Source: Raillietiella orientalis (lineage: Eukaryota). From it: a stretch of DNA of 64,000 nucleotides. Location: positions 2,170,001 to 2,234,000 of the forward strand of contig JAYWIR010000006.1 of NCBI GenBank assembly GCA_036172245.1, written 5' to 3'. A model generated the notes under the pieces. The model was not told the origin of the DNA and made no database searches. It worked only from the letters and a program-made list of their open reading frames with translations. Shown here one piece after another: positions 1-64,000 of the stretch (the stretch's first letter is position 1; the number at the start of each line of letters is the position of its first letter). Position numbers and translations under genes: made by a program.

Positions 1-2714
1 GCATCTCCTGGAACCCTGCTGGCGTCAGCAGCGAAGCCGCGTCTTCCCAGCTTCGTTGCCACTTGTGATTCGGTCACCCCAGGGCGTCCATTCGAATTAA
101 GACCTATGTTGAGCGCCGGCACGCAAGTCGGCAGTGAAGAAAGCGGTAAAAGTGGGGCAGAAAGCAGGAAGATCAGAAAGGAAGCAAAAAAAAATAAATA
201 GGCAAATAACTAAAATGTCACGAGGATTGGGGATCGCCTAAAAATAATGCTTCCGGCACCAGGATCGAGGCAGGTTTGTCCGTTTCCACTAAGAAGTCGG
301 CGTCTGCCTTTACTCCTGGGCGAAGGTTGCACCCTCCTCTTCATCGGGGCAATGTTCGGTCGTTCCTTGCGGCGGCCCGTGCTCCACCTCGTGGTGAGCC
401 ATCACGATCACATGGATTCAGCATGCGATGGCCAGGGAGCCGGAGGTGGAGCGTCCACAATCTCGCCGAAGCTGCCGAAGGGAGTCCCACGGGTGCAAGA
501 GGGCTGCAGCTGTGCTCTTCCATCCTTCCAGACATTTGGTTCCCGACGGGCCGCTCAAGAGCAGAGGTGTTGGGATGTTCCTTGTTGAGGAGGAGATTCT
601 GTCAGACAGGCTCATTTCATCGTTTCGAAACCCACGACTGGCAGCAGCTGCAGCTGTCTCCCCTATGACGGATGGACTCGGTTGTCCTCGAGCAGGGACA
701 ACGGCCAAAGGCGTATTGTCTTCTGAGGTTTCTACTGCTTTGGTTTAGATGGTGTTTCTGAGGGTATGTGGGGCGCCCAGATTCACCAGTCGTATTGAAT
801 ACTGGACAGCTGGACTGGTTCGCATTTGGTCTAAGGATTTCTAGCTCTTGAAGGACCACGTCATTCTTTGGGTGCCAGGGTTCCAGTAACCGGAGGACAA
901 TTGTGCGAGTTGACCCTTGACCTCCTCCCTAGAGCGCATGGTTCCCGTATTCTCGTTCTTTCGCGTGCCATCTGAACAAAGCCGGTGTGCTTTTCTCAGG
1001 ACGAGATCAGGTCTCCAGAGGTGAGTGCCATCGCCGATAGTCCGCTTGTCACATTCTTGGAGCAGCCGAACAGGACTTCGCGCGCGCACCCTCGTGCAGA
1101 CGCACGCAGAGAACTCCCCTCCCTCCTCTCCTTCCTTTGAGGCCGTGGTTTTCGGCTCCAAAGAACTCCCCACCCTCCTTCGCTCGGAGAGCTGTTTCGC
1201 GTCTCTTCGCTTCTCCCCTCGCCGCATTTTTCGGAGAAGTCTCATTTCCCACCTCGACATTGCTGACGCCAGCAGATCGCATCCGGAACCTGGGAGACCG
1301 GCTTGACTTACGCGATGTTACTGCCATCATCCGTGGGTAACCTCGGGTGGTGTCGATTTTACCTTCCACGAGGCACTCTGCTGCGGCGAACAGTCCGGTT
1401 GTAGAATGGAGGGGGCTCTCCAGCTTGGATGAGGGCGCTTCTGATGGCTTGTTCGAACCACAAGGATGGGCTGGAACACCGGCACGGCGTGTGTCGCGCA
1501 TTGCATGGCTTCTCTTGAAGAAGAGGATGGAGCGACCAAGAGCATGTTCTCGAACGCTGCCCGATGCCTGCAAGAGAAGGCACTGCTTCCGAGCGGCAGG
1601 CCTTGTCTCGACCGCAATCGGGAACCCTCCACTCGCGCTTTGTCAACAGCGACCTCCAGCACGCCTCTGTCTACGGAGCATGCAGTCCTGCAGCCTTACA
1701 CTGTGAGGACCATCAGCGATGGTCCCCACAGCGTAAGATCGAGCGACTTCTGTATGTTGTATTTCCATGCTGGTGACGAAAGGGGGGGAGAGGAGAGAAA
1801 CGGAAAGAATCGTGGTGATGATTGCGATGATACGGTGGTGGCGGAGATGGTGACAGATGTGGGAACCATCTTCGGAACGGCCCATTCATCCCGCCGGCTC
1901 ACATTTGCGAGGGTGCAGTTGGCATGTCGCGCGCAGGCTGGCAGCGGACGAGGCGCCGGGCTCGAGATGAGGCGCGCGCGCCCCAGACGCTGACAACAGC
2001 CAGCCCTCCGCGCCCTTTCCAGACACGGGAATTCTCCTTTCGGAATCACCCGTCAGAGCAGAGGTAATCCCGCGCTCTTTCCCCCGGTTTCTTTTCTCCC
2101 CATCTCCCTCCTTCCCTTCTCCAGGCCTTTCTCCCCACGAGCCCTTGACGAAACAGGGATCGAAAACGAAGTTAACGAACTTGGACGCTTTCCTGACCGC
2201 CGAAGGAAGCAGCAGCAGCGCGAACGAAGTGGATGGGGAGGTGTGAAAGGAGGAGGAGGAGGACGCAGGCTGGAAACGGCAAAATTTTTCCTTTTCCCTG
2301 TTTTTGTTTTTCCTTTTTCTTTTCTTTCCTTTTTTTTTTCTTTTCTTAGCTGTTCTTAGGTCTGCTGAGATCTGGAGAGACTCACTGCCGACGTGTACCC
2401 TCGCTTTTTCCTTTTTTTTTTTTTCAGATTTTTTCCCCAAAGTCGTGACTGGGGTAGCTGGAGCACATCGATAGGAAGTGATTTTCTGTTGGAAACCAAC
2501 AAAAATACTCTTTTCCCTATTCCGGGCTCTTTTTCCTTCTTTCTCTTAGAGGGGAAAGGGTGGGAAGCTTCCTTTGCTTCTTTGCCAACGGCCACGTATC
2601 CTGGAAAACTGCAGGCAGAGCTCCAGATCCGAGTTCCAGGATTTTACCGACTGCCCTGTGCTGCATGCGGCTCTAAAAAGGCAGGTCAACGTTTGACGGC
2701 CCCATGGCTTGGAT

Positions 2715-2910
2715 TCCCGCGCGTGGCACAGAGCGTTGTGGGTTCGAATCCCTCCCGGGGAAGGCTCGACGCCAGAGAAATAGAGGGTGCCTCGTGGGTT
2801 TCTAGTTCCCCCTCACGGCAGGGCGACGCTGGTTGGCCTGGGAGGTTCCCGATACGGTACTGGCGGAAGTCGGTTGCTTTCGTTGGCTGGCCGGGATCGG
2901 AAGTTGACAA
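2715..2910 (+). mobile_element. Interspersed repeat family A, partial copy (tRNA/B-box-headed, SINE-like)
   Basis: B-box GGTTCGAATCC at 2741-2751, then GTGCCTCGTGGGTTTC...GACGCTGGTTGGCC...GCCGGGATCGGAAGTTGAC, which aligns by eye with the copies at ~4510, ~31190-31480 (minus) and ~33400-33900. Weaker similarity of 2950-3180 to 35050-35190. Boundaries approximate. Confidence 0.7.
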
Positions 2911-4504
2911 AGGAAAGGACAAGAGGAGGCATGTAAGGAAGCACGCCAAGAGCAAAACGGGAAAACAGGGAAAATCTGGAAAGGCATCGCAAAGGATTCC
3001 GTGTTTGTGCGCCGATTCACTTTCTATTCATTCCATCAGCCACTTCCCTTGCAAGTGCGTTCCTGGAGGATTCGAGCCGGGGAAGGCGCAAGTCGAAATG
3101 CCTTGCCTTGCAGTCTCCGGCCTCCGCCTTTAAAGGTCAGGGAGTCTCTTTGCCGATCGAGACCCTGGGTACCTCCGAGTCTGAAACGATCCCTGACGTG
3201 GTAGCTTGCTGTTTGCATGATCTCCTCGCGGCCTAGTTGATCCCCCTGAGACCAAGGATGGGGTCATTACCGTCTGGGTAATGACATCACACGTTCGCGC
3301 AGAGCTCGCGGAAGCTGAGAGATCGCAGACAAGGAGAATGGCGAGACTGGAGAGATTTGCAAGAAGCTGCTTGCCTTCTTTCGGATCGACCTGTAAGGAC
3401 CCAGAAGAGGAGAGAGAGGCAGACGGGAATTCCGATAAATCACTCGTGATGGTGGAGGGGGGGGGGGAATGATTTCCAGAGTAGGCCGCCTCTGCCGAGT
3501 AGCCCGATACCCCCCTAGGGTGTCACGACCTCCAAGCCACGGATCCCATAGCCTCGGGCGAACGCGAAGCCTGGAAACGTGTCTTCTTGGATGCGCGCGC
3601 CTGTCAGGAGCGTTGCCGCGGAAACGGGAGTGCCCATCCAAAGCGCAACGCAGCTCAGCACACGCAAGAACAGCGCGCAACGGACGCACCACCAAGGATG
3701 AAAAGGAAAGGCAGCTCGTGCGAAATCCCCCGTTCCGAACGCAGACGTCCTCTAGCGAGGTCATCGCCACCGGGATGCGTGGAGCCCTGCGCACACACAC
3801 TGCTCCGCTCCGGAGCCACAGCTGACTCTATCCGCGCGCGAGGCGAAACCGGGAATCTCCCTCTCCGCGCAGGAAAGCGAGGAGGGTCGAACCGGAAACG
3901 AAGAATAGAACTCCCCTTCCCCTCCCCCTTGTCGGAGGTGAGAGGGTTCGCGCTTCCTCTCCTTCCCGTGAACCTCGTGCGCTCGGGAAGGAGGGACTTC
4001 AGGCAACGGCCGCTCCGAAGGCATCCCTGGCGCAGCGAGAACCGTGATTAAGCTTCGTAATATCTTTTCCCGAGGACCAATTAGTTCAGCTACTCACGTC
4101 CTCAAAAGCGAAAGACTCCACTCGTGTGCTTGGCGGAATCCTCAGAATTTAGTGATGAAAATTAAGGCCCGGGAATTACGGGGGGGGGAAGAGACGGGGG
4201 CCGTCTCTGCCCGCCGGTTTTCCGATCAGGAGAAACCTTCGAATTTTTCCTCTTCTGCTTTCATTTCCGGCTCTAATTACCATGGAAATTCGGCGAATTC
4301 AAAGTATGGAGTCGTAATCTTCCCTGATCCCAACTTTGAATCAAGGAGGATTAAATTCGAACGAGGGATTAAAGAGACTGGGAGGGGGAAGCCGGCGCCT
4401 CCCCAGAATCGCAAGTACATTGAATTTCCTCCGGCAGTACAATCCTATCGGTCACGGGAAGAAAGCGCGCGCAGTGCTTTCTTCCCTCAAGGGTGACTTG
4501 CCCG

Positions 4505-4770
4505 CGAGGGGCCGGCACTGCGTCGTGGGTTCGAAGCTTGGAGGCCGAGAACGGAGGATGCGTCGTGGGTTTCGAGGGCCCCCGCCCGCTTCCGCAGGAC
4601 GACGCCGGCTGGCCCACGGGCCTCGGGTGCCACACTGGTGGAAGCAGCAGCCGCAAACCGGATGCCCCCGTCGACCGGCCGGGATCGGAAGTCGACCCTC
4701 CGGGATCCATTCCAGGAATGCAAGGAGCCGGTCCCCTTCGGGGCTTCCCCCGCTCCGGTTGCGAAATCGC
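4505..4770 (+). mobile_element. Interspersed repeat family A, partial copy
   Basis: GGTTCGAAGCT at 4528, then GCGTCGTGGGTTTC...GACGCCGGCTGGCC...CCGGATGCCCC...GGAAGTCGACCCTCCGG...CCCCTTCGGGG; collinear with 33420-33960 once that copy's insertion is removed. Confidence 0.7.
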
Positions 4771-5231
4771 GCGTTCTGTTTTCACCCACCCACCCCCCCC
4801 GGGTGTGGGGGGAACTTCAGCCCCCACCATCCGCGAGAGCTTCTTCGCCTCGCCGCCGCACGCGAATACTGCGTGGCGCTCGGGCGGCGGTCCGCGGCTG
4901 CTCAAACCGAGGCGCGCCTCCCGTTGAACGTCATGATTTAGAGGAAGTGGCGTGACAAGGAATCGGAAGGCCTCGATTTTTCTTTGTAATATATTTTCCC
5001 TGTTAACTTTCTGGCAGCTGCTGGGAATGCCAAAGTACGCCGAGAGCGCGAGCTCCGAGTCGGAAGGCGTAGGTACGCCGGGCTCTCCCAAAGCAAACAG
5101 CTTGCCCGTAATGAACGAAACAAACACGTGATTATCACAAAGCTGGGCGGAAGGGAACGCGGGCTGCGGAGTGCAGGAGGATGACTTTTGTTTGCTCCCG
5201 CGTTAATCCGGGAACTTTCCAGTGTGGTGGC

Positions 5232-5316
5232 GTTTTTTTCTTTTCTTTTCTTTTCTTTTTTTTACTTCTTCCTCCTCCTCTTTTTTCCTTTTTTTTTTTT
5301 TTTTTTTTCTTTTGTA

Positions 5317-5348
<32 letters not shown>
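5232..5348. repeat. Compound microsatellite: (TTTTC)n / poly-T / (GCT)n
   Basis: Directly visible; explains the poly-Q/K/C/A runs in the ORF track. Confidence 0.9.
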
Positions 5349-6534
5349 ATCAAGAAACATGGAACAACTGTTTGCTTGCTCTTGCTGGAATGCAATACCG
5401 GCGAGCGGCATACATCTTTTATTGGAAAATTCTCTATTTAAAGAAGTATTGATTTTCACTCGGTCTTCACGCAGCTCATTTGACCATGGAAACGGATACT
5501 CGCCGCACTTCCTGGAGAACCGAAGGGTGCGATGTTCGAACCGGAGCCCGGAAACAGTCGGCGTCGTTGTTATTCTGTATCCCCCCTTGGAGACCAACCG
5601 GTAATTTATAAATTCCGTTTAGCGCTCACGGAATTGGGGTGCCGTGGATCCCTTCGCGCGCAGGTGGGGCCCGCGGGACGTTCGAGGGAAAGTCGGCGCG
5701 CGGCCCGCCCGTCGGAATTCCGAAGCTCCGCCCTCCCCCCCCCCCCGCTTGGGGGCAAGCGGGGAGGGCTCGAATTTCACCCGTCGGGGGGACGGGATTC
5801 CCAGAGTGGCTCGGGACGGAGGGGATGGTCACTCGAGGTCAGCGATTCGAAGGTCCCGAACTTCGCGCGCACCGGTGCGGCGTTCTTCCAGAGTTCGCGA
5901 CGCTTCCATGGAAAAAAAAAGAAAAAAAGGGAACACAAAAGTTTCCGAAAAAAATATGGTGGGGAAAAGGCAGGGATCGCAGCATCAGCCTTCCTGGCGT
6001 CCTGGGCATCCTGTCCAGGATGCAGGCGAGTTCCTCCTAGCGACGCGTGACGTGAGGAAGAACAAAGGAGGAGGAAGGGAATGGAAACTCAGGGGAAAGA
6101 AAAACGAAGAGGAGAAGAAAGCAAGGAAGAAGAAAAAAATTTTTCTTGAAAGAACGGCTTAGAAGGGAACCCGGGGCGGCTCGAACGAGTTCCTCTCCAC
6201 GACTGCAGCAAGGAATCATGGGAAAGAGCGGGAGCCTCGTGCTTCCCCTATTTTGTGTGCGTGTGCGTGCGCGCGCCTTCCTCGGCATCCTACGAGACTC
6301 CCGGAAAGGTGGACCTCCGCGATCTCGGAAGTCTCGCCTGCAGGATCCGAAACTTTCTTCATCTCCCGGTGTCAGCACGCTCGCTCCGCGTGCGTGCGCG
6401 CGCACAGCGGGGCGCGTGGGTGCCGCAGGTGGGAGGCAAGCGAACCGCTCGACCACCACCAGGCGGACGAAACGAGCGAATCGCTGCCGGCGGGCGGTGA
6501 AGAGTGGCACGCGCCTGCTTGAAGCAGCGCGACC

Positions 6535-6752
6535 TTTTTATCCTTGAAGGGTGAAACGGCGGGAACGATGAATTGCGTGGAATGAAAGCGATATCCCCTT
6601 TTTATCCTTAAGGAGTACGAAAAAAAAAAAAAAAAACGAGAATGACGAATTGCACCGAATGAACGCTGTTATCCTTGAAGGATTAAGCCACGAAAACGCT
6701 ATATTGGATTACATGGGACGAAAACAGCATGCCCCATTATCCCTGAAGGATG
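6535..6752. repeat. Degenerate tandem repeat, ~66-bp period, core TTATCCTT(G)AAGG
   Basis: Core at ~6538, ~6602, ~6669 and ~6737; the first two units also share GAATTGC...GAATGAA. Confidence 0.65.
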
Positions 6753-9639
6753 GAAACCTTGGAAACGGGAAGGGGCACTCGGCGAGCACGGCGAAACCAT
6801 GACGCAGCGACGAAAAGATGAGACGGTGCCAAGGCGGAGGCGGGGATCGCCTTTGGTGCCAAGCGGGGAAGAGCGGGAGAGACTCCGAAAGGGAATTCTG
6901 GATGCGGATGGCATCGAACCCGCGCCGGTGACGGATTTCTGGAGAGATGCGCCAATGCGCTGTTTTCGGGAGGCACAGGAGCGCATGCGGTCGGCAACGT
7001 AGAGGCGCGCGTTCGCGCGCGTGAACCGAGGGCAGAGGCCGCAGTCGCCCGGAAGGCGTTCGGAACTGCACGCGGCTTGGATGAAACCGACGAAGATCGC
7101 GCCCGCGCTCCCGCAAAGGAAGGCGACCGGCGGCGAAGGGAAGGGAAAGGGAGGACATCCCTCGAGGATATGGCCCCATTCTCCGTACGCCCCTGACCCC
7201 CGACGTACCCGATGTTAGCTTGGCGGAGCACCCTGCGAAGTTCCTCCTCTCGGTGTCCAACCCCCAGGCTGCAGCGGGAGAGCGGGAAAGCGTCCCGGAA
7301 GCCTCCCCCGGACAGGAAGCGGGGAGGTGGTGGCCCGTCCGCCCATCATCCCGCTGCTGAGTTGCAGTGCTCCCCGTTTGGCGCGGGCGACACCTTGCCA
7401 CGGCGCTCTCCCTGCGGCCGGAAACTCGGGGCAGGACCCGTCGCGTCGTTAGGAGCCTCTCCCGCGGGACTCGAGGGTTTAAGAAGGGTCGAACCACCGT
7501 TCCCCAGAAAGTGGAGATGGGCCGAGGGGAAAGGGCAGAAGGCAGCATCTCTCCGCGTCTTCTGGATTCCGCGTGCGATGTAGGCTGCGTCCCTCTTTCG
7601 ATCCTCGCCGAGAGCGGGATCACTCCGCCCCACAGGGCATCCGAGGAGGATGCGAAGCGTGCCGCGAGGAGGCGTTTCCGCACTAAAGGACGCCGGCACC
7701 TCTGGGAGACGCTGGGAAAGAGGGAGGTGGAGGGGAGTTCTGGAAACCGCGCCCTGGAGCAATGGTGAAACGGCGGACTGCGGCGCCCTGGTGATGCAGT
7801 CGGCAATCCGTGCTAGGGCCACCCCTCTTTTCTTCCTCCTCCCCCCTCCCTCCATCCCCATGAGCAACCCGCGGCACGGTGCTGCTCGACGCCGCGTACC
7901 GGCGAAGCGAGCCTCGCGACCCCCGGTGCATCCTCCTTTACGTTGCTGAGGAAGACAGAGAGGTGGTGCCGCCACGTAGACGCAGCTGCAGAGGTAGAGG
8001 AGGGCCGCTTGTGAAATGGACGTGCTGCGGGCAGAACACTCAGGACGAATGAGCGATGTCCCTCGATCCGACCCGTTGCCCATTTATTGATTTTTATTTG
8101 TTTGCTCTCGTTTTAAGGAGCTGAGACTGCTCGGAGCACGTGGCGCCGGGAGGAGGAGAAGGAAAGGTTGGAGTTGAGAGAGCCTGCGATCCTTTTATCT
8201 CTCCCGGACCGCTTTCTCTCCGCAGCCGAGCCCGTGAGAGGGGCAGCTTGCCTACGGCATCTCCTGGGACTCCGGAAGGCACCCGTCGCCTACGAGAGCG
8301 CCTCCCCGTGGGGGTGGGCGTGTCGCCATACCCTTCCCCTCGCATCCCCCAGGACCACGGAAGAGATCACCCCAGACGGGGCCAGGAAGGAGTGACCCCT
8401 GACTTCCTGCCTCTGAATGACCCACTCTCCGAACTGGAGCGTCCGCCGAGAAACGGACTGGGGGCTGCAGCGTCACCCTCGAGTAGAATGTATTGAGGGG
8501 AGGGGGAAAGGAAGGAGGGGGCTGTGGGAAGGCTCACGACGAAGGCGCGCCCCGAGAAAGCCGTGGAACCACGCCGCCGAGAAGGCCGCGAAGGGAGCTC
8601 TGCTGCCGGAAGGTGCTCTCCGGGAGGCGGAAGAGCTCCAAGTCGCCGGGAGACGAGCGAGGGTGAAGAGGAGGCGCAACCAGCCGACCAGCGACCGTCC
8701 CCTTGGTGGAGACCGTTGAGGGGGAGCTCGAAGAGTGCAATGCCAGCGGGGCGGAGGGAAGAGATCGCGGGACCGGAAACGAAAAGACCGGGAATCTTCC
8801 AGTGAGGAAAGAAGGTGAGGGGACACCAGAAAACGCCAACTTCGAGGTCTCGACGGTTCCGGAAAAACAGAGAGGGGAGGGGGGGAGGCTCGCTAGAACC
8901 CCGCATCTCATCCCGGACCCCTTGATAGTGCTTCAAATAAATTGATTCTGGATGATTCCAGGATAGTGGAGACTCGCTGGGACGGAGATGAACGGAAGCG
9001 GCAGATGCACGGCACCAAGCGGAACATCCCCTTCGCCTTAAGAGGGCGCTCCGTGGACCGGCAAAGGCAACTCCGGGAGCGACCCCTGAGATGGCTCTGA
9101 TGCACGTGGGGACTTCAGCGGAGCATCCCGCCCAAGATTTGGAAGCCTGACACTGGAGGAAAGGGTGCGGGGCAGAGGATCCGAAAATGGACTCTCAAGG
9201 GGTCGCGCGTCCTAGGAGCAGATTGCTCTGTCTTAATGCGTGGGATTCGGTGTCCCCCAGCAGCCCCTCGGCACCGGAGAAGAGGCAGCTCCCGAACGCA
9301 AGTTGTCCCAGACTCCACAAGGCTCCGGGCCAGAAAATGGAGGCCGCGACACCGACTAGAAGACGCCCGACGCCCCTTTGCCGGCGACAAAAGGCAAGAA
9401 GGGCAGCCTCCTGTCAGGGACGCAGCTTTTCTCAGGTCGGAGCTCCCCCCTTCGAATACGAGAACAGGGAGATTGCGCTCGGGATCGATCGCGGAGAGGA
9501 GAAGGCAGCATCCGGATTGTCCGTTTGCAGGACAGAGGTCGGCTGCTCGACCATCCGAACCAAAGAAAGCAAGGGAGCGCCGATCAATAAAATTCGGGAT
9601 GGGACAACAAAGAATAGGTGGTGATACCAAGAAGAGGCG

Positions 9640-10062
9640 GGCGACAACAAACGATAGACAACAATGAGAAGAGGCTACTAAAAGACAGCACTCACAAAAA
9701 ACGGCAGGTAATGGGTACTGCACAGTAACAAACAGCACCCAATAACAGAAGGCAGTAACAAGCACTAAGGGTGAATAGAAACGCAACAAACGGTGGGTGA
9801 GGGCAAACGCAACGAGCAGTACGCAGTAACAAACATCAGACAATAGCAAACAATAGCCAATAGCAAAAGGTAATAAACCAACAATGCGTAATGGAATACA
9901 GTAGGAATTTCCAGAGGCACTTGCAACAAACGGTAGGTAATCACATTCGGAAAACGCAGTGCGCACGGCAAACAGCAGGTAGCAAGCAGTAGGTGGTAGC
10001 AAACAGCAGGCCATAACAAACAGCAGGTAATTGAAAGCAGTGGATATTAATAAACGGTAGAT
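9640..10062. repeat. Degenerate strand-asymmetric minisatellite, core (A/G)CAAACAGCAGGTA / ACAAACGGTAGGTA
   Basis: Many imperfect copies with strong T depletion on the + strand; explains the Cys/Leu/Tyr-rich start of ORF 9115..10014. Confidence 0.75.
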
Positions 10063-12319
10063 GGCCGAGAATTAAAAAATCTCGATTGACATTCAAAGTT
10101 CGCCTATGGTTTGTTGTCTCAAGAAAACGCCCACGGCTGGAGGAATTGGCGAGTTCTCCCTTTTTCGTGTGTGTTTTGCAGCAGGGAGACCTGACGTTGT
10201 GAGGAAATTTCGCGTGCGAGCACGTCAGCAGGGGGGCGCGGGGCAAGCTCGCCAACAAGTGGGCCGCCACCTCCCGATGGCGTGCGGCGCGCGCGCTAGA
10301 ATTCCAAGCGCGGCGTAGCCTCCTTCCACTCCGGATCGCCATATTGGGAACAGGGCAAACGGCTAAGATGGCGGGCGCGTCTCTCGGAATTCCTCGGACC
10401 GTCGTGTTCGCGCGCGTACAAGCGCCCGCGCGCGGCTAACGAGAAGCTGCGGAGTCCGGAAGGGCTCTTCAGTCTTCTTCGGGACTTCGCGATGCTGCGT
10501 CCCTAGAGCGAAGCTTCCCAGCAGAGGGATGCAGTCTTCTGAAGCTCGGAAGGTGGGCTCTGAAGGGGGAACGGGCGTGAAATGCTACCGGTTGGCGCGC
10601 GGGCGCGGCGAACTCGACTTGCAACGTCCGTTCTTCGCTGCCTGCGAACGGGGCGAGCCAGCACAGCCGCAACCCGGCATAGGGCGGGTCCGATCCTGGG
10701 GAGAGGACGGCGAGATCACCACCCCCAGTCCCTCTCACCTTGAACTTTGCACCGGGCGACGCTGTCGAGACGACGGACGAAATCCGCGCGTCGAGAGAGG
10801 ATCACTGGACCATTGGAGGTTTCTTCCTCCCTCCTGGAAGCGTTGAGAGGGGGTCGTTCCTCCAGACCCGAGCTCGGTCCCTTCTTCACCCTCCTTGGGG
10901 AGCCGCACAAGAGCAGGAAGGCAAACTGAGGTCATCTCTCTTCCCCTCTCCTCCCCCGACAGCCGCTGGGAAAACTTCGAGTCCACAGATGGAAGGTCCT
11001 CACCTCCCCTCCAGGGCGTCCGGGGAGTCCCGACCGCTGTTTCCTCTGGGTCGAGAGGGCAGCGTCCAAACGTCCGCAGTTCCCAACGGGATCGGGAGCT
11101 CCGCCGGAGTCCCCACTCGTCTTTCCTCCCCCCTCTCCAGAATAAGAGGGGGAGGAAAAGAGGGAGACACGTCCCAGGAGGCTTCCGATGCTCCGGGATA
11201 GCGACTAGCTCTCTGGAACGGACCGTCCGTGACCTCTCTAGACCGGCGGCGACCCCTTGCTGCTGCTGCTGCTCCCGGTCAAGGACTCTGAGGATTGCCT
11301 CCGCCGCCATGACCCTCGCCGTCGTCATCGTTGGCCACCACCACCATCGCTGTCAGCATCCCCGCTGCCGTCCCCGCCCTCGGTGCCTCACCCTGACTCA
11401 GGGAACCCAGAGATTTGCCCCTCCCCCTCCCCTCCTCCGCCAGGTCGCCTGGATCGACGGACTCAGAGCTCCTGGGAAGCCCCCCATTCAAGGTCTGCTG
11501 TGAGGCCCTCCCTCCCCCCTTTCCATTCCAGGAAGGAGCTGCTTGTTGTTTCGGGGGACTCCGGGGCACGGACGCGTGAGGTCACTGCTGGTCCGTGAAC
11601 TCGCCCTCCGTTGTCAGAGAATGCACTAGAGGCCGCCCCAGGCTGTTTCTCGTGGGTGCGCTCCCTGCTTTCTAACCAGGGAGAGAGACCCTAGCCCTAC
11701 CCCCCACCCTCTTTTCCTCTTCCTCTTCTCCCGTGGACACGCGGAAGATGTGGACAACACGTCGCGTAGGCCACGTTCCGTGTGGTCCCCAGTCGCGAAT
11801 CTCCCACCGCACAGGATGGCACTGGACAGCGAGACGGGGGAAGGAGGACACACACATCCGCCAACTCGAGGGTAATGGGCTTCTTGCCTTCTCGCACCCG
11901 GGACCTGCGAGACTCGGGGAGGGGGAGGAAACCGGAAGCGCCTCCCGCCGTCGCCGCCGCCACCTCCGCTGCAATCCGCGACTCGGCCCTCCCGCTCGCC
12001 GCCGGTCGTGAGGGCTCGCGCGTCTGCCGCCCGCTCCCGCGGCAGGAAGGTGGAGCAGCAGCTGCGGCTCCGAAGGGGCAGTGGCGGCGGCGGAGACGAC
12101 CACCCGCGTCGACCGCGGGCGACCTCCGCCCGTGCGCCGCCAAACGGACGCCGGAGCGGACGGCCCGGTCCGAGATGATGGCACGTGGTTCAACCGGGTG
12201 CAGGTAGTCCTGCGGGAAGTCTCGCCCGCAGCCTCAAGGCCGCTTCTGGGACTTCGCCATCACGGCATCCCTAAACGATCCCACCCACGATCCGGTGGCG
12301 CACGCGGGAACGGGTCCTC

Positions 12320-12670
12320 CAAACGAAAATGGGTTCCTCGTTGGGGAGGGATGGCTCCCTACCAGGAAGTGGGCTCTGCATTCTGAAATGGGTTCTCCCA
12401 GTCCGAAATAGGTTCTGAAATCCATTTCGGGTTCCGGAAACCTATTTTCGAAAATAGGTCCCTACCTGAAATAGGTTCTTCGGCAGCAAATGGATTCACT
12501 AGGCGGAAAAATGGTTTCCCTCTTGGAAATAGGTGCTGCGATCCGATTCCTCTACCCGGAAAGTGGGTTCCCCGCTCAGAAATGGAAATAGGTTTTCCTC
12601 TCGAAAATAGGGGATGCTTCGCTTGGAAGTCGCCCTCGGTATCTGGAAATAGGTCCTTCTTCCAGAAACG
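12320..12670. repeat. Degenerate minisatellite, core GAAAT(A/G)GGTTC, roughly 18-20 bp spacing
   Basis: More than ten imperfect copies, plus one inverted copy forming the palindrome ACCTATTTTCGAAAATAGGT at ~12440-12459. Confidence 0.8.
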
Positions 12671-12884
12671 CATTCCTCGTACCTGGACCAACACAAGCGG
12701 GGATTTGCAGCTCCAGCGGAACGCTGGTCTCATGCGACGCTCGCGTTGGGACCACCGGCAGCTGCAGCACGCAGCCGGACAGGGCCTCCTTGCTGTGTCC
12801 TGCCCCTGCTCCAGGGTCGGACGGTGTTCATGCAAGGGCCAGCGTTCTGGCGGAACAGGATTCAGGCAAGGAGCGGGAGCTGGT

Positions 12885-13225
12885 TCCTTGAGGGGCGCGA
12901 AGAGGCGAGGCGTGAAAGCTCCTTCCTTTTACTGGATTTCCCAAACACACGCGAAGTTTTTGTTTTTTTTTTTTTCCGGAGGGGAGGGAGAGGAAGGGAC
13001 ACTCCTTCGGATGCCTCGCGCAGTGATATTCCGGCCGAAAAGAAACGGAAAATTCCCTCTGAATGTCAGAGAGATACAGAGGGAGGGGGGGGCAGGGGGA
13101 CGCGGCTCCTCCGCTGACCCCCACCACATTGTGAAAAACCCACGCGTTTCCGTGTTTTTTGTCCACCTCTTTACAGCACAAGGCGGAGGAGGGTTAAGTG
13201 TCATCGTCTGGAAGTCGACGATGCG
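12885..13225 (+). repeat. Interspersed repeat family B, copy 1
   Basis: Collinear with 17372-17705: AAGAGGCGAGGCG, TTCGGATG(C/T)CTCG(C/T)GCAGTG, CTCTGAATGTCAG, GCTGACCCC(C)ACCACAT(T/C)GTGAAAAA, TTGTCCACC. Confidence 0.8.
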
Positions 13226-16200
13226 GATCTCATTACCAGTATCCGCGTTCGGGAGCCACGCGCCCCTCAGGGAAGCACAGACTCGACGTGCCGGGAACAG
13301 TTTCTCAAGCATCCCGAGGGAGGATGGCTTATGACCGCAGGCATGGTGCGCGTAAAGCTCACGGGTCCCCTCTGGAGCTCCCTGGCAAGTCGGTGTGCAC
13401 ATGAATGTCGCCGGCAGCCCCGTGTCCAGCTTTCGCAGACGTCGAACAAAGTGCTCAGGGCAGACCGGTTTGGGGAGCGCAAGTGTTTGAGTCTTCCAGA
13501 GACTTTCTGAAATGAAAAAGTAGAAGAAAACAAAAAATAGGTATCGAATAAAAAAAAAACGAAGGCTTTTGGCATGTTGCTTTTAGCCTGCCGTCTTCCT
13601 ATTGTTTATTCCATGTCACCATCTCCTGGAAGACTGTTCCTGGCGTATTATTTCAGTTTCCTCGAGATGAGCCTTGCCTGGTAAAACCTGGACGCTTTCA
13701 GCTGATTGTGAGGAGTCCACTCCTCTCCCTTCAGCTCGCGATTCCCTGACGAACCGTTTCGATGGGGTGTCAGATGGCGTTTCCATCAAAGCACTACATC
13801 TTTTCAGTAAATTACCAAACTGACAGAGTACCCAGAATTCTTCCCCTCTCCTCCCTACAGTTCTTTCACAGAAACTGGCCCTTCGAGTTAATTTATATCC
13901 TTCTTCTTTGCCTTTTTATGCTTCTTACAAGTAGCCATGGTTCCTTTCGCTTACGGAGCAATATTCTCATCGTTCTCGGCTTGCCCCGTTGTTCTGCAGG
14001 CTCTCCCCTTGTCGAGCCGGACAGCTTCTGTGTTCCTCTCTTCCCTGCCGTTTCGTGAGGATCCGCCAGATTGACTGCCAAACCCAATACTTCCTGGGGT
14101 AAGTTCCCTGGTTGTATGGCCTCGTATTCCTCAGGCATTCATCATCTGTTCGATCGCGGATGAAAATCTGTTGCTTCTGGAAAAAACGCTTTCCCCTTTC
14201 GCAGAAGTTGAGGGCCTGTTGTGGAATTCAGTCCTTTCCGGCCAACCGGAACCTACGGCCTTCCTTTTTTTCCCAGAGATTCCATCAGTTTGCTGATTTC
14301 CTTGGACGCTGCCCGTGACGATTCGCTTCGCAAATCATCCGGGCATTCTTTCTAATCCTGTTCCTCTTATTGTCTAATGAGAAACTCTTTATTCTTGCCT
14401 GCCAGTCTTTGAGGAAGGTCTGCTATTCACTTGGTCCTTCTTTTCCTGATTTTTACGTTTATCTGCTACTCCTCACACTGGGTCTTCTCTTCTTCGCAAT
14501 CGCGAAAGGTTAACCATCTGTCACCCTGACCCTTTATCCTAAGACGGTCGGTTTTCAGGTTTGTGTTTCTCGTACTTGCTTTCATGTGACCTCGACCCTT
14601 CTCGGATGAAGCTACGATGAGGATCGCTTGCTCTTCAAACGGAGCAAAGTGGCGCAGTTGCAGAAATTATAAGTCGCATCGCACAGACCACGAAAATCGC
14701 AGAATATAAGCTATCGATCAGAAGTTAGCAGATATTCACGAATTGACATGTTTCTTTTGAATTTTCTTCAATGTGCTTGAGGGAACAAGGCTTCATCTTA
14801 ATAAAGATTAATGCTCAAGTATTGAAAGCGAGAAGTTCCCAAGGTGTTCTTTTACAACGTGATGCATGCAGGCTGATCACCAACGCGATGGAGCTTTCCG
14901 GTGAAATTCGCGCACCCACACCAAACACAGTCGCTCGTAAGCGCAGGTAGGTGTACCTTGAAAAATTTTTAATGGGAACAACAATTAGGTCGGTAACCAT
15001 GACGACGAACAACGTGAAAGTTCGAATGCACAACAAAAACCTTCGGTGACATAATTTGATTGGCTGGCGGAAAAGACGGAAATGCCTTTCGAATCAGCGG
15101 GAAAGGAGGGAAAAATTGCGCACACGTAATTCAATCTGAAAATTCACCTTCTACTTTTAGGTGACGCTGCAGCGCAGCCAGAAAAACATCGATTCCAGGA
15201 AACCGCGCGGCCTGTAAAGGCAATGGACTTGAAACGCTTGCTGGAAACAGAACACAGATTAGTGAGCTGCTGAAAATGAAGATTCGATTTGAACTGGGAA
15301 TTTTCGAGAGTCGAAATCGACCCCGGGAACGGAATAAGCTTCGAATAGGATGGCGGCGGAATCAGCTCTGGCAAACAACTACTTGAACAACTTTCATTTT
15401 CTCCTCCTCCCTTCCCCCCCTCCCGGCATTCTGAAAGAAGATTTACATTCGTAAAGTTTTTTAGCTTTCTCCAAAAACAACTGCTAACGAAGTACTTGAA
15501 ATTCGAATGGCGCGAAACTTCTAACATGCATTGCCAACCTTCCTCGTGATAAATTTTTCGATCACCGATGTATTTTTTTTTTTTTCCCCATCACTTTTCT
15601 GTAAGAAAAGAATTCATGTCCAAAGGCACTGTAATCTATTGCTCCGAGACCAGTCTTTCCTGTTGCGTGCAGGATCTAGTTATTCAAAGCATTCGTTTAT
15701 GTCGTTAATTGCCATTTGATTACGAAAGAGAAGTCGGGCTCGAAATTTCCATTAAAAAGCGTCTTTCGACATGGATGGAAAATTCAAATTTCAAAAAGAA
15801 ACTTTTTCTAAGGGAAATGTCAGCAGTCTTTAATGGGAAGCGATCCGTGGGGAGGGGGGCTCTGACTTCTGATACAGAAGGAACATTTCAAAATTCAAAC
15901 CGTTCCGCTTTCACCTGAAAGTATTCATACCATATCTCACGATCGATTATTTTCAGATAAAGAGAATCTTAGGAAAATGGACGACCTTAATTTTTTTTTT
16001 TTTTCTTTGAGCGCCCACCGACGGCCACTTTTGTGATTCACCATCCAACACAGTCTAATGGAGGCAGAACTCATTTTTCCAGCTAAGAGCCAATGAATCC
16101 TGCCTTCATTTCCGAGCTGACCAATTTATTTGAAACGCTGGGCAAGTGACCTGAAAATCGACCTGCCTCAATACGGGCTTTGCATAGAAATGCGGCAAGA

Positions 16201-16739
16201 CTTGGTAGCGTGGGTTTCAAGTCGCCCACCTCCTCTTGTAACGCATCCACAGAGACATGCACACAACGAGAGCACCGAATTATACTCGAAATACTATATA
16301 GATATACAATAATGTATGTATTCACAGAGACTGTCGACGCGATGAACTTTGTAATCGGCTAGCGTTTCGCCTTAGGTCAGATAACACGATCTGGCTGCCA
16401 TGGACGTCGTCTCTAGTGAGGAAAAACACGAACGGGAGGTTCAGACTTATGCCGCAAGAAGAGGAAAACCATAGGAAAGGCGTGGGGGGAAGGAACTCTG
16501 TGGTCGGAGATACTCCATTCAGTTTGCGACTCACTCTTTCGGCTGCTTTTCAAAGTTTCTGGTTCCTTGTCGTTCCTTCGAACGCGCGCAGGTCCGTGTC
16601 CCAGTTTCTCCTTGGCCACTGAACAGTGATCAGAGCCCTCGCAGAGGATCCGGAAAGGGAGAAAAAAAAAAAAAGCCCTTTGGGTACTCGCTGCCGACGG
16701 ATGTGGATCTCCGGAGCGAATGGAGATTGAGGATGAGTG

Positions 16740-18720
16740 AAATTAGCAAGCGTCAAGAACACTCGGTCTACCTTTTGTTTCATAATCATCCATAATGACG
16801 TGCTCTTCTTCACGGTGCAGGGGCAGCTAGAACACTTGAATTCCGGAGACGGGTTCGGGTGCAGATTCCTGTGCATGACTATCCACCAGTACCGGGAAGG
16901 AGGGGAGAGGGGGAATACCCTTCGAGATGATCCACCTAGGCAGCATCCGGCCAAACTGATTCCCAGTGCTTTCGAGGGTTCAAGTGCTCAAGGGATCCAA
17001 CTCTGGTTCAGACAGGACGCGTCCGTTCCCAAGGAGCAATCTGCATGAAGTACGGCATCAGAGTGTCTCTGGAGGACCTGCCAAATCAGGCAGTCCTCCG
17101 AGTGGGGAGCTCCCGTTAACCGACAGTGTTAGGGTGCTTTTCCCAAACTGCCTTCCGCGGCGCGGAAGGAAACCGCGCTCTCTGCCGACAGTTCCAGATT
17201 TCTTCTTGAGCGCGGAAGCGTCGACGGAGGGGGAGCGGGGGTGGAGGCAGGGAAAAGCAAGCACGCGACTCGCATCTTTGTGCCATCTCATTCTCCAGGG
17301 CGGGGTGGCCCACGCTCACGAGAGGGCACCAGAAATCCGCCCGAGGAATCACGCGCGTCCAGACCGACCGTCTTGAGGGATGCAAAGAGGCGAGGCGCGA
17401 GAACTTCTCTTCCTTTAGGGGATGAAGATCTCCCGAAGACCCGAAAAGTTTTCTTTTTGGAGGGGGGTAGGGAGGAAGAAGGAGACCGCTCTTTCGGATG
17501 TCTCGTGCAGTGGATGTTCTGGCCAGAAAAGACGAAAAATTTACTCTGAATGTCAGGGGGATGCAGAGGGAGGGGAGGGAGGAGGGGAAAAACCCAGCTC
17601 CCCTGCTGACCCCACCACATCGTGAAAAATCCACCCGCTTCCGTGCTCCTTGTCCACCCCCGTGTGGCACAAGACGGAAGACCGTCTGGCCGCGCCGGAA
17701 GTCCTGCAGCTTGCCGTCACATCCGGAGGGAAGAGCCAACATACCATCCTCTCTTGCTCCCGTGTCGCTACGTTGCGGCGCTTCCTCTTTAAGTACTTCG
17801 CCCCGCTTCGTTGCTGCGTTGCCGTTGGCAACCGTTTTCCCTGGGCGGGTGGAACATTTCAACAGTCGGCTTGGAAGCAGGGACTTCCTCTCGAGCGGCT
17901 GCGAGTCCCGGGCGCCACTCAGGGGCAGCCGGAGCGGCCGAGAGGATGAAGGTCGCAGAATCAACTGAAGTGGTGATGACTGGCGGTGATTCCGGCGGCT
18001 GCAGCGCAGAACGAAAATTAGGTGGTGGTTCGTGGAGGAGAGGGAGGCAGGGGAAGAGGGGGGGTGCTCCTCTCCCAAAACCTGCAGATCACTTCCCTTC
18101 CCGACCACCGCATCCCTTCCTTGAGCCCCGAAATCGCCGACCGACGTGGTCCTCTCGTGAAGGCATGGCAGTCGGTGAAGCCAAGGTCGGCGCTCCGAGA
18201 CCTCGAAAGGCGCCGTCGTAGACGCTGCCGCGCCGTCCACGAGAGCCCCCCGGCAAGCAGCTCTGGAAGACAGCGAGACGAAAGAACGATCCTACTCTTC
18301 ACCTCCAGCGTGTTCCTGGCTGCAGAGGAGGTAGCCGTCGTAGGATCCTTGGCTTTGCAGGATCCGGAGAGAGACCAAGACGCTGAAGACGCCGGAGAAA
18401 GCAGACGGTCTGTGCTGTTAGGCATCTGCTGTTTTCGGGATACACACCCGGAGGTCAGAATAGGTCGGAAGCCTAAACCAAGCTCGTCCTCACGGACAAT
18501 CAGCTCGGAAGAAGATATCGCACGTAGCAACCAGACCGGAAGCGATGGCACAGGGACTCTTTTCTTGAGTCCTTCGAGGGCGCTCTCCACAGGTAGGTCG
18601 AACTGCCCATTGAGCGTAACTGTTGGAAAAGATGAGTTCGAAGCAGGGAGATCGACTGCCATGGCAACCGCCGCGGGTGAGACTGCTCGAAGCGAGCAAT
18701 CCCTATGGAGCTTCGGAGCC
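16740..18720 (-). mobile_element. Possible heavily decayed non-LTR retrotransposon relic
   Basis: Minus-strand peptide LKKRVPVPSLPVWLLRAISSSELIVREDELG...TSG (~18450-18580) loosely resembles the RT segment before the GVPQG motif. Downstream, CSSCP followed after a frameshift by EEEHVIMD (~16785-16835) resembles the C-terminal CxxC...H knuckle. No intact QG or YADD motif seen. Confidence 0.25.
17372..17705 (+). repeat. Interspersed repeat family B, copy 2
   Basis: Diverged direct repeat of 12885-13225. Confidence 0.8.
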
Positions 18721-21700
18721 TCATCGCAACTGGCTTCTTGCAACCAATGAAAGCGCCGCCCCGGGCGCACTGCGCGCTCTCCGAGAACGACACTGCTTAT
18801 TCTGGGAAGGGGGAGGAAGGGGGAGAGAAGCTGTGTCCCTCCGGCGCTAGATGGGAGCGTTCGAAAGGTCGCTTCGGCTGTGCCGAGTGTCGGACCGCAC
18901 GCGCCATCACGCAACTCGTCCACTCGCGTGGACGTCGCGAGTGGTCGAGCTGGAGGAAGCAGGCAGCAAGGAAGGAAGGGAATAAACCGCGATACTCAGG
19001 GAGATCACCCTCCCACCATCGCTCGCCCACGCGTATCCCTGGAGGACCCCTGGCTGCCCTTCGTCCGACGGCCACCAGAGACCTTTCCGAGGGGCGGCAG
19101 GCATCGGGCATGCTGGACGAAGTCTCGAGCCGGTTCCCGGGAATCTGCCTCTCGCAAGAACGCCCTCCTTCCAGCCACGGTCCCTCGGGAGCAGCGTGCA
19201 AGCCTCTTCTCGGTCCAGATGCGAGCAGAGTAGAGTCGGAAGGGGAGGGGGGAGGAACATGAGTGAGAAGGGCGCTGCTTCTTTCTGAATGCTGCGAGGC
19301 TTCGTCTCCCTGCTTGCACCACAGTCCAGGGGGCGACTGCGTATGAGAAAACGGCGAGGCGGCGAGTGGAAAGGGTGGGCCAAGGACCTCTTCGTTACCG
19401 AAGAGGGTCGCGTCCAAGGGACCCCACCGCCACAGGCATACGCCCCCCTGCTCCTCTCCTTAGGGCGAACCTCGTTTCGTCCGCCCGGAGCTGCCAGGGA
19501 GCTTTCGCCGCTCTGCCCTTCGAGAGCGATCTTTGTGGGCTTCCTGCATCCTTGCCCGGCCAGAACTGCGGGGCAGGGCGAAGGCGGGGGCCTGCACGCC
19601 GGCGGAGTCTGCCGCCGACAGCCCTGGGCAGGATGCGATCCAGGTCAAGCGAGCCCGCGCTTCTCCTCATCCTCGTTGCGCTGCTGATAGCCCCGCTGCT
19701 GCCGCGCACTCTCTGGCCACTGAGAAGGGCGGAGTTTTCCGAGGTCCAAGAAGACGGAGAAGCGCTGCTGCCCCGATCGGTCCCGGGTCTCCGGGCGAAA
19801 GGAAGTCCCTCCAGCCTTGTTTCGCCAGACGGGAAAGCGGCAAAGTTACGACCGGAACGTCCTTCCGCGCGCACCGGCAGCAGCAGCGGACCCTTGAGGA
19901 GGGTGGGGGAACTGTTGGCCTCCCCGTCAGCGGCCATACCCCTTTCGCCGCAGTGGCGCCTTTCTCTTTCGAGATCCACGGCGTCAGCTCACCAGCGAGC
20001 CGGGAAGTTTCCTGCGAGACGTCAGGAAGCAGGGAACCTCCAGGCGGCTGGACCGCGCCTCAGCTCCCTGACGTCCAACAGACATAGACCCTCCCGGAGG
20101 AACTCGTTCGCCGGAGCAGATTCTTTGGCACCCCGCCGGAAGAGGTAGAGATGGCGTCCCGGTGATCGCGAGCAACTGCGTGCCTCCTCCTCAGGTGCCA
20201 GCAGCAGTCGGGGCGCTGCCGACGTTGCGCCGGGCGCTCCCGTGCAACGCGCCTCGCCACCGCTGAGCGACCTGCTCCAGAAGGGCGCAGGGGGCAGGAA
20301 CACCTTCTTCCACCTGCTCGTGAGACGTGACGCCGTGGGAATGTGTCTCCTACGCCGATGGGCAGCCCATAAGACGACAGCCTGATGAAGCTCTTCGTAG
20401 GGGAGCTCCTGGTCGCCAGCTGCCGCAGTCGCAGAGCTGTGCCGTCCACGCGGAACCTTCACCTCCGAGCACGACGATGCCGAGAGACGACGGCACGGAG
20501 GAGCTACCGCTCTCTCCGCCATCCGGGTCCTTCGGATCGTGGCGGGGTAGGGCTCACCTGCACAGCCACTAAGAGGAGTTCGCTGGAACCCTGCGAGGGA
20601 TGCAGGGGACCCCACATCGCAGGATGCGATCCCTCCCCAAGTCTTATCCTATCCCCAGTTCCCATCTTCCTTGACGTTGTGGACCTCGTCCGCGAACCGG
20701 CCTATGGATTGTTCCGCCTTGGAGGGTTGCAAAAGTCCCCACCGACTCCTGTCTGTTTATTTTCAAGGAAAAATGGGCGCCCCTGGGGCACTGGGTGTAA
20801 AGGTGGGAGGAAACCCCCGCGTACGGTTGCGACACCTGCTTCCCACCCCTCTCTGCCGCCTGGCTTGTGGGCAGAGGAATTGCTGGCTGCTGTCCTCTAT
20901 CTTCCCGATGACGTCAGACCGCTGCGGCGAAGCCAGGAGGCTCTAGTCCCCTGCTCGGCTCAGGTGCGTCCGCGAGGACCCGCCATCACGGACCGGAAGG
21001 TGGCAACCACGGACAGACTCCCCGCAGACTTCTAGAGTGCTCGAGCATGGAGTCCTCCCCGAGGTCTCAGCTGCGCTCGGTTCCACGGTTGCCGTGGCAC
21101 CGAGGTCCTGCACACGGTTTGTTCCGGACCTCCCGCGATCGTGACCCACGTCCAGCTGCGCTTGCTTTGCGCGAAGAGACTGAGCGCGCCAGGGCTGGCT
21201 TGCGAAGGAGCAAGGCAGTGGCCCCTCGTTCTCGCGGGCCCAGCATCCGGGGATCAGCCAGAGTTCAGCGTCGGCGACGTTCAAAGAGCCCTTCTTCCCC
21301 CTCCTCCCCCCCTTCGCTCGCTCGCGGACACTGGAAGCGCGCCGCGCCGTTTCCTTCTTGCGACCCAGCAAGGGCCGCGGATGCAGGAAATAGCGCCACA
21401 TGCCCCGGGGAAATCGGGGAGGCTGCGAGGCGGTGGCGCTCCACGGCGAGAACGAGAATCTGCGCTTCTGCAACCGCCGGGGAATTCAGGAGTTCCCGCG
21501 GGTGTGGGCAGGATAGGGAGCCCGCGGACTCGGAGCTCGGAGGCAATGTATCGGTCAAGGTCACAATGAGTTATGGGCCCAGGGGAAGAGGGGGAGGGGG
21601 AGGAAGACCGACTCGACCGAGGTGGCGAGCGGCTCTCGGCTCTTCAGGGGAAGACGTGAGGCGGAGGAGGTGACCTCGGGTTCTCGTGCCACGGCGGTGC

Positions 21701-24700
21701 CTCTTCTTCTCCCCGCGGCCACCCCTCGACGCGGATCCTCTTCGAGGAGGAAGATGGAGATGAAAGGTCTATCATCTTCAGCAGCGGAAATCGATGGCGG
21801 TGGCAGCCGGTGAGCCGAGGAAAAAAAGAAAGGAAAAGGAGGAATGGGGAGAGGATTGGGGAGAGTCCAAGACACTCCCAGAGAGAGTGGGAGAGGCAGC
21901 TCAGCTGAAGGCGCCAGTGGAAAGGCGGGAACGCTCCTTCCCACTCGAGCTCCGCACCTTTTCGCAGCGACGTTGGGAGCATGGTGGAGTCGAAGGCAGG
22001 GCGAAGGGCGCCAGCAGCGAACCTTCCCAACGTGGGCCCTCTGTGGAAGATTCTGGCTCCGCGAACCTAGCGACCACCACTCTCCCCGTCCGTACCGCCA
22101 GCGGCGAAGGAGCCGAGAGGCAGGACGCGCCCTTAGCGGTCCCGGCTTAGGTGAAAGGGTCCGAAAGGTCTCCCTCCCGTGACCACCTCCCCCGCGATTC
22201 ATCCTCGAGTTCGCTCCGCAGACGGAAGCCCCTGCCGCCCGAAAAATCAGGGAGCTTCCCGGAGCCCATCGATTGCTGGATTCACGGTCGGGGATTCGCC
22301 CGAGGCGCGAAAGCGGCTGATGAGATGCTGGACGAATGGAGCTTCGCTCCCTAGCCACTTCCGAAGAGAGATCGGTTCGCGTCGCGATCGGAGAGGAGCC
22401 TCTCCTGTAAGTATTTCTATGACTCCCCCCGGCGCGCACACCTCGTCTGTCCTCCCTTTCGTCCGTTTTCGGGAGCTTTTGGGGAACTTTGGGAGAGGCA
22501 TGGAGGCTGTGTGAGAGGGAAAGAGGAGCGGGGGATGGAAAGGAGGTAGCAGACTGTACCTCTCAAACGCTCACGCAAGGACGTGAGCACCTCCTTCCGA
22601 ATAGCGCCCGCGACTCCCGGAGTGCCGCTATATCCACACGGACGTCCTCCATCTGCTCCCGACGCGGGGAGCCTCACCCAGAGGCCGAAGGCCAGAGGGA
22701 GGAGATCGCCCACAGTCGCACGCGGTGCTCTCGCCCCTGCCCCAGAAGAAGGAAAAGGCGCTTAGCCTAGCAGCCTGGGAGCATCAGGAAGTGGACGGGG
22801 GTGGAGGCTGACCTCTCGTGCGATCCGACGGCCCCCACCATCGGACTCTGTCCCCACGCCGCACTCAGCTCCGAAGGACGTCCCACGTCGGGTAGCGCCC
22901 AGAGTCGAGCCACTTCCCGAATGCTCCGAGGACGCTGGGCGCATCCTCCGGGCGGGACTCCGCCAACCCTTCCGAGCTGACCGAGCTTATCGCATATGCG
23001 GGAGGTGCTCGGGCGCGCGTCCTGGATCGCTGCGGGAAGATTCCAGCCATGGCGCAGGGAGGCGCAACAGTCCAGCGAACGCACCGCCGATGGGAGGCGG
23101 CCTAGGGAGGGTGGCATCTATCCACCCGATGCCTGGAGACAACACTGGAGTACTCCTCGGGCTACAGGTCAAAATTCGGGTATCCACACACCATCCGACT
23201 ACGCGAGCACTTTGCACAAGCACCCGAGGGCTCGCGACAGGGAGAAGGGACCGGAGGGCAGATCGCGCGAAGAGCAGCTCTTTGCCTGCTTCCGCAGTGC
23301 AGACTCCAGGTTTCCGTGGGCGCCGGACAAGCTGCCACCTCGCGGCAGAAGGACGCTTGACCTCGCTTGCGCTGGCCACTTTGGGCCCGCGGATTCTCGT
23401 CGGAGACGCTCGGCCGAAGACGGCACGCAGTCCGTTCGAGATTGCACATGCAATGACCTCGCTCTTCAGGAAGCCATCGGAGAGTCGAAGGGAGGGAAGC
23501 ACGCCGTTTCCGGAGAACCTTCGCTTTCCGAGCGCCGAGGCTGTCCCTCCAGAAGACGTAGGAAGTTGAGGAAGACACTCCTGAAGGTGAATGGAGGCGG
23601 AAGGGAATTTCTTGGGGGAAAGGCACTTCTGTCGTCGCCGCTCCTGCAGCCCTGCTGACACTTCCGCATATGCTGCTCCTGCCTGCAGTGGTGATGCCTC
23701 CGATGCTAATGCTCCCGCTGACGGCACGGCTGCCTGTGAGGTTCACTTCTCTGGTCGTGCAGATGTTGCTGGTGCCGATGGAGGCCTACCGCGTGCTGAG
23801 AGTCCCGGTTTCGACCGTGTTGCTGGTCCTGCTCCCGCCGAGGCTGATGCGGCCTCCGCAGATGGCGGTGGTGCTCCTGATGCTGGTCGATGCTTCCGCG
23901 GCTGCTAATCTCCCGGAAGCTGAGGAGGATGCCGGAAGCCCGTCCTCCGTCCGCGAGAAGGATTCGCCGCTCCCGGACATGTCATGCCGGAGCACGTGGC
24001 ACTGAGAGCGCCGGGAGTAACGCCAGCAGGAGTGATCGCATGTCACTGGAGCAAGAATTCCGAGAGACCGCTCTGGAAGATTCCTGCGAAGCACCGAGAC
24101 CGAGGAACTGAAGAACTGATATGGCTTATCCGCGTCCACAGATGTGGACTGAAGCTTCAAGAGTCGGAAAATGCCTGAGATCTGTGCAGCTGCGGAGTGG
24201 TCCAGGCAGACTGACTTCAGGAAACTCCCATCTTGCTGTTGCGTGATGGAGTTGGTGTTCCGGTGACGCGGAGGCAAGACGAAGACCTCGACCGGAAATC
24301 CGTCTGGGTGAGCTCGTGGGAACCGGAGGAAATCCCCTCCCTTGTCCGCGGCAACAGGAAATGGGGGACGCAAGAAGATTTCGTAAGCAGCAGCGTTTGT
24401 CTCGTAATCCACGGTTTCCGTTTCCGTTCCGGTGCCGCCATCGACGACTGCGAAACGCGGATACCAGTCTGCACGTAATTTTCAATGACTCTCGAGGATC
24501 GTGTGAGAGTCACGCGGTTGTGAGGAACCAGGATGAGCACGTGACCAGGACTCCGACCCCATTAGAACCGACTTTGAAGAGAGCGCGGACTGGAGAGCCG
24601 GTCTGGCGTCGCGGAAGGAGTCCCGAACTGGTTCGTCCGACCTTGTCGAAGGGATGAAGGTTGAAAACAGGACCGAATCAGCTAATGCTGGATGTTTGGG

Positions 24701-27700
24701 GACATACCCGAGGTTACCGAGCAGATCACTGGGAAGACTCGACAGCTCTGCTCGGGTTTCTAAGAGTGCAGAATCCAATTCGACGTTGCCACCCGGTCAT
24801 GCAGGGCGTTTATTGATTGAAATGAATTCACAACTATCATGGTGATGTACGAAGCCCACTACAGCCAATTCTACACTGGGCCTGCCGTATCGCCGGTAGG
24901 CAGACCGGAATAAAATACCGTGGCAGCGGAAGAAGATGGGAGAAAAATAAAAATGAATAAAAACACTCTGGAGGGTCGGGGGACCACTGTCCACCAGAAT
25001 CGATAGGTCGGTCCGAATAGGTCAACAGTCCGCAGGAAGCGAACTGCAATCTGGACAGCATCCTTCTCGTTTCTTCCTCCGTCAGCTTCGCTCCAGGCCG
25101 CCGCAATCCCGCGGATGCAGCAAAGCGCTTCTGGGGCTGCGGCTGGCTGCAGAGCATCTTTTTCAAAAAGAAAGTGTAAAACTTCCGTGAGGGTGCCAAC
25201 CGGGATCCAGAGGGTTGTTCCAAAACGTTCCCAAAGGGTCCGGAGGGCAACACAGTGCACTAGCAGATGCGGGAGGGATTCCCGTTTCCCATAACCTGCA
25301 ACAGTCCTGACTAGCCCTTCCCGGCGTCTGGTGGTGTCAGCGAGAGTTGCAGGGAAGACCCCAGCGCAACAGCAGAAGTGCCGACTCCCACCTTTCAGAG
25401 GAAGGATGCTGCTATTCCTGAACACTAGGGGCTACTCCAGGTCTTCTCTATGAATAACGAGCAGCTCGCCTCAGCGCTGTAATCCTCGTGGAAGGGCACT
25501 CGGGCTCGAGGCGTCTGCCAGCTGCTCCATGGTCCATCCACTCATGGTCTTCCTCCTGCCTGCGATCTCTCGGGAGACTTCCATCTTGACGGTTGGCTGC
25601 TGCCGGGTGCCCTTCTCAGGAAGGGTATCGTTGCAGCGGGCGCAGATGCCGAGTCGCAGGCAGTTTTGCTCTTTGGACCTCGGCCCGTTCACCTTCGCCC
25701 ACGTGCCAACTGCTCTAGCCAAGCGCTAGAGCTGTCAGGAATCCGATTCGGCGAGAAACGGGACGAACGGAGGAAAGAACAAGGAAAGAAGGGAGCAGGA
25801 GGAGGGATGCGGTGATGTTCCTGGTGGTTTCAGGTGCGTTCGCGGTCTGCATCGCGGCATCGGCATCCTGCATTCCGAGCCTCCTCGCCAGCGTGGGGAC
25901 TCGTCGATACCGGGGCTCCTATGGCATCCTGAAAGATGCTCCCAGGATAGGAGCTCGCCATCTTCTTTCGATCTCTAGGACGCATTTCCGCAGATCAGGG
26001 ATCTCCGTCGTCCGCTGAGTTATCTCTCCCTGCAGCAATTCCGAGCCCCTCGCGGGGTAGTCGGTCTTCCCTCCGCCCTCCGAAAGATGCTCCTGGGAAC
26101 TGGTTGCCAAGGGTGATCAAGCAGCGAAAAATCAAAACAAACCGAATAAAGCGGATGCGAGTATCTCGGACATTTCGTTTTCTGGAGAACAACGATGAAG
26201 GTCGCACGGATTTGCCAGCTTCGGATCGATGCAAATCCTGACATCTAGAGGCTACGGGTGGAAGCAAAAGGCTCGAGGAAAAAGTCACCGAAGTGTTGGC
26301 AGATCCCTGCGCCGGGATGAGCTGCAAGAAGGTATCTCTGCCAACGGTTGCTGGGGCGCCCACAGATTTTCGGAAGTTTCTCGAGGGCCTGTTCGCATCC
26401 ACCGGGTTCAGGACAGCTCCACCGTGCCCGCACCCAAACTTTCGACGCGACGAAACGTTTGGTCTCTTTCCAGGAATGTTGGGATGAACGGAGTGGGATG
26501 CTGCCTGACTGCTTCCTGGTCGTGTGTCACACCCGGATTGCTGCGGGAGAATTCCAACCACGGTGCCTCGGGAGGCGCTCTGTGACCGTCCGGTGAACGC
26601 TGAGCAGATGCCCAGGCGGAAAGGAACCCTTCTTCACAGGACGGGAAGAAGAGCAGAGGCGCAGCACGTCGGTTTCTCCCTTGCAGCCACCGTGAAGCCG
26701 AGCAGACCCTGCCGGGGGATCAGTAGCGGAGGTGAGGAGCAACCAACAAGATCCACCTCGGTTCGTCTCGAGCTGCCCTCACCGGGCCGGTTCACCGCTC
26801 ACAGCAATCAGGACTTCCTGCTGTCCGGATGCGGATCGCGGTTCTAGAATCGGTCGGTCCAACTTTTCGCAGAGGGGGACGAACCGCGCTCGCGCCGTCG
26901 CCTCCTGCAGACACGTCGGGAACAGCGGAGACTGTGCGAAGCGCCCTCCGAACGAGCCGAGTTTCGGGTGGGAAAGTGTCGTCCGCAAGGTAAACAGAAA
27001 GGAGATAATGTTTGCTCCTCGCCCCATTTCCTGCAGTTAAGCGTTCGGGAGAAAGCATAAGGAGGACGCGTATGGTCTAGGACTCGACGATGACCGCTTC
27101 GGTTCTCATCATCATCTCACATCGGGGACAACCTGCTCTCGTTCGAGGACCGGCAGTCGGAAAGGGGGCAGACAGGTAGGGGTGGGGGTGAAAGGTGAAA
27201 GCGGAAGACCCCAGCCGATTCGTGACCGACGTCAAACGAACCTTTGCGTTCTGCCGGGGACGACGGAGGAAAGACTGGGTGACGAGCGAACGAAAAACGG
27301 CTACACCGCGCTGTGCAGCGAAATTCCTTGGACGTCGTAAACAGGCGCCATTAATGGAATCCTTTTCCCTTTTTCCTTTTGTCCTCCTTTCCTCCTCCTC
27401 CTTCTCTCCTCTCCATTATGGATTCCGTGGTTATCCATTTTGGGGGAAGAGAGTGTGTGTGCCTCAGAGTCTTGAAGCTTCGCACCGACGAACAAAGTCA
27501 AGTTTTTTTTTTTTCCTTCCGGAAGGAGTATGGGACATCCTCTGGAGACGATCCGCCTCTTCTGAACAATGCGCGCTTGTTCAGTGCCGGACGACAACTG
27601 AAGCGCCTGTGAACACCATCAAAAGGTGGAGATGCCACCTTTTGATGGTTTAGTAATTTTGGCAGCATCTCCTTCGCCCTCTCTTCCGTTTATGTCTCTA

Positions 27701-29371
27701 AAAATTGGTAGGAGAATTCGTGGTTCACTGCATTGGTGTCGCTCTTGCAGCAAGAGCATCTGGGGAAGCGAGGCGCCACCCCGACTAAGAAAGCACCCTT
27801 CGGGATGTTCCGGGATCGAAACGACCAAGGATGACTTCCCCGAGTTCTGACGAGATGGCAGCACTGGGAGGAAGGGAGGGGGAGAGACGCGCTGACCTAC
27901 CCCCGCAGGCTGCGCGGGTGAGGGCGTGCAGCGGGAAACATGCTTGCATTGCTGAAGCGACAAAATTTTCGACAGGCCGGCAAGATTAACCACTTAGCGA
28001 AAGAGAGAGAATCAGGAAACCGGAGAAGAACGGAGGAGAAAACTGTCAGAGACGATTCATCAATCAGAGTTTCCCAAACACTCGCTGGAAAGATAGCCTC
28101 TAGGCATCAATGACCGACGAATGCGAAAATTGGTCATAAAGGTGGAAGAGATTGCAGAGTTCAGCCCCGAAGATTCCGTTCTTCTTTCTTTAGAGAGTGT
28201 GCAGACGGCTACCGGGACGGGTGAAAGCAGAGTCCCTCCCAAAGATCAACATGTCTAAGAGGATGAACCTGCACTGCAGAAGAACTCCAAGGGCGTGCAG
28301 CCTCCCTACGATGATCTAGGCTTTAAGACCAGGAAGATGAGGAACCAGAGACGCGCCGAGTGCCTCTACCGGAGGGGCGATATGGTCACGAAGTCACCGC
28401 CGGGAGCAACCATGCGGTGTTCCGGGACACGGGCGGAAAGAAGCCGCAGCTGTGGGGGCGGGAGTCCCCCAGCTCATGCAAGGCCGTCTCCCGTATGACC
28501 TCAGCTTGCGCTTTCTCCACAGCTCGTGATAAACTGACGTCTGGTGACAGGGCGAAAGTATCCTTCGGTAGCAGCAAGCAGCCGGAAGATCCGACCGTTT
28601 CTCCCTCAAGGGTGCCGTCCGTCGAGGGATGGTGCGGACAAGGAGAATGAGGGTCGAAACGCGCAGAGGAGGAAGCCCACCCGATCATGCCTGTAGGGAT
28701 GCTTTCCGGAGACACCCAGGGGAGGGGGTACGTTCGCCCGGGTTCAGGAGAGAATCCCACGCGCGGAACCGGTCAGGAGGAGCCGGAAGAAGCAGGCCGC
28801 TCTCAGCGCCTCCGGCAAGAAGCCCTGGAGACACTATTGGCTGGGACCCGCAAACAGCCCCCATGACACCAGACCTCGAAGATCAACGCCTGGATGCATC
28901 GGGAGTGGGAACGCGGTCTTGGGGACCTCCGATGGGAGAGGGGTCTGCACTCTCGACTCTCCCTCCTCTTCCCCTATCAACGTGCCTCGAAGGTTGCCCT
29001 CGATCTGCTGAAGGAACGACAAGAGGTAGGACGAGACCAGCCGATATGGGCAGCAGCCAATCCGCGGCGCGGAAGAGTCGGGTTTGAGGATCTCTCCCGA
29101 GATCAATGGCGCCCATCTGGTGGGCGAATGCGCGGCCGATTCTGTGAGAGGGCGGAACTTATGAAGGACTGCTCAAGCGCAAAGGTGGGCGTGCTGCAGA
29201 GGCTGCAGCGCTCCTCATTTGAATGGGCGCTGGAATTAAGCGGAGAGCATTTACGCAACCACATCCACACACATCATCCTCGATCTGTCAGAACGTGCAT
29301 GCAGTGACCAACCAGCCCCGTTCGCACGCGTATCATCCTCATTCGTATTCTTGACCGTATCTACGCTCTTG

Positions 29372-29630
29372 AACCACACTCCAAAATCCGTTAACCACTC
29401 CGAGGTTTTTTTTAGTTGTCATGAGACATCTCAGGTATTCCGACGTTCGTTATCTACTCTGACGTTCGCCAGCCACTCCGAAGTTTTTTTGCCACTCTGG
29501 AGTTTGTAAATCACTCTGATGTTCTTGATCCACTCTGGGGTGGTCTACCCACTCTGACGTTCGTCAGTCACTCTAAGGGTTTTCATCTACTCTGGGATTT
29601 TTTTAGCCACTCTAACGTTCGTTAACCACA
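29372..29630. repeat. 19-bp minisatellite, consensus about CCACTCTGACGTTCGTTAA
   Basis: About a dozen head-to-tail units; the (C)ACTCTG part is conserved and the rest varies. Confidence 0.85.
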
Positions 29631-30473
29631 ATTGTATTTTTCTATCACTTTCGTTGTGGTTGGCCCCTCGCGTGCGCTCTTTCGCTCCTCTGACGCGCCA
29701 AAATGCTGCTGGCGTCGCGGCGACAATGACGGCACTGTTGAACGGCCGGACGGTCACTTTCCGGTGTGGAGCTGCCCTACGCGCGAGCGTGGGGAGGAAG
29801 AAGGTCCATTCCCGACGTCAGAATTTAAAAAAAGCCGCCTTCAGATTCCGCTGGTCAGGTCGCCTCGTAGACTAGCTAGACCAGCCCACTCGAGGGGAGC
29901 CCCGACCCGAGGATGCGACCTCAGGGGACTTCCCGCAGGAGACGTGGCACAGGATCTCTGGGAGAGCTCCACTGGGAAGGTGGGGCGAGAAAGAAAAGAC
30001 TGAAAACCGGCGAAGGCGGGATCTGCGAAGGCAACGGACTCTTCACGGGGAGGGGTGAGGGTCTCCCCGTCTCGGAAAAGGGACGCGGAGACGCCTCCCT
30101 CTTTCTCCCCTAGGCGGACCGGAAGCTAACCGCTTCTTGCGGAAGCAACCACGTGCCTCCGAGCAGGTGAGGGAGAATATCATGGGAGCCCAGTCGGTCC
30201 CTCCTCCCCGTCGGTGACTTCTCATGAAAGGGGTCTCCTCCCGCGACCTCTAAGGAGAAGGGATCACCTGAGGAGCAGCAGGAGAAGGAAGGGCGTTCGG
30301 CATGGACGGGCATCCGTGACCGCTGCTGGGATGAGTAGAGGGGAGGGGAGAGAGTGTTGTCACTGAGAGCGACCGTGAGGCGAGTGGGGAGATGCTGCGA
30401 GAGGCCATTATCAGTAAATGCCCTCTTCCTCTCTCCCTGTTTTCCTCTCCCTCCATCTCCTCTTCGTCTTCCT

Positions 30474-30514
30474 ATTCATCGTCATCATCATCATCATCAG
30501 CAGCAGCAGCAGCA
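30474..30514. repeat. (ATC)n(AGC)n microsatellite
   Basis: Directly visible. Confidence 0.9.
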
Positions 30515-30789
30515 GAGTCACGATCCCTCTTCTTCTCTCTTCTCCATCTCTGGTCTTTTCCCGTGATCCCGTCGGTTGGGGAGACTGCAGACGGGGAGGC
30601 GGCGCTCTGCGGAGGTGTTGCTGGACGCGAGAGCTCCACCCGTGCTGGACCCAAAAGTGAGCCGATTGTGGAGAATTCGTTGGGCAATGGATTGCCCAGC
30701 CTACTTTCCCCCCATAGCGTTCCATAACGTCAGTTGAGGTCCTCTTCGCTCTGAGCGGTTCGCTCAGCACTTAAGAATCGTTCGCCTGG

Positions 30790-31485
30790 AGGCTCACGAA
30801 GCTCTCTGGCACCATCCATTTCACCCGAGAGAGCGTGTCACTCTACAAGTTATAGGGGGCGCCCCGGCAGTGGACCGTCCTATGAATCCAGAAAGGAGTC
30901 CGTTCCTCCTACGCTTGTTAGAGGAACCCCGAAGGGAATCTTCCACCCTGGTCGCCTCCGAAGGGAACCACCAAGGTACGGACGAGGGACCCAAGGTTTG
31001 TGGGCTCCTCGTTTCTTCTCCGAAGGGAATTCGAAAAAGACCCGCTCCTGGAATTTCTTCTCCGGAGGGAACCCTCAAGGGAACCGCTCTTCGTTTCCTC
31101 CTCCTCTGAAGAGAACTCCGAAGGGATTAGAGCGCTTCTTACACTCTGGACGGGCAATCCCCCGGGGGGAGTATCAACCAGCTCCAAGGCAACAGATCCG
31201 TTTTCACAGCCGGAAGGGAATCCCGAAGGGCTCCTTGATTCCTGGAAGGACCTTGAAAGGTCGACTTCCAATCCCGGAGGCCGGTCAACGAGGCATCCAG
31301 TTTCCGACTGCTTCTAACAATGCCGCACCTGAAGACAACCGAGGCCAGCCAGCGTCATCCTGCTGGGGGAAGACTCAAAAAAAAAACATGATGCACCCCC
31401 CATTTTTTGGCGTCGATCCTCCACGTGGAGATTCGAACTCGCGACGCTTGGCGCCACAAGCGCAGACCGCAGCTACCACGGCCTC
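30790..31485 (-). mobile_element. Interspersed repeat family A, long uninterrupted copy (~700 bp)
   Basis: Reverse complement reads B-box-like GAGTTCGAATCTCC (31427-31440)...GATGACGCTGGCTGGCC...GGAAGTCGACC...TCCGGAGAAGAAATTCC...CCCCCTATAACTTGTAGAGT(G/T)ACACGC; collinear with 33383-35030 after removing that copy's two insertions. Confidence 0.8.
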
Positions 31486-33511
31486 CAACACGGGCCCAGC
31501 CAGTGGGAAAAACAGCGACGGCGACTGCCTTCAGTGGACCGCTTCCCCGGGTCACTCCTCTGAAGCGACCTGATCGGTTGCTCTCTTTTTCCTCATGCCG
31601 ATAACCCGCCCTTTCCAGCTCGCTGAACATCCCAACCACTTCTGAGCGACAAGAGAGGTCATTCCAAGACCTCAGAGGGGTCTCCTCCTACGCTCGTGAT
31701 ATCAGCAATGCGTGCTGGCTCCAGGTGTGACTTCAGGAACCTCCGCTGCAGGCGATGTCGTTTCCTCTGTATTCAGCAGAATTCACGTCTCTAAAGGAGA
31801 TTCTCCGTCCCTTTTCCTTCCGAAAGTCCACATCACCTTTGCCCATCCAGACGCGCGCCCCACCCAGCTTCCAAGAGACCCCGATACCGCCACTGGATCC
31901 GACGGACGCCAATACGAAATTCCCCCGACTTCTCAACAGCCAGCGCGACGCTTGCGTTCTCCCCTTCTGACCACTGGCTAGCAGTGTCCTCGAGGGAGAT
32001 GGCTCTCGCCCACGTTCAGTGGCGAAGAGTGACGCACTGCTCCCAGAAAGACCGGAACTCCTGGGTCTTTGGGATCGCCCCAAGACGCCACGCATCCCGT
32101 GGCAGGATGGTCCCCAGTCTGACATGTGACGAGGAGTATCCACCAAACAACATCCACCCAGCAGCAGCATCCACTCCTTGCAGGCACACTGCACTCCATG
32201 CTCCTGCATGGAAAGCTTCAGGGCGCTGAGCGTCACTCTCTGCAGTTACCTCCGGAGTTGCCCTCTGGGACGGTATCGCTACTGGTCTCCGCAGGGCATT
32301 TCACTCACTTGAGCGGCACCCGCCGCCTCCTTCCAGAGACCGGTGGCGGTATGTCCGGGTGGGTCGCTCTGCCGTAGTTCTCGACCCCAGTCTTCCTCTT
32401 CGGAACTCTTTGCTGGACGGTAGCAGCAGCATGCACTCTGTTTCCTGTGTTCTACAACCCATGGCAGGAAAAGCAGTCACCGAACTTGAAATCCTCGAGG
32501 CAAGACCCAGCTTCTATTCAGGGGAAATAACGAAACAAAAAACCTGACCATGTGGGAGCAGGCCCCTCCCATCCCATGCGCCGCATCATCGCACTCACGT
32601 GTGTTCAGCTCTTCCTCGGACGCTGGCAACTGGAGTTGCTTCGATTTATTTCAGTACACTCGCATCCCTGCAGCATCAGATGTGGTGCATCTCGACGTCA
32701 TCGGAAGCGGAGCTCTGTTAATACCCGCGCTGGTACAAAGAAACCCGCCGTCTTTGGATACAACCCGCTTGTGCAGAAAAAGGGGGGAAGGGGAGAGAAA
32801 AAACATCGCTGTGTGCGTTTCAGACGTGTGGGTCAGCGAGCCCGTTTGATGCGGTTTCCCCGAGCGACCGAAGAATCGCATCGTTCCTGGTGCCAGACGT
32901 CACAGCTGCATTGAGGCGTTTCCCATGCCGCATTGATTCCCATCTGCAAATTGGGAGCTCTGCTTATTATCCTCTTATCATACTGATTATCTTCAATCCT
33001 CAGATAATCAGCATCCCCCTCCCCTCCCCTCCCCTCCCTCCCTCCAAAAAAAACAAAAAACAAGAGGGTTTGGATCGTGAACATCGAAGACGTGTCCTTC
33101 GAAGTCACCGCCAAAGAACAGTCACACCGGCAGCCTCCCAACAGTAGCCTCCTGCGCGCGCCTGGATGGAGAAGGAGCCCTCTCGACTGTACCAGGAGTC
33201 ACGATGCCTCGATGGGCCACGTCGAAGACGCGACGCGCGGGGTCTGTGTGGGGTCCAGCTCGGGCTGCCAAAGATCACGTCGCCGCCACCCCAGCTTGCT
33301 CCCAGGACACCCGCGTCACTGAGTCGAACGACTGCCGAGCTCTTGAAAGCACTCCAGCAGCGTGTCAGAAGACTCTAGAGTCCGTGTGGCTGCAGCCATT
33401 GCGCACAGTACAACGCGTCGCGGGTTCGAATCCCCAAGTAGAGAGAATCCGACTCTAAGAAGTAGGGGGTGCGTCGTGGGCTTCAAGTTCCCCCCGCAAG
33501 ATGACGCTGGT

Positions 33512-33814
33512 GGTAATCGACTCACTGGGCTTCACTCCTACCGGCGCTGCGAAAGTTGGGCAGCAAGTGCCACTCGGCAGACGAAGCCCATCCTAGCCGA
33601 GGACGTTTCCTAGGATACGTTTCATTCAAAAAAGAAAAAAGACGAGGAAAAAATAAAGAAGGGGAGAAGAAAAGACTTTCTCCAAGCAAGTACCATCCCG
33701 TCGACTGTTGCCTCATTTATCCGCCTTGTCGCGATGTCATCCAGGAAGATGATGCTGATCTGCGGTCTGGGAGAAGCGGTCGCTTTCTGGATGCTTCCTG
33801 TGGCTGTTTGTGTG
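33512..33814. mobile_element. 303-bp insertion flanked by 9-bp direct repeat GACGCTGGT
   Basis: GACGCTGGT at 33503-33511 and 33815-33823; the other family-A copies carry this site once (empty site, e.g. 2825). No terminal inverted repeats or terminal poly-A. Confidence 0.7.
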
Positions 33815-34229
33815 GACGCTGGTTGGCCTGATCGGGTGTGGCACTGGTGGAAACCGGAAACCGGATGCCCCACTGACTGGCCTGGATTGGAAGTGGACCC
33901 TCCGGAGTCCTCCTAGGAACCAAGGAGTCAGTTCCCTTCGGGTTCCCCTCTAGTTGTGAAAATGGACCCGTCCCCCTTTCAGGGGGGCCCTCCATTTCAT
34001 ACCATGGAACCGGTGGATCGATGCCTCTCCAGGGCATGAGGAAGCGCTCTGCTCCCTTTGGGAGCAACCCTTCAGAAAAAATTTGAAAGCGTCCCTTCGG
34101 GGAACGACCTTCAGATGAGGAAACATGAAGCGGTTCCCTCGCGGGTGTCCTCCGGAGAAGAAATTCCTTTCCGGGTTCCCTTCGGAGAAGAAATAATGGA
34201 CTGGCCCCCTCCAGGGGGTCCCTCTAGAG

Positions 34230-34797
34230 CAGAGGTTCCCAAACCACGGCCCGCGGGCAACTTATGGCCCGTCTGCTTTCAGAAAGTGGCCCGCGAAGCC
34301 AGTTGAAGGTGAAGAACTCACCTTCAGACCATATGATCTCATTCTGGCGACTATTGCCTGTCGAACAATTTGAACCCTTGAGTTCATTTGCACAAAGATA
34401 TGTTCACACAAAGATCTGTCGTTTTGGTTCGACTTATAGATGAGAGCAGTCATTTTCCGCAATGACAATTATAAAAAACAAGCAACGTTCCCGACTCACT
34501 GACGCTGCGCTTATAACTTTAGGCACGACAGCTTTGTGCCCAGACATTGATAAATTGGCATCTGAACTTCAGTAACTTGTGGTGAAGAACAGTTACAATT
34601 GTAAATTAATAATTTATAGCGGTTTTCAAAACTGATTTAAAATTGTTAAGTTTTAGAATTTGGTTGCTGAAAGTTAAGAATGATATTGCACGACTTTTAT
34701 AACTTTATAAACATTGATAATTTTAAAACGTTGTGGCCCGCTTAAGTACTGAAAATGGTAGATATGGCCCTCTACTTGAAAAGCTTGGGAACCACTG
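34230..34797. mobile_element. Non-autonomous hAT DNA transposon (MITE), Charlie/Buster type, 568 bp
   Basis: TIRs CAGAGGTTCCCAAAC and CAGTGGTTCCCAAGC (13/15 match); 8-bp TSD CTCTAGAG (34222-34229) / CTCTGGAG (34798-34805) with central TA in the left copy; subterminal GGCCCGCGGG; AT-rich non-coding interior; absent from the paralogous host copy. Confidence 0.92.
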
Positions 34798-37700
34798 CTC
34801 TGGAGAGAATAAGGGAGGAGGTTCCCTTTGGAGTGCCCTTAGAAGGCAACCAGGGTGCGGGTTCCCTTCGGGATTCCTTTCCGCATGAGGTAGGAACGGA
34901 CTCTTCTCCGGAGCCCTTCCTGAATTCAAGGGGTGGTCCCTTCCCCGGGGTACCCCCTATAACTTGTAGAGTTAACACGCACCCTCGGGTGGCGTGGGCA
35001 GCGTCAAAGAGCTGCGTGAACCCCTAAGGAGAAGGGACCAAAAAAAAAAGCTGGAAGGAAAACAGGGAAAACAGGCAAGATGCTCGAAGGAAAAAACGGA
35101 AACTTTGTGCCCTCCCTTTCGTTCTCGGGAACCCAAAGCGTCAGCTCGCCGGGTTACCGTCGGAGGGTCACTGGAATCTTGGGATTCCAAGAACGGCGGG
35201 AATATGAAACTTCGGGGGCTTTCGTCTCTGTCAATTGAGAGAACGGAATGCTTACGTGGAAGAAAAAGGGTGCTGAGTTTTTACGTTTTCCCTTCGTCTT
35301 CATGTCCTTTCTAACTTCCTGATCTGTCCTCATGAAGTTGTGGTGTCATTTCCAAGAGTCCTCCTTCCACATGCACATCAGTTGGTACCAGTTCTTCTCG
35401 TATGCCGATGTTCCAAACGATTCTTCTTCCAGTGTATAAGCCTAGCGTATGTCACGGCCATGTTGGATGCTCAAGGCTGTCGTAAGGCGCCTCATTCTGT
35501 CGGGATACAGCTTCTGGATCCTCGTCACCCCAAGAACTTTCAGGAACGTAAGCGAACTAGCTCAGCAAAATGATGGGGATCGTGTGACATCCAGTACCAC
35601 AGGGACATCTACCGGGCGCATGGGCTAGCGCTCTCCAAACAGCCAAGCGCAGATCTGCATAGTCCAAGCACCGGAAGGAGACACAAGAACATCTTGCAAG
35701 AAGGAGAACCGGCGACGTTCCTGGTCTCACGAAGCGGCGAAATCCATCCAGGCATACGTGGAGGTGCAATGCGGAAGACCTCCGGTGCCCAGAGATGCGT
35801 TCACTCCAACGGGGTGTTCGAATCCCGGAGACGAACGCTCCCAGCAAAGCCTTCATTCCATGATGGAATGTCTCCCCCCCCCTTTGTGCATCCATCATCT
35901 CTAACCACGGCGAATCCGAGCAGGTGGAGGACACCGTGGAAAATCCCTCCTTTGCGTTCCTTCCCACATTCGGAGTGAGATGAAACTGTTCTGGTTCCCT
36001 TCGATAAGTTGCTGCGATTTCTTGAGCAGGATGGCGTCAGTATCCTCTAATAGTTCGAAGCAGGGATGACAGGAATTCAAAATTCACCCTCATTCTTTTC
36101 AGAGGTGGGTAGGGTGAGGGATGGAGGGATCAACTGATCCTTACCCCACCCTACTGTTTTCCTTCACTTAAAAATCAGGACTTGGGGGCGTAACAGGAAG
36201 GTCACTTGAATGGAATTTAAGCAGGTTCCCAGCGTCCCTCAGAACGCGAGACCTTCCCCCCTCTGAGCGCTAATCCATTTACAAATACATCGTGAGGTTT
36301 CGTGAGAGCAGACGCGAACGCAGCCACTGCAGCGTGGTGAAACCGCAACCTCCGGTCACGTCAAGGCGTCCCTGAACGAGTGATAGGCAGTCATCTGTGC
36401 ACCGAAGCGGAATCTACTCGAGGGGGGTGGAGGGGGGTCGCCTCGAGTGGTTGATGGAACGGCTTCCGAGAGCGCGGACCAGTGGACGACAAATGCTATG
36501 GAAGCGATCTCGGTTCAGAAAAAAATGGAAAAGTGGACGGACGGGATCGAAGAGCGTTGCTGCTGCACTTTGATCTTTGCTGCCAAAAGGCCGAGAAGCG
36601 AAGATCTTTGATGCAGGAGCGCGCGCGAGCGCCGGCGCTTCTCCAGGACGCTTCGCGAGAAGGCAACTGGATAACCTAACAAGACGGAACCGATGCAAAA
36701 CGACCCCGAGTGGCATCAAATGGCAACCAAGACGTGCGGTGTCGAAAGATGTTCTCAGGACGCCTGAGGACCACCCGTGAATTTTCATCGAGCGAGACGT
36801 GGTACACAATGCCAGTACAAAAGATGATTTGACTGCCGATCAAAATTCCGAAGGACCATAAAAAAATAAACACGGGTGCTTATTCTACGTAGATTACTAC
36901 ACAAATTCATTTTAATATACATAGTGATTCATATTTGTTAACACATATATTGTTAGCAGTAATATCATTGGAGCAGATATATTTATTAAGACTCAGTGAC
37001 ATACATTTTATCAATGAAATTAATAAGCTATTGATTAGATTGCTTATCTATATATATATCAACTTGATAATTTATTTAATCAGCTATATATATATATATC
37101 ACAGGTTACAGAAAATAAACATATGTGCTCATTATGTATAATCTACGTAGAATAAGCATACATGTGTAGCTCTTATGATCTTTCTGGATTTTGAACCAGA
37201 CCCGAGATGACCGCATCGTGCTTCTCCGAGGAGAAGAGAAGCGGCTCCCTGAATTCCTTGAAAAGAGAAAAGGAGAAAAGAAAGAAAAAGTTTTGTTTTC
37301 GTCTGAGTGCGACTTTTGGATGGATGCAGTTGGGCGCCGGTTCCCAAGTCGGTGGTCGTGATCTTTCACGCACCACGAAGAACGCTCCACGCCTCCACTT
37401 CGAGGGAAGGCTTCCCTCTGACTCGAGACGCCACGTAGCTGAGGGGGGTACGCGGCAACCTTCCAGAGAGATCAAGTACTGAGATGATTGCACGGTGGCC
37501 TTTTAAAAAAGCATCATAATATAAAATAAAATAAAATAAAAAGCCGTTCACGTGACCATTTTCCCCGCGTTCCTCTCAGGGCGGGCAATGCTTTACTTCT
37601 GTGTCTGTACGATTCCAGAGCAATAAAGTCTACAGACTTTGGCTTATAATCCTTCATCTTCGACACAGATGGAGAGAATCCATGGAATATGTAGAGCCCT

Positions 37701-40700
37701 ACTGTTGCAGTTGTGCGTATTGTCCCAAATTTGCTTTAAACAAAATCTGTTCTTGTCTCAGCTTAATATCTGATGTGCCACCTGTCTGGTGGCCAGCCTA
37801 TTAAACTACTTTTTGGGAGGTGGAGAGGATGTCTGGAGCTTGCTCCTGGAGCTTCCTCTCCTGTCTCCTTTTTGGAAGTGCGCTCAGAGGAACTGCGACC
37901 TCTGCAGGCTTCCTACGCAAACCACTGGGAGATCTCCTGCAGGATTGGACGCAATGGTCCCGGTTATCCATCCTACCCTTTGCTGAAGCACTGTTTGCCC
38001 TCAGGACAAGCAATGACATCAGTCAACCGGCGGGATGGGAGTTATCCTGCAACATTGCAGGAACCAAAGAACTCCTGGACGGCTCCAAGATGAGCGAGTG
38101 AGCGTCGCCATTCCTCGTTGCTGGGCAAAGGGACTCCTTAGTTGTTTGAGTGCAGTGACTTGCGAGACTCTCTTCGGCACTCCGTCAACCCCAAAACACT
38201 GCCACCAACCTGCTGCGGCGCTTCTTCACCGGATGCGGGCTGGAGAAAGGCACCGTGGTCGCAACGAGATGTTGCATCCGTGCCATAGCGACAGTCCGCC
38301 ATGTGCAAGTTCGCGGTGAAGAGAGGCCACCAGCATGACAGTAGCCTTCATGAGGTAGCAGCAAGGTGACCTCACCTGGTAGAAGTCGCCAGGGAGATAG
38401 CCATCATCCAGAGTCGCTTCTAGAAGGAAAGGAACATCTTAAACCAAAGTTCTCTGTCCCCACTCTTCCTCTTTTTTTTTTTTTTTATTTATTGTCCCCT
38501 CCTTCCGTTCCCTACTTTTCGAAAGCCGGCCTGCGTGTCATTGGTCATCCCTGAAGAACTTTTTTTGTGTGTGTGTTTTTGACTTTTTCTTGTTTCTTTT
38601 GAGGGATACTCTTCTTCCCCTCAAACTTGTGCTTTATTTTGTTTTTGCAAAATAAACACCCTGGCGCGACCTGGATAAAACTTCTTCGCGAGTCGACCCG
38701 GTGTGGCAGTACCCCCTGGGGTTGGCTCACTACTCTCCTTTAAGGGAGGGCCTCCACACAATCGCAAAGATCCACGTCGCGTGCTGTTCCGGAGCAGCAG
38801 TTTGCTGCACTGGATGTCGGATGTGAAAGCTGTGACGACAACGAATCGATTTCTCCCGACTGCTAACAGGAAGTGCACGGACAGTTTCGTCTTCTTTTTC
38901 CTGAAAGCCTTCCTTTCTGAAAGTGCATGACAGAATACGCTGCATTTGATACCACGGGCAATATGAACACAGGAAGGAATGCAGCCAGCCCAATTAGGGA
39001 GAAGCAGCGATGGGTGGAAACCAACATGACTGCCATGTGGAAAGCTCGACTTCATCTCTCCTTCCCTGTGCCCGATGTATGCCGAAGCTGACCATTCGAT
39101 CGATCAATGTCAACTCTAGAGTCATCTGAAACAGTGGGGTAGCTGCTCACAAAGATGCTGGAGACCGTCCTGCAACCCACGGTATCTCTAACGAGCAATG
39201 GAAACGAAACGGTGAAAGTTTTCCAGGGCATCGCCCTTGGAAACCCGATTCATGGTTCAGAAGTTTCAGGAATGATGCCAACCTTAAAAGAGCTACTGCC
39301 CAGATGCAGTCTTCCGCAACAACAGCGTCAATCCTTACGGGAAAAAAAATAAAGAGTTGAGAATGTCCCACGAGCGTTCGTAAAGCAAAATGAGTTTTTC
39401 ACCAAGTCCTCCTCGTTCTACGATCATCAATCCCACCGGTTCCAGAGAATCAGATTGATCATGCACACATACCTCCTCCTGCTGGACACCCAGGATGAAG
39501 TCGGTCAATGCACGTACGAGAAAAGGGGTAAAAAGAACAAAAAAAAGGGGCTTCGTTTCGAATGCTGGCGTCTTCTTGGTCTCGTGATACATGCCTTGTA
39601 CAGAGGTCTACTTTCGATTCTCGAAGTACTGAGGAAATTAATAAAGTTGCAGAGAGTTGCAGCCCCCGTTGGTCCTGATTTCAATAAAGGCCATGAATCT
39701 TCCGTCTGGTTGATGATTTAACGATTTTCCGATATTTGCTGATTCTCTGGCTTCGCCTTACATGTAAATCTTGCTGGTCCCCTCTTGCATGACCCGTGCT
39801 CCAACACACCATCCTTTTCTCTCTGTCGTGTTCTTCCTAATCTGGCAGTAATATCGTTTGCACTTCGAACCAAAGGGACCGAAACCGAACTTCTTCCTTG
39901 TGCAGACGTGCCTCCTGTCTGATGAGGGACTCTCGAATTCATGGGAATCCCTCAAGGGAAACAATGAGAACGCTCTTACAAGAAGGAACGAATGCGTCGA
40001 AACATAGGATAACTTCATTGAATTCATTTGCAATGCTGTAACACATTTAGGGTAAAGTCTGGGGAAGCTCCTCATCGAGGAAAGACGTGTCTATCCCAGA
40101 ACGAATATACCCATGCAAAGACACAGAATTCGCAAGTGGGCTAATATTATGCGCTGCATTCACGAAGGAAAATTCCATCTATTCGTGGTTGCCATGACTT
40201 CACTGGAAAAATTCAAAGTCATTACTACGCGCGTTTTGTTAATTTCTTACAAATATGGAATGACGTTAATCCCACTCACATGTTTCGACAAAGATCTGAA
40301 CTAACCACAAAGATTCTAAGCTGGAGCAAAATGCAAATTCCACGCTCTCCGATATGTTGGTTGCATATTACACTGGCAAGATGCTTCTCTCGAATCTTCT
40401 GCAAACGATGAATCCAAAGCAAAAGTAATTATAATATGAAATATGAAGGGTAGCCAATGAATGGGAAGGCTACTTTTGTGCAGAATACTGAGTAGGAGGG
40501 ACTTTTGATTCATACTGCTTCGAGGCAATCCGAAGACAAGAAATATTTCACCACAGGTGATGAAATAGACGACAATAGATGAAACAGAACTGAAGTATTC
40601 CAAGATCTCCTTGAAATGCTTCAGTTCAATATTTAACGCTGCGGCAGAGTAAGTCAAAACATTTCAACAAGACGAAGATACGGAGAATAGCGATGTTAAT

Positions 40701-41389
40701 TTGACCGTAAAAGAATGATGGAAAACCGTATTAAGTTTGTTCACGAATTTATATTTACAAATTACATTCACCGTACCCCACTTAATTCACATGGGGAGGA
40801 AAGAAGCTCAACAGCAACCATTTAAAGTATATTGGAGCATGTTGTTATTTGGCTCATCATACATTAAGCTCATTTGTATATGTGGCATACATGATGACAT
40901 TAAGGGGAGAAAAAATGTGCAACAAATTAAAAGTGTTGCTTTAGAATAATAATGATGAACTAAGGGAAAAAAATCAGAATTATGTTGAGTTTCCTTTTAA
41001 AATGAAAAGAATATTTCTCTTATATATTCCAGTGCCATGAGCAGCAATTTTCCAGGTATTCATGTGTACAAGTCACTCTTCATGGATTCATAAAAAAAAC
41101 ACACACACACACATATAAAAGATCTAAAACTCATTTAAAATAATTCAAACTAAGATGATCAAAACCAAACGGGGTTGATGTTTTGCTATATAAATGAAAT
41201 GAAAAACCATAGTCAAACCTACAAATAAACTGAGATCTGAATTGCACACGGAGAGTGTGTTTATCACTCGGATGTGTATTAAAATTTTTACAATAAAATT
41301 TCATAATAAAGTCTGTGAAGTATGCTCAGGCAGAATATGTGGTTCTGCCTGTCCTGGGACACTTGCCGTTACCGGCCCGCAGGCCGGTG

Positions 41390-42175
41390 AGGTCACGCTG
41401 GGACCCGAAAGATGGTGAACTATGCCTGGCCAGGACGAAGCCAGAGGAAACTCTGTTGGGGGTCCACAGCGATCCTAACGTGCAAATTGGTCGAAAGATG
41501 AATCGAACCATCTAGTTGCTGGCTCCCTCCGAAGTTTCCTTCAGGATAGCTGGAACAGAAAAAGGACGAAGTCTCATCCGCTAAAGTGAGAGATTAGAGG
41601 CCTTGGGGCCGAAATGACCCCAACCTATTCTCAAACTTTAAATGAGCGAGAAGTCCGGCTTGCTTGAAAGCTGAAGCTCGAACTGTCGGATCCATGAGCG
41701 CCCAGTGGGTCCATTTTGGTAAGCAGACTGGCTCTGTGGGATGAACCAAACGTTGGGTTACGGCGCCCGATGCGGCGCTCATCAGATCCCATGAAAGGTG
41801 TTGGTTGCTATGGACAGCAGGACGGTGGCCATGGAAGTCGGAATCCGCTAAGGAGTGTGTAACGACTCACCTGCCGAAGCAACTGGCCCTGAAAATGGAT
41901 GGCGCTCAAGCGTCGAGCCTGCGCCCAACCGCCGGGACAGAGCCGTTCCTGCGTTCCGGGCGCGTTGCGGAGGAACAGCAGGTTCCTCAGGTTCCGGCGA
42001 GAAGGAGGGTCGCGACATTGCGCGCAGAAGGGTTTGAGCGGGAGCTCGCCTGGAGCCGCCGTCGGCGCAGATCTTGGTGGTAGCAGCAACTACTCCAGCG
42101 AGATCCTGGAGGTCTGATGTGGAGGAGCGTTTCCATGCGAACAGCCTCTGAGCATGGTTCAGTCGATACTAAGTC
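41390..42175 (+). pseudogene. 28S rRNA: Isolated 28S (LSU) rRNA fragment, rRNA pseudogene
   Basis: Conserved LSU blocks GACCCGAAAGATGGTGAACTATGCCTG, ACCTATTCTCAAACTTTAAATG, CAGCAGGACGGTGGCCATGGAAGTCGGAATCCGCTAAGGAGTGTGTAAC, GCAGATCTTGGTGGTAG. Only ~0.8 kb, AT-rich non-rDNA flanks, a ~20-nt deletion near 41493 and substitutions in normally invariant positions. Confidence 0.95.
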
Positions 42176-44018
42176 CCCGGAGAGTGGGGTTATGCGTGTT
42201 TTTCAGGTCATACCTGTTTTGTATATTTTGAGGTATTCCTCTAAGAAACAAATAAATGCGTGCTTACCCTCAAAACCAAAACGGTTCCTAAATTTCAGTT
42301 TTAGTATTTCAGTGGAGTCCTCGAGAAGTACTTCCCGAAAATCACTTAAGGGCGTTTTTTGTCACGTCTTTAAGAGCTACTAAAAGGGTTTTTAATAGGT
42401 TTTAAAGACTTGCCAAGAAACGCTCTTTTTAGACATATTTTTATAATTTAGACAGCTATTTTGATAATGCCATTTGAAATCAAAATTTATAGCAATTATG
42501 ATATCACTGTTAAAAAATTCGAAGATCACTTTATCTTGTATTCTTTATTCTCTTATTCTTCTATTCTTTTTGTATGTGAGCGAATAAACCTTTATTTTAA
42601 AAAAATTCCAGATGTCTAAACGCAAAAAGCGGAAACAGAATTAATAAATCGAAAAAAAAAAAAAAAAAAACACTTGCACAATTCTGAGATACCCTAAAGA
42701 CTGTGATTTTTATTTTTATTTTTTGATTTATACTAATCTTGCAATCTGCACAGCTAATGTAGATTTTATATTCCAGGCACAGAAGAAAACAAAGGAAGAA
42801 AACATCTAATCTGACATTTATTTGAGAAACCCAGCGAGTGTCATCTTTTTCTTGGGCTTCATCGCTGGATCTTGGCACTCCAGTCTTTGGCTACAAGCTG
42901 AATATCAGAAGGATGCTGCCAATTTGTGGTTGCACTCCTTCTGTTGATGGTTTTTGTTTCCGTAAAGATGGATTTTTTCTTTTTTTTTCCTCCCCTCTCC
43001 CCCCCCCCCCCAATTAATTGCATTTCCTGATTATCCCACAAATCTTGATGTAAATTGACCACAGGAACATAACTCGAGTCGAATTAATCTACCCAGAAGT
43101 ATGCAAGGCAATCATAACTCAGTAAATCTTTTATATCTGATCAGAAAAAAATCATCAGTCCGTGAGGGATCCCCCACAAGTATGAAACCAAATTAACAAG
43201 TAAAAAAAAATTCCGATTTGCTAACGATGGGTGTCCAATTGAATCGAGTAGAAAATCCTGAAGACTTTTCAATTTGATTAGTCAAAGGTTTCTTAACTTT
43301 ATTGCATTCCGTCAGAATGTGTCCTCTTTACTGCCCAACTGTGGACATTCTTCTTCTTCACGTACACGTGAAGTACCTTCTCCTACTCTTCTCCCTCTGA
43401 TATCCTATTTGAAAAGGATGGATCCCTACTGGGAAAATTGCAAATGCTTCCCAAGTCCTCATTCCCGATTCCAAAGGTCGAATTCTAAAGAACAGTGGGC
43501 CGGTGTCGGGGCCGTTTCAAATCTGGTTACCAACATTCACCCCGAAATGTCTGTTCCGTAGAAATAGCTGGAAACTCACAGGCATTTCTTGGATTCGACC
43601 GAAGCAACATAAACCAGTTTCGAATGATGCAGACTCCCTCTTGCACCCACATAAGATTACATGGTTTTCTTGCTACGCTTTGTACCAAGAAATAATAAAG
43701 AGGAAAAAAAAAAATTCTTTTTTTTTTTCCTTTTGATTATTTGGTACAAATACTTAGTAAAAAAAAGGAATTGGTGAGAGGAGAAAAAAAACTATTGGGA
43801 GGCATGCTCTTGCGTTTCCACGAAGACCCAAACGAAAGTGGACCGACAGCAATCGCCTAACTTCGAATCTGAATTTTCCCAATCCGAATTTTTCCCTTTG
43901 GTCTGTTTGCCCGTTTGAGGGCATCGAGGAGGAAGTTACCAAGGCAACCCCTCTCACAGCTCCTTGCAAAAATGTAACATTTGTGCCGAAAACCACCGTT
44001 GTAAACATTTTTTTTCTT

Positions 44019-44051
<33 letters not shown>

Positions 44052-44936
44052 GTATGCGTACGAACCCGAAAAATTATACAGTGACCAACTACAAACTTTG
44101 ATTGCAATGAATTTCTGTTTCTAAGGAAACGCTTGCGTTTGTTCCATAATGTGGACCCTTGGTACAGAAAGGAAATCGTAAGTCTTGATGTATTAAAGGC
44201 TAAGCATGAAGTGTGCATTTGGATTCCTCTTATCAGCAGAATCCAAATTTATGGCGCGCGCACGGAGAATGAGAACAGTCGGTTAGCAGAAAGTACTTTT
44301 TGAGATGTAGTTTGCTGCCCGACCGTCTTCAGAAGAACGGAAGGCATTTGATTTGCAACTTTTGGGCATTAGCAACCATTTTTTTTTTTTTTTTTTTTTC
44401 TTTTACATAACATGCTAATTTTTTGAAAAATTGCGCACTTCACAGAGTTTTTTCCCGCCAATGCACCGCAGCTACCGAATTGCGAAGGGAACGGCAAAAT
44501 CCGAGGCGCATCGGAATTGGAGATTCGGTCCTTCAAGGCTGCGGATGCCGAAATTTGTATGGAGATCAGTGTGGCTGAATTGCCGAGACATCTAAACTTT
44601 GCCGTGGCCGAACAAAAAGAGAACACTACGAGCTCTTGCCTACTTTTTAAGGAATACAGGGGCGACATGATACTTGAGCTCAGAGAAGTTTGTCAAAATT
44701 CACATTTCTAAGAATAATGGATCCTAATTTTGATGGAGCAAATAAGGCTCGTCTCTACACTTTTCTGGATTGCTAAACAAAACATAACACGAAACTTGGA
44801 ATATCAAGTAACATCTGGATACACTTGTCAAGGAAGTTTGTTTTCAGTTTCACCATTAATGCACCACTGTTACTGTTATTATTGTTATAGCAAGAGCACA
44901 ACCTACTAGTTTTCGACGAGCAAACGAAAAACTAAA

Positions 44937-45713
44937 TCAAACTTCTGTACCCTTTTTTATTTCCCCTTCTGGGTTACTTAAGTGAAGGTCAATAGGTTTA
45001 TCATATCCCATCAGATGACAATAAATGTCTAAATCATGAAAATATCTGGGGTCAGCCAGAAAGGATTTTCCATGTGCTACAAAACTTGTGAAAATCCCAG
45101 GGACATCTGGAACCCTGACATCAGCTGCAGAAAACTTGTGCTATCAAAAAAGGGGATATGCTGCACATGTTTCTAACAGTCCTGCTTACCTCTTGCTCTT
45201 TCAGTAAAAAGGATAACGTTACTGCTGTAAACACATCAGTTTCAGAATTGTAACTCAAACGGAGAACATAATTTCTAGTGATCAGGTGAAGCAACACTGG
45301 TGTTACATAGGTGAAAATTCCCACCACTGATGCACTTGCAATAGCAAAAGAAGTGCTCATATTGCTTAGATTGTGCCATATAACAAAATGAGTGTACAGT
45401 CCCAATATGCTAGTGGACATGGAGAAAAACTTAGTTGCCTTGACAGCTCTGGATAAAGGACCTTTATAGACAAGAACTGGGCCAAGGTCTTTTTCTTGGG
45501 AAGTCAAAGAAATGTTTCCAGTAAAGAAATGTTCTCTCTTCTGGAGGATCTAAAACGAAAAGCTACTATACTATGCACACTGGTACCCAATAGAATAAAT
45601 TCATATGTGTTGCTGTAGGAAACCTACAATACGAGGTAACTTACATGAGGAGATATCTTGATCCAATTTTGGTTGGATATCTTCCTGCACGTTAGAACCA
45701 AAATTGCTGCCAT
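44937..45713 (-). CDS. TMEM70: Transmembrane protein 70, mitochondrial ATP synthase assembly factor (~210 aa; exons 45645-45713, 45190-45549, 44937-45140)
   Basis: LVYKGPLSRAVKATKFFSMSTS, two hydrophobic segments, TPVLLHLITRNYVLRLSY, VRVPDVPGIFTSF, YCHLMGYDKP; GT-AG introns keep the frame. First exon less certain. Confidence 0.93.
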
Positions 45714-48700
45714 TTTATGTCATACAAAGATGCTCTAGAGAAACATTAAACATGACCATGAATACATAATTTAAAGGATTTGAGATTCATTTTTGCCATG
45801 TAAATATTAGTATGTAAAATATGCGGTGCAATAAAAATTAGGGGTTAAAAAAATTTACATACACAATTGTTGATGAAATTCAAATTCTCGAAAAATTGAT
45901 GCTATTAAATACGTATGTATTTTAAATATTTCCAAGCTCCTACGTATCTTCAAGCAAACAACGCTTAGCTTCCACACACTGAGAAACTATGGCTACAAAC
46001 TCAAAATCAAGGGTAAATAAAAAAAAAAATAAATCGCTCTTGATAACTGGTTATGAATGGCGGCATAAACCGGACAGGTCCTTTGTATATAAAATAAACT
46101 GAGTACAGCTCTCCAGTTTTCTAGGAAACCTGTGTACACTGAGGTGATTGTTGATCAGGAGATACACAGCAAGAAGCGCACATGTTGAAACAAACATGAA
46201 GAAAATGAATTCAAATTAATGTTTTTTTAACAGACAGTCATAGTTTGAAATCTTCGGGCTATTTTACTAACGGTGCAAAATACAGTTGAAATACACAAAA
46301 ACTATGCATACAGAGAACATTCCAAAAAACTGGGCGTAGCTCCGGGACGCCTGATTATTCTTGAAACCTGCTACTCTTTCTATTAAGCAATCACAAATGC
46401 TAGTCAGTTGAACTTACTGTAGTGAATTCAGAAAACATAAGCAATGCATGCAAAATACTAAAAGGTTGACAACCACGTTTTTATTATTTAAGACGTCATT
46501 CGAATAGAACCAGTTTTACAGAGCATCCCCAAGTGATTTTTTTTTTATTATTTAATCTTCCTCTTTGCAAATTTCACAGTATAAATTCCTCAGTCCCCCC
46601 TTGCCAAGTTTGGTTTTCGGTGACACTTCACTTCTAGGTCGCGAAGGTTCCCTCCGAGTATGACGATTATTCCGATCGGGGATCGCACATCTTTTGCAAA
46701 GCAGTTGCCAAACCCCTTTTGCAAAAAAATTTGCGATTTTACAACTATCAGCTTTTGAAAATTACAAATGCATCTTCAACTATTTGTTACATGAACCAAA
46801 TAAGATACCTAGAAGCCAATTCTTCGCGAAGCTCTTATCCTGGAGACTCGTTGAAGAAAGCTTCAAGGAAACCTTGTCAACAAGTTGCAGCGCTTTTGAT
46901 GGTGATCTGTTACTTGGCGAAAACAAAAAATAAGTCTAAAGAACGAATTCTGTGGTAGGTGAGAAAAACTGAAAGTCCTGAATTCATTCGCCTTCATTTT
47001 AGAGCTCTTATATAACGTAGTTTGCTTGCTAGAACTTTATTTGAAACAAGAGTCCTTGGTTTAGTTTAGGGGAAATTCATTCAAATACCTTCGCTCAAGG
47101 AAACACCACGAGTTGTTTTCTTTGCTGACTTGTTCTTATATATCTTATAACTTATTGCAATAAATTATCTCATCTTATTGATCCTTATTAGATAATCTTA
47201 TTAAATATTGCTGTCAACTGACTGGTTCTGTTATTTGTTTTTTTTTTAATACTTCAAACCATTCTTTAGACAAAGTTCTCTTCCACATCTTTATTGAATT
47301 TTAATCTCTGAGAATAAAGTTTCCGTACAATCTAAAATTACACCAATACTGTTTACAAAAACTTCGACTCGCAATCGTGTATGCTGGAATGTTTATCTAA
47401 TAGATTTTCTCGACCAACATCATCCTCCGTTCTGTTCCAATTTCTCTTTCGTTGCTCATATATGATTCCGTAATTTTGAGTACCTGAAACAATTCTGGAC
47501 TAGGCAACTCAATTTTTCAATTTGTTCGAATGAAATGTTTTCCAGTTTCTGTGTTTTTGTTAAAAGAACAATCTCAACATTGCTTTTAAAAAAGTTTATG
47601 TTCCTTGTTGACAGCTGAAATGTTTATGTACTGGCCTTTGAATCGAAATACCCAGCTTCATCACAAAACAATGATCCTATCCTCGTGAGTAAAATGACTT
47701 CACAGAGTAATAAAGTTGAGAAGAGAGACATTTGAGAGACAATTTACTTTTAGAGTGAAGCTGATAAATTATAGCTTTGGTATCTTTTCTATTAGGTTTT
47801 CTTCCTGATGTACTGAAAGTGCATCAAATAGAAAGTACAACAACGCGTATCAAATACGCTAAAAGTAAAACTAATAGGCGTCAAAATATTTGATATCTAT
47901 ATAATTAATACATTCAACAAACATTGTCTCAAGAACACTGTCCAAATCTTTGGATTATCACAATATATGACATAAGACGATGAAATAAGGCATTTCATCA
48001 TGCTTTCCTGCAGACGATCCTGAAACCACTTATCAGTTGCAAGGGCATGACAGCAATCTTCTGAGAAATTGCGTCTAAACTTAGTGCATTCTGTCTCTTT
48101 GTTTCCACAAATCAAAGGAAACAAGTGACTCGAATATTTTGCTTCTTGAAGTCCTTAGGATGAGTACATTTTTTGGAATCATTTCTAAATCTGTTATTTT
48201 CGCTGAAGATTCCTTTCTCCTGAAACAAAAGTACATTTTATCCAAGAAAACTCAAGCATGTTGATTTGTTTATATAGGCTTACTAACATGGACAGTTTGC
48301 ATTTTTTTTTTCCCCATGCGTTAAAGTTAGGAGAAAATAAATATGAATGAATCTGTCTAGGCAAAATGATATCTCTGCCTATAAAATTATGCATTCTTCA
48401 GTTTTAAATTTATTTCGAGCGAAGTTTCTCATTTGCAAAATGCTGTCATATGTTTACCTAATTTTTTTCGCTCTCTGAAGAGTTTTTCAATGTAAAAATT
48501 GGTGTAGGAAAGCTACATCCTTTGTTTCTTCACGTTTTCTCCATCTTGTCTATGGTTTCCAGCTACCTGTAAACATAGACTTTTTCCAAGTTCTGAAATA
48601 TACCTTCACCTTCTCGATAACCGGGACATGGTTCCTGAATTTTTTTGACGAAAGTTTGGAGATTATGGCATTCTCATTGAATCCAAACGAATTGAAAAAA

Positions 48701-51700
48701 ATAATCCGAGCAATCGAACACTAATATCGGACAATGCAGTCCAAAACGGTCTTATTGTGAATTCTCTTTGCCAACTGTAGTGCACTCTTGCATTATCGTG
48801 AGAAGAGTGTCTTTCGTTTCCTGGTGTGGTGCCGGACTCAGTTCATGAGCCAATACCATCTTCATAAAATGGTGGAGAGATTACCTTTCTGCTTTCTCCA
48901 TAGTGTCGCCCCAAATCACTGCTTTCATTACTTCGACATACCATTACAACAACTTTTCCTACTGGAGATGCTGTATTCAACTTGCTCAATAAAGTCGAGT
49001 GATGTCGTGGAGTACAGCTTCCCTAAACGCTTCCTTGAGAGTTCGGAATATTCCTTACTGTTTCTTTCTCAAACATTAGGAGCCTCATGTGTTTGTGAAA
49101 ACCATTTCAAACATAATTGCATTCAGTGCTAATGTCTTCAAACTGTACTATCGCTCAAAGTTCGTGTTTCCTAATGTTGCGCAAAGAACAAAAAAAAAAA
49201 GGTAAAGAAAAAATCATTGAGCGGCCCTGGTGATTACTGGACGGATGGAAAATTCTTTTTGTGTGTTTTATTCGTTTTTCTTGCGATTACTCACTTAAGT
49301 TTGTTTTATCATCCATCTGTGCATTTTTAGCAATCTATTTTTCTCCTGTCCCTATCGCTTCTTATTAATGATCCTAATGTATTCAGAAAAAAACAGAGAT
49401 TAGAAATCACGGAAGACTAATTCAAGGCAAGGAATGTGCTGAATAAATTGTGATAATTTGTTGATATCGAGAAGAATTATCAACCTACATCTCCTAACAA
49501 AAAATATATACATAGAGTTGCATTTTTGCATTTCTACAGAGGATGCTAGATTAGTTGTCTACAAAATATCACCTTTCACAAACACAAAATACAAAAACAG
49601 GATTGTCTAGGGAAATAAAATAGAAAGAAGAAATTAAATATTTGGCAAATCCAGAAAACACGTTTTGAAAAGAACTGTCACCAAGAACAATTGAAAGAAA
49701 AAGAAAAAAAACTCATTCCAGTGAATGCTACATAAAATGCTTAAAGACTTTAAATAATATATTACACCTGTGGAGTGGGAGTACAGTCTTCTGAAGAGGA
49801 AAAATAAGGAATTGTTTATGGATGGAAAAAGCTTTCAAATTACAAATGCTATTTCATTTTTGTATATTTTGAGAACACTGAAGAAAAGAAAATAAGCTAA
49901 GGCACATAGCATGGGCTAAATTTTCAAATGATTAAAAACACTGTTAAGGTATCTTGATATTTTAGGTAAACCAACTATCCAAATTCCATTCTAGTTCCAC
50001 TTCCTGACTCCTTTTTCTATTACCAAACACCATTTACTGCGAAATTCAGAGGATCATAGCCCTGGAAAATTTGTAGATTTTTCATGTTGCACTTTAACAT
50101 ACACAAGTACCACATCTATGACAAATAGCAGTCTACGTTAATTTTTCTCTCTGTTTAGGGGCCAAACCGTTAAGGATTTAAATCTCAGGGAGAAAGTCTT
50201 GGAGAATGATTTCTGGCTTTTTCTTTGTGCAAACATTTGCTTGGCCACCTTGGTAGTTATGTCAACGGTTTAGAAGACGAGTTGAAGAATTGCGTGTTAG
50301 CAGTTAGGTGCTGATGGTATTGACCTTTGTTCCTTTGAAATCTTTGGCACCCTGACCAACTTTAAACTTTCAGATGATTAAACGCTACTCTTTCGTTGTG
50401 CTACAGTAGCTACACAGGCTGTTTCCAAAGATGTCACTATTTTTCTTTCACCTTTCACGATGGCAGTGCCGCTGTTGCAGTGTTTCACACGGTACTTACC
50501 TATATTTAGAAACTGATTCCAAATTTCCGGGATGCAATTCCGAATAGCTTGGAAAACGAGTGACACATGCACTCAGGCAAGTTTCAGGAATAACAAATTC
50601 CGAGTAAAAGAGCGCACCAATTTCAATGCCCTTAAGGATTAAGCAACGTGAGGTTTTGGAAGTCTAAAATTGGCAGCCCAGCAATTATGGGGTGATTGTG
50701 CTGATGTATGGGGCTTGTAGTCAAACTTGCATGAAAAATTTTGAATCCAAAATTCCCATAACAGGGTCAGAAAAAACAAGTGTTCACGATGTCAGCACAC
50801 ATTCTGCAAAGCACCGTGGGATGTCACAAAAGGAAAAGATAGGTAAGGAAAATGCAACAGTTTCTGGAAAATGCAACGGTTTTGTGGATGTATGCATAAC
50901 TCTTGGGTAACATTGGTGATTCAAATGCTTATTAGCTGAAAGGTATAGATTTCTGACACCACTTTCAGAAAGAAACAAAGTTAACAGTTGCATTCCACTT
51001 TGAAAATTCAGGTTTGGTTACAAGGAAATAGCCACTATCCCCAAATAGTACTTTTTGTTAAGTGCTGAAAGTGAACAGCCAAAGCAGTTTAAGTACAGCA
51101 GGCATTCAAAAGTTTGGATTGCATTTATTTTTAAGTTGCAGCCAATATAAGCATTTCCAATTAAAGCTGCATTTTTTGCAACGACATTTACATTGGATAC
51201 ATGCAAAAACTGCGTACATGCAATGTAATTCACAATAATCGTCTTGAGATTTGTACAAATCTGGATAATTTATTTACTTCTTTTAATGCAACTATAATTG
51301 TTAGAAATTTTCCTGAAACATTTTTAAATTACTGATGCAAAATTTACGCAGCAAGAATACACACATGGGAATGTAAGTCTATGATTATTTATGTGCTGCT
51401 GTAACAGCAAATTTTATAATTTTCACATTTTGATGGAAACTGAATTTGCTGTTTACATGATAGATTTAGTGCAATGGACTCAACAACTCTTCATCAACTA
51501 AAAGGCAATTTGTATTATTGAATTTAAACAGTTTCAGTATATTATCTAAGGATTACCATTGTGTTATTTTTCAAATCCTTTTTTGATCGAAAAAGACTCG
51601 ATTAACACATTCTCATATTAAAAAGTTGCATTTCAGTACACACATGTATGACATATCATACATTATGCTTTACTTTCATGAAAAATAGGCCATTCCAAGG

Positions 51701-52358
51701 TGAAATATCATTCTCAACTTTTTCTTGTTACTGATGTGTTGATCAATAACAAAAAGCAAATCTCAAGCTACCTGGGTAGCAGGCTGGATACTATGCCCTA
51801 TAAAGCACCTATATTTCAAAAATAAACAATTCCAGAAGAAATGATTACCAATGAATACCAGTCAAAAGTGCATTCCCTTCATGGAAGAGCAACAAATCAT
51901 AAATTAAGAGTTTCACAAGAACAATAATCAAAGTAAAGTATTTGATTTTGGGCGTTTGAGTTTGGCATATGCTTGATTTCACACTCTCCTATTGACAAGA
52001 GCTAGGTTTTTTAAGTGATTGCATACAATGAAGCTTTGTTGAAAATTCATCAGCTGTCTTGATTAAATTATTATATAGGCCAATTTATGGTACTATGATT
52101 AATAAATACATCTAAAGTATCACTTGGACATTCACATTCATCAATCTCAATGACAATTTACACACAAAAGAACCATGATACAAGAACACCTAATTAGATA
52201 TCAAACTGTATTAAAAACATCCTTGCTGAACTTCAAAATTATAACAAAAAACTGTGTACAAAAAGCACCTCAATGGTGTTTCATCATGTGAAGATTTTTG
52301 ATTCCAATCAAATAAATATATTGATCACTTTCAGAACTACTCATGTATTATCCACACT

Positions 52359-53318
52359 TTAGTTGACAGCAAGCAGCTCCACCTCAAAAATTAAAGTGGC
52401 ATTTGGAGGTATAGTATAGAGCATTAAGGATTATTTGGTTCAATTCATATTTAATTTACAAGTAGCTATTCATCAATAAAAAAGGATATACTCCAGGGTG
52501 TCCTCGTGCTCCATAAGCATAATCAGGAGTACAAATCAATTTGGCTTTTTCCCCTACACTGAGCTGGAATACATTTCAATTAAAATTCTTATCTTGGCAA
52601 TACTCAAACTCTGGCAACTCCTTCATCCCATCCTTTGATTACTTCTCCTCTCCCTATACAAAACTTAAATGGTGAGTTGCGATCACGGGACGAATCGAAC
52701 TTTACCCCATTTTCAAATGTTCCAGTATAATGCACAGTGACAATTTGCCCAGGCTTGGGAAAGGTTTGTCCTAAATATAACAGTCATCTTTATCGTCAGC
52801 ACATTTCCCAAAGTACATTTTAAGATTATCAGCTTTCAAATTTGAATGTTAAAAATACATTTAAAATAGTTCGAAATTTATGGAATTTCAACATTTGCTA
52901 AATGCTGTGGAATTAGTTTAAAGGAAGAAAAATGGGGAGGCAGTCAATGAAATCACTAACGATTACAAGGGAAAGCAATTAATGCAGTTAAAGGTTTGAA
53001 AAATTTCATAAAAGTTTCTTATGAGAACAACATATCTAACTGTAATATCTACTCAATGTTAAGGCAGATTTGCCTTCAAAATTTTTCATAACAGATCGTG
53101 AAAACATATTTTACACACTACAAACAGCATTATTGGCTTGAATTTTAATAAAGACTCAATGTTAAAAAAAAATAACCAAAGAAAGTTTTCGTTAATCCAC
53201 TAGACATTTTTTACATTTTTAAACATTACATGGATTATTAGTGTGAAACTATAAACAGTGTGGTTACAAAATATACTCAACCGTCTCCTTTATTTATTGA
53301 CTCAATTGTTACTCCCAT
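52359..53318 (-). CDS. FKBP12: FK506-binding protein 12, peptidyl-prolyl isomerase, 108 aa (exons 53282-53318, 52610-52770, 52490-52563, 52359-52413); missing from the ORF track
   Basis: Spliced translation [108 protein letters not shown]; exons total 327 nt. Confidence 0.98.
52414..52489 (-). other. U12-type AT-AC minor intron in FKBP12 (76 nt)
   Basis: 5' end ATATCCTTTT, branch site TCCTTAAT (52430-52423), 3' end ...TCTATAC; removal restores GHPGV-IPPNATL exactly. Confidence 0.95.
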
Positions 53319-55124
53319 TATGACAGTAAATATGTTTAAAAAAATTTAACGTTTATATTGAGATCAATAACAAGATAAACAGATTCTCTACAACAACGCT
53401 AAGCATAGCACGCAACAGCGTTTCTCAAACGGAAACGAATGATGACAGGATAATTAATTGTTCATGTGCATATGCTGTAAATATTGACAAAACAAATTCA
53501 ATTTACATTCAAATAACCAAATATAAATTGTTACAGAAAGTAGATTTTCTAAAACTATAATTTTTCATATAGCATCTAGCTAAATGTTAGGAAACACGTT
53601 TAGGATTTGAAATTACAAAAACCGCGAGTAATTTCTTTTTCCTGAGGAAATTCTTATGAAAATAAATTTTGTATTTAAAATGTGTACATTTAAGCCATAG
53701 AATGGCATAATATTTACTGTAGATTTTCATTGATGCACATAATTTTGTATAATGATGTATGCATTCATTCATGATTATGGTGAACATTTGAAACACCAAT
53801 GTGTCAAAAATGAACTAACAAGGCATTGAAAGGGCATGAATCAGGCAAATTAAGAATAATTTTCTCAAAACAGGGAAGCAAGATTTTTTGCATCCTTAGT
53901 CAAAAGAATGTTAGATCCAATCAATTTATTTTTCCAAGACAAAAAGGTATTTTAAATGTCATCGTGATATTGCTCGAAATGCATTTCTTTCTTCCAGCAC
54001 AACTACAAAGTGCCAACTGCCCGAAGTAACTCATAATTAGGCAGCATGCTATAAAGAATAACTTAGTATACTTTCACATAGCAGCAGCTTGAGAAAGTAA
54101 CCAAGAAATCGGTATATACTAATCCGTAGATTATTGATAGAGATTATTGATCACTGAATCCCATCTTAAGATCAGGAAGATAATATGTGCATATTCTACT
54201 TCCCTCCAAGAGAGATTTGGATTACAACATGAAACTCTTTTGCGCAACTGCTTAATAGTCCAAACTGTTGCTGCTTTCATTTATGAAATGCCAAGATTCA
54301 GCATAGCAAGCAACTTGATAGCAGAGAAGCCACCTACAACCATCCTATTCTGAAAAGGCAACAGCACTGGGCGTTTCAGTTCATTCTCAACTTTTATTTT
54401 GTCGAGACCATTCCCTTTATTGACCACTTTAAGCTTACTCCTCAAAACGTTCCCCCGGCATCATTCTAACCACAAGAGAAGATTCTTATGAACCACTTTG
54501 GCTCTGCGTATGTGTAATGCTGCTTTCCTTTCCTTGTTTCATTGGATTTTATGACTTGAAAACTCATAAGCATGTACTTCTTCACCTGGACATTGACAGA
54601 ATAATTCCTCCTCGTCTGATCGAGACCGGCCAAGTCATCTCTTCGTCAGAGAAGTCCAAAAAATCTTATTACAAAAACAAACAAGTTTGCGCTTTTCAAA
54701 ATAAGTCAGGCTGATGCTACGAATCCTTAAGTACCTTATGGGTCATCTCTCTTCATCTTTACTTTGCGTTGTTTCTGTTCATCACGGAGCGACTTCTGTA
54801 TCATAATAAAATCCCAAGAAACTCAACGGGAAAAAAAGTTCTTTTGACTCCCGAGATTTTTTCTATCATTGCAAGATTCTTATCGGAAATAGGAATTCCG
54901 AAAACTTTTTTCCGGCCCACTTTATGTTCAGAAGCCATGACTTGTCCAAACGCATGCATATTCCTTCATTTCTAATTTCGCATGCACACTTGGCAACAGA
55001 TGGTTTCGAACGACACGCATTAGACACATGGCATCTACTTTCTTTATGAGCGTTTTTTATTATTATTTTTGTTGAAGTTGAATACGTTATTTTAACATAC
55101 GGCGCGCTGACTCTTAATAGAAAT

Positions 55125-55697
55125 TTATCTGATACACATTTGACTAGAAAGTGCTACTGAAGAGAATTTCATTTTAGGAAACACACTGGGAACCAACGTA
55201 ACAACCGGGGAATGGATCTTAATCTGCCTGATGTGCGTATCACGTCCATTCTGATGGTTGCTAATCACTGCTATTTGCACCATAAATGTACGGATCGGCT
55301 TTCCATGGGCGTTTTTCAGGGGAATCATTACCCATCCAGTGGGCTCCATTAGATCTACAACTTCAATCTCTTGCAAATCATTAAAATGGGTGCCAGAACG
55401 AATGGAAATCCGATTAGGTGTATAGCTCTCATCATTCTTGTACTCCGCAAACAAGAATATGTCACAGATTGTTGTTTTTTTGTGGAACTGAATATTGACA
55501 AGATGAGGTTGGGGTCCATCTGACTGCCAATAAGTGTCCAAAGCATCATCTCTTAGCTGATTCACTCCAAACCCTGGCTTGCAGGAAGATAGACTCCACA
55601 CAGCCTGGTTCCCCACTTCTCGCACTTCTCCCGTGCGTTCCAAATCGCAAGGATCCATATAAGTAATGATTCCTCTACTGCTCACACTATTATTCAT
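55125..55697 (-). CDS. ANAPC10: Anaphase-promoting complex subunit 10 (Doc1), intronless CDS, 190 aa
   Basis: VREVGNQAVWSLSSCKPGFGVNQLRDD..TYWQSDGPQPHLVNIQF...DESYTP...NHQNGRDTHIRQIKIH and the C-terminal IR tail; first ATG at 55697 (the ORF track starts at an upstream TTG). Confidence 0.98.
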   Translation of the reverse strand: MNNSVSSRGIITYMDPCDLERTGEVREVGNQAVWSLSSCKPGFGVNQLRDDALDTYWQSDGPQPHLVNIQFHKKTTICDIFLFAEYKNDESYTPNRISIRSGTHFNDLQEIEVVDLMEPTGWVMIPLKNAHGKPIRTFMVQIAVISNHQNGRDTHIRQIKIHSPVVTLVPSVFPKMKFSSVALSSQMCIR

Positions 55698-55710
55698 ATC
55701 GTCCAATGAC

Positions 55711-55730
55711 CTACAAAATTTGATTTTATT
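55711..55730 (-). promoter_or_regulatory. AATAAA overlapping the RPP30 stop, followed by a 3' splice-acceptor-like site upstream of APC10
   Basis: Minus strand reads GAA TAA AATCAAATTTTGTAG|GTCATTGGACGAT ATG; AATAAA at 55730-55725, AG at 55712-55711. Confidence 0.6.
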
Positions 55731-56875
55731 CTACATCTTCCACAACACTGCTGATCTCTTTAACCACCCACTGTTCCCCCGGCTTCAGATCATTAATGGT
55801 TTGCATCATTGTCACACACTTGGCAGATTTGCGACTTTCTACAAGCACATATCATTCTTTCTGAAAAACATTCTGAATACATACGTCCATGCAGAATTGC
55901 TTTTCTAGGATTGGCCACAATAGCATCTTGTGCCAATTGTTCATTTAGTCCAAATAAACTGCTACTTAGATTTCTTTAAGAAAAGTATTACAGTCTTTAC
56001 ACTTTAAAAGGATACAGGTTAATGACATCATAAGGTCCACGTAAGTCACTGGGACACCTAGCACCACTTGAAATAATGATTTGCTACATGACACATTTTT
56101 CAAACAGATGAGAAAAAACGATAAAAAAAAAAAAGGATCCTACCTTGCCATTAGCTATCTGATTCAAGGATTGAGCTAATGAAATTGTGTTCTGACATGC
56201 TGATGAAGATGACAAAACAGGACTGTAACACAGCTCCACATGGATCCCACGTCTGATCACCTGGGAATACTGCCCACGGGAAAAGTATAAAAACCTCTGT
56301 GCCTCTAGAGTAATAATATCAATAGGAAGTGTGGTAGCTGCCATCTGAAAGAACATTTTCATTGCATCCAATTGGATCTTTGTCTAACCCCTAAGATAGA
56401 TGCTGTCAATGGTTCCACAGCCAAAATATCATAAAGTTCGATGGTTTTGTCTCGCTGCTACAAGGAGTTTTAAGCAGCAAGATGATTCCCTACAGACCAG
56501 CTTATAAGCTTTGTCATCATGTTGCAGCTGCACTGTCAGTCGTTGCAGTATGTTAGGAAGTTGCCTTGCATTTGGAGGCTGCCAACTTTTAATCTCATCT
56601 GGGCTCAATGATAAATCAACAGGTGGTGGCACACTGATAGGTGTGTGCATACTACCCTCTGCTTTACGTTTCTTACTGGTACTACCCAAATGGGAATCAC
56701 TGATGACTGTATTCACTACTACTGTATGATAGCCCACTGAAAATGACCATTCAAACATCTGAGTAACAATGATGCAGATACCTTCTATGGCTTTTCTGAT
56801 CAGCTTTTTACATTCCAGATTGTCCTGGGATGCACTACATTGCAGTGCAAGATCACAGAAACCAAATTCTCCCAT
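55726..56875 (-). CDS. RPP30: RNase P/MRP protein subunit p30 (~287 aa; exons 56782-56875, 56498-56736, 56389-56457, 56144-56344, 56016-56083, 55885-55964, 55726-55838)
   Basis: FCDL, GYHTVVVN, ILQRLTV, LYDILAVEP, RGIHVELCYSP, GKQIIISSGA...LRGPYDVINLSSLFGL, AILHGQSRK match the Rpp30 family; exons total 864 nt in frame; introns 40-60 nt. Confidence 0.95.
55965..56015 (-). other. U12-type GT-AG minor intron in RPP30 (51 nt; 54 nt if the next AG is used)
   Basis: 5' end GTATCCTTTT, branch-like TTTCTTAA shortly before AAG, no polypyrimidine tract; removal restores YDVINL-SSLFGL. Confidence 0.85.
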
Positions 56876-56989
56876 AAGGAACTCTAAAACCAAATGGGAC
56901 AAAAAAAACGAAAAATTATTTCTGCATTACACTTTAGATCACAAAATAATATTCATTTCCCATCATCCCGTTCCATTATTCCCAACTGT

Positions 56990-58802
56990 CTACAACCCCA
57001 ACTTCTGGCTGGAGAATAATATCACATTTTCCTGGAAATCTTTACATAATTCAATCCCTGCCTTCTTGGCAGCCAGATAGGCACAACCTAAAGCAGGTTC
57101 CTTGACTCTAAACATGAAAATCTGCTCAAAGGAAAGGGGACTTGTGGCTAAAGCTGCAAAAAAACGTGGCTGAAGATATTCCCAACTATCCCATACTTTG
57201 CCAATGCACAGAACTGGCAGGTCTTTCTGCAAAAACTTAACACAGAGGTCCTTTTGAATAAGTCTCTTGCAAACCTTTTTGGCAGAAGTGGCTAGCGGAA
57301 CTAGCATACGTCCTAATTCCCAACCAGCTTCACCTAAGAGCCACTGGCTGAAAGCATCACCTTGCTTTGCACACAAAGCAATCATTTCAGTGAAGGAAGC
57401 ATAATGAGCTTTGTCAAAATTGGAGAACCAGTGAGGCAACATCCCCTCCCTGATAAAAAAAACACTATTGGAAGTTTCAATCGCTTCTTGCCTCCTCTGG
57501 ATTTTGAAATGCTCTAGCATCTTGTCATGTAACAGTTTTGTGGAGAATGGCAGCATTGTGACACCTTCTGCTTCTTCAAATATAGTCATGACAGCCTGAT
57601 TAGCAATCCACCAGGCTGATATGAATGACAATCTGATTCACACTCAGTTCGAGTGGTTCAGCTACTCACCACTACCCTTATCACCAATCATATTCCCCCA
57701 TCCACCACATGACTGAGCAACTGTGCCATCTTTCCCCAGTAAAACAGAGTTCGATCCTGTGCCACTAATAATCACAATTCCTCCTATTCTCTGGATTGAA
57801 TTTCTGATATTGATATCTTTTCTCACCATTAGGAATAACTAATTCTGCATGTCCCAGAATATCATTAGACAAATGGTAAGCATCAGCTAAATCAGGGGCT
57901 TTTTCCTTAAGGGTATCCAATAACCGGGCATTTGTTTTTGGTTCGTTGCAGCCACTGAGTGACAAACCCTTAACAAACCAACCAAATTAATTTCACGGCT
58001 AAAAATCGAGGAAGAGTATAATTTCTGAAATTATGAAGATTCTGACTTCACACGAATAACAATTTAATAACAATCTTGAATAACAATTTACCAATGACTT
58101 CAAGATGATACGAGATTTGAACTTAGCAGCTATCTCATTTTTGGAAGACTGTACTAGATCAATCAATGCATCTGCACATTTTTCAATGCCTAAAAGCTGA
58201 AATTTATAACAATTAAATTAGATCAAACGAAGGCAAAAACTGATATTTTATTTCCAAACAAGTAACATGAAACTGAGTTCCAAATGACTTGGCATTTTAT
58301 GATACAAAAAAGAAAAGGAAAGAAAATAGTTTGAGTGAAAACACTGCACAAATAGGCATAATCTACAAAACGAACAGTCTACTGGTCTGTCTAATGAAAT
58401 CTACAAAATGTAATAAACCTACGCCTAGAATTTGCCATCTACACACTCTTGAAGAAGCCACGAAAGTCTTTGACGAACAGATGTATTCGGTAGTTGATCA
58501 TTCAATCAAACAAAAGGAGACGCATTTCAACGCATCAAGAATCGGGAAATCCCGCAGTTGCAGCTCGTTGCTATTCACATCACTGGAGAAACGTGCAAGA
58601 TTGCATGCATTCATCCTTACCCAGTGGTTTGTTCCCCCGGTATGCTTGCTGCAGACCTGGTTGCCATTTTCGTCCACCACCAACAAATGGGTCGACGTCG
58701 CCCCTCTGGGTTGAGGGTTCGCAGGTACACACCAAGACCTTGTAGGGCTTGCACTTACCCGTTGATGCCTCCAAATACGTGCTTCTCGGGAAAAACATCC
58801 AT
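56990..58802 (-). CDS. NAGK: N-acetyl-D-glucosamine kinase-like protein (exons 58759-58802, 58621-58705, 58092-58196, 57827-57968, 57670-57783, 57492-57615, 57275-57449, 56990-57226; last two introns are in frame and inferred)
   Basis: [85 protein letters not shown] match the animal NAGK pattern. Confidence 0.93.
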
Positions 58803-61594
58803 GATGACCCTGCCACGTTTCCTCCTTCCCTCTTCTTGATGGATTCCTTCTTCCCGCTCATTCGGCAAAACTCGCGGGAAGGGCGCCTTCCCTGCCCTGA
58901 CCCACGGCAGCCCGCTGGCGCGAACGGCATGCGTTGCCGCAAAACTCTGCAGAGCTTGCACGGGCCAACATGGAAAAGACTGCATGGAGGGCAAATGCTA
59001 TGAAAACGAAGGGTCACGAAAATCTGCATGCTGACCTTTGATGAAGGCACCGGAACATTTCATTCGCACTGTGGTGTTGGTTAAAACAAAGCAAAACGAA
59101 ACGAAATTGCAATGGTCACACATAGACTGGGAACGGAGCAGTCAGCAATCAAACCCAAATTCAGTGGCTTTTTGTGCCTGCCACAACAGATGGGAGAGAG
59201 ACTAGTTCTGTTAATACTAAGCTGCCGCCGACTGGCAAACGCAATTTCATTCAAGAATCAACTCACAAGAAGTGAAACTTAAAAGCACAGTTTTGAGGAA
59301 ACCGCTGCAGATCTGGAGTTGAGAGCCATCCGCCTGGACTTTGGGTGCTATCAGGTTCTACGGAGCCGGGAGTCTTTTTCATTTTTGGGTTTTGAAAAAT
59401 GGAATGTCTTTCTTTCCAGTACTTCCATCCCTCTTCACGGAGTCGGAAATTCCGCTCGGAGACTCCATTGCTCTCAGGATGCCTAGCAGATCCGAAGAAA
59501 TTCCATTTTTTCATGGGTGCCGGAGGGCTGCCGTTCTCTGAATTCAAAAACACGGCATGTTTTCTCTCCGCTGGAGCCAATCAGTGTCACAGGGATATTG
59601 AGCAATAGGAGTCGTAGGCGGGGCTTCTGGTGCTAAAAACAAGCATTTAAAGGGAGAAGACTGAAGCCGGTTCTAAATGTCTGGACATCTCGACACGGAT
59701 CAGGGCTGCAGTTCCGGCAGGGTTCTCGACGCTCTCGTCTCCGAAAAACACGCAGAAAAAAAAAACACGCATCTGGATAGCTTCCCGCCCCGTCAGCTAT
59801 TCCTGGAAACCCATGGAGGACATGCAGGGAGGGCGCTTAGTGGAGCGTGCTAGGAGTAGGCTGTTCGTTCATCCTGCACCGACTCGCCGTCCGATGAACC
59901 CCTCTGCTTTTCCTTAGAGACGAGGATGACTTCCCTTCTCGGCGACGGACGCTGTCATAGGAACGAGAGAGATCATCGACATTATGCATTCTCTGAGACA
60001 AGCATGGAAGACGTTCCGACCACGCGATTAACGGATGGATGGCTGTGCGGGCAAGGAAGGTGAGGAGCACTGGGATCTTTAACGAGAACAGGAGCGAGAG
60101 ACTTAGAGGGCGCGATCATCTCTCATCCCTCTTCGGGGTGTCCTGCTGCAACTCTTCCTCCGCTTAGGCAGAACCTAATTTTCGAAGGGGAAGACGAAAT
60201 GAGGCGGTTCATTCCCAGTCCTTTCTTCACTTCCTGAAGGTCTTCCGAAAAAACGGGAGCTTCGAAGGATTCGTCCGGATGCCGACAGCTGCCGATCCGG
60301 CGGCTCGCCGAACTGGAGTCTCCTCTGCTCTCCTGAGGAACTGCAGGCTTCTCTTCTATTCCCTTTTCTTCCCGGTGATCTCAACGTTCCGCTCTGGATC
60401 TCTTGCAGTCTCCGCCTAAGCCATCTTCTCCACAAAGCCTAATATGGAAGAAGGAAAGGAAAATATCGGAGAAGGAAAATCCCAACAACTTTCGGTTCTC
60501 CTTGCATCCCTCCTCTCCTTCTGGGACCGAGCTTCATCCCTACCCTCAGCCATCCACCGTGCTCTTCTGAAACGCCGGCTCGATACCCTGGCATTTCCCT
60601 TCTCTTCTTCCGGCCGTGGTGTTGCGGGATCCAGCAGCCGCTTGTTGAAGGGAGGACAGGAGCGAACACGAAGGATTTAGGCTTCACAGCCTGCAGTTGG
60701 CGACGTTGGAGAGTCCCAACGCCACTGCTGACCGACTCGATGGAGGAGACGATCATGGCGGTCCAGATGCACCCTACGACGCTTGTGCGCAAGAGCCACA
60801 GCGACGTCCACGACGGGAACAGTTTCCTTTCTTAAAACTGGCGCGCAGCAACGTGAGTCAATAGACTGCTCGATACTTCCTCTGAAGTGAGGGTGAGCGA
60901 GCGGTCCCCTCTCCGCTCTGCCCGCCTCCCTCGCTGAACGGTGGGGAGCGTCCCGCCAGAACCGCGGCAGGTGCGGCGAGTCCACCGAGCCCGGCACCTG
61001 TTACGGGACGAATTCCCTTCCCTTTCCGCGAGGCACGGGAGCGTCCAGAGGAGTCCCCCTCCAGCTCTCCCGAGGGCACCGCAAGAGAGCTGCCGCCCAG
61101 AAGGCGCGGCGTCCCTAGGACCTCTGCCTCCGGTTGAAACCGGCGTATCGGGAGGTCCACTCTCTCGTCGCATCCACAGAGAGAAGGGCGCCTCGATGAC
61201 CCGAGCTGCAAAGGTGAGCAGCTTCTCCTCATCTCTGACCAGGTCCACAGAGTCCCTTATCCCACCTGATGGACGCTTCACCCCATCCCCTTCCCGAAAC
61301 TGCGGGGTTCCTTCTTTGTCCTTTTTTTGCCTTTTCATGCCACTCAGCACCACCGTTGTTGCCGGCGTTTCCTCCTTCCTGCGCGTGGAGGAATTCTAGA
61401 CTACCTAGGATATGGTGGGAATCCTGCTTGTTCCCTGCAGCGTCTAGTCGCACGAAACGCCCCGGGAGCAGCCGAGCGTTGGTTCCTCCGCAGCGCCCCG
61501 CGGCGGCTCCCCGCGGACGCGCGCGCGCGACGATGCCGGCAACGAGCGGAGAAGCCGGGATCCGCGCGCGAAAACCATCGACCACGGGGCTGCA

Positions 61595-62805
61595 GCGGAC
61601 TCCCCTCCCCCCCACCTATCTGACAGGACAGCTGCCGCCTCCAGCGGCACCGGAAGCAGGAGCAGGAGGGACAAGGGAGGGCCGATCGCTCCCGCCCGCG
61701 GTGTGGTTGCAAGGGGAGGAGGGCTCGCGATCCCGCCGTGGACTCCTCCGTCCCCAAGGGGCCCTCCTCGGTCTTTACCCGATGCCCCGCGCGCTCGGAG
61801 CCAGCGACGTGAAGAAGGGAGGGACTGCCAACACCCCTCTTCTCCGCCTGGCTCGCACCAGTCCCGTTCCGCGAAACGCACCGACGGAAGACTTCTCGAG
61901 GGGCTGACCACCCCGCCCGAACTCGCAGCATCCCCCCTTTCCTGCAGGGGAGTTGGCCCCCGGGGCCTTCTGCGAAGGGGCCGCTGCCGCTTTTCTCGAT
62001 AGAGGCGTCCCTTCTCTATCCCTCTCCCTCTCGAGTCCCGTGGGAAGGGGAAGGCGCGGCTTTTCTGCCTTCCCCTCTCTCCCTCCCGAGGCATTCCGGC
62101 TCCAGACTCGCCCCTTCCTTCATTCTCGAATCGCTCCTCCCCCCGCTGCCCGTCTGGGAAGCACCAAGAGGTCGCTGCAACGCCGCGGAAGGGAGCCACG
62201 CGTACCCACGGCGTACACTCCTGCGCCCCGCGATGGGGCTCGGATCACGCGCGCGCAGACCCGGCCTCGACCAAGACAGAGAGAGGGGAGAGGAGGGACC
62301 GGGCATCCCTCTGTCTCCTGAGACCTCCCCCTCCCCTCATCAGCATCCGCGCCGGTCCTCTCTCTCGCCGGCTGCGCGTGGCGACCCTCAGGGGAGGTCT
62401 CGTTCGCGGCCCGTCGGCGAGATGGCGGGCCCGCCGGTCGACTCGGGTCCGCGCTCCGCCCGCGGCGGCGCCCGCGCGCGCGCCCTCCTCCGCGTTCTCG
62501 AGAGGCGCCTCCCGCGTGGCCGTGAGCGGCGCGCGGCCAGTTGCCGTTTGCGCGCGCGCGAGGCGAGTGTGACGAGGATGTGCGGGTCTGCGTGTGCCGA
62601 CGGCGAGCCGGCAGCGGGCGGAGGCGAGTAGAGCTGGGGCAGGTCATCATCAGCCCCCTAGGGCCAGAGAGAGGGAGTCCGGCGCCATGCCGCGGCCGCC
62701 GCGGGCGGGAGCGATCGGCCCTCCCCTGTTCCTCCTGCTCCTGCTCCTGGTGCTGCCGGCGGCGGTGGTCCCGTCAGGTAGGTGGGAGAGGGGGTCTGCA
62801 GCTCC
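61595..62805. repeat. Inverted repeat pair (~61595-61715 and ~62690-62805, ~1 kb spacer)
   Basis: CCCACCTA(T/C)CTGAC...AGCAGGAGCAGGAGG(G/A)ACA(A/G)GGGAGGGCCGATCGCTCCCGCCCGCGG on + at ~61610-61701 and on minus at ~62699-62788; also visible as near-identical peptides PTYLTG...EGRSLPPA in opposite-strand ORFs. Confidence 0.85.
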
Positions 62806-64000
62806 TTCTCTCTGTCGACTTCCCCCTCCCCCTTCCCGGACCAATGGGCCGGAGGAGGCGGAGGATGTCGCGCAGCAGCGAGGAAGCTTCCCGATGTGCC
62901 CGCGCTGCGGCGCGTGGCATGCCCAGAGGTCGTCGCACGCGCGCGCGCACGGTCCCTTCCCAGCTCCACGCCCCTCCCTGGGGTCCCTATCCAGCTGCCC
63001 TCCCTCCGCCAAGCGACCACCGCCGCCGCCACCGACGGCAACGGCATTCAAGGCGCAGGCGCACAGCAACCCTTCCGGCAGCGGCAGCGAAGGCGCCGCG
63101 AGCCGCTCGTCCCCCGAGGCGAGGCGGAGGGAGGAGGAGAGGACGCGCCGCGCGCGCCCGTCCCGGTGACCGCAGAGGTCACCGCGCCTCGGCCAGCCGC
63201 TGGCCTCTCCTTCTCCTCCTCCTCCTCTTCCTCGCCTGCAGCGGCGCCCCGAGCGGACCGCGGTCGGGATGAACCCGACGCCGGGCACTCGCCCTCGTGT
63301 ATCCTAACTCCCCTCGTCCCCACCTATTCCTCCCCCTTCCTTTCTCCCTTCTCTGGTTGTTGGAGCTTCCCGAAAGATAGCCAACCCTCGGGGCAATGCT
63401 GGGTGGTTTCGACGGGGGAGTGTGGGACGGAGATGGGGGGAGGACCCCGAGGGGAGGGTGGGGGAAGGAAGCGCAACCGCTTTCGATGCGCTGCCAAGAA
63501 ATGGGTCGCGCGGGCTGCTGTGGAGTGGCTGCTCGCATGCCCGGCCAGAGGACTTCCGGTTCTCCCTCCTCCTGTCTCTCCGGGACGCAGGAAGGCGGGG
63601 TGTCTTCTCCATGGCTTCCCGTCTGCCCACCTCCTCTTCCCCTTAGGCCGTCCCTCTCTCCCGGAACCCGAAGAAGGGAGGGTCTCACGACGGGTCCGCG
63701 AGCGACGGGTGCGCGGCCGTCTCCCGGGAAACCGCTGCCATCTCCGGGATGGATGGGTCCACTCGAGGGAAAAGGAAGAGAGGCCTACGGAGCCCATCCG
63801 TCTCCCGCCGTCGCGTCTTTCTGGGTCCCTCCCTCCTCCTCCTCTCAGGGGCGCCGCCGCACCCGTGACCTGGGGCCCGAGCGCCGCCCCCGGAGGAGAA
63901 GACACAGCACGCACGCCTTCTTCCTGCCGTCTTCGTGCGGACGGTGGTGCTTCGCAACGACCGCTGAGGGAGGGCCCGCGGGCAGGAGGCGGAGCAGGGG

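Follow-up and report, generated by a model that had tools for sequence, protein, structure and literature searches.

Operons resolved by spliced-leader (SL) trans-splicing arose several times in animals, and among the explanations put forward for them are stable expression of housekeeping genes, a way to recover from growth arrest and compensation for gene-body methylation that was lost. The genome of Oikopleura is compact. The dicistronic genes of Drosophila, an arthropod not known to use leader trans-splicing, hold two same-strand frames with a very short spacer between them, and packed, overlapping head-to-tail genes occur in arthropods that are not known to use trans-splicing. In the excerpted text of PMC7986045, the intercistronic distance is given as a median of 1 bp in Ciona, 31–57 bp in Oikopleura and about 100–112 bp in Caenorhabditis, and the Ciona and Oikopleura junctions are likened to the SL1-dependent operons of C. 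elegans. Operons were unreported in copepods, amphipods and rotifers as of 2021, according to the same excerpt (PMC7986045). The excerpted text of PMC12460157 describes leader-validated operons of genes lying <250 bp apart in the chaetognath Paraspadella gotoi, in which 18% of genes are in operons and the operons are enriched in housekeeping genes; it also proposes a link between trans-splicing and a loss of methylation from gene bodies. None of the papers that our literature searches returned reports an arthropod operon in its title or abstract.

In this study, we analysed a cluster of NAGK, RPP30 and APC10 on the minus strand of a 64-kb stretch of DNA (the window). The spacing of the genes, the signals between them, the CpG landscape and the candidate splice sites are described, as well as a search for spliced leaders and the affinity of the host. 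The cluster is a plausible operon resolved by SL trans-splicing, a reading to which we assign a probability of about 0.4.

Gene models and neighbourhood

The initial annotation of this DNA had described the three genes as arranged head-to-tail on the minus strand, with stop-to-ATG gaps of 114 nt (NAGK–RPP30) and 28 nt (RPP30–APC10). The arrangement is borne out by the gene models and their Pfam and PDB matches, and the gaps by the coordinates. The genes are intact and are as follows.

56990..58802, minus strand: NAGK (N-acetylglucosamine kinase), ATG at 58802, stop at 56992–56990, 357 aa, seven exons (58802–58759, 58705–58621, 58196–58092, 57968–57827, 57783–57670, 57615–57492 and 57449–56990)
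55726..56875, minus strand: RPP30 (RNase P/MRP subunit p30), ATG at 56875, stop at 55728–55726, 286 aa, seven exons (56875–56782, 56736–56498, 56457–56389, 56344–56144, 56083–56016, 55961–55885 and 55838–55726) and introns of 45, 40, 44, 60, 54 and 46 nt
55125..55697, minus strand: APC10 (anaphase-promoting complex subunit 10), single exon, 190 aa, Pfam ANAPC10 match at 6e-76

NAGK, RPP30 and APC10 are three functionally unrelated housekeeping genes. Residues 9–350 of the spliced 357-aa NAGK model align with named NAGKs (E = 4e-71), and the last exon matches human NAGK in the PDB (2CH5/2CH6; 8e-19). Exon 4 of RPP30 matches Pfam RNase_P_p30 (1e-11) and the human RPP30 chain 6AHR_I (2e-5); the other exons of this gene are based on open frame and GT–AG continuity only, and exon 2 alone gave no significant match against the PDB. 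The introns of NAGK and RPP30 are of the GT–AG type and 40–60 nt long, with two further introns of 123 and 424 nt, and the spliced frames contain no internal stops.

Elsewhere in the window, the two remaining pairs of neighbouring same-strand coding sequences are 1806 nt (APC10–FKBP12-like) and 6645 nt (FKBP12-like–TMEM70-like) apart, the comparison of spacing thus comprising four gaps in one window. Outside the cluster, Pfam matches were obtained for one of 76 ORFs of at least 75 aa (34000–60500), for one of 76 ORFs of 42–74 aa (45600–55120) and for none of the 116 ORFs of at least 130 aa in the GC-rich flanks. Since the surroundings are gene-poor, with few Pfam matches, the packing of the cluster does not reflect a general compaction of the genome.

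Conservation of the arrangement was not apparent in environmental sequences. A tblastn search of 80 environmental APC10 loci, with exon pieces of RPP30, NAGK and TMEM70 as queries, gave no match at E ≤ 1e-3 and did not show the RPP30–APC10 adjacency in any of them; this result counts against an SL operon. A Pfam scan of ORFs upstream of APC10 in seven of these loci, which covered 106 of the 116 upstream ORFs and left out 10 ORFs of L007 and L008, detected no RNase_P_p30.

Intercistronic junctions

The following features mark the two junctions and the end of the cluster.

56876..56989, minus strand: NAGK–RPP30 gap, 114 nt, with AATAAT at 56980 and 56920 and a U-rich tract at 56914–56900
55725..55730, minus strand: AATAAA, the canonical hexamer, which overlaps the stop codon TAA of RPP30 (55728–55726)
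55698..55725, minus strand: RPP30–APC10 gap, 28 nt, in which the acceptor-like TTTTGTAG ends at 55711
55056..55061, minus strand: AATAAA, 64–69 nt past the APC10 stop, which presumably signals the 3' end of the unit

The TTTTAG reported 8 nt before the RPP30 ATG was recovered; with its acceptor-like AG at 56885–56884, an exon would start at 56883, as the initial annotation had it. The canonical AATAAA is absent from the 114-nt gap, also as annotated, and ATTAAA is absent as well. The AATAAT at 56920–56915, a non-canonical variant hexamer, lies 29 nt before this AG. The gap holds five ATGs, all upstream of 56925; the last is at 56927 and none follows until the ATG of RPP30, so that a 5' end near the acceptor would give a clean leader.

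Ahead of APC10, the previously noted acceptor-like AG is located at 55712–55711, 13 nt before the ATG, and would place an exon start at 55710, again in agreement with the earlier reading. The AATAAA at 55730–55725, which precedes this AG by 12 nt, had been missed. Between 59300 and 54700, the minus strand contains only three AATAAA motifs, at 58252 (in a NAGK intron), 55730 and 55061 (past APC10), and two of the three in these 4.6 kb fall exactly at the 3' ends of RPP30 and APC10. A 3' end signal shortly ahead of the acceptor-like AG of the next cistron is present at both junctions. The 3' flank of APC10 is A-rich.

The RPP30–APC10 junction resembles those of Ciona intestinalis, Oikopleura dioica and the rare SL1-type operons of C. 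elegans in its near-zero spacer. The poly(A) signal at the stop, the acceptor-like AG 12 nt on and the ATG 13 nt further give it a Ciona-like or SL1-like layout. The housekeeping genes of the cluster are a further likeness to tunicate and SL1-type operons. The host APC10, in contrast to Ciona, Oikopleura and C. elegans, appears arthropod-like and not tunicate or nematode, and the neighbourhood of the cluster is gene-poor, whereas Oikopleura is compact. The NAGK–RPP30 gap, with its 114 nt and its U-rich tract at 56914–56900, is similar to the SL2-type operons of C. elegans, which have about 100 nt and a U-rich element. However, because the 114 nt include the entire 3' UTR of NAGK, the poly(A) site and the acceptor would be only about 10–20 nt apart, a spacer shorter than in the SL2 type, and the hexamer is AAUAAU here instead of AAUAAA. 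Short same-strand spacers are shared with the dicistronic genes of Drosophila, but the present cluster contains three frames, all of them long, and its second and third frames are separated by a canonical poly(A) signal. The operons of Paraspadella gotoi are closely spaced and contain housekeeping genes, as does the cluster; chaetognaths, however, lost gene-body methylation (PMC12460157, excerpted text), whereas the cluster is strongly CpG-depleted in its gene bodies.

CpG landscape and presumed promoter

Methylated gene bodies combined with unmethylated promoters are an established pattern. One region of the cluster stands out in its CpG content.

58350..58950, minus strand: GC-rich, CpG-rich 5' region that takes in NAGK exons 1–2 as well as some 150 nt upstream of the NAGK ATG, the presumed promoter of the whole unit

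The CpG o/e is 0.72–0.98 in the four 150-nt bins over 58950–58351. From 57900 to 55651, both junctions included, every 150-nt bin except one has a value of 0–0.45; the exceptional bin, which holds the first junction, contains 2 CpGs (o/e 0.62). The value over 56001–58000 is 0.23, and beyond 55200 it is back to 1.0–1.6. For the 300 nt upstream of the ATG, the CpG o/e is 0.28 in RPP30 and 0.43 in APC10, compared with 0.87 in NAGK, 1.25 in the FKBP12-like gene and 0.76 in the TMEM70-like gene. A minor bump is seen at the start of APC10 (55800–55601; 6 CpG, o/e 0.79), CpG counts being small throughout. The sole clearly CpG-rich and GC-rich 5' end of the CpG-depleted domain lies upstream of NAGK. 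A CpG-depleted domain with one CpG-rich 5' end fits a single promoter, with gene-body methylation suggested here by the depletion itself, and we infer that NAGK, RPP30 and APC10 are co-transcribed.

Candidate acceptors and donors

The acceptors ahead of RPP30 and APC10 had been described as unpaired. GT donors are present 47, 49 and 59 nt upstream of the RPP30-side AG and 36–61 nt upstream of the APC10-side AG; these candidates sit at the usual local intron length, so that both acceptors may have cis partners. A weight matrix was trained on the cis acceptors of NAGK and RPP30, 12 in number. It gives the RPP30-side acceptor a score of -4.8 and the APC10-side acceptor 2.0; of random 40-nt local non-genic stretches, 74% and 30%, respectively, contain an AG site that scores at least as high. 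The matrix is noisy, with true sites spanning -8.1 to 8.3 in a leave-one-out test, and 12 training sites are too small a basis for the scoring to be informative. Both downstream ATGs carry TTTT(N0–2)AG within 13 nt. The occurrence of TTTT, 0–2 nt and AG within 20 nt is 0.00 to 0.04 per random site across four region-and-strand combinations, for a motif that was picked after the sites had been seen. It is doubtful that the acceptor likeness exceeds chance. No U-rich acceptor was found near NAGK's own ATG, which counts against the SL-operon reading.

The polycistronic unit put forward in the initial annotation is upheld in part: the spacing, the signals and the CpG domain fit co-transcription, but possible cis donors for the acceptors and matrix scores no better than chance count against its resolution by trans-splicing.

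Spliced-leader search and host affinity

A search of the 64-kb window with Rfam, at the gathering cut-off and at E ≤ 1, returned no SL family; its matches were confined to an incomplete LSU rRNA, a weak U2 and a miRNA match due to chance. An SL RNA gene is expected to be missing from a 64-kb window even in a species that uses trans-splicing. Two published copepod leader primers (Table 1 of PMC4664967) had 0 matches each in the window with up to 3 mismatches allowed.

The arthropod host that had been suspected at first agrees with the APC10 homologues (1521 at E ≤ 0.001), the best of which are from arthropods and 65–79% identical. In the APC10 tree, the sequence joins none of the well-supported groups of malacostracans, hexapods and lophotrochozoans. 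The Malacostraca clade that excludes it holds the amphipod Hyalella (SH-aLRT 99). The tree, built from 45 rows hand-chosen from the best 120 of the 1521 matches, gives no resolution for the window sequence, which pairs weakly with an ostracod as one of two long branches. Copepod sequences are absent from the best 120 of the 1521 matches. Word-based homologue searches with the last exon of NAGK and exon 4 of RPP30 returned nothing, whereas 220 matches at E ≤ 0.001, the best with 37–38% identity, came from an exhaustive search in which the NAGK exon was the query. The closest NAGK matches are 31–38% identical and taxonomically mixed, and the named members come from dragonfly, amphipod, shrimp, ostracod, isopod, mite, fishes and mammals. 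The host APC10 looks protostome and arthropod-like, the assignment to arthropods being a weak one. A chaetognath host was tentatively set aside because the cluster shows gene-body CpG depletion.

Discussion

In an SL-resolved operon, NAGK, RPP30 and APC10 would be transcribed as one unit from a promoter in the CpG-rich region upstream of NAGK, and the primary transcript would be cut into three mRNAs. The mRNA of NAGK would end through cleavage and polyadenylation at the AAUAAU at 56920, and that of RPP30 at the AAUAAA at 55730. The RPP30 and APC10 mRNAs would be capped via putative SL trans-splicing at the AG just downstream, with exon starts at 56883 and 55710, which would leave leaders of 8 nt and 13 nt, respectively, before the AUGs. 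The RPP30–APC10 junction would contain essentially no intercistronic spacer. That the cluster is a true SL-resolved operon from a poorly sampled, arthropod-like lineage in which gene bodies are still methylated is a narrower claim, which we hold only tentatively and regard as rather improbable.

Two other readings of the locus have to be weighed. The genes may be three independent, overlapping units, with RPP30 and APC10 starting from compact promoters inside the preceding gene; this is a possible, though somewhat unlikely, arrangement. The AGs would then be idle or would serve as acceptors of ordinary short 5'-UTR introns, a suggestion of similarly modest likelihood that agrees with the GT donors 47, 49 and 59 nt or 36–61 nt upstream, which match the 40–60 nt introns of the locus, and with the weight matrix, by which acceptor-like sites of such quality are common. 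The small CpG bump at 55800–55601 and the arthropod precedent of packed head-to-tail genes point in the same direction. In gene-poor surroundings, however, nothing forces such packing. An APC10 transcript begun within RPP30 would carry the AATAAA at 55730–55725 in its leader, and an RPP30 leader of >49 nt would hold up to five upstream ATGs. Moreover, RPP30 and APC10 are without the CpG-retaining patch found 5' of NAGK and of the FKBP12-like and TMEM70-like genes, and TATAAA is absent from the minus strand from 58208 to 54700.

Co-transcription without trans-splicing, in which alternative polyadenylation would give rise to mono-, di- and tricistronic mRNAs, is equally well served by the spacing and CpG evidence for one unit, yet we consider it unlikely. 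Its downstream frames would be reached, with the same low probability, by reinitiation, leaky scanning or internal entry or, just as improbably, through a cis-splice that joins them to an upstream exon, as happens in dicistronic genes of insects or in genes with a common 5' exon. The 28-nt spacer may be short enough for termination–reinitiation, and the intronless APC10, with its A-rich 3' flank, could be a retrocopy inserted in the 3' UTR of RPP30. Long frames with many internal AUGs make downstream initiation inefficient, however, and NAGK (357 codons) and RPP30 (286 codons) are long and AUG-rich, so that downstream initiation would be poor. Were NAGK exon 1 (44 nt from the ATG) cis-spliced to 56883, the RPP30 ATG would be out of frame and would lie behind an overlapping upstream frame. 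The canonical AATAAA at the RPP30 stop would, in addition, cut most transcripts ahead of APC10.

Should RPP30 and APC10 start from internal promoters, the locus would be a common case of overlapping genes. If the cluster is a true SL operon, gene finders may fuse or truncate such genes and promoters may be misassigned; operons would then exist in a group in which none has been reported, and the locus would run counter to the link that the excerpted text of PMC12460157 proposes between trans-splicing and the disappearance of methylation from gene bodies. Each new operon lineage helps to test why operons arose, and their known range would widen if an operon were confirmed in an arthropod-like host whose gene bodies are methylated.

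Gene content of the region

Five genes were found in the window, every one on the minus strand. Three of them (NAGK, RPP30 and APC10, in order of transcription) are complete and lie head-to-tail between 58802 and 55125.

58802–56990, minus strand: NAGK; 7-exon model, 357 aa
56875–55726, minus strand: RPP30; 7-exon model, 286 aa without internal stops
55697–55125, minus strand: APC10; single 573-nt frame, Pfam ANAPC10 match (6e-76)
52359–53318, minus strand: FKBP12-like gene; FKBP_C exon 52607–52783 (4e-18)
44940–45713, minus strand: TMEM70/TMEM186-like gene; Pfam match (3.5e-20), ATG at 45713

Successive coding sequences are separated by 114, 28, 1806 (from APC10 down to the FKBP12-like gene) and 6645 nt; tight packing is local to the cluster rather than a regional property, and the window is not compact. 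Residues 9–350 of the spliced NAGK model align with named NAGKs (E values down to 4e-71), which fixes the start codon at 58802, and the last exon matches human NAGK (8e-19). This exon harbours a possible 42-nt GC–AG intron (57450–57491, minus strand), at the place where the PDB alignment has an insertion of 14 residues compared with human NAGK. Splicing and retention both leave the frame intact, and retention would give 371 aa instead of 357. In RPP30, whose model introns measure 45, 40, 44, 60, 54 and 46 nt, exon 4 matches Pfam RNase_P_p30 (1e-11) and the human RPP30 chain 6AHR_I (2e-5), the other exons being placed by frame and GT–AG continuity; exon 2 searched alone against the PDB gave no significant match. 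The first coding exon of the FKBP12-like gene starts at ATG 53318 (MGV...) and is followed 37 nt later by a GT donor; the stop (52361–52359) was read by eye, and the upstream 200 nt have a CpG observed/expected ratio (o/e) of 1.39.

Outside the cluster, a Pfam match was obtained for one of 76 ORFs of at least 75 aa in 34000–60500 (the TMEM70-like frame 45124–45549), for one of 76 ORFs of 42–74 aa in 45600–55120 (the FKBP exon) and for none of 116 ORFs of at least 130 aa in the GC-rich flanks. These flanks (1–34000 and 60000–64000) have 55–71% GC and a CpG o/e of about 0.9, whereas the gene region has 30–41% GC and is CpG-depleted; they contain no tandem array scoring at least 200. At 62688–62780 (plus strand, 70% GC), an ATG, a signal-peptide-like leucine-rich stretch and then a GT donor may be exon 1 of a gene on that strand, and a 67-nt inverted repeat (61635–61701/62699–62765, 90% complementary) overlaps it. 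A partial LSU rRNA (41383–42434, plus strand; model positions 665–1888 of 3401, 565 bits), isolated amid unrelated DNA and by eye fading near 42190, and a U2-like element (37717–37898, plus strand) barely over threshold (48.9 versus 46 bits) look like stray or decayed copies.

Intergenic junctions

The initial annotation read the cluster as an operon resolved by spliced-leader (SL) trans-splicing, and the junction geometry that it described was reproduced. The NAGK stop ends at 56990, 114 nt before the RPP30 ATG (56875), and the RPP30 stop ends at 55726, 28 nt before the APC10 ATG (55697). TTTTAG ends at 56884, 8 nt 5′ of the RPP30 ATG, while TTTTGTAG ends at 55711, 13 nt 5′ of the APC10 ATG. 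The first gap indeed lacks AATAAA, as well as ATTAAA, and holds only AATAAT at 56980 and 56920. At the second, a previously missed canonical AATAAA (55730–55725) shares bases with the stop codon of RPP30 and precedes the APC10 acceptor by 12 nt, so that the 3′ end of the RPP30 mRNA would fall almost at the point where an APC10 mRNA would need to start. Minus-strand AATAAA occurs only three times in 59300–54700: in a NAGK intron (58252), at the RPP30 stop and at 55061, 64–69 nt past the APC10 stop.

That both acceptors are unpaired, as had been claimed, is not established, because the first has GT donors 47, 49 and 59 nt 5′ of it and the second has them at 36, 38, 54, 57 and 61 nt, distances that fit the usual intron length at this locus. 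Cis acceptors at this locus have weak pyrimidine tracts, and a weight matrix built from the 12 of NAGK and RPP30, noisy in that leave-one-out scores of true sites span −8.1 to 8.3, assigned −4.8 to the first candidate and 2.0 to the second; AG sites scoring equally well or better occur in 74 and 30%, respectively, of random 40-nt nearby non-genic stretches. The motif TTTT, 0–2 nt and AG, ending within 20 nt and picked after the sites had been seen, lies, according to region and strand, upstream of 0–4% of randomly drawn positions. A pyrimidine-rich AG (tttctctag) is also present about 20 nt upstream of the TMEM70-like ATG; three of the five window genes thus have such a site near the start codon.

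CpG distribution

It is well established that many invertebrates methylate gene bodies in the germline and leave promoters unmethylated. The GC-rich flanks have a CpG o/e near 0.9, against 0.23 for 56001–58000. Binned at 150 nt, the ratio is 0.72–0.98 at the NAGK 5′ end (58950–58351), 0–0.45 over 57900–55651 except for the first-junction bin (57000–56851; two CpGs, 0.62) and again 1.0–1.6 beyond 55200. For the 300 nt 5′ of the ATG, the values are 0.87 for NAGK, 1.25 for the FKBP12-like gene and 0.76 for the TMEM70-like gene, compared with 0.28 for RPP30 and 0.43 for APC10. A small bump (six CpGs, 0.79) lies over 55800–55601, and all of these counts are small. We infer that the cluster carries the imprint of gene-body methylation with unmethylated promoters, a reading under which the CpG pattern fits one promoter for all three genes.

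Comparison with other loci and host affinity

RPP30 or NAGK was found near APC10 by tblastn in none of 80 environmental APC10 loci (42–72% identity), and RNase_P_p30 was absent by Pfam from 106 upstream ORFs of seven environmental loci. One of the 80 (L003, 3991–4954, plus strand, environmental contig) has the architecture of the RPP30–APC10 junction with a different upstream partner: an LSM-domain gene ends (TAG) 40 nt before the ATG of an intronless APC10, AATAAA starts 1 nt past the LSM stop and a pyrimidine-rich AG then precedes the APC10 ATG.

Among named APC10 matches the best come from arthropods, Macrobrachium with 71% identity over 98% of the query and Armadillidium with 79% over 79%; for Priapulus and Capitella the figure is 71%. 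In a 45-row tree, APC10 belongs to none of the supported groups of malacostracans (99), hexapods (98) and lophotrochozoans (98) and pairs weakly (80) with an ostracod, both on long branches; by this tree the host is not an amphipod. Against 1.8 billion representatives, the NAGK exon matched at no more than 38% identity, the named matches being taxonomically mixed; NAGK and RPP30 exons had no matches in word-based searches. On these grounds the host appears to be a protostome of arthropod-like affinity whose lineage evolves fast and is poorly sampled.

Discussion

The best single explanation of the cluster, to which we give a probability of roughly 0.4, is a three-gene operon in which 3′ end formation of the upstream cistrons, coupled to leader trans-splicing, would separate NAGK, RPP30 and APC10. 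The RPP30–APC10 junction resembles the spacer-less type that PMC7986045 describes for Ciona, Oikopleura and C. elegans SL1-type operons. Internal promoters with overlapping transcription units are somewhat less likely, and co-transcription without a leader is less likely still. The window gave no hit to any SL RNA family of Rfam, whether at the gathering threshold or at E ≤ 1, and two copepod leader primers taken from Table 1 of PMC4664967 have no match in its DNA.

Published work documents a calanoid copepod leader (PMC4664967), lists Parhyale leaders (PMC5111886) and describes chaetognath operons, with the proposal that trans-splicing is tied to the loss of methylation in gene bodies (PMC12460157); operons in copepods, amphipods and rotifers were unreported as of 2021 according to PMC7986045. 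Titles and abstracts retrieved by our search report no arthropod operon, which does not prove absence. Whatever the mechanism, it is reasonably probable that NAGK, RPP30 and APC10 are co-transcribed in this organism.

Follow-up and report, generated by a model that had tools for sequence, protein, structure and literature searches.

A 28-nt junction between RPP30 and APC10 that may combine a polyadenylation site with a splice acceptor

The gene cluster and its 28-nt junction

The stretch of DNA analysed here (the window, 64,000 nt) carries a NAGK-like gene, RPP30 and APC10 head to tail on the minus strand, with gaps of 114 and 28 nt. The features, by window position, are as follows.

56990..58802, minus: NAGK-like gene that probably opens the cluster (DP model; weak PF01869 match on one exon, E 0.046)
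56876..56989, minus: NAGK-RPP30 spacer, 114 nt, without AATAAA and without a good donor
55726..56875, minus: RPP30 coding region, 7 exons, 287 aa (model; PF01876 on exon 4)
56875-56782, 56736-56498, 56457-56389, 56344-56144, 56083-56016, 55964-55885, 55838-55726, minus: RPP30 exons
55965..56015, minus: RPP30 intron 5, U12-type GT-AG, phase 2; donor GTATCCTT, branch-like TTCTTAAA 18 nt ahead of the AG
55711..55819, minus: possible cryptic U2 intron, 109 nt, donor 55819, phase 2, predicted in-frame fusion of 451 aa
55710..55749, minus: 40-nt stretch copied at C16:3877108-3877147 (minus), followed there by GAG and A19
55725..55730, minus: AATAAA poly(A) signal (from sequence) holding the RPP30 stop TAA, 55728-55726
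55711..55718, minus: acceptor-like TTTTGTAG and inferred RPP30 3' end at 55711/55710 (score 1.7 bits; end of the C16 copy)
55698..55710, minus: putative APC10 5' UTR, 13 nt after the acceptor, in frame with a phase-2 donor
55125..55697, minus: APC10 (ANAPC10) coding region, intronless, 190 aa (Pfam ANAPC10, E 6e-76)
55056..55061, minus: AATAAA downstream of APC10, where the unit likely ends

RPP30 was identified by the Pfam RNase_P_p30 match on exon 4 (E 1.6e-10) and by end-to-end alignment with nine homologues. Its C-terminus (window 55726-55760) lacked the basic tail present in most of the nine. The gene at 58802-56990 was presumably NAGK, a name given by similarity. The gene finder, which returned 32 rough models, merged NAGK, RPP30 and APC10 into one model.

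A search of the 210-Mb genome gave a single APC10 match. A quick tree built from 121 APC10 sequences paired it with the ostracod Notodromas (SH-aLRT 94, on long branches) beside malacostracans, weakly suggesting that the genome lies among crustaceans and belongs to a crustacean-grade arthropod at most. The intronless structure could be taken as the mark of a retrogene, a reading that found no support; seven of eight metagenome relatives likewise matched as one open frame. RPP30 was present in none of the eight metagenome loci, which were distant (63-75% identity) and often short.

An earlier note on this DNA had described an RPP30 stop codon embedded in a poly(A) signal and an acceptor just before APC10. 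Each of its junction coordinates proved correct when rechecked against the sequence: TAA 55728-55726 lies inside the hexamer 55730-55725 on the minus strand, and the spacer 55725-55698 separates the stop from the APC10 ATG by 28 nt. The two genes are unrelated neighbours on the same strand, and lie within 100 nt of each other. The only AG of the spacer ends at 55711, which is 14 nt past AATAAA and 13 nt ahead of the ATG at 55697. Nothing but TTTT precedes its GTAG, and the sole TRA branch-like triplet from -28 to -8 of this acceptor is the RPP30 stop TAA itself, which might conceivably serve as its branch point. Exon 7 of RPP30 contains four ATGs upstream of APC10, at 55809, 55806, 55793, and 55736. 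At the preceding boundary, a strong acceptor ending at 56884 (top 1.3% of background AGs) lies 8 nt ahead of the RPP30 ATG, and all seven GT of the NAGK-RPP30 spacer score -3.1 or lower as donors.

Intron 5 (56015-55965) is the sole phase-2 intron among the six of RPP30 and is of U12 type, in agreement with the earlier note. The U12 donor and branch consensus was used here, with the branch site 10-20 nt before the acceptor. The two U12 introns of the window depart from the branch consensus by two mismatches in RPP30 intron 5 and by one in an AT-AC intron of an FKBP12-like gene (window 52489-52414, minus, 76 nt, branch-like TCCTTAAT; frame set by eye). U12-type donor sequences were also seen after the first exon of two SmE paralogues and LSM8.

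A second copy of the RPP30 3' end on contig C16

When the genome was searched with RPP30 and APC10 DNA, one other place was found, C16:3877108-3877147 (minus), identical at 40 of 40 nt. It was the sole second match outside low-complexity sequence to a 17-kb window query, whose other match was 30 nt on an A-tract of the window. The 22-nt core of the copy had two exact matches in the genome and one unrelated match with one mismatch, and its control had none. The copy lies within exon 7 and the spacer, spanning no intron or exon junction. It ends at the AG or one nucleotide after it (55711/55710), and an A19 tract begins 3 nt further. The sequence after 55710 in the window is not A-rich.

The host site on C16 is A/T-rich and lies at the end of a degraded intronless sequence, which we take to be myosin-18-like, as we do its paralogous copy on contig C28. 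The two degraded copies (on C16, positions 1-1460 of the piece read) are 85-94% alike. On C28 the site is empty: the same flank follows A7-T-A4 without the insert, and the other strand is T-rich. Reverse transcription primed at a T-rich nick, as in L1-type priming, would be expected to leave such an arrangement. Comparison of the C16 flanks with the C28 site revealed no clean target-site duplication; the C16 5' flank aligned to the C28 site more closely than any of 200 shuffles did, yet it was far more diverged than the 3' flank.

Short 5'-truncated processed pseudogenes are products of the LINE machinery. The C16 copy resembles them in being a short fragment of an mRNA 3' terminus that carries an A tail and sits where a T-rich strand could prime, but differs in being only 40 nt long, without an exon junction and without a clean target-site duplication. 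For a random position, the chance that an A tract of at least 15 begins no more than 5 nt away is about 2e-4 (22 tracts in 299 kb), a figure that the A-rich target raises, and up to 11 of the 19 A could be target-derived. By our own arithmetic, the probability that a random duplication from the 17 kb has its end among the 12 nt surrounding 55711 is about 4e-4. The GAG or GGAG linker between copy and A tract is unexplained; as a LINE end, GGAG followed by an A-tail was rejected (six matches against four in the control, with unrelated DNA upstream).

From these features, the C16 copy very probably derives from an mRNA, in a single event. Because the A-tailed copy ends at 55711/55710, poly(A) addition can be placed at the acceptor, which supports an RPP30 RNA 3' end at 55711 or 55710. 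The suggestion in the earlier note of an RPP30 mRNA with almost no 3' UTR and a poly(A) site coinciding with the acceptor is supported by the copy, indirectly and through this one event. The case also illustrates that, where a genome has no RNA data, mRNA ends can be located from retro-inserted fragments. The copy is uninformative on how the APC10 5' end is formed.

Signal strength and similar junctions in the genome

Splice sites were scored with models built from 41 U2-type introns, five from RPP30 and 36 selected by eye among 55 parser calls in seven genes, one of which was reset by hand. The APC10 acceptor, at 1.7 bits, was about the median of true introns: 46% of the 41 curated acceptors scored no higher in a leave-one-out comparison, and 6.9% of 4,910 background AGs scored at least as high. 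From the background AGs we estimated that an AG of such a score would occur by chance in a 28-nt spacer about one time in ten. A TRAH motif from -28 to -8 was found in 29 of the 41 introns, against about half expected by our estimate.

The RPP30 stop was compared with those of Sm/LSm genes, 15 of 18 having a placeable stop. In two of the 15, AATAAA enclosed the stop with the offset seen in RPP30, and nine had AATAAA within 35 nt of the stop, indicating that very short 3' UTRs are ordinary in this genome. Stop-overlapping hexamers and short 3' UTRs are common also in genes that have no near downstream gene. The T fraction after the RPP30 hexamer, 0.25, equalled the lowest among 20 comparison sites, which would make its U-rich element weak; it was nearly as poor at the APC10 terminal site (0.28), and the measure separates little. 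The packing of the junction as a whole exceeds chance; its single motifs do so only modestly and none is strong alone.

Similar boundaries were found elsewhere. In SLC35C1-QARS1, a pre-selected pair with a 36-nt gap, AATAAA starts 10 nt past the SLC35C1 stop, an AG lies 16 nt past AATAAA, and the QARS1 ATG follows 4 nt later. AHCY-EIF2AK1 (C6:1075414-1075503), found unselected, has a gap below 100 nt, the AHCY stop inside ATTAAA, and a strong acceptor 7 nt ahead of the EIF2AK1-like ATG. With RPP30 and APC10, four downstream ATGs therefore have an acceptor-like AG 4-13 nt ahead; the background tails of these acceptors are 6.9% (APC10), 1.3% (RPP30), 12.8% (QARS1) and 2.3% (EIF2AK1). Good donors were lacking nearby at the two window junctions, where donors were scored.

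In the rough models outside the window, two of eight same-strand neighbour pairs, including the pre-selected one, were separated by under 100 nt, and four of eight convergent pairs lay within 305 nt. Since convergent genes are tight too, compaction alone would suffice for the short gaps. Around the 18 Sm/LSm loci, where 120 of 1,024 candidate frames were scanned, each of the seven neighbours identified by Pfam had the opposite orientation. Close head-to-tail arrangement is recurrent in this genome, not general.

Two other observations were made in the window. A TMEM70-like gene (45710-44980, minus; Pfam E 3.5e-20) has an acceptor-like AG about 20 nt ahead of its probable ATG. The GC-rich part of the window contains a 28S rRNA fragment (41383-42434, plus) and a weak U2 snRNA match (37717-37898, plus).

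A candidate operon, its rivals and the search for a leader

We propose that NAGK, RPP30 and APC10 may be transcribed as one unit, in which the RPP30-APC10 boundary would have no intercistronic DNA, all 28 nt being UTR. Cleavage and polyadenylation at 55711/55710 would give an RPP30 mRNA with a 3' UTR of 15-16 nt. Alternatively, the AG at 55711 would receive a spliced leader, giving an APC10 mRNA with a genomic 5' UTR of 13 nt. Because the stop, the hexamer and the likeliest branch point use the same bases, each molecule would yield one product, unless splicing itself frees the RPP30 end. We give about even chances to this reading, with a transcript shared by the three genes and with cleavage/polyadenylation and leader splicing falling on the same few bases; for trans-splicing onto the APC10 acceptor, taken alone, the balance is likewise roughly equal. 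If the acceptor is used, competition would be expected at the junction, as a transcript cleaved there loses both its AG and its branch region (the argument of PMC1488885). We also entertain, as possible but doubtful, a stronger form: one AATAAA-containing element would end the RPP30 frame, signal polyadenylation and provide the branch region, in an arthropod genome whose SL-resolved operons include junctions without an intercistron, the RPP30 end may itself be made by trans-splicing, and the C16 copy would be its fossil. If the proposal is true, each transcript becomes the mRNA either of an RNase P/MRP subunit or of an APC/C subunit.

The C16 copy fits this proposal, an internal promoter and an upstream cis-spliced leader alike, and separates none of them. 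The main rival, which the earlier note had not considered, is that APC10 has its own promoter in the last RPP30 exons or the spacer, with RPP30 cleaved ordinarily at about 55710, the AG incidental or closing a small 5'-UTR intron, and no operon. It is wholly consistent with the C16 copy; the APC10 acceptor is unremarkable, the tight convergent pairs point to general compaction, and compact insect genomes offer familiar cases of promoters that overlap the gene before them. We nevertheless consider it unlikely, as the four exon-7 ATGs would burden an unspliced APC10 leader, the acceptor ahead of the ATG is repeated at RPP30, QARS1 and EIF2AK1, and AATAAA is absent from the NAGK-RPP30 spacer. Upstream of the APC10 acceptor, an average one, a plausible donor lies at a distance of 109 nt, and several more precede NAGK. 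The latter, ahead of the NAGK ATG at 59266 (1.6), 59154 (1.6), 59035 (3.9) and 58901 (1.8), could belong to a non-coding first exon cis-spliced alternatively to 56883 for RPP30 or to 55710 for APC10, needing no leader RNA. Such splicing would involve a 3.3-kb intron across two genes, against 38-72 nt in 40 of the 41 curated U2 introns (some longer introns, among them one of 511 nt in FKBP, are outside this set), and we judge it quite improbable.

Translation of APC10 mainly from a dicistronic RPP30-APC10 mRNA ending at about 55040, by re-initiation across the 28 nt, has a still smaller chance: the weak U-rich element past the RPP30 hexamer (T fraction 0.25) makes read-through plausible, but re-initiation after a 287-codon ORF is inefficient, and the C16 copy has its 3' end at the AG. 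An RPP30-APC10 fusion made by cis-splicing to 55710, which the earlier note had raised, seems very improbable. Its statement that a phase-2 donor joined to 55710 is in frame with APC10 holds, and the intron-5 donor gives an open frame of 418 aa. Use of this U12 donor is unlikely, however, because the acceptor at 55711 has no U12 branch site, the best match ahead of it having five mismatches. Exon 7 provides two more phase-2 GT, both in frame. Donor 55819 (451 aa), overlooked by the earlier note, scores 1.5 against a true-donor median of 2.05 and is plausible, being within the range of true donors, whereas 55771 (467 aa) scores below all 41. The fusion would also skip a W-V-V-K-like motif of exon 7 that is conserved in homologues (Trp in four of nine), the skipped 55830-55750 being matched by one homologue at 56% over 27 aa; PF01876, the RPP30 domain, was found in none of 38 long APC10 proteins, which is weak evidence.

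Two kinds of known operon resemble the proposed shared transcript. The SL1-type operons of the nematode C. elegans are proven to use SL1, and the 3' UTR of their upstream gene carries a long polypyrimidine tract; RPP30 has no such tract, with just TTTT ahead of the AG and a predicted 3' UTR of 15-16 nt. According to Satou 2006 (PMC1488885), these operons have little or no intercistronic DNA and a canonical upstream AATAAA shortly before the trans-splice site, as at RPP30-APC10, where AATAAA lies 14 nt from the acceptor. For the intercistron-less operons of Ciona intestinalis, that paper places poly(A) addition on the G of the acceptor AG and argues that a 3' end formed first would preclude trans-splicing downstream; whether such 3' ends arise by cleavage or by splicing was left undecided there (PMC1488885). 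RPP30-APC10 would be like the Ciona cases in having the upstream poly(A) site at the AG just ahead of the downstream gene, in joining unrelated housekeeping genes, and perhaps in giving mutually exclusive products from each transcript. The differences are that 16 of 18 Ciona cases are without AATAAA (PMC1488885), whereas RPP30 has one overlapping its stop; that poly(A) joins the Ciona AG cleanly, in contrast to the AG or AG+1 end and GAG/GGAG linker of the C16 copy; and that the Ciona SL is known, whereas none was found in the searched part of the present genome. The presence of AATAAA would bring the junction closer to the SL1-type operons than to Ciona.

Intercistrons of 23-30 nt in Oikopleura and of about 100 nt in SL2-type operons of C. 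elegans, as given in PMC1488885 and PMC7986045, are resembled by the spacers of NAGK-RPP30 (114 nt from stop to ATG) and AHCY-EIF2AK1 (below 100 nt). RPP30-APC10 would differ from these operons in that its poly(A) site and acceptor coincide and all 28 nt are UTR. The junction may work like that of a Ciona or SL1-type operon and is a candidate member of this group. Among crustacean relatives, spliced leaders occur in amphipods and copepods, as stated in PMC5111886 and PMC4664967, and operons were unreported in crustaceans with spliced leaders as of 2021, according to PMC7986045. In the open literature, mostly titles and the starts of abstracts, we found neither a crustacean operon with a spliced leader nor a link between RPP30 and ANAPC10. 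Confirmation of the proposal would extend the range of intercistron-less operons from nematodes and tunicates to arthropods. The question of cleavage or splicing becomes testable at this 28-nt junction, which brings together a canonical hexamer, an AG and a possible branch point.

Five attempts to find an SL RNA gene (leader, donor and Sm site) gave none, the DNA directly read being well under 1% of the genome. The U5 genes were of two sequence types, and three genes of one type had a common motif about 60 nt upstream of their start, a candidate snRNA promoter element. A search with this motif for an SL gene gave five places, four of them U5, and a search combining the core of this motif with an Sm site returned 14 matches, fewer than the 25 of the control. 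No SL gene was found near 5S at 20 of 43 loci, where retroelement pieces and one U4 were present. We saw no repeated leader-like 22-mer in C6:3.97-4.01 Mb, a region possibly misplaced, and no leader-bearing retrocopy among 18 Sm/LSm matches. In short-repeat screens of 680 kb, nothing came up beyond the C16 copy and pieces of known snRNA and 5S genes. In 80 small contigs (the first 5 kb or less), the search for an SL gene met only satellites, GC-rich repeats, rDNA and mitochondrial DNA, Rfam being run on 44.

These searches also gave a view of the repeated sequences of the genome. The 5S genes were dispersed as inverted pairs with retroelement-like flanks, without a tandem array. The 12 best U2 matches all lacked the U2 5' end and followed unrelated A/T-rich sequence, in the manner of retroelement target sites, with no intact U2 gene among these 12. 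Tandem repeats of 278, 180, about 1,105, and 2,655 bp in the small contigs matched no RNA family. Contig C360 contained a full 18S rRNA gene, and contig C320 a mitochondrial piece with frames that we take to be ND2- and ND1-like.
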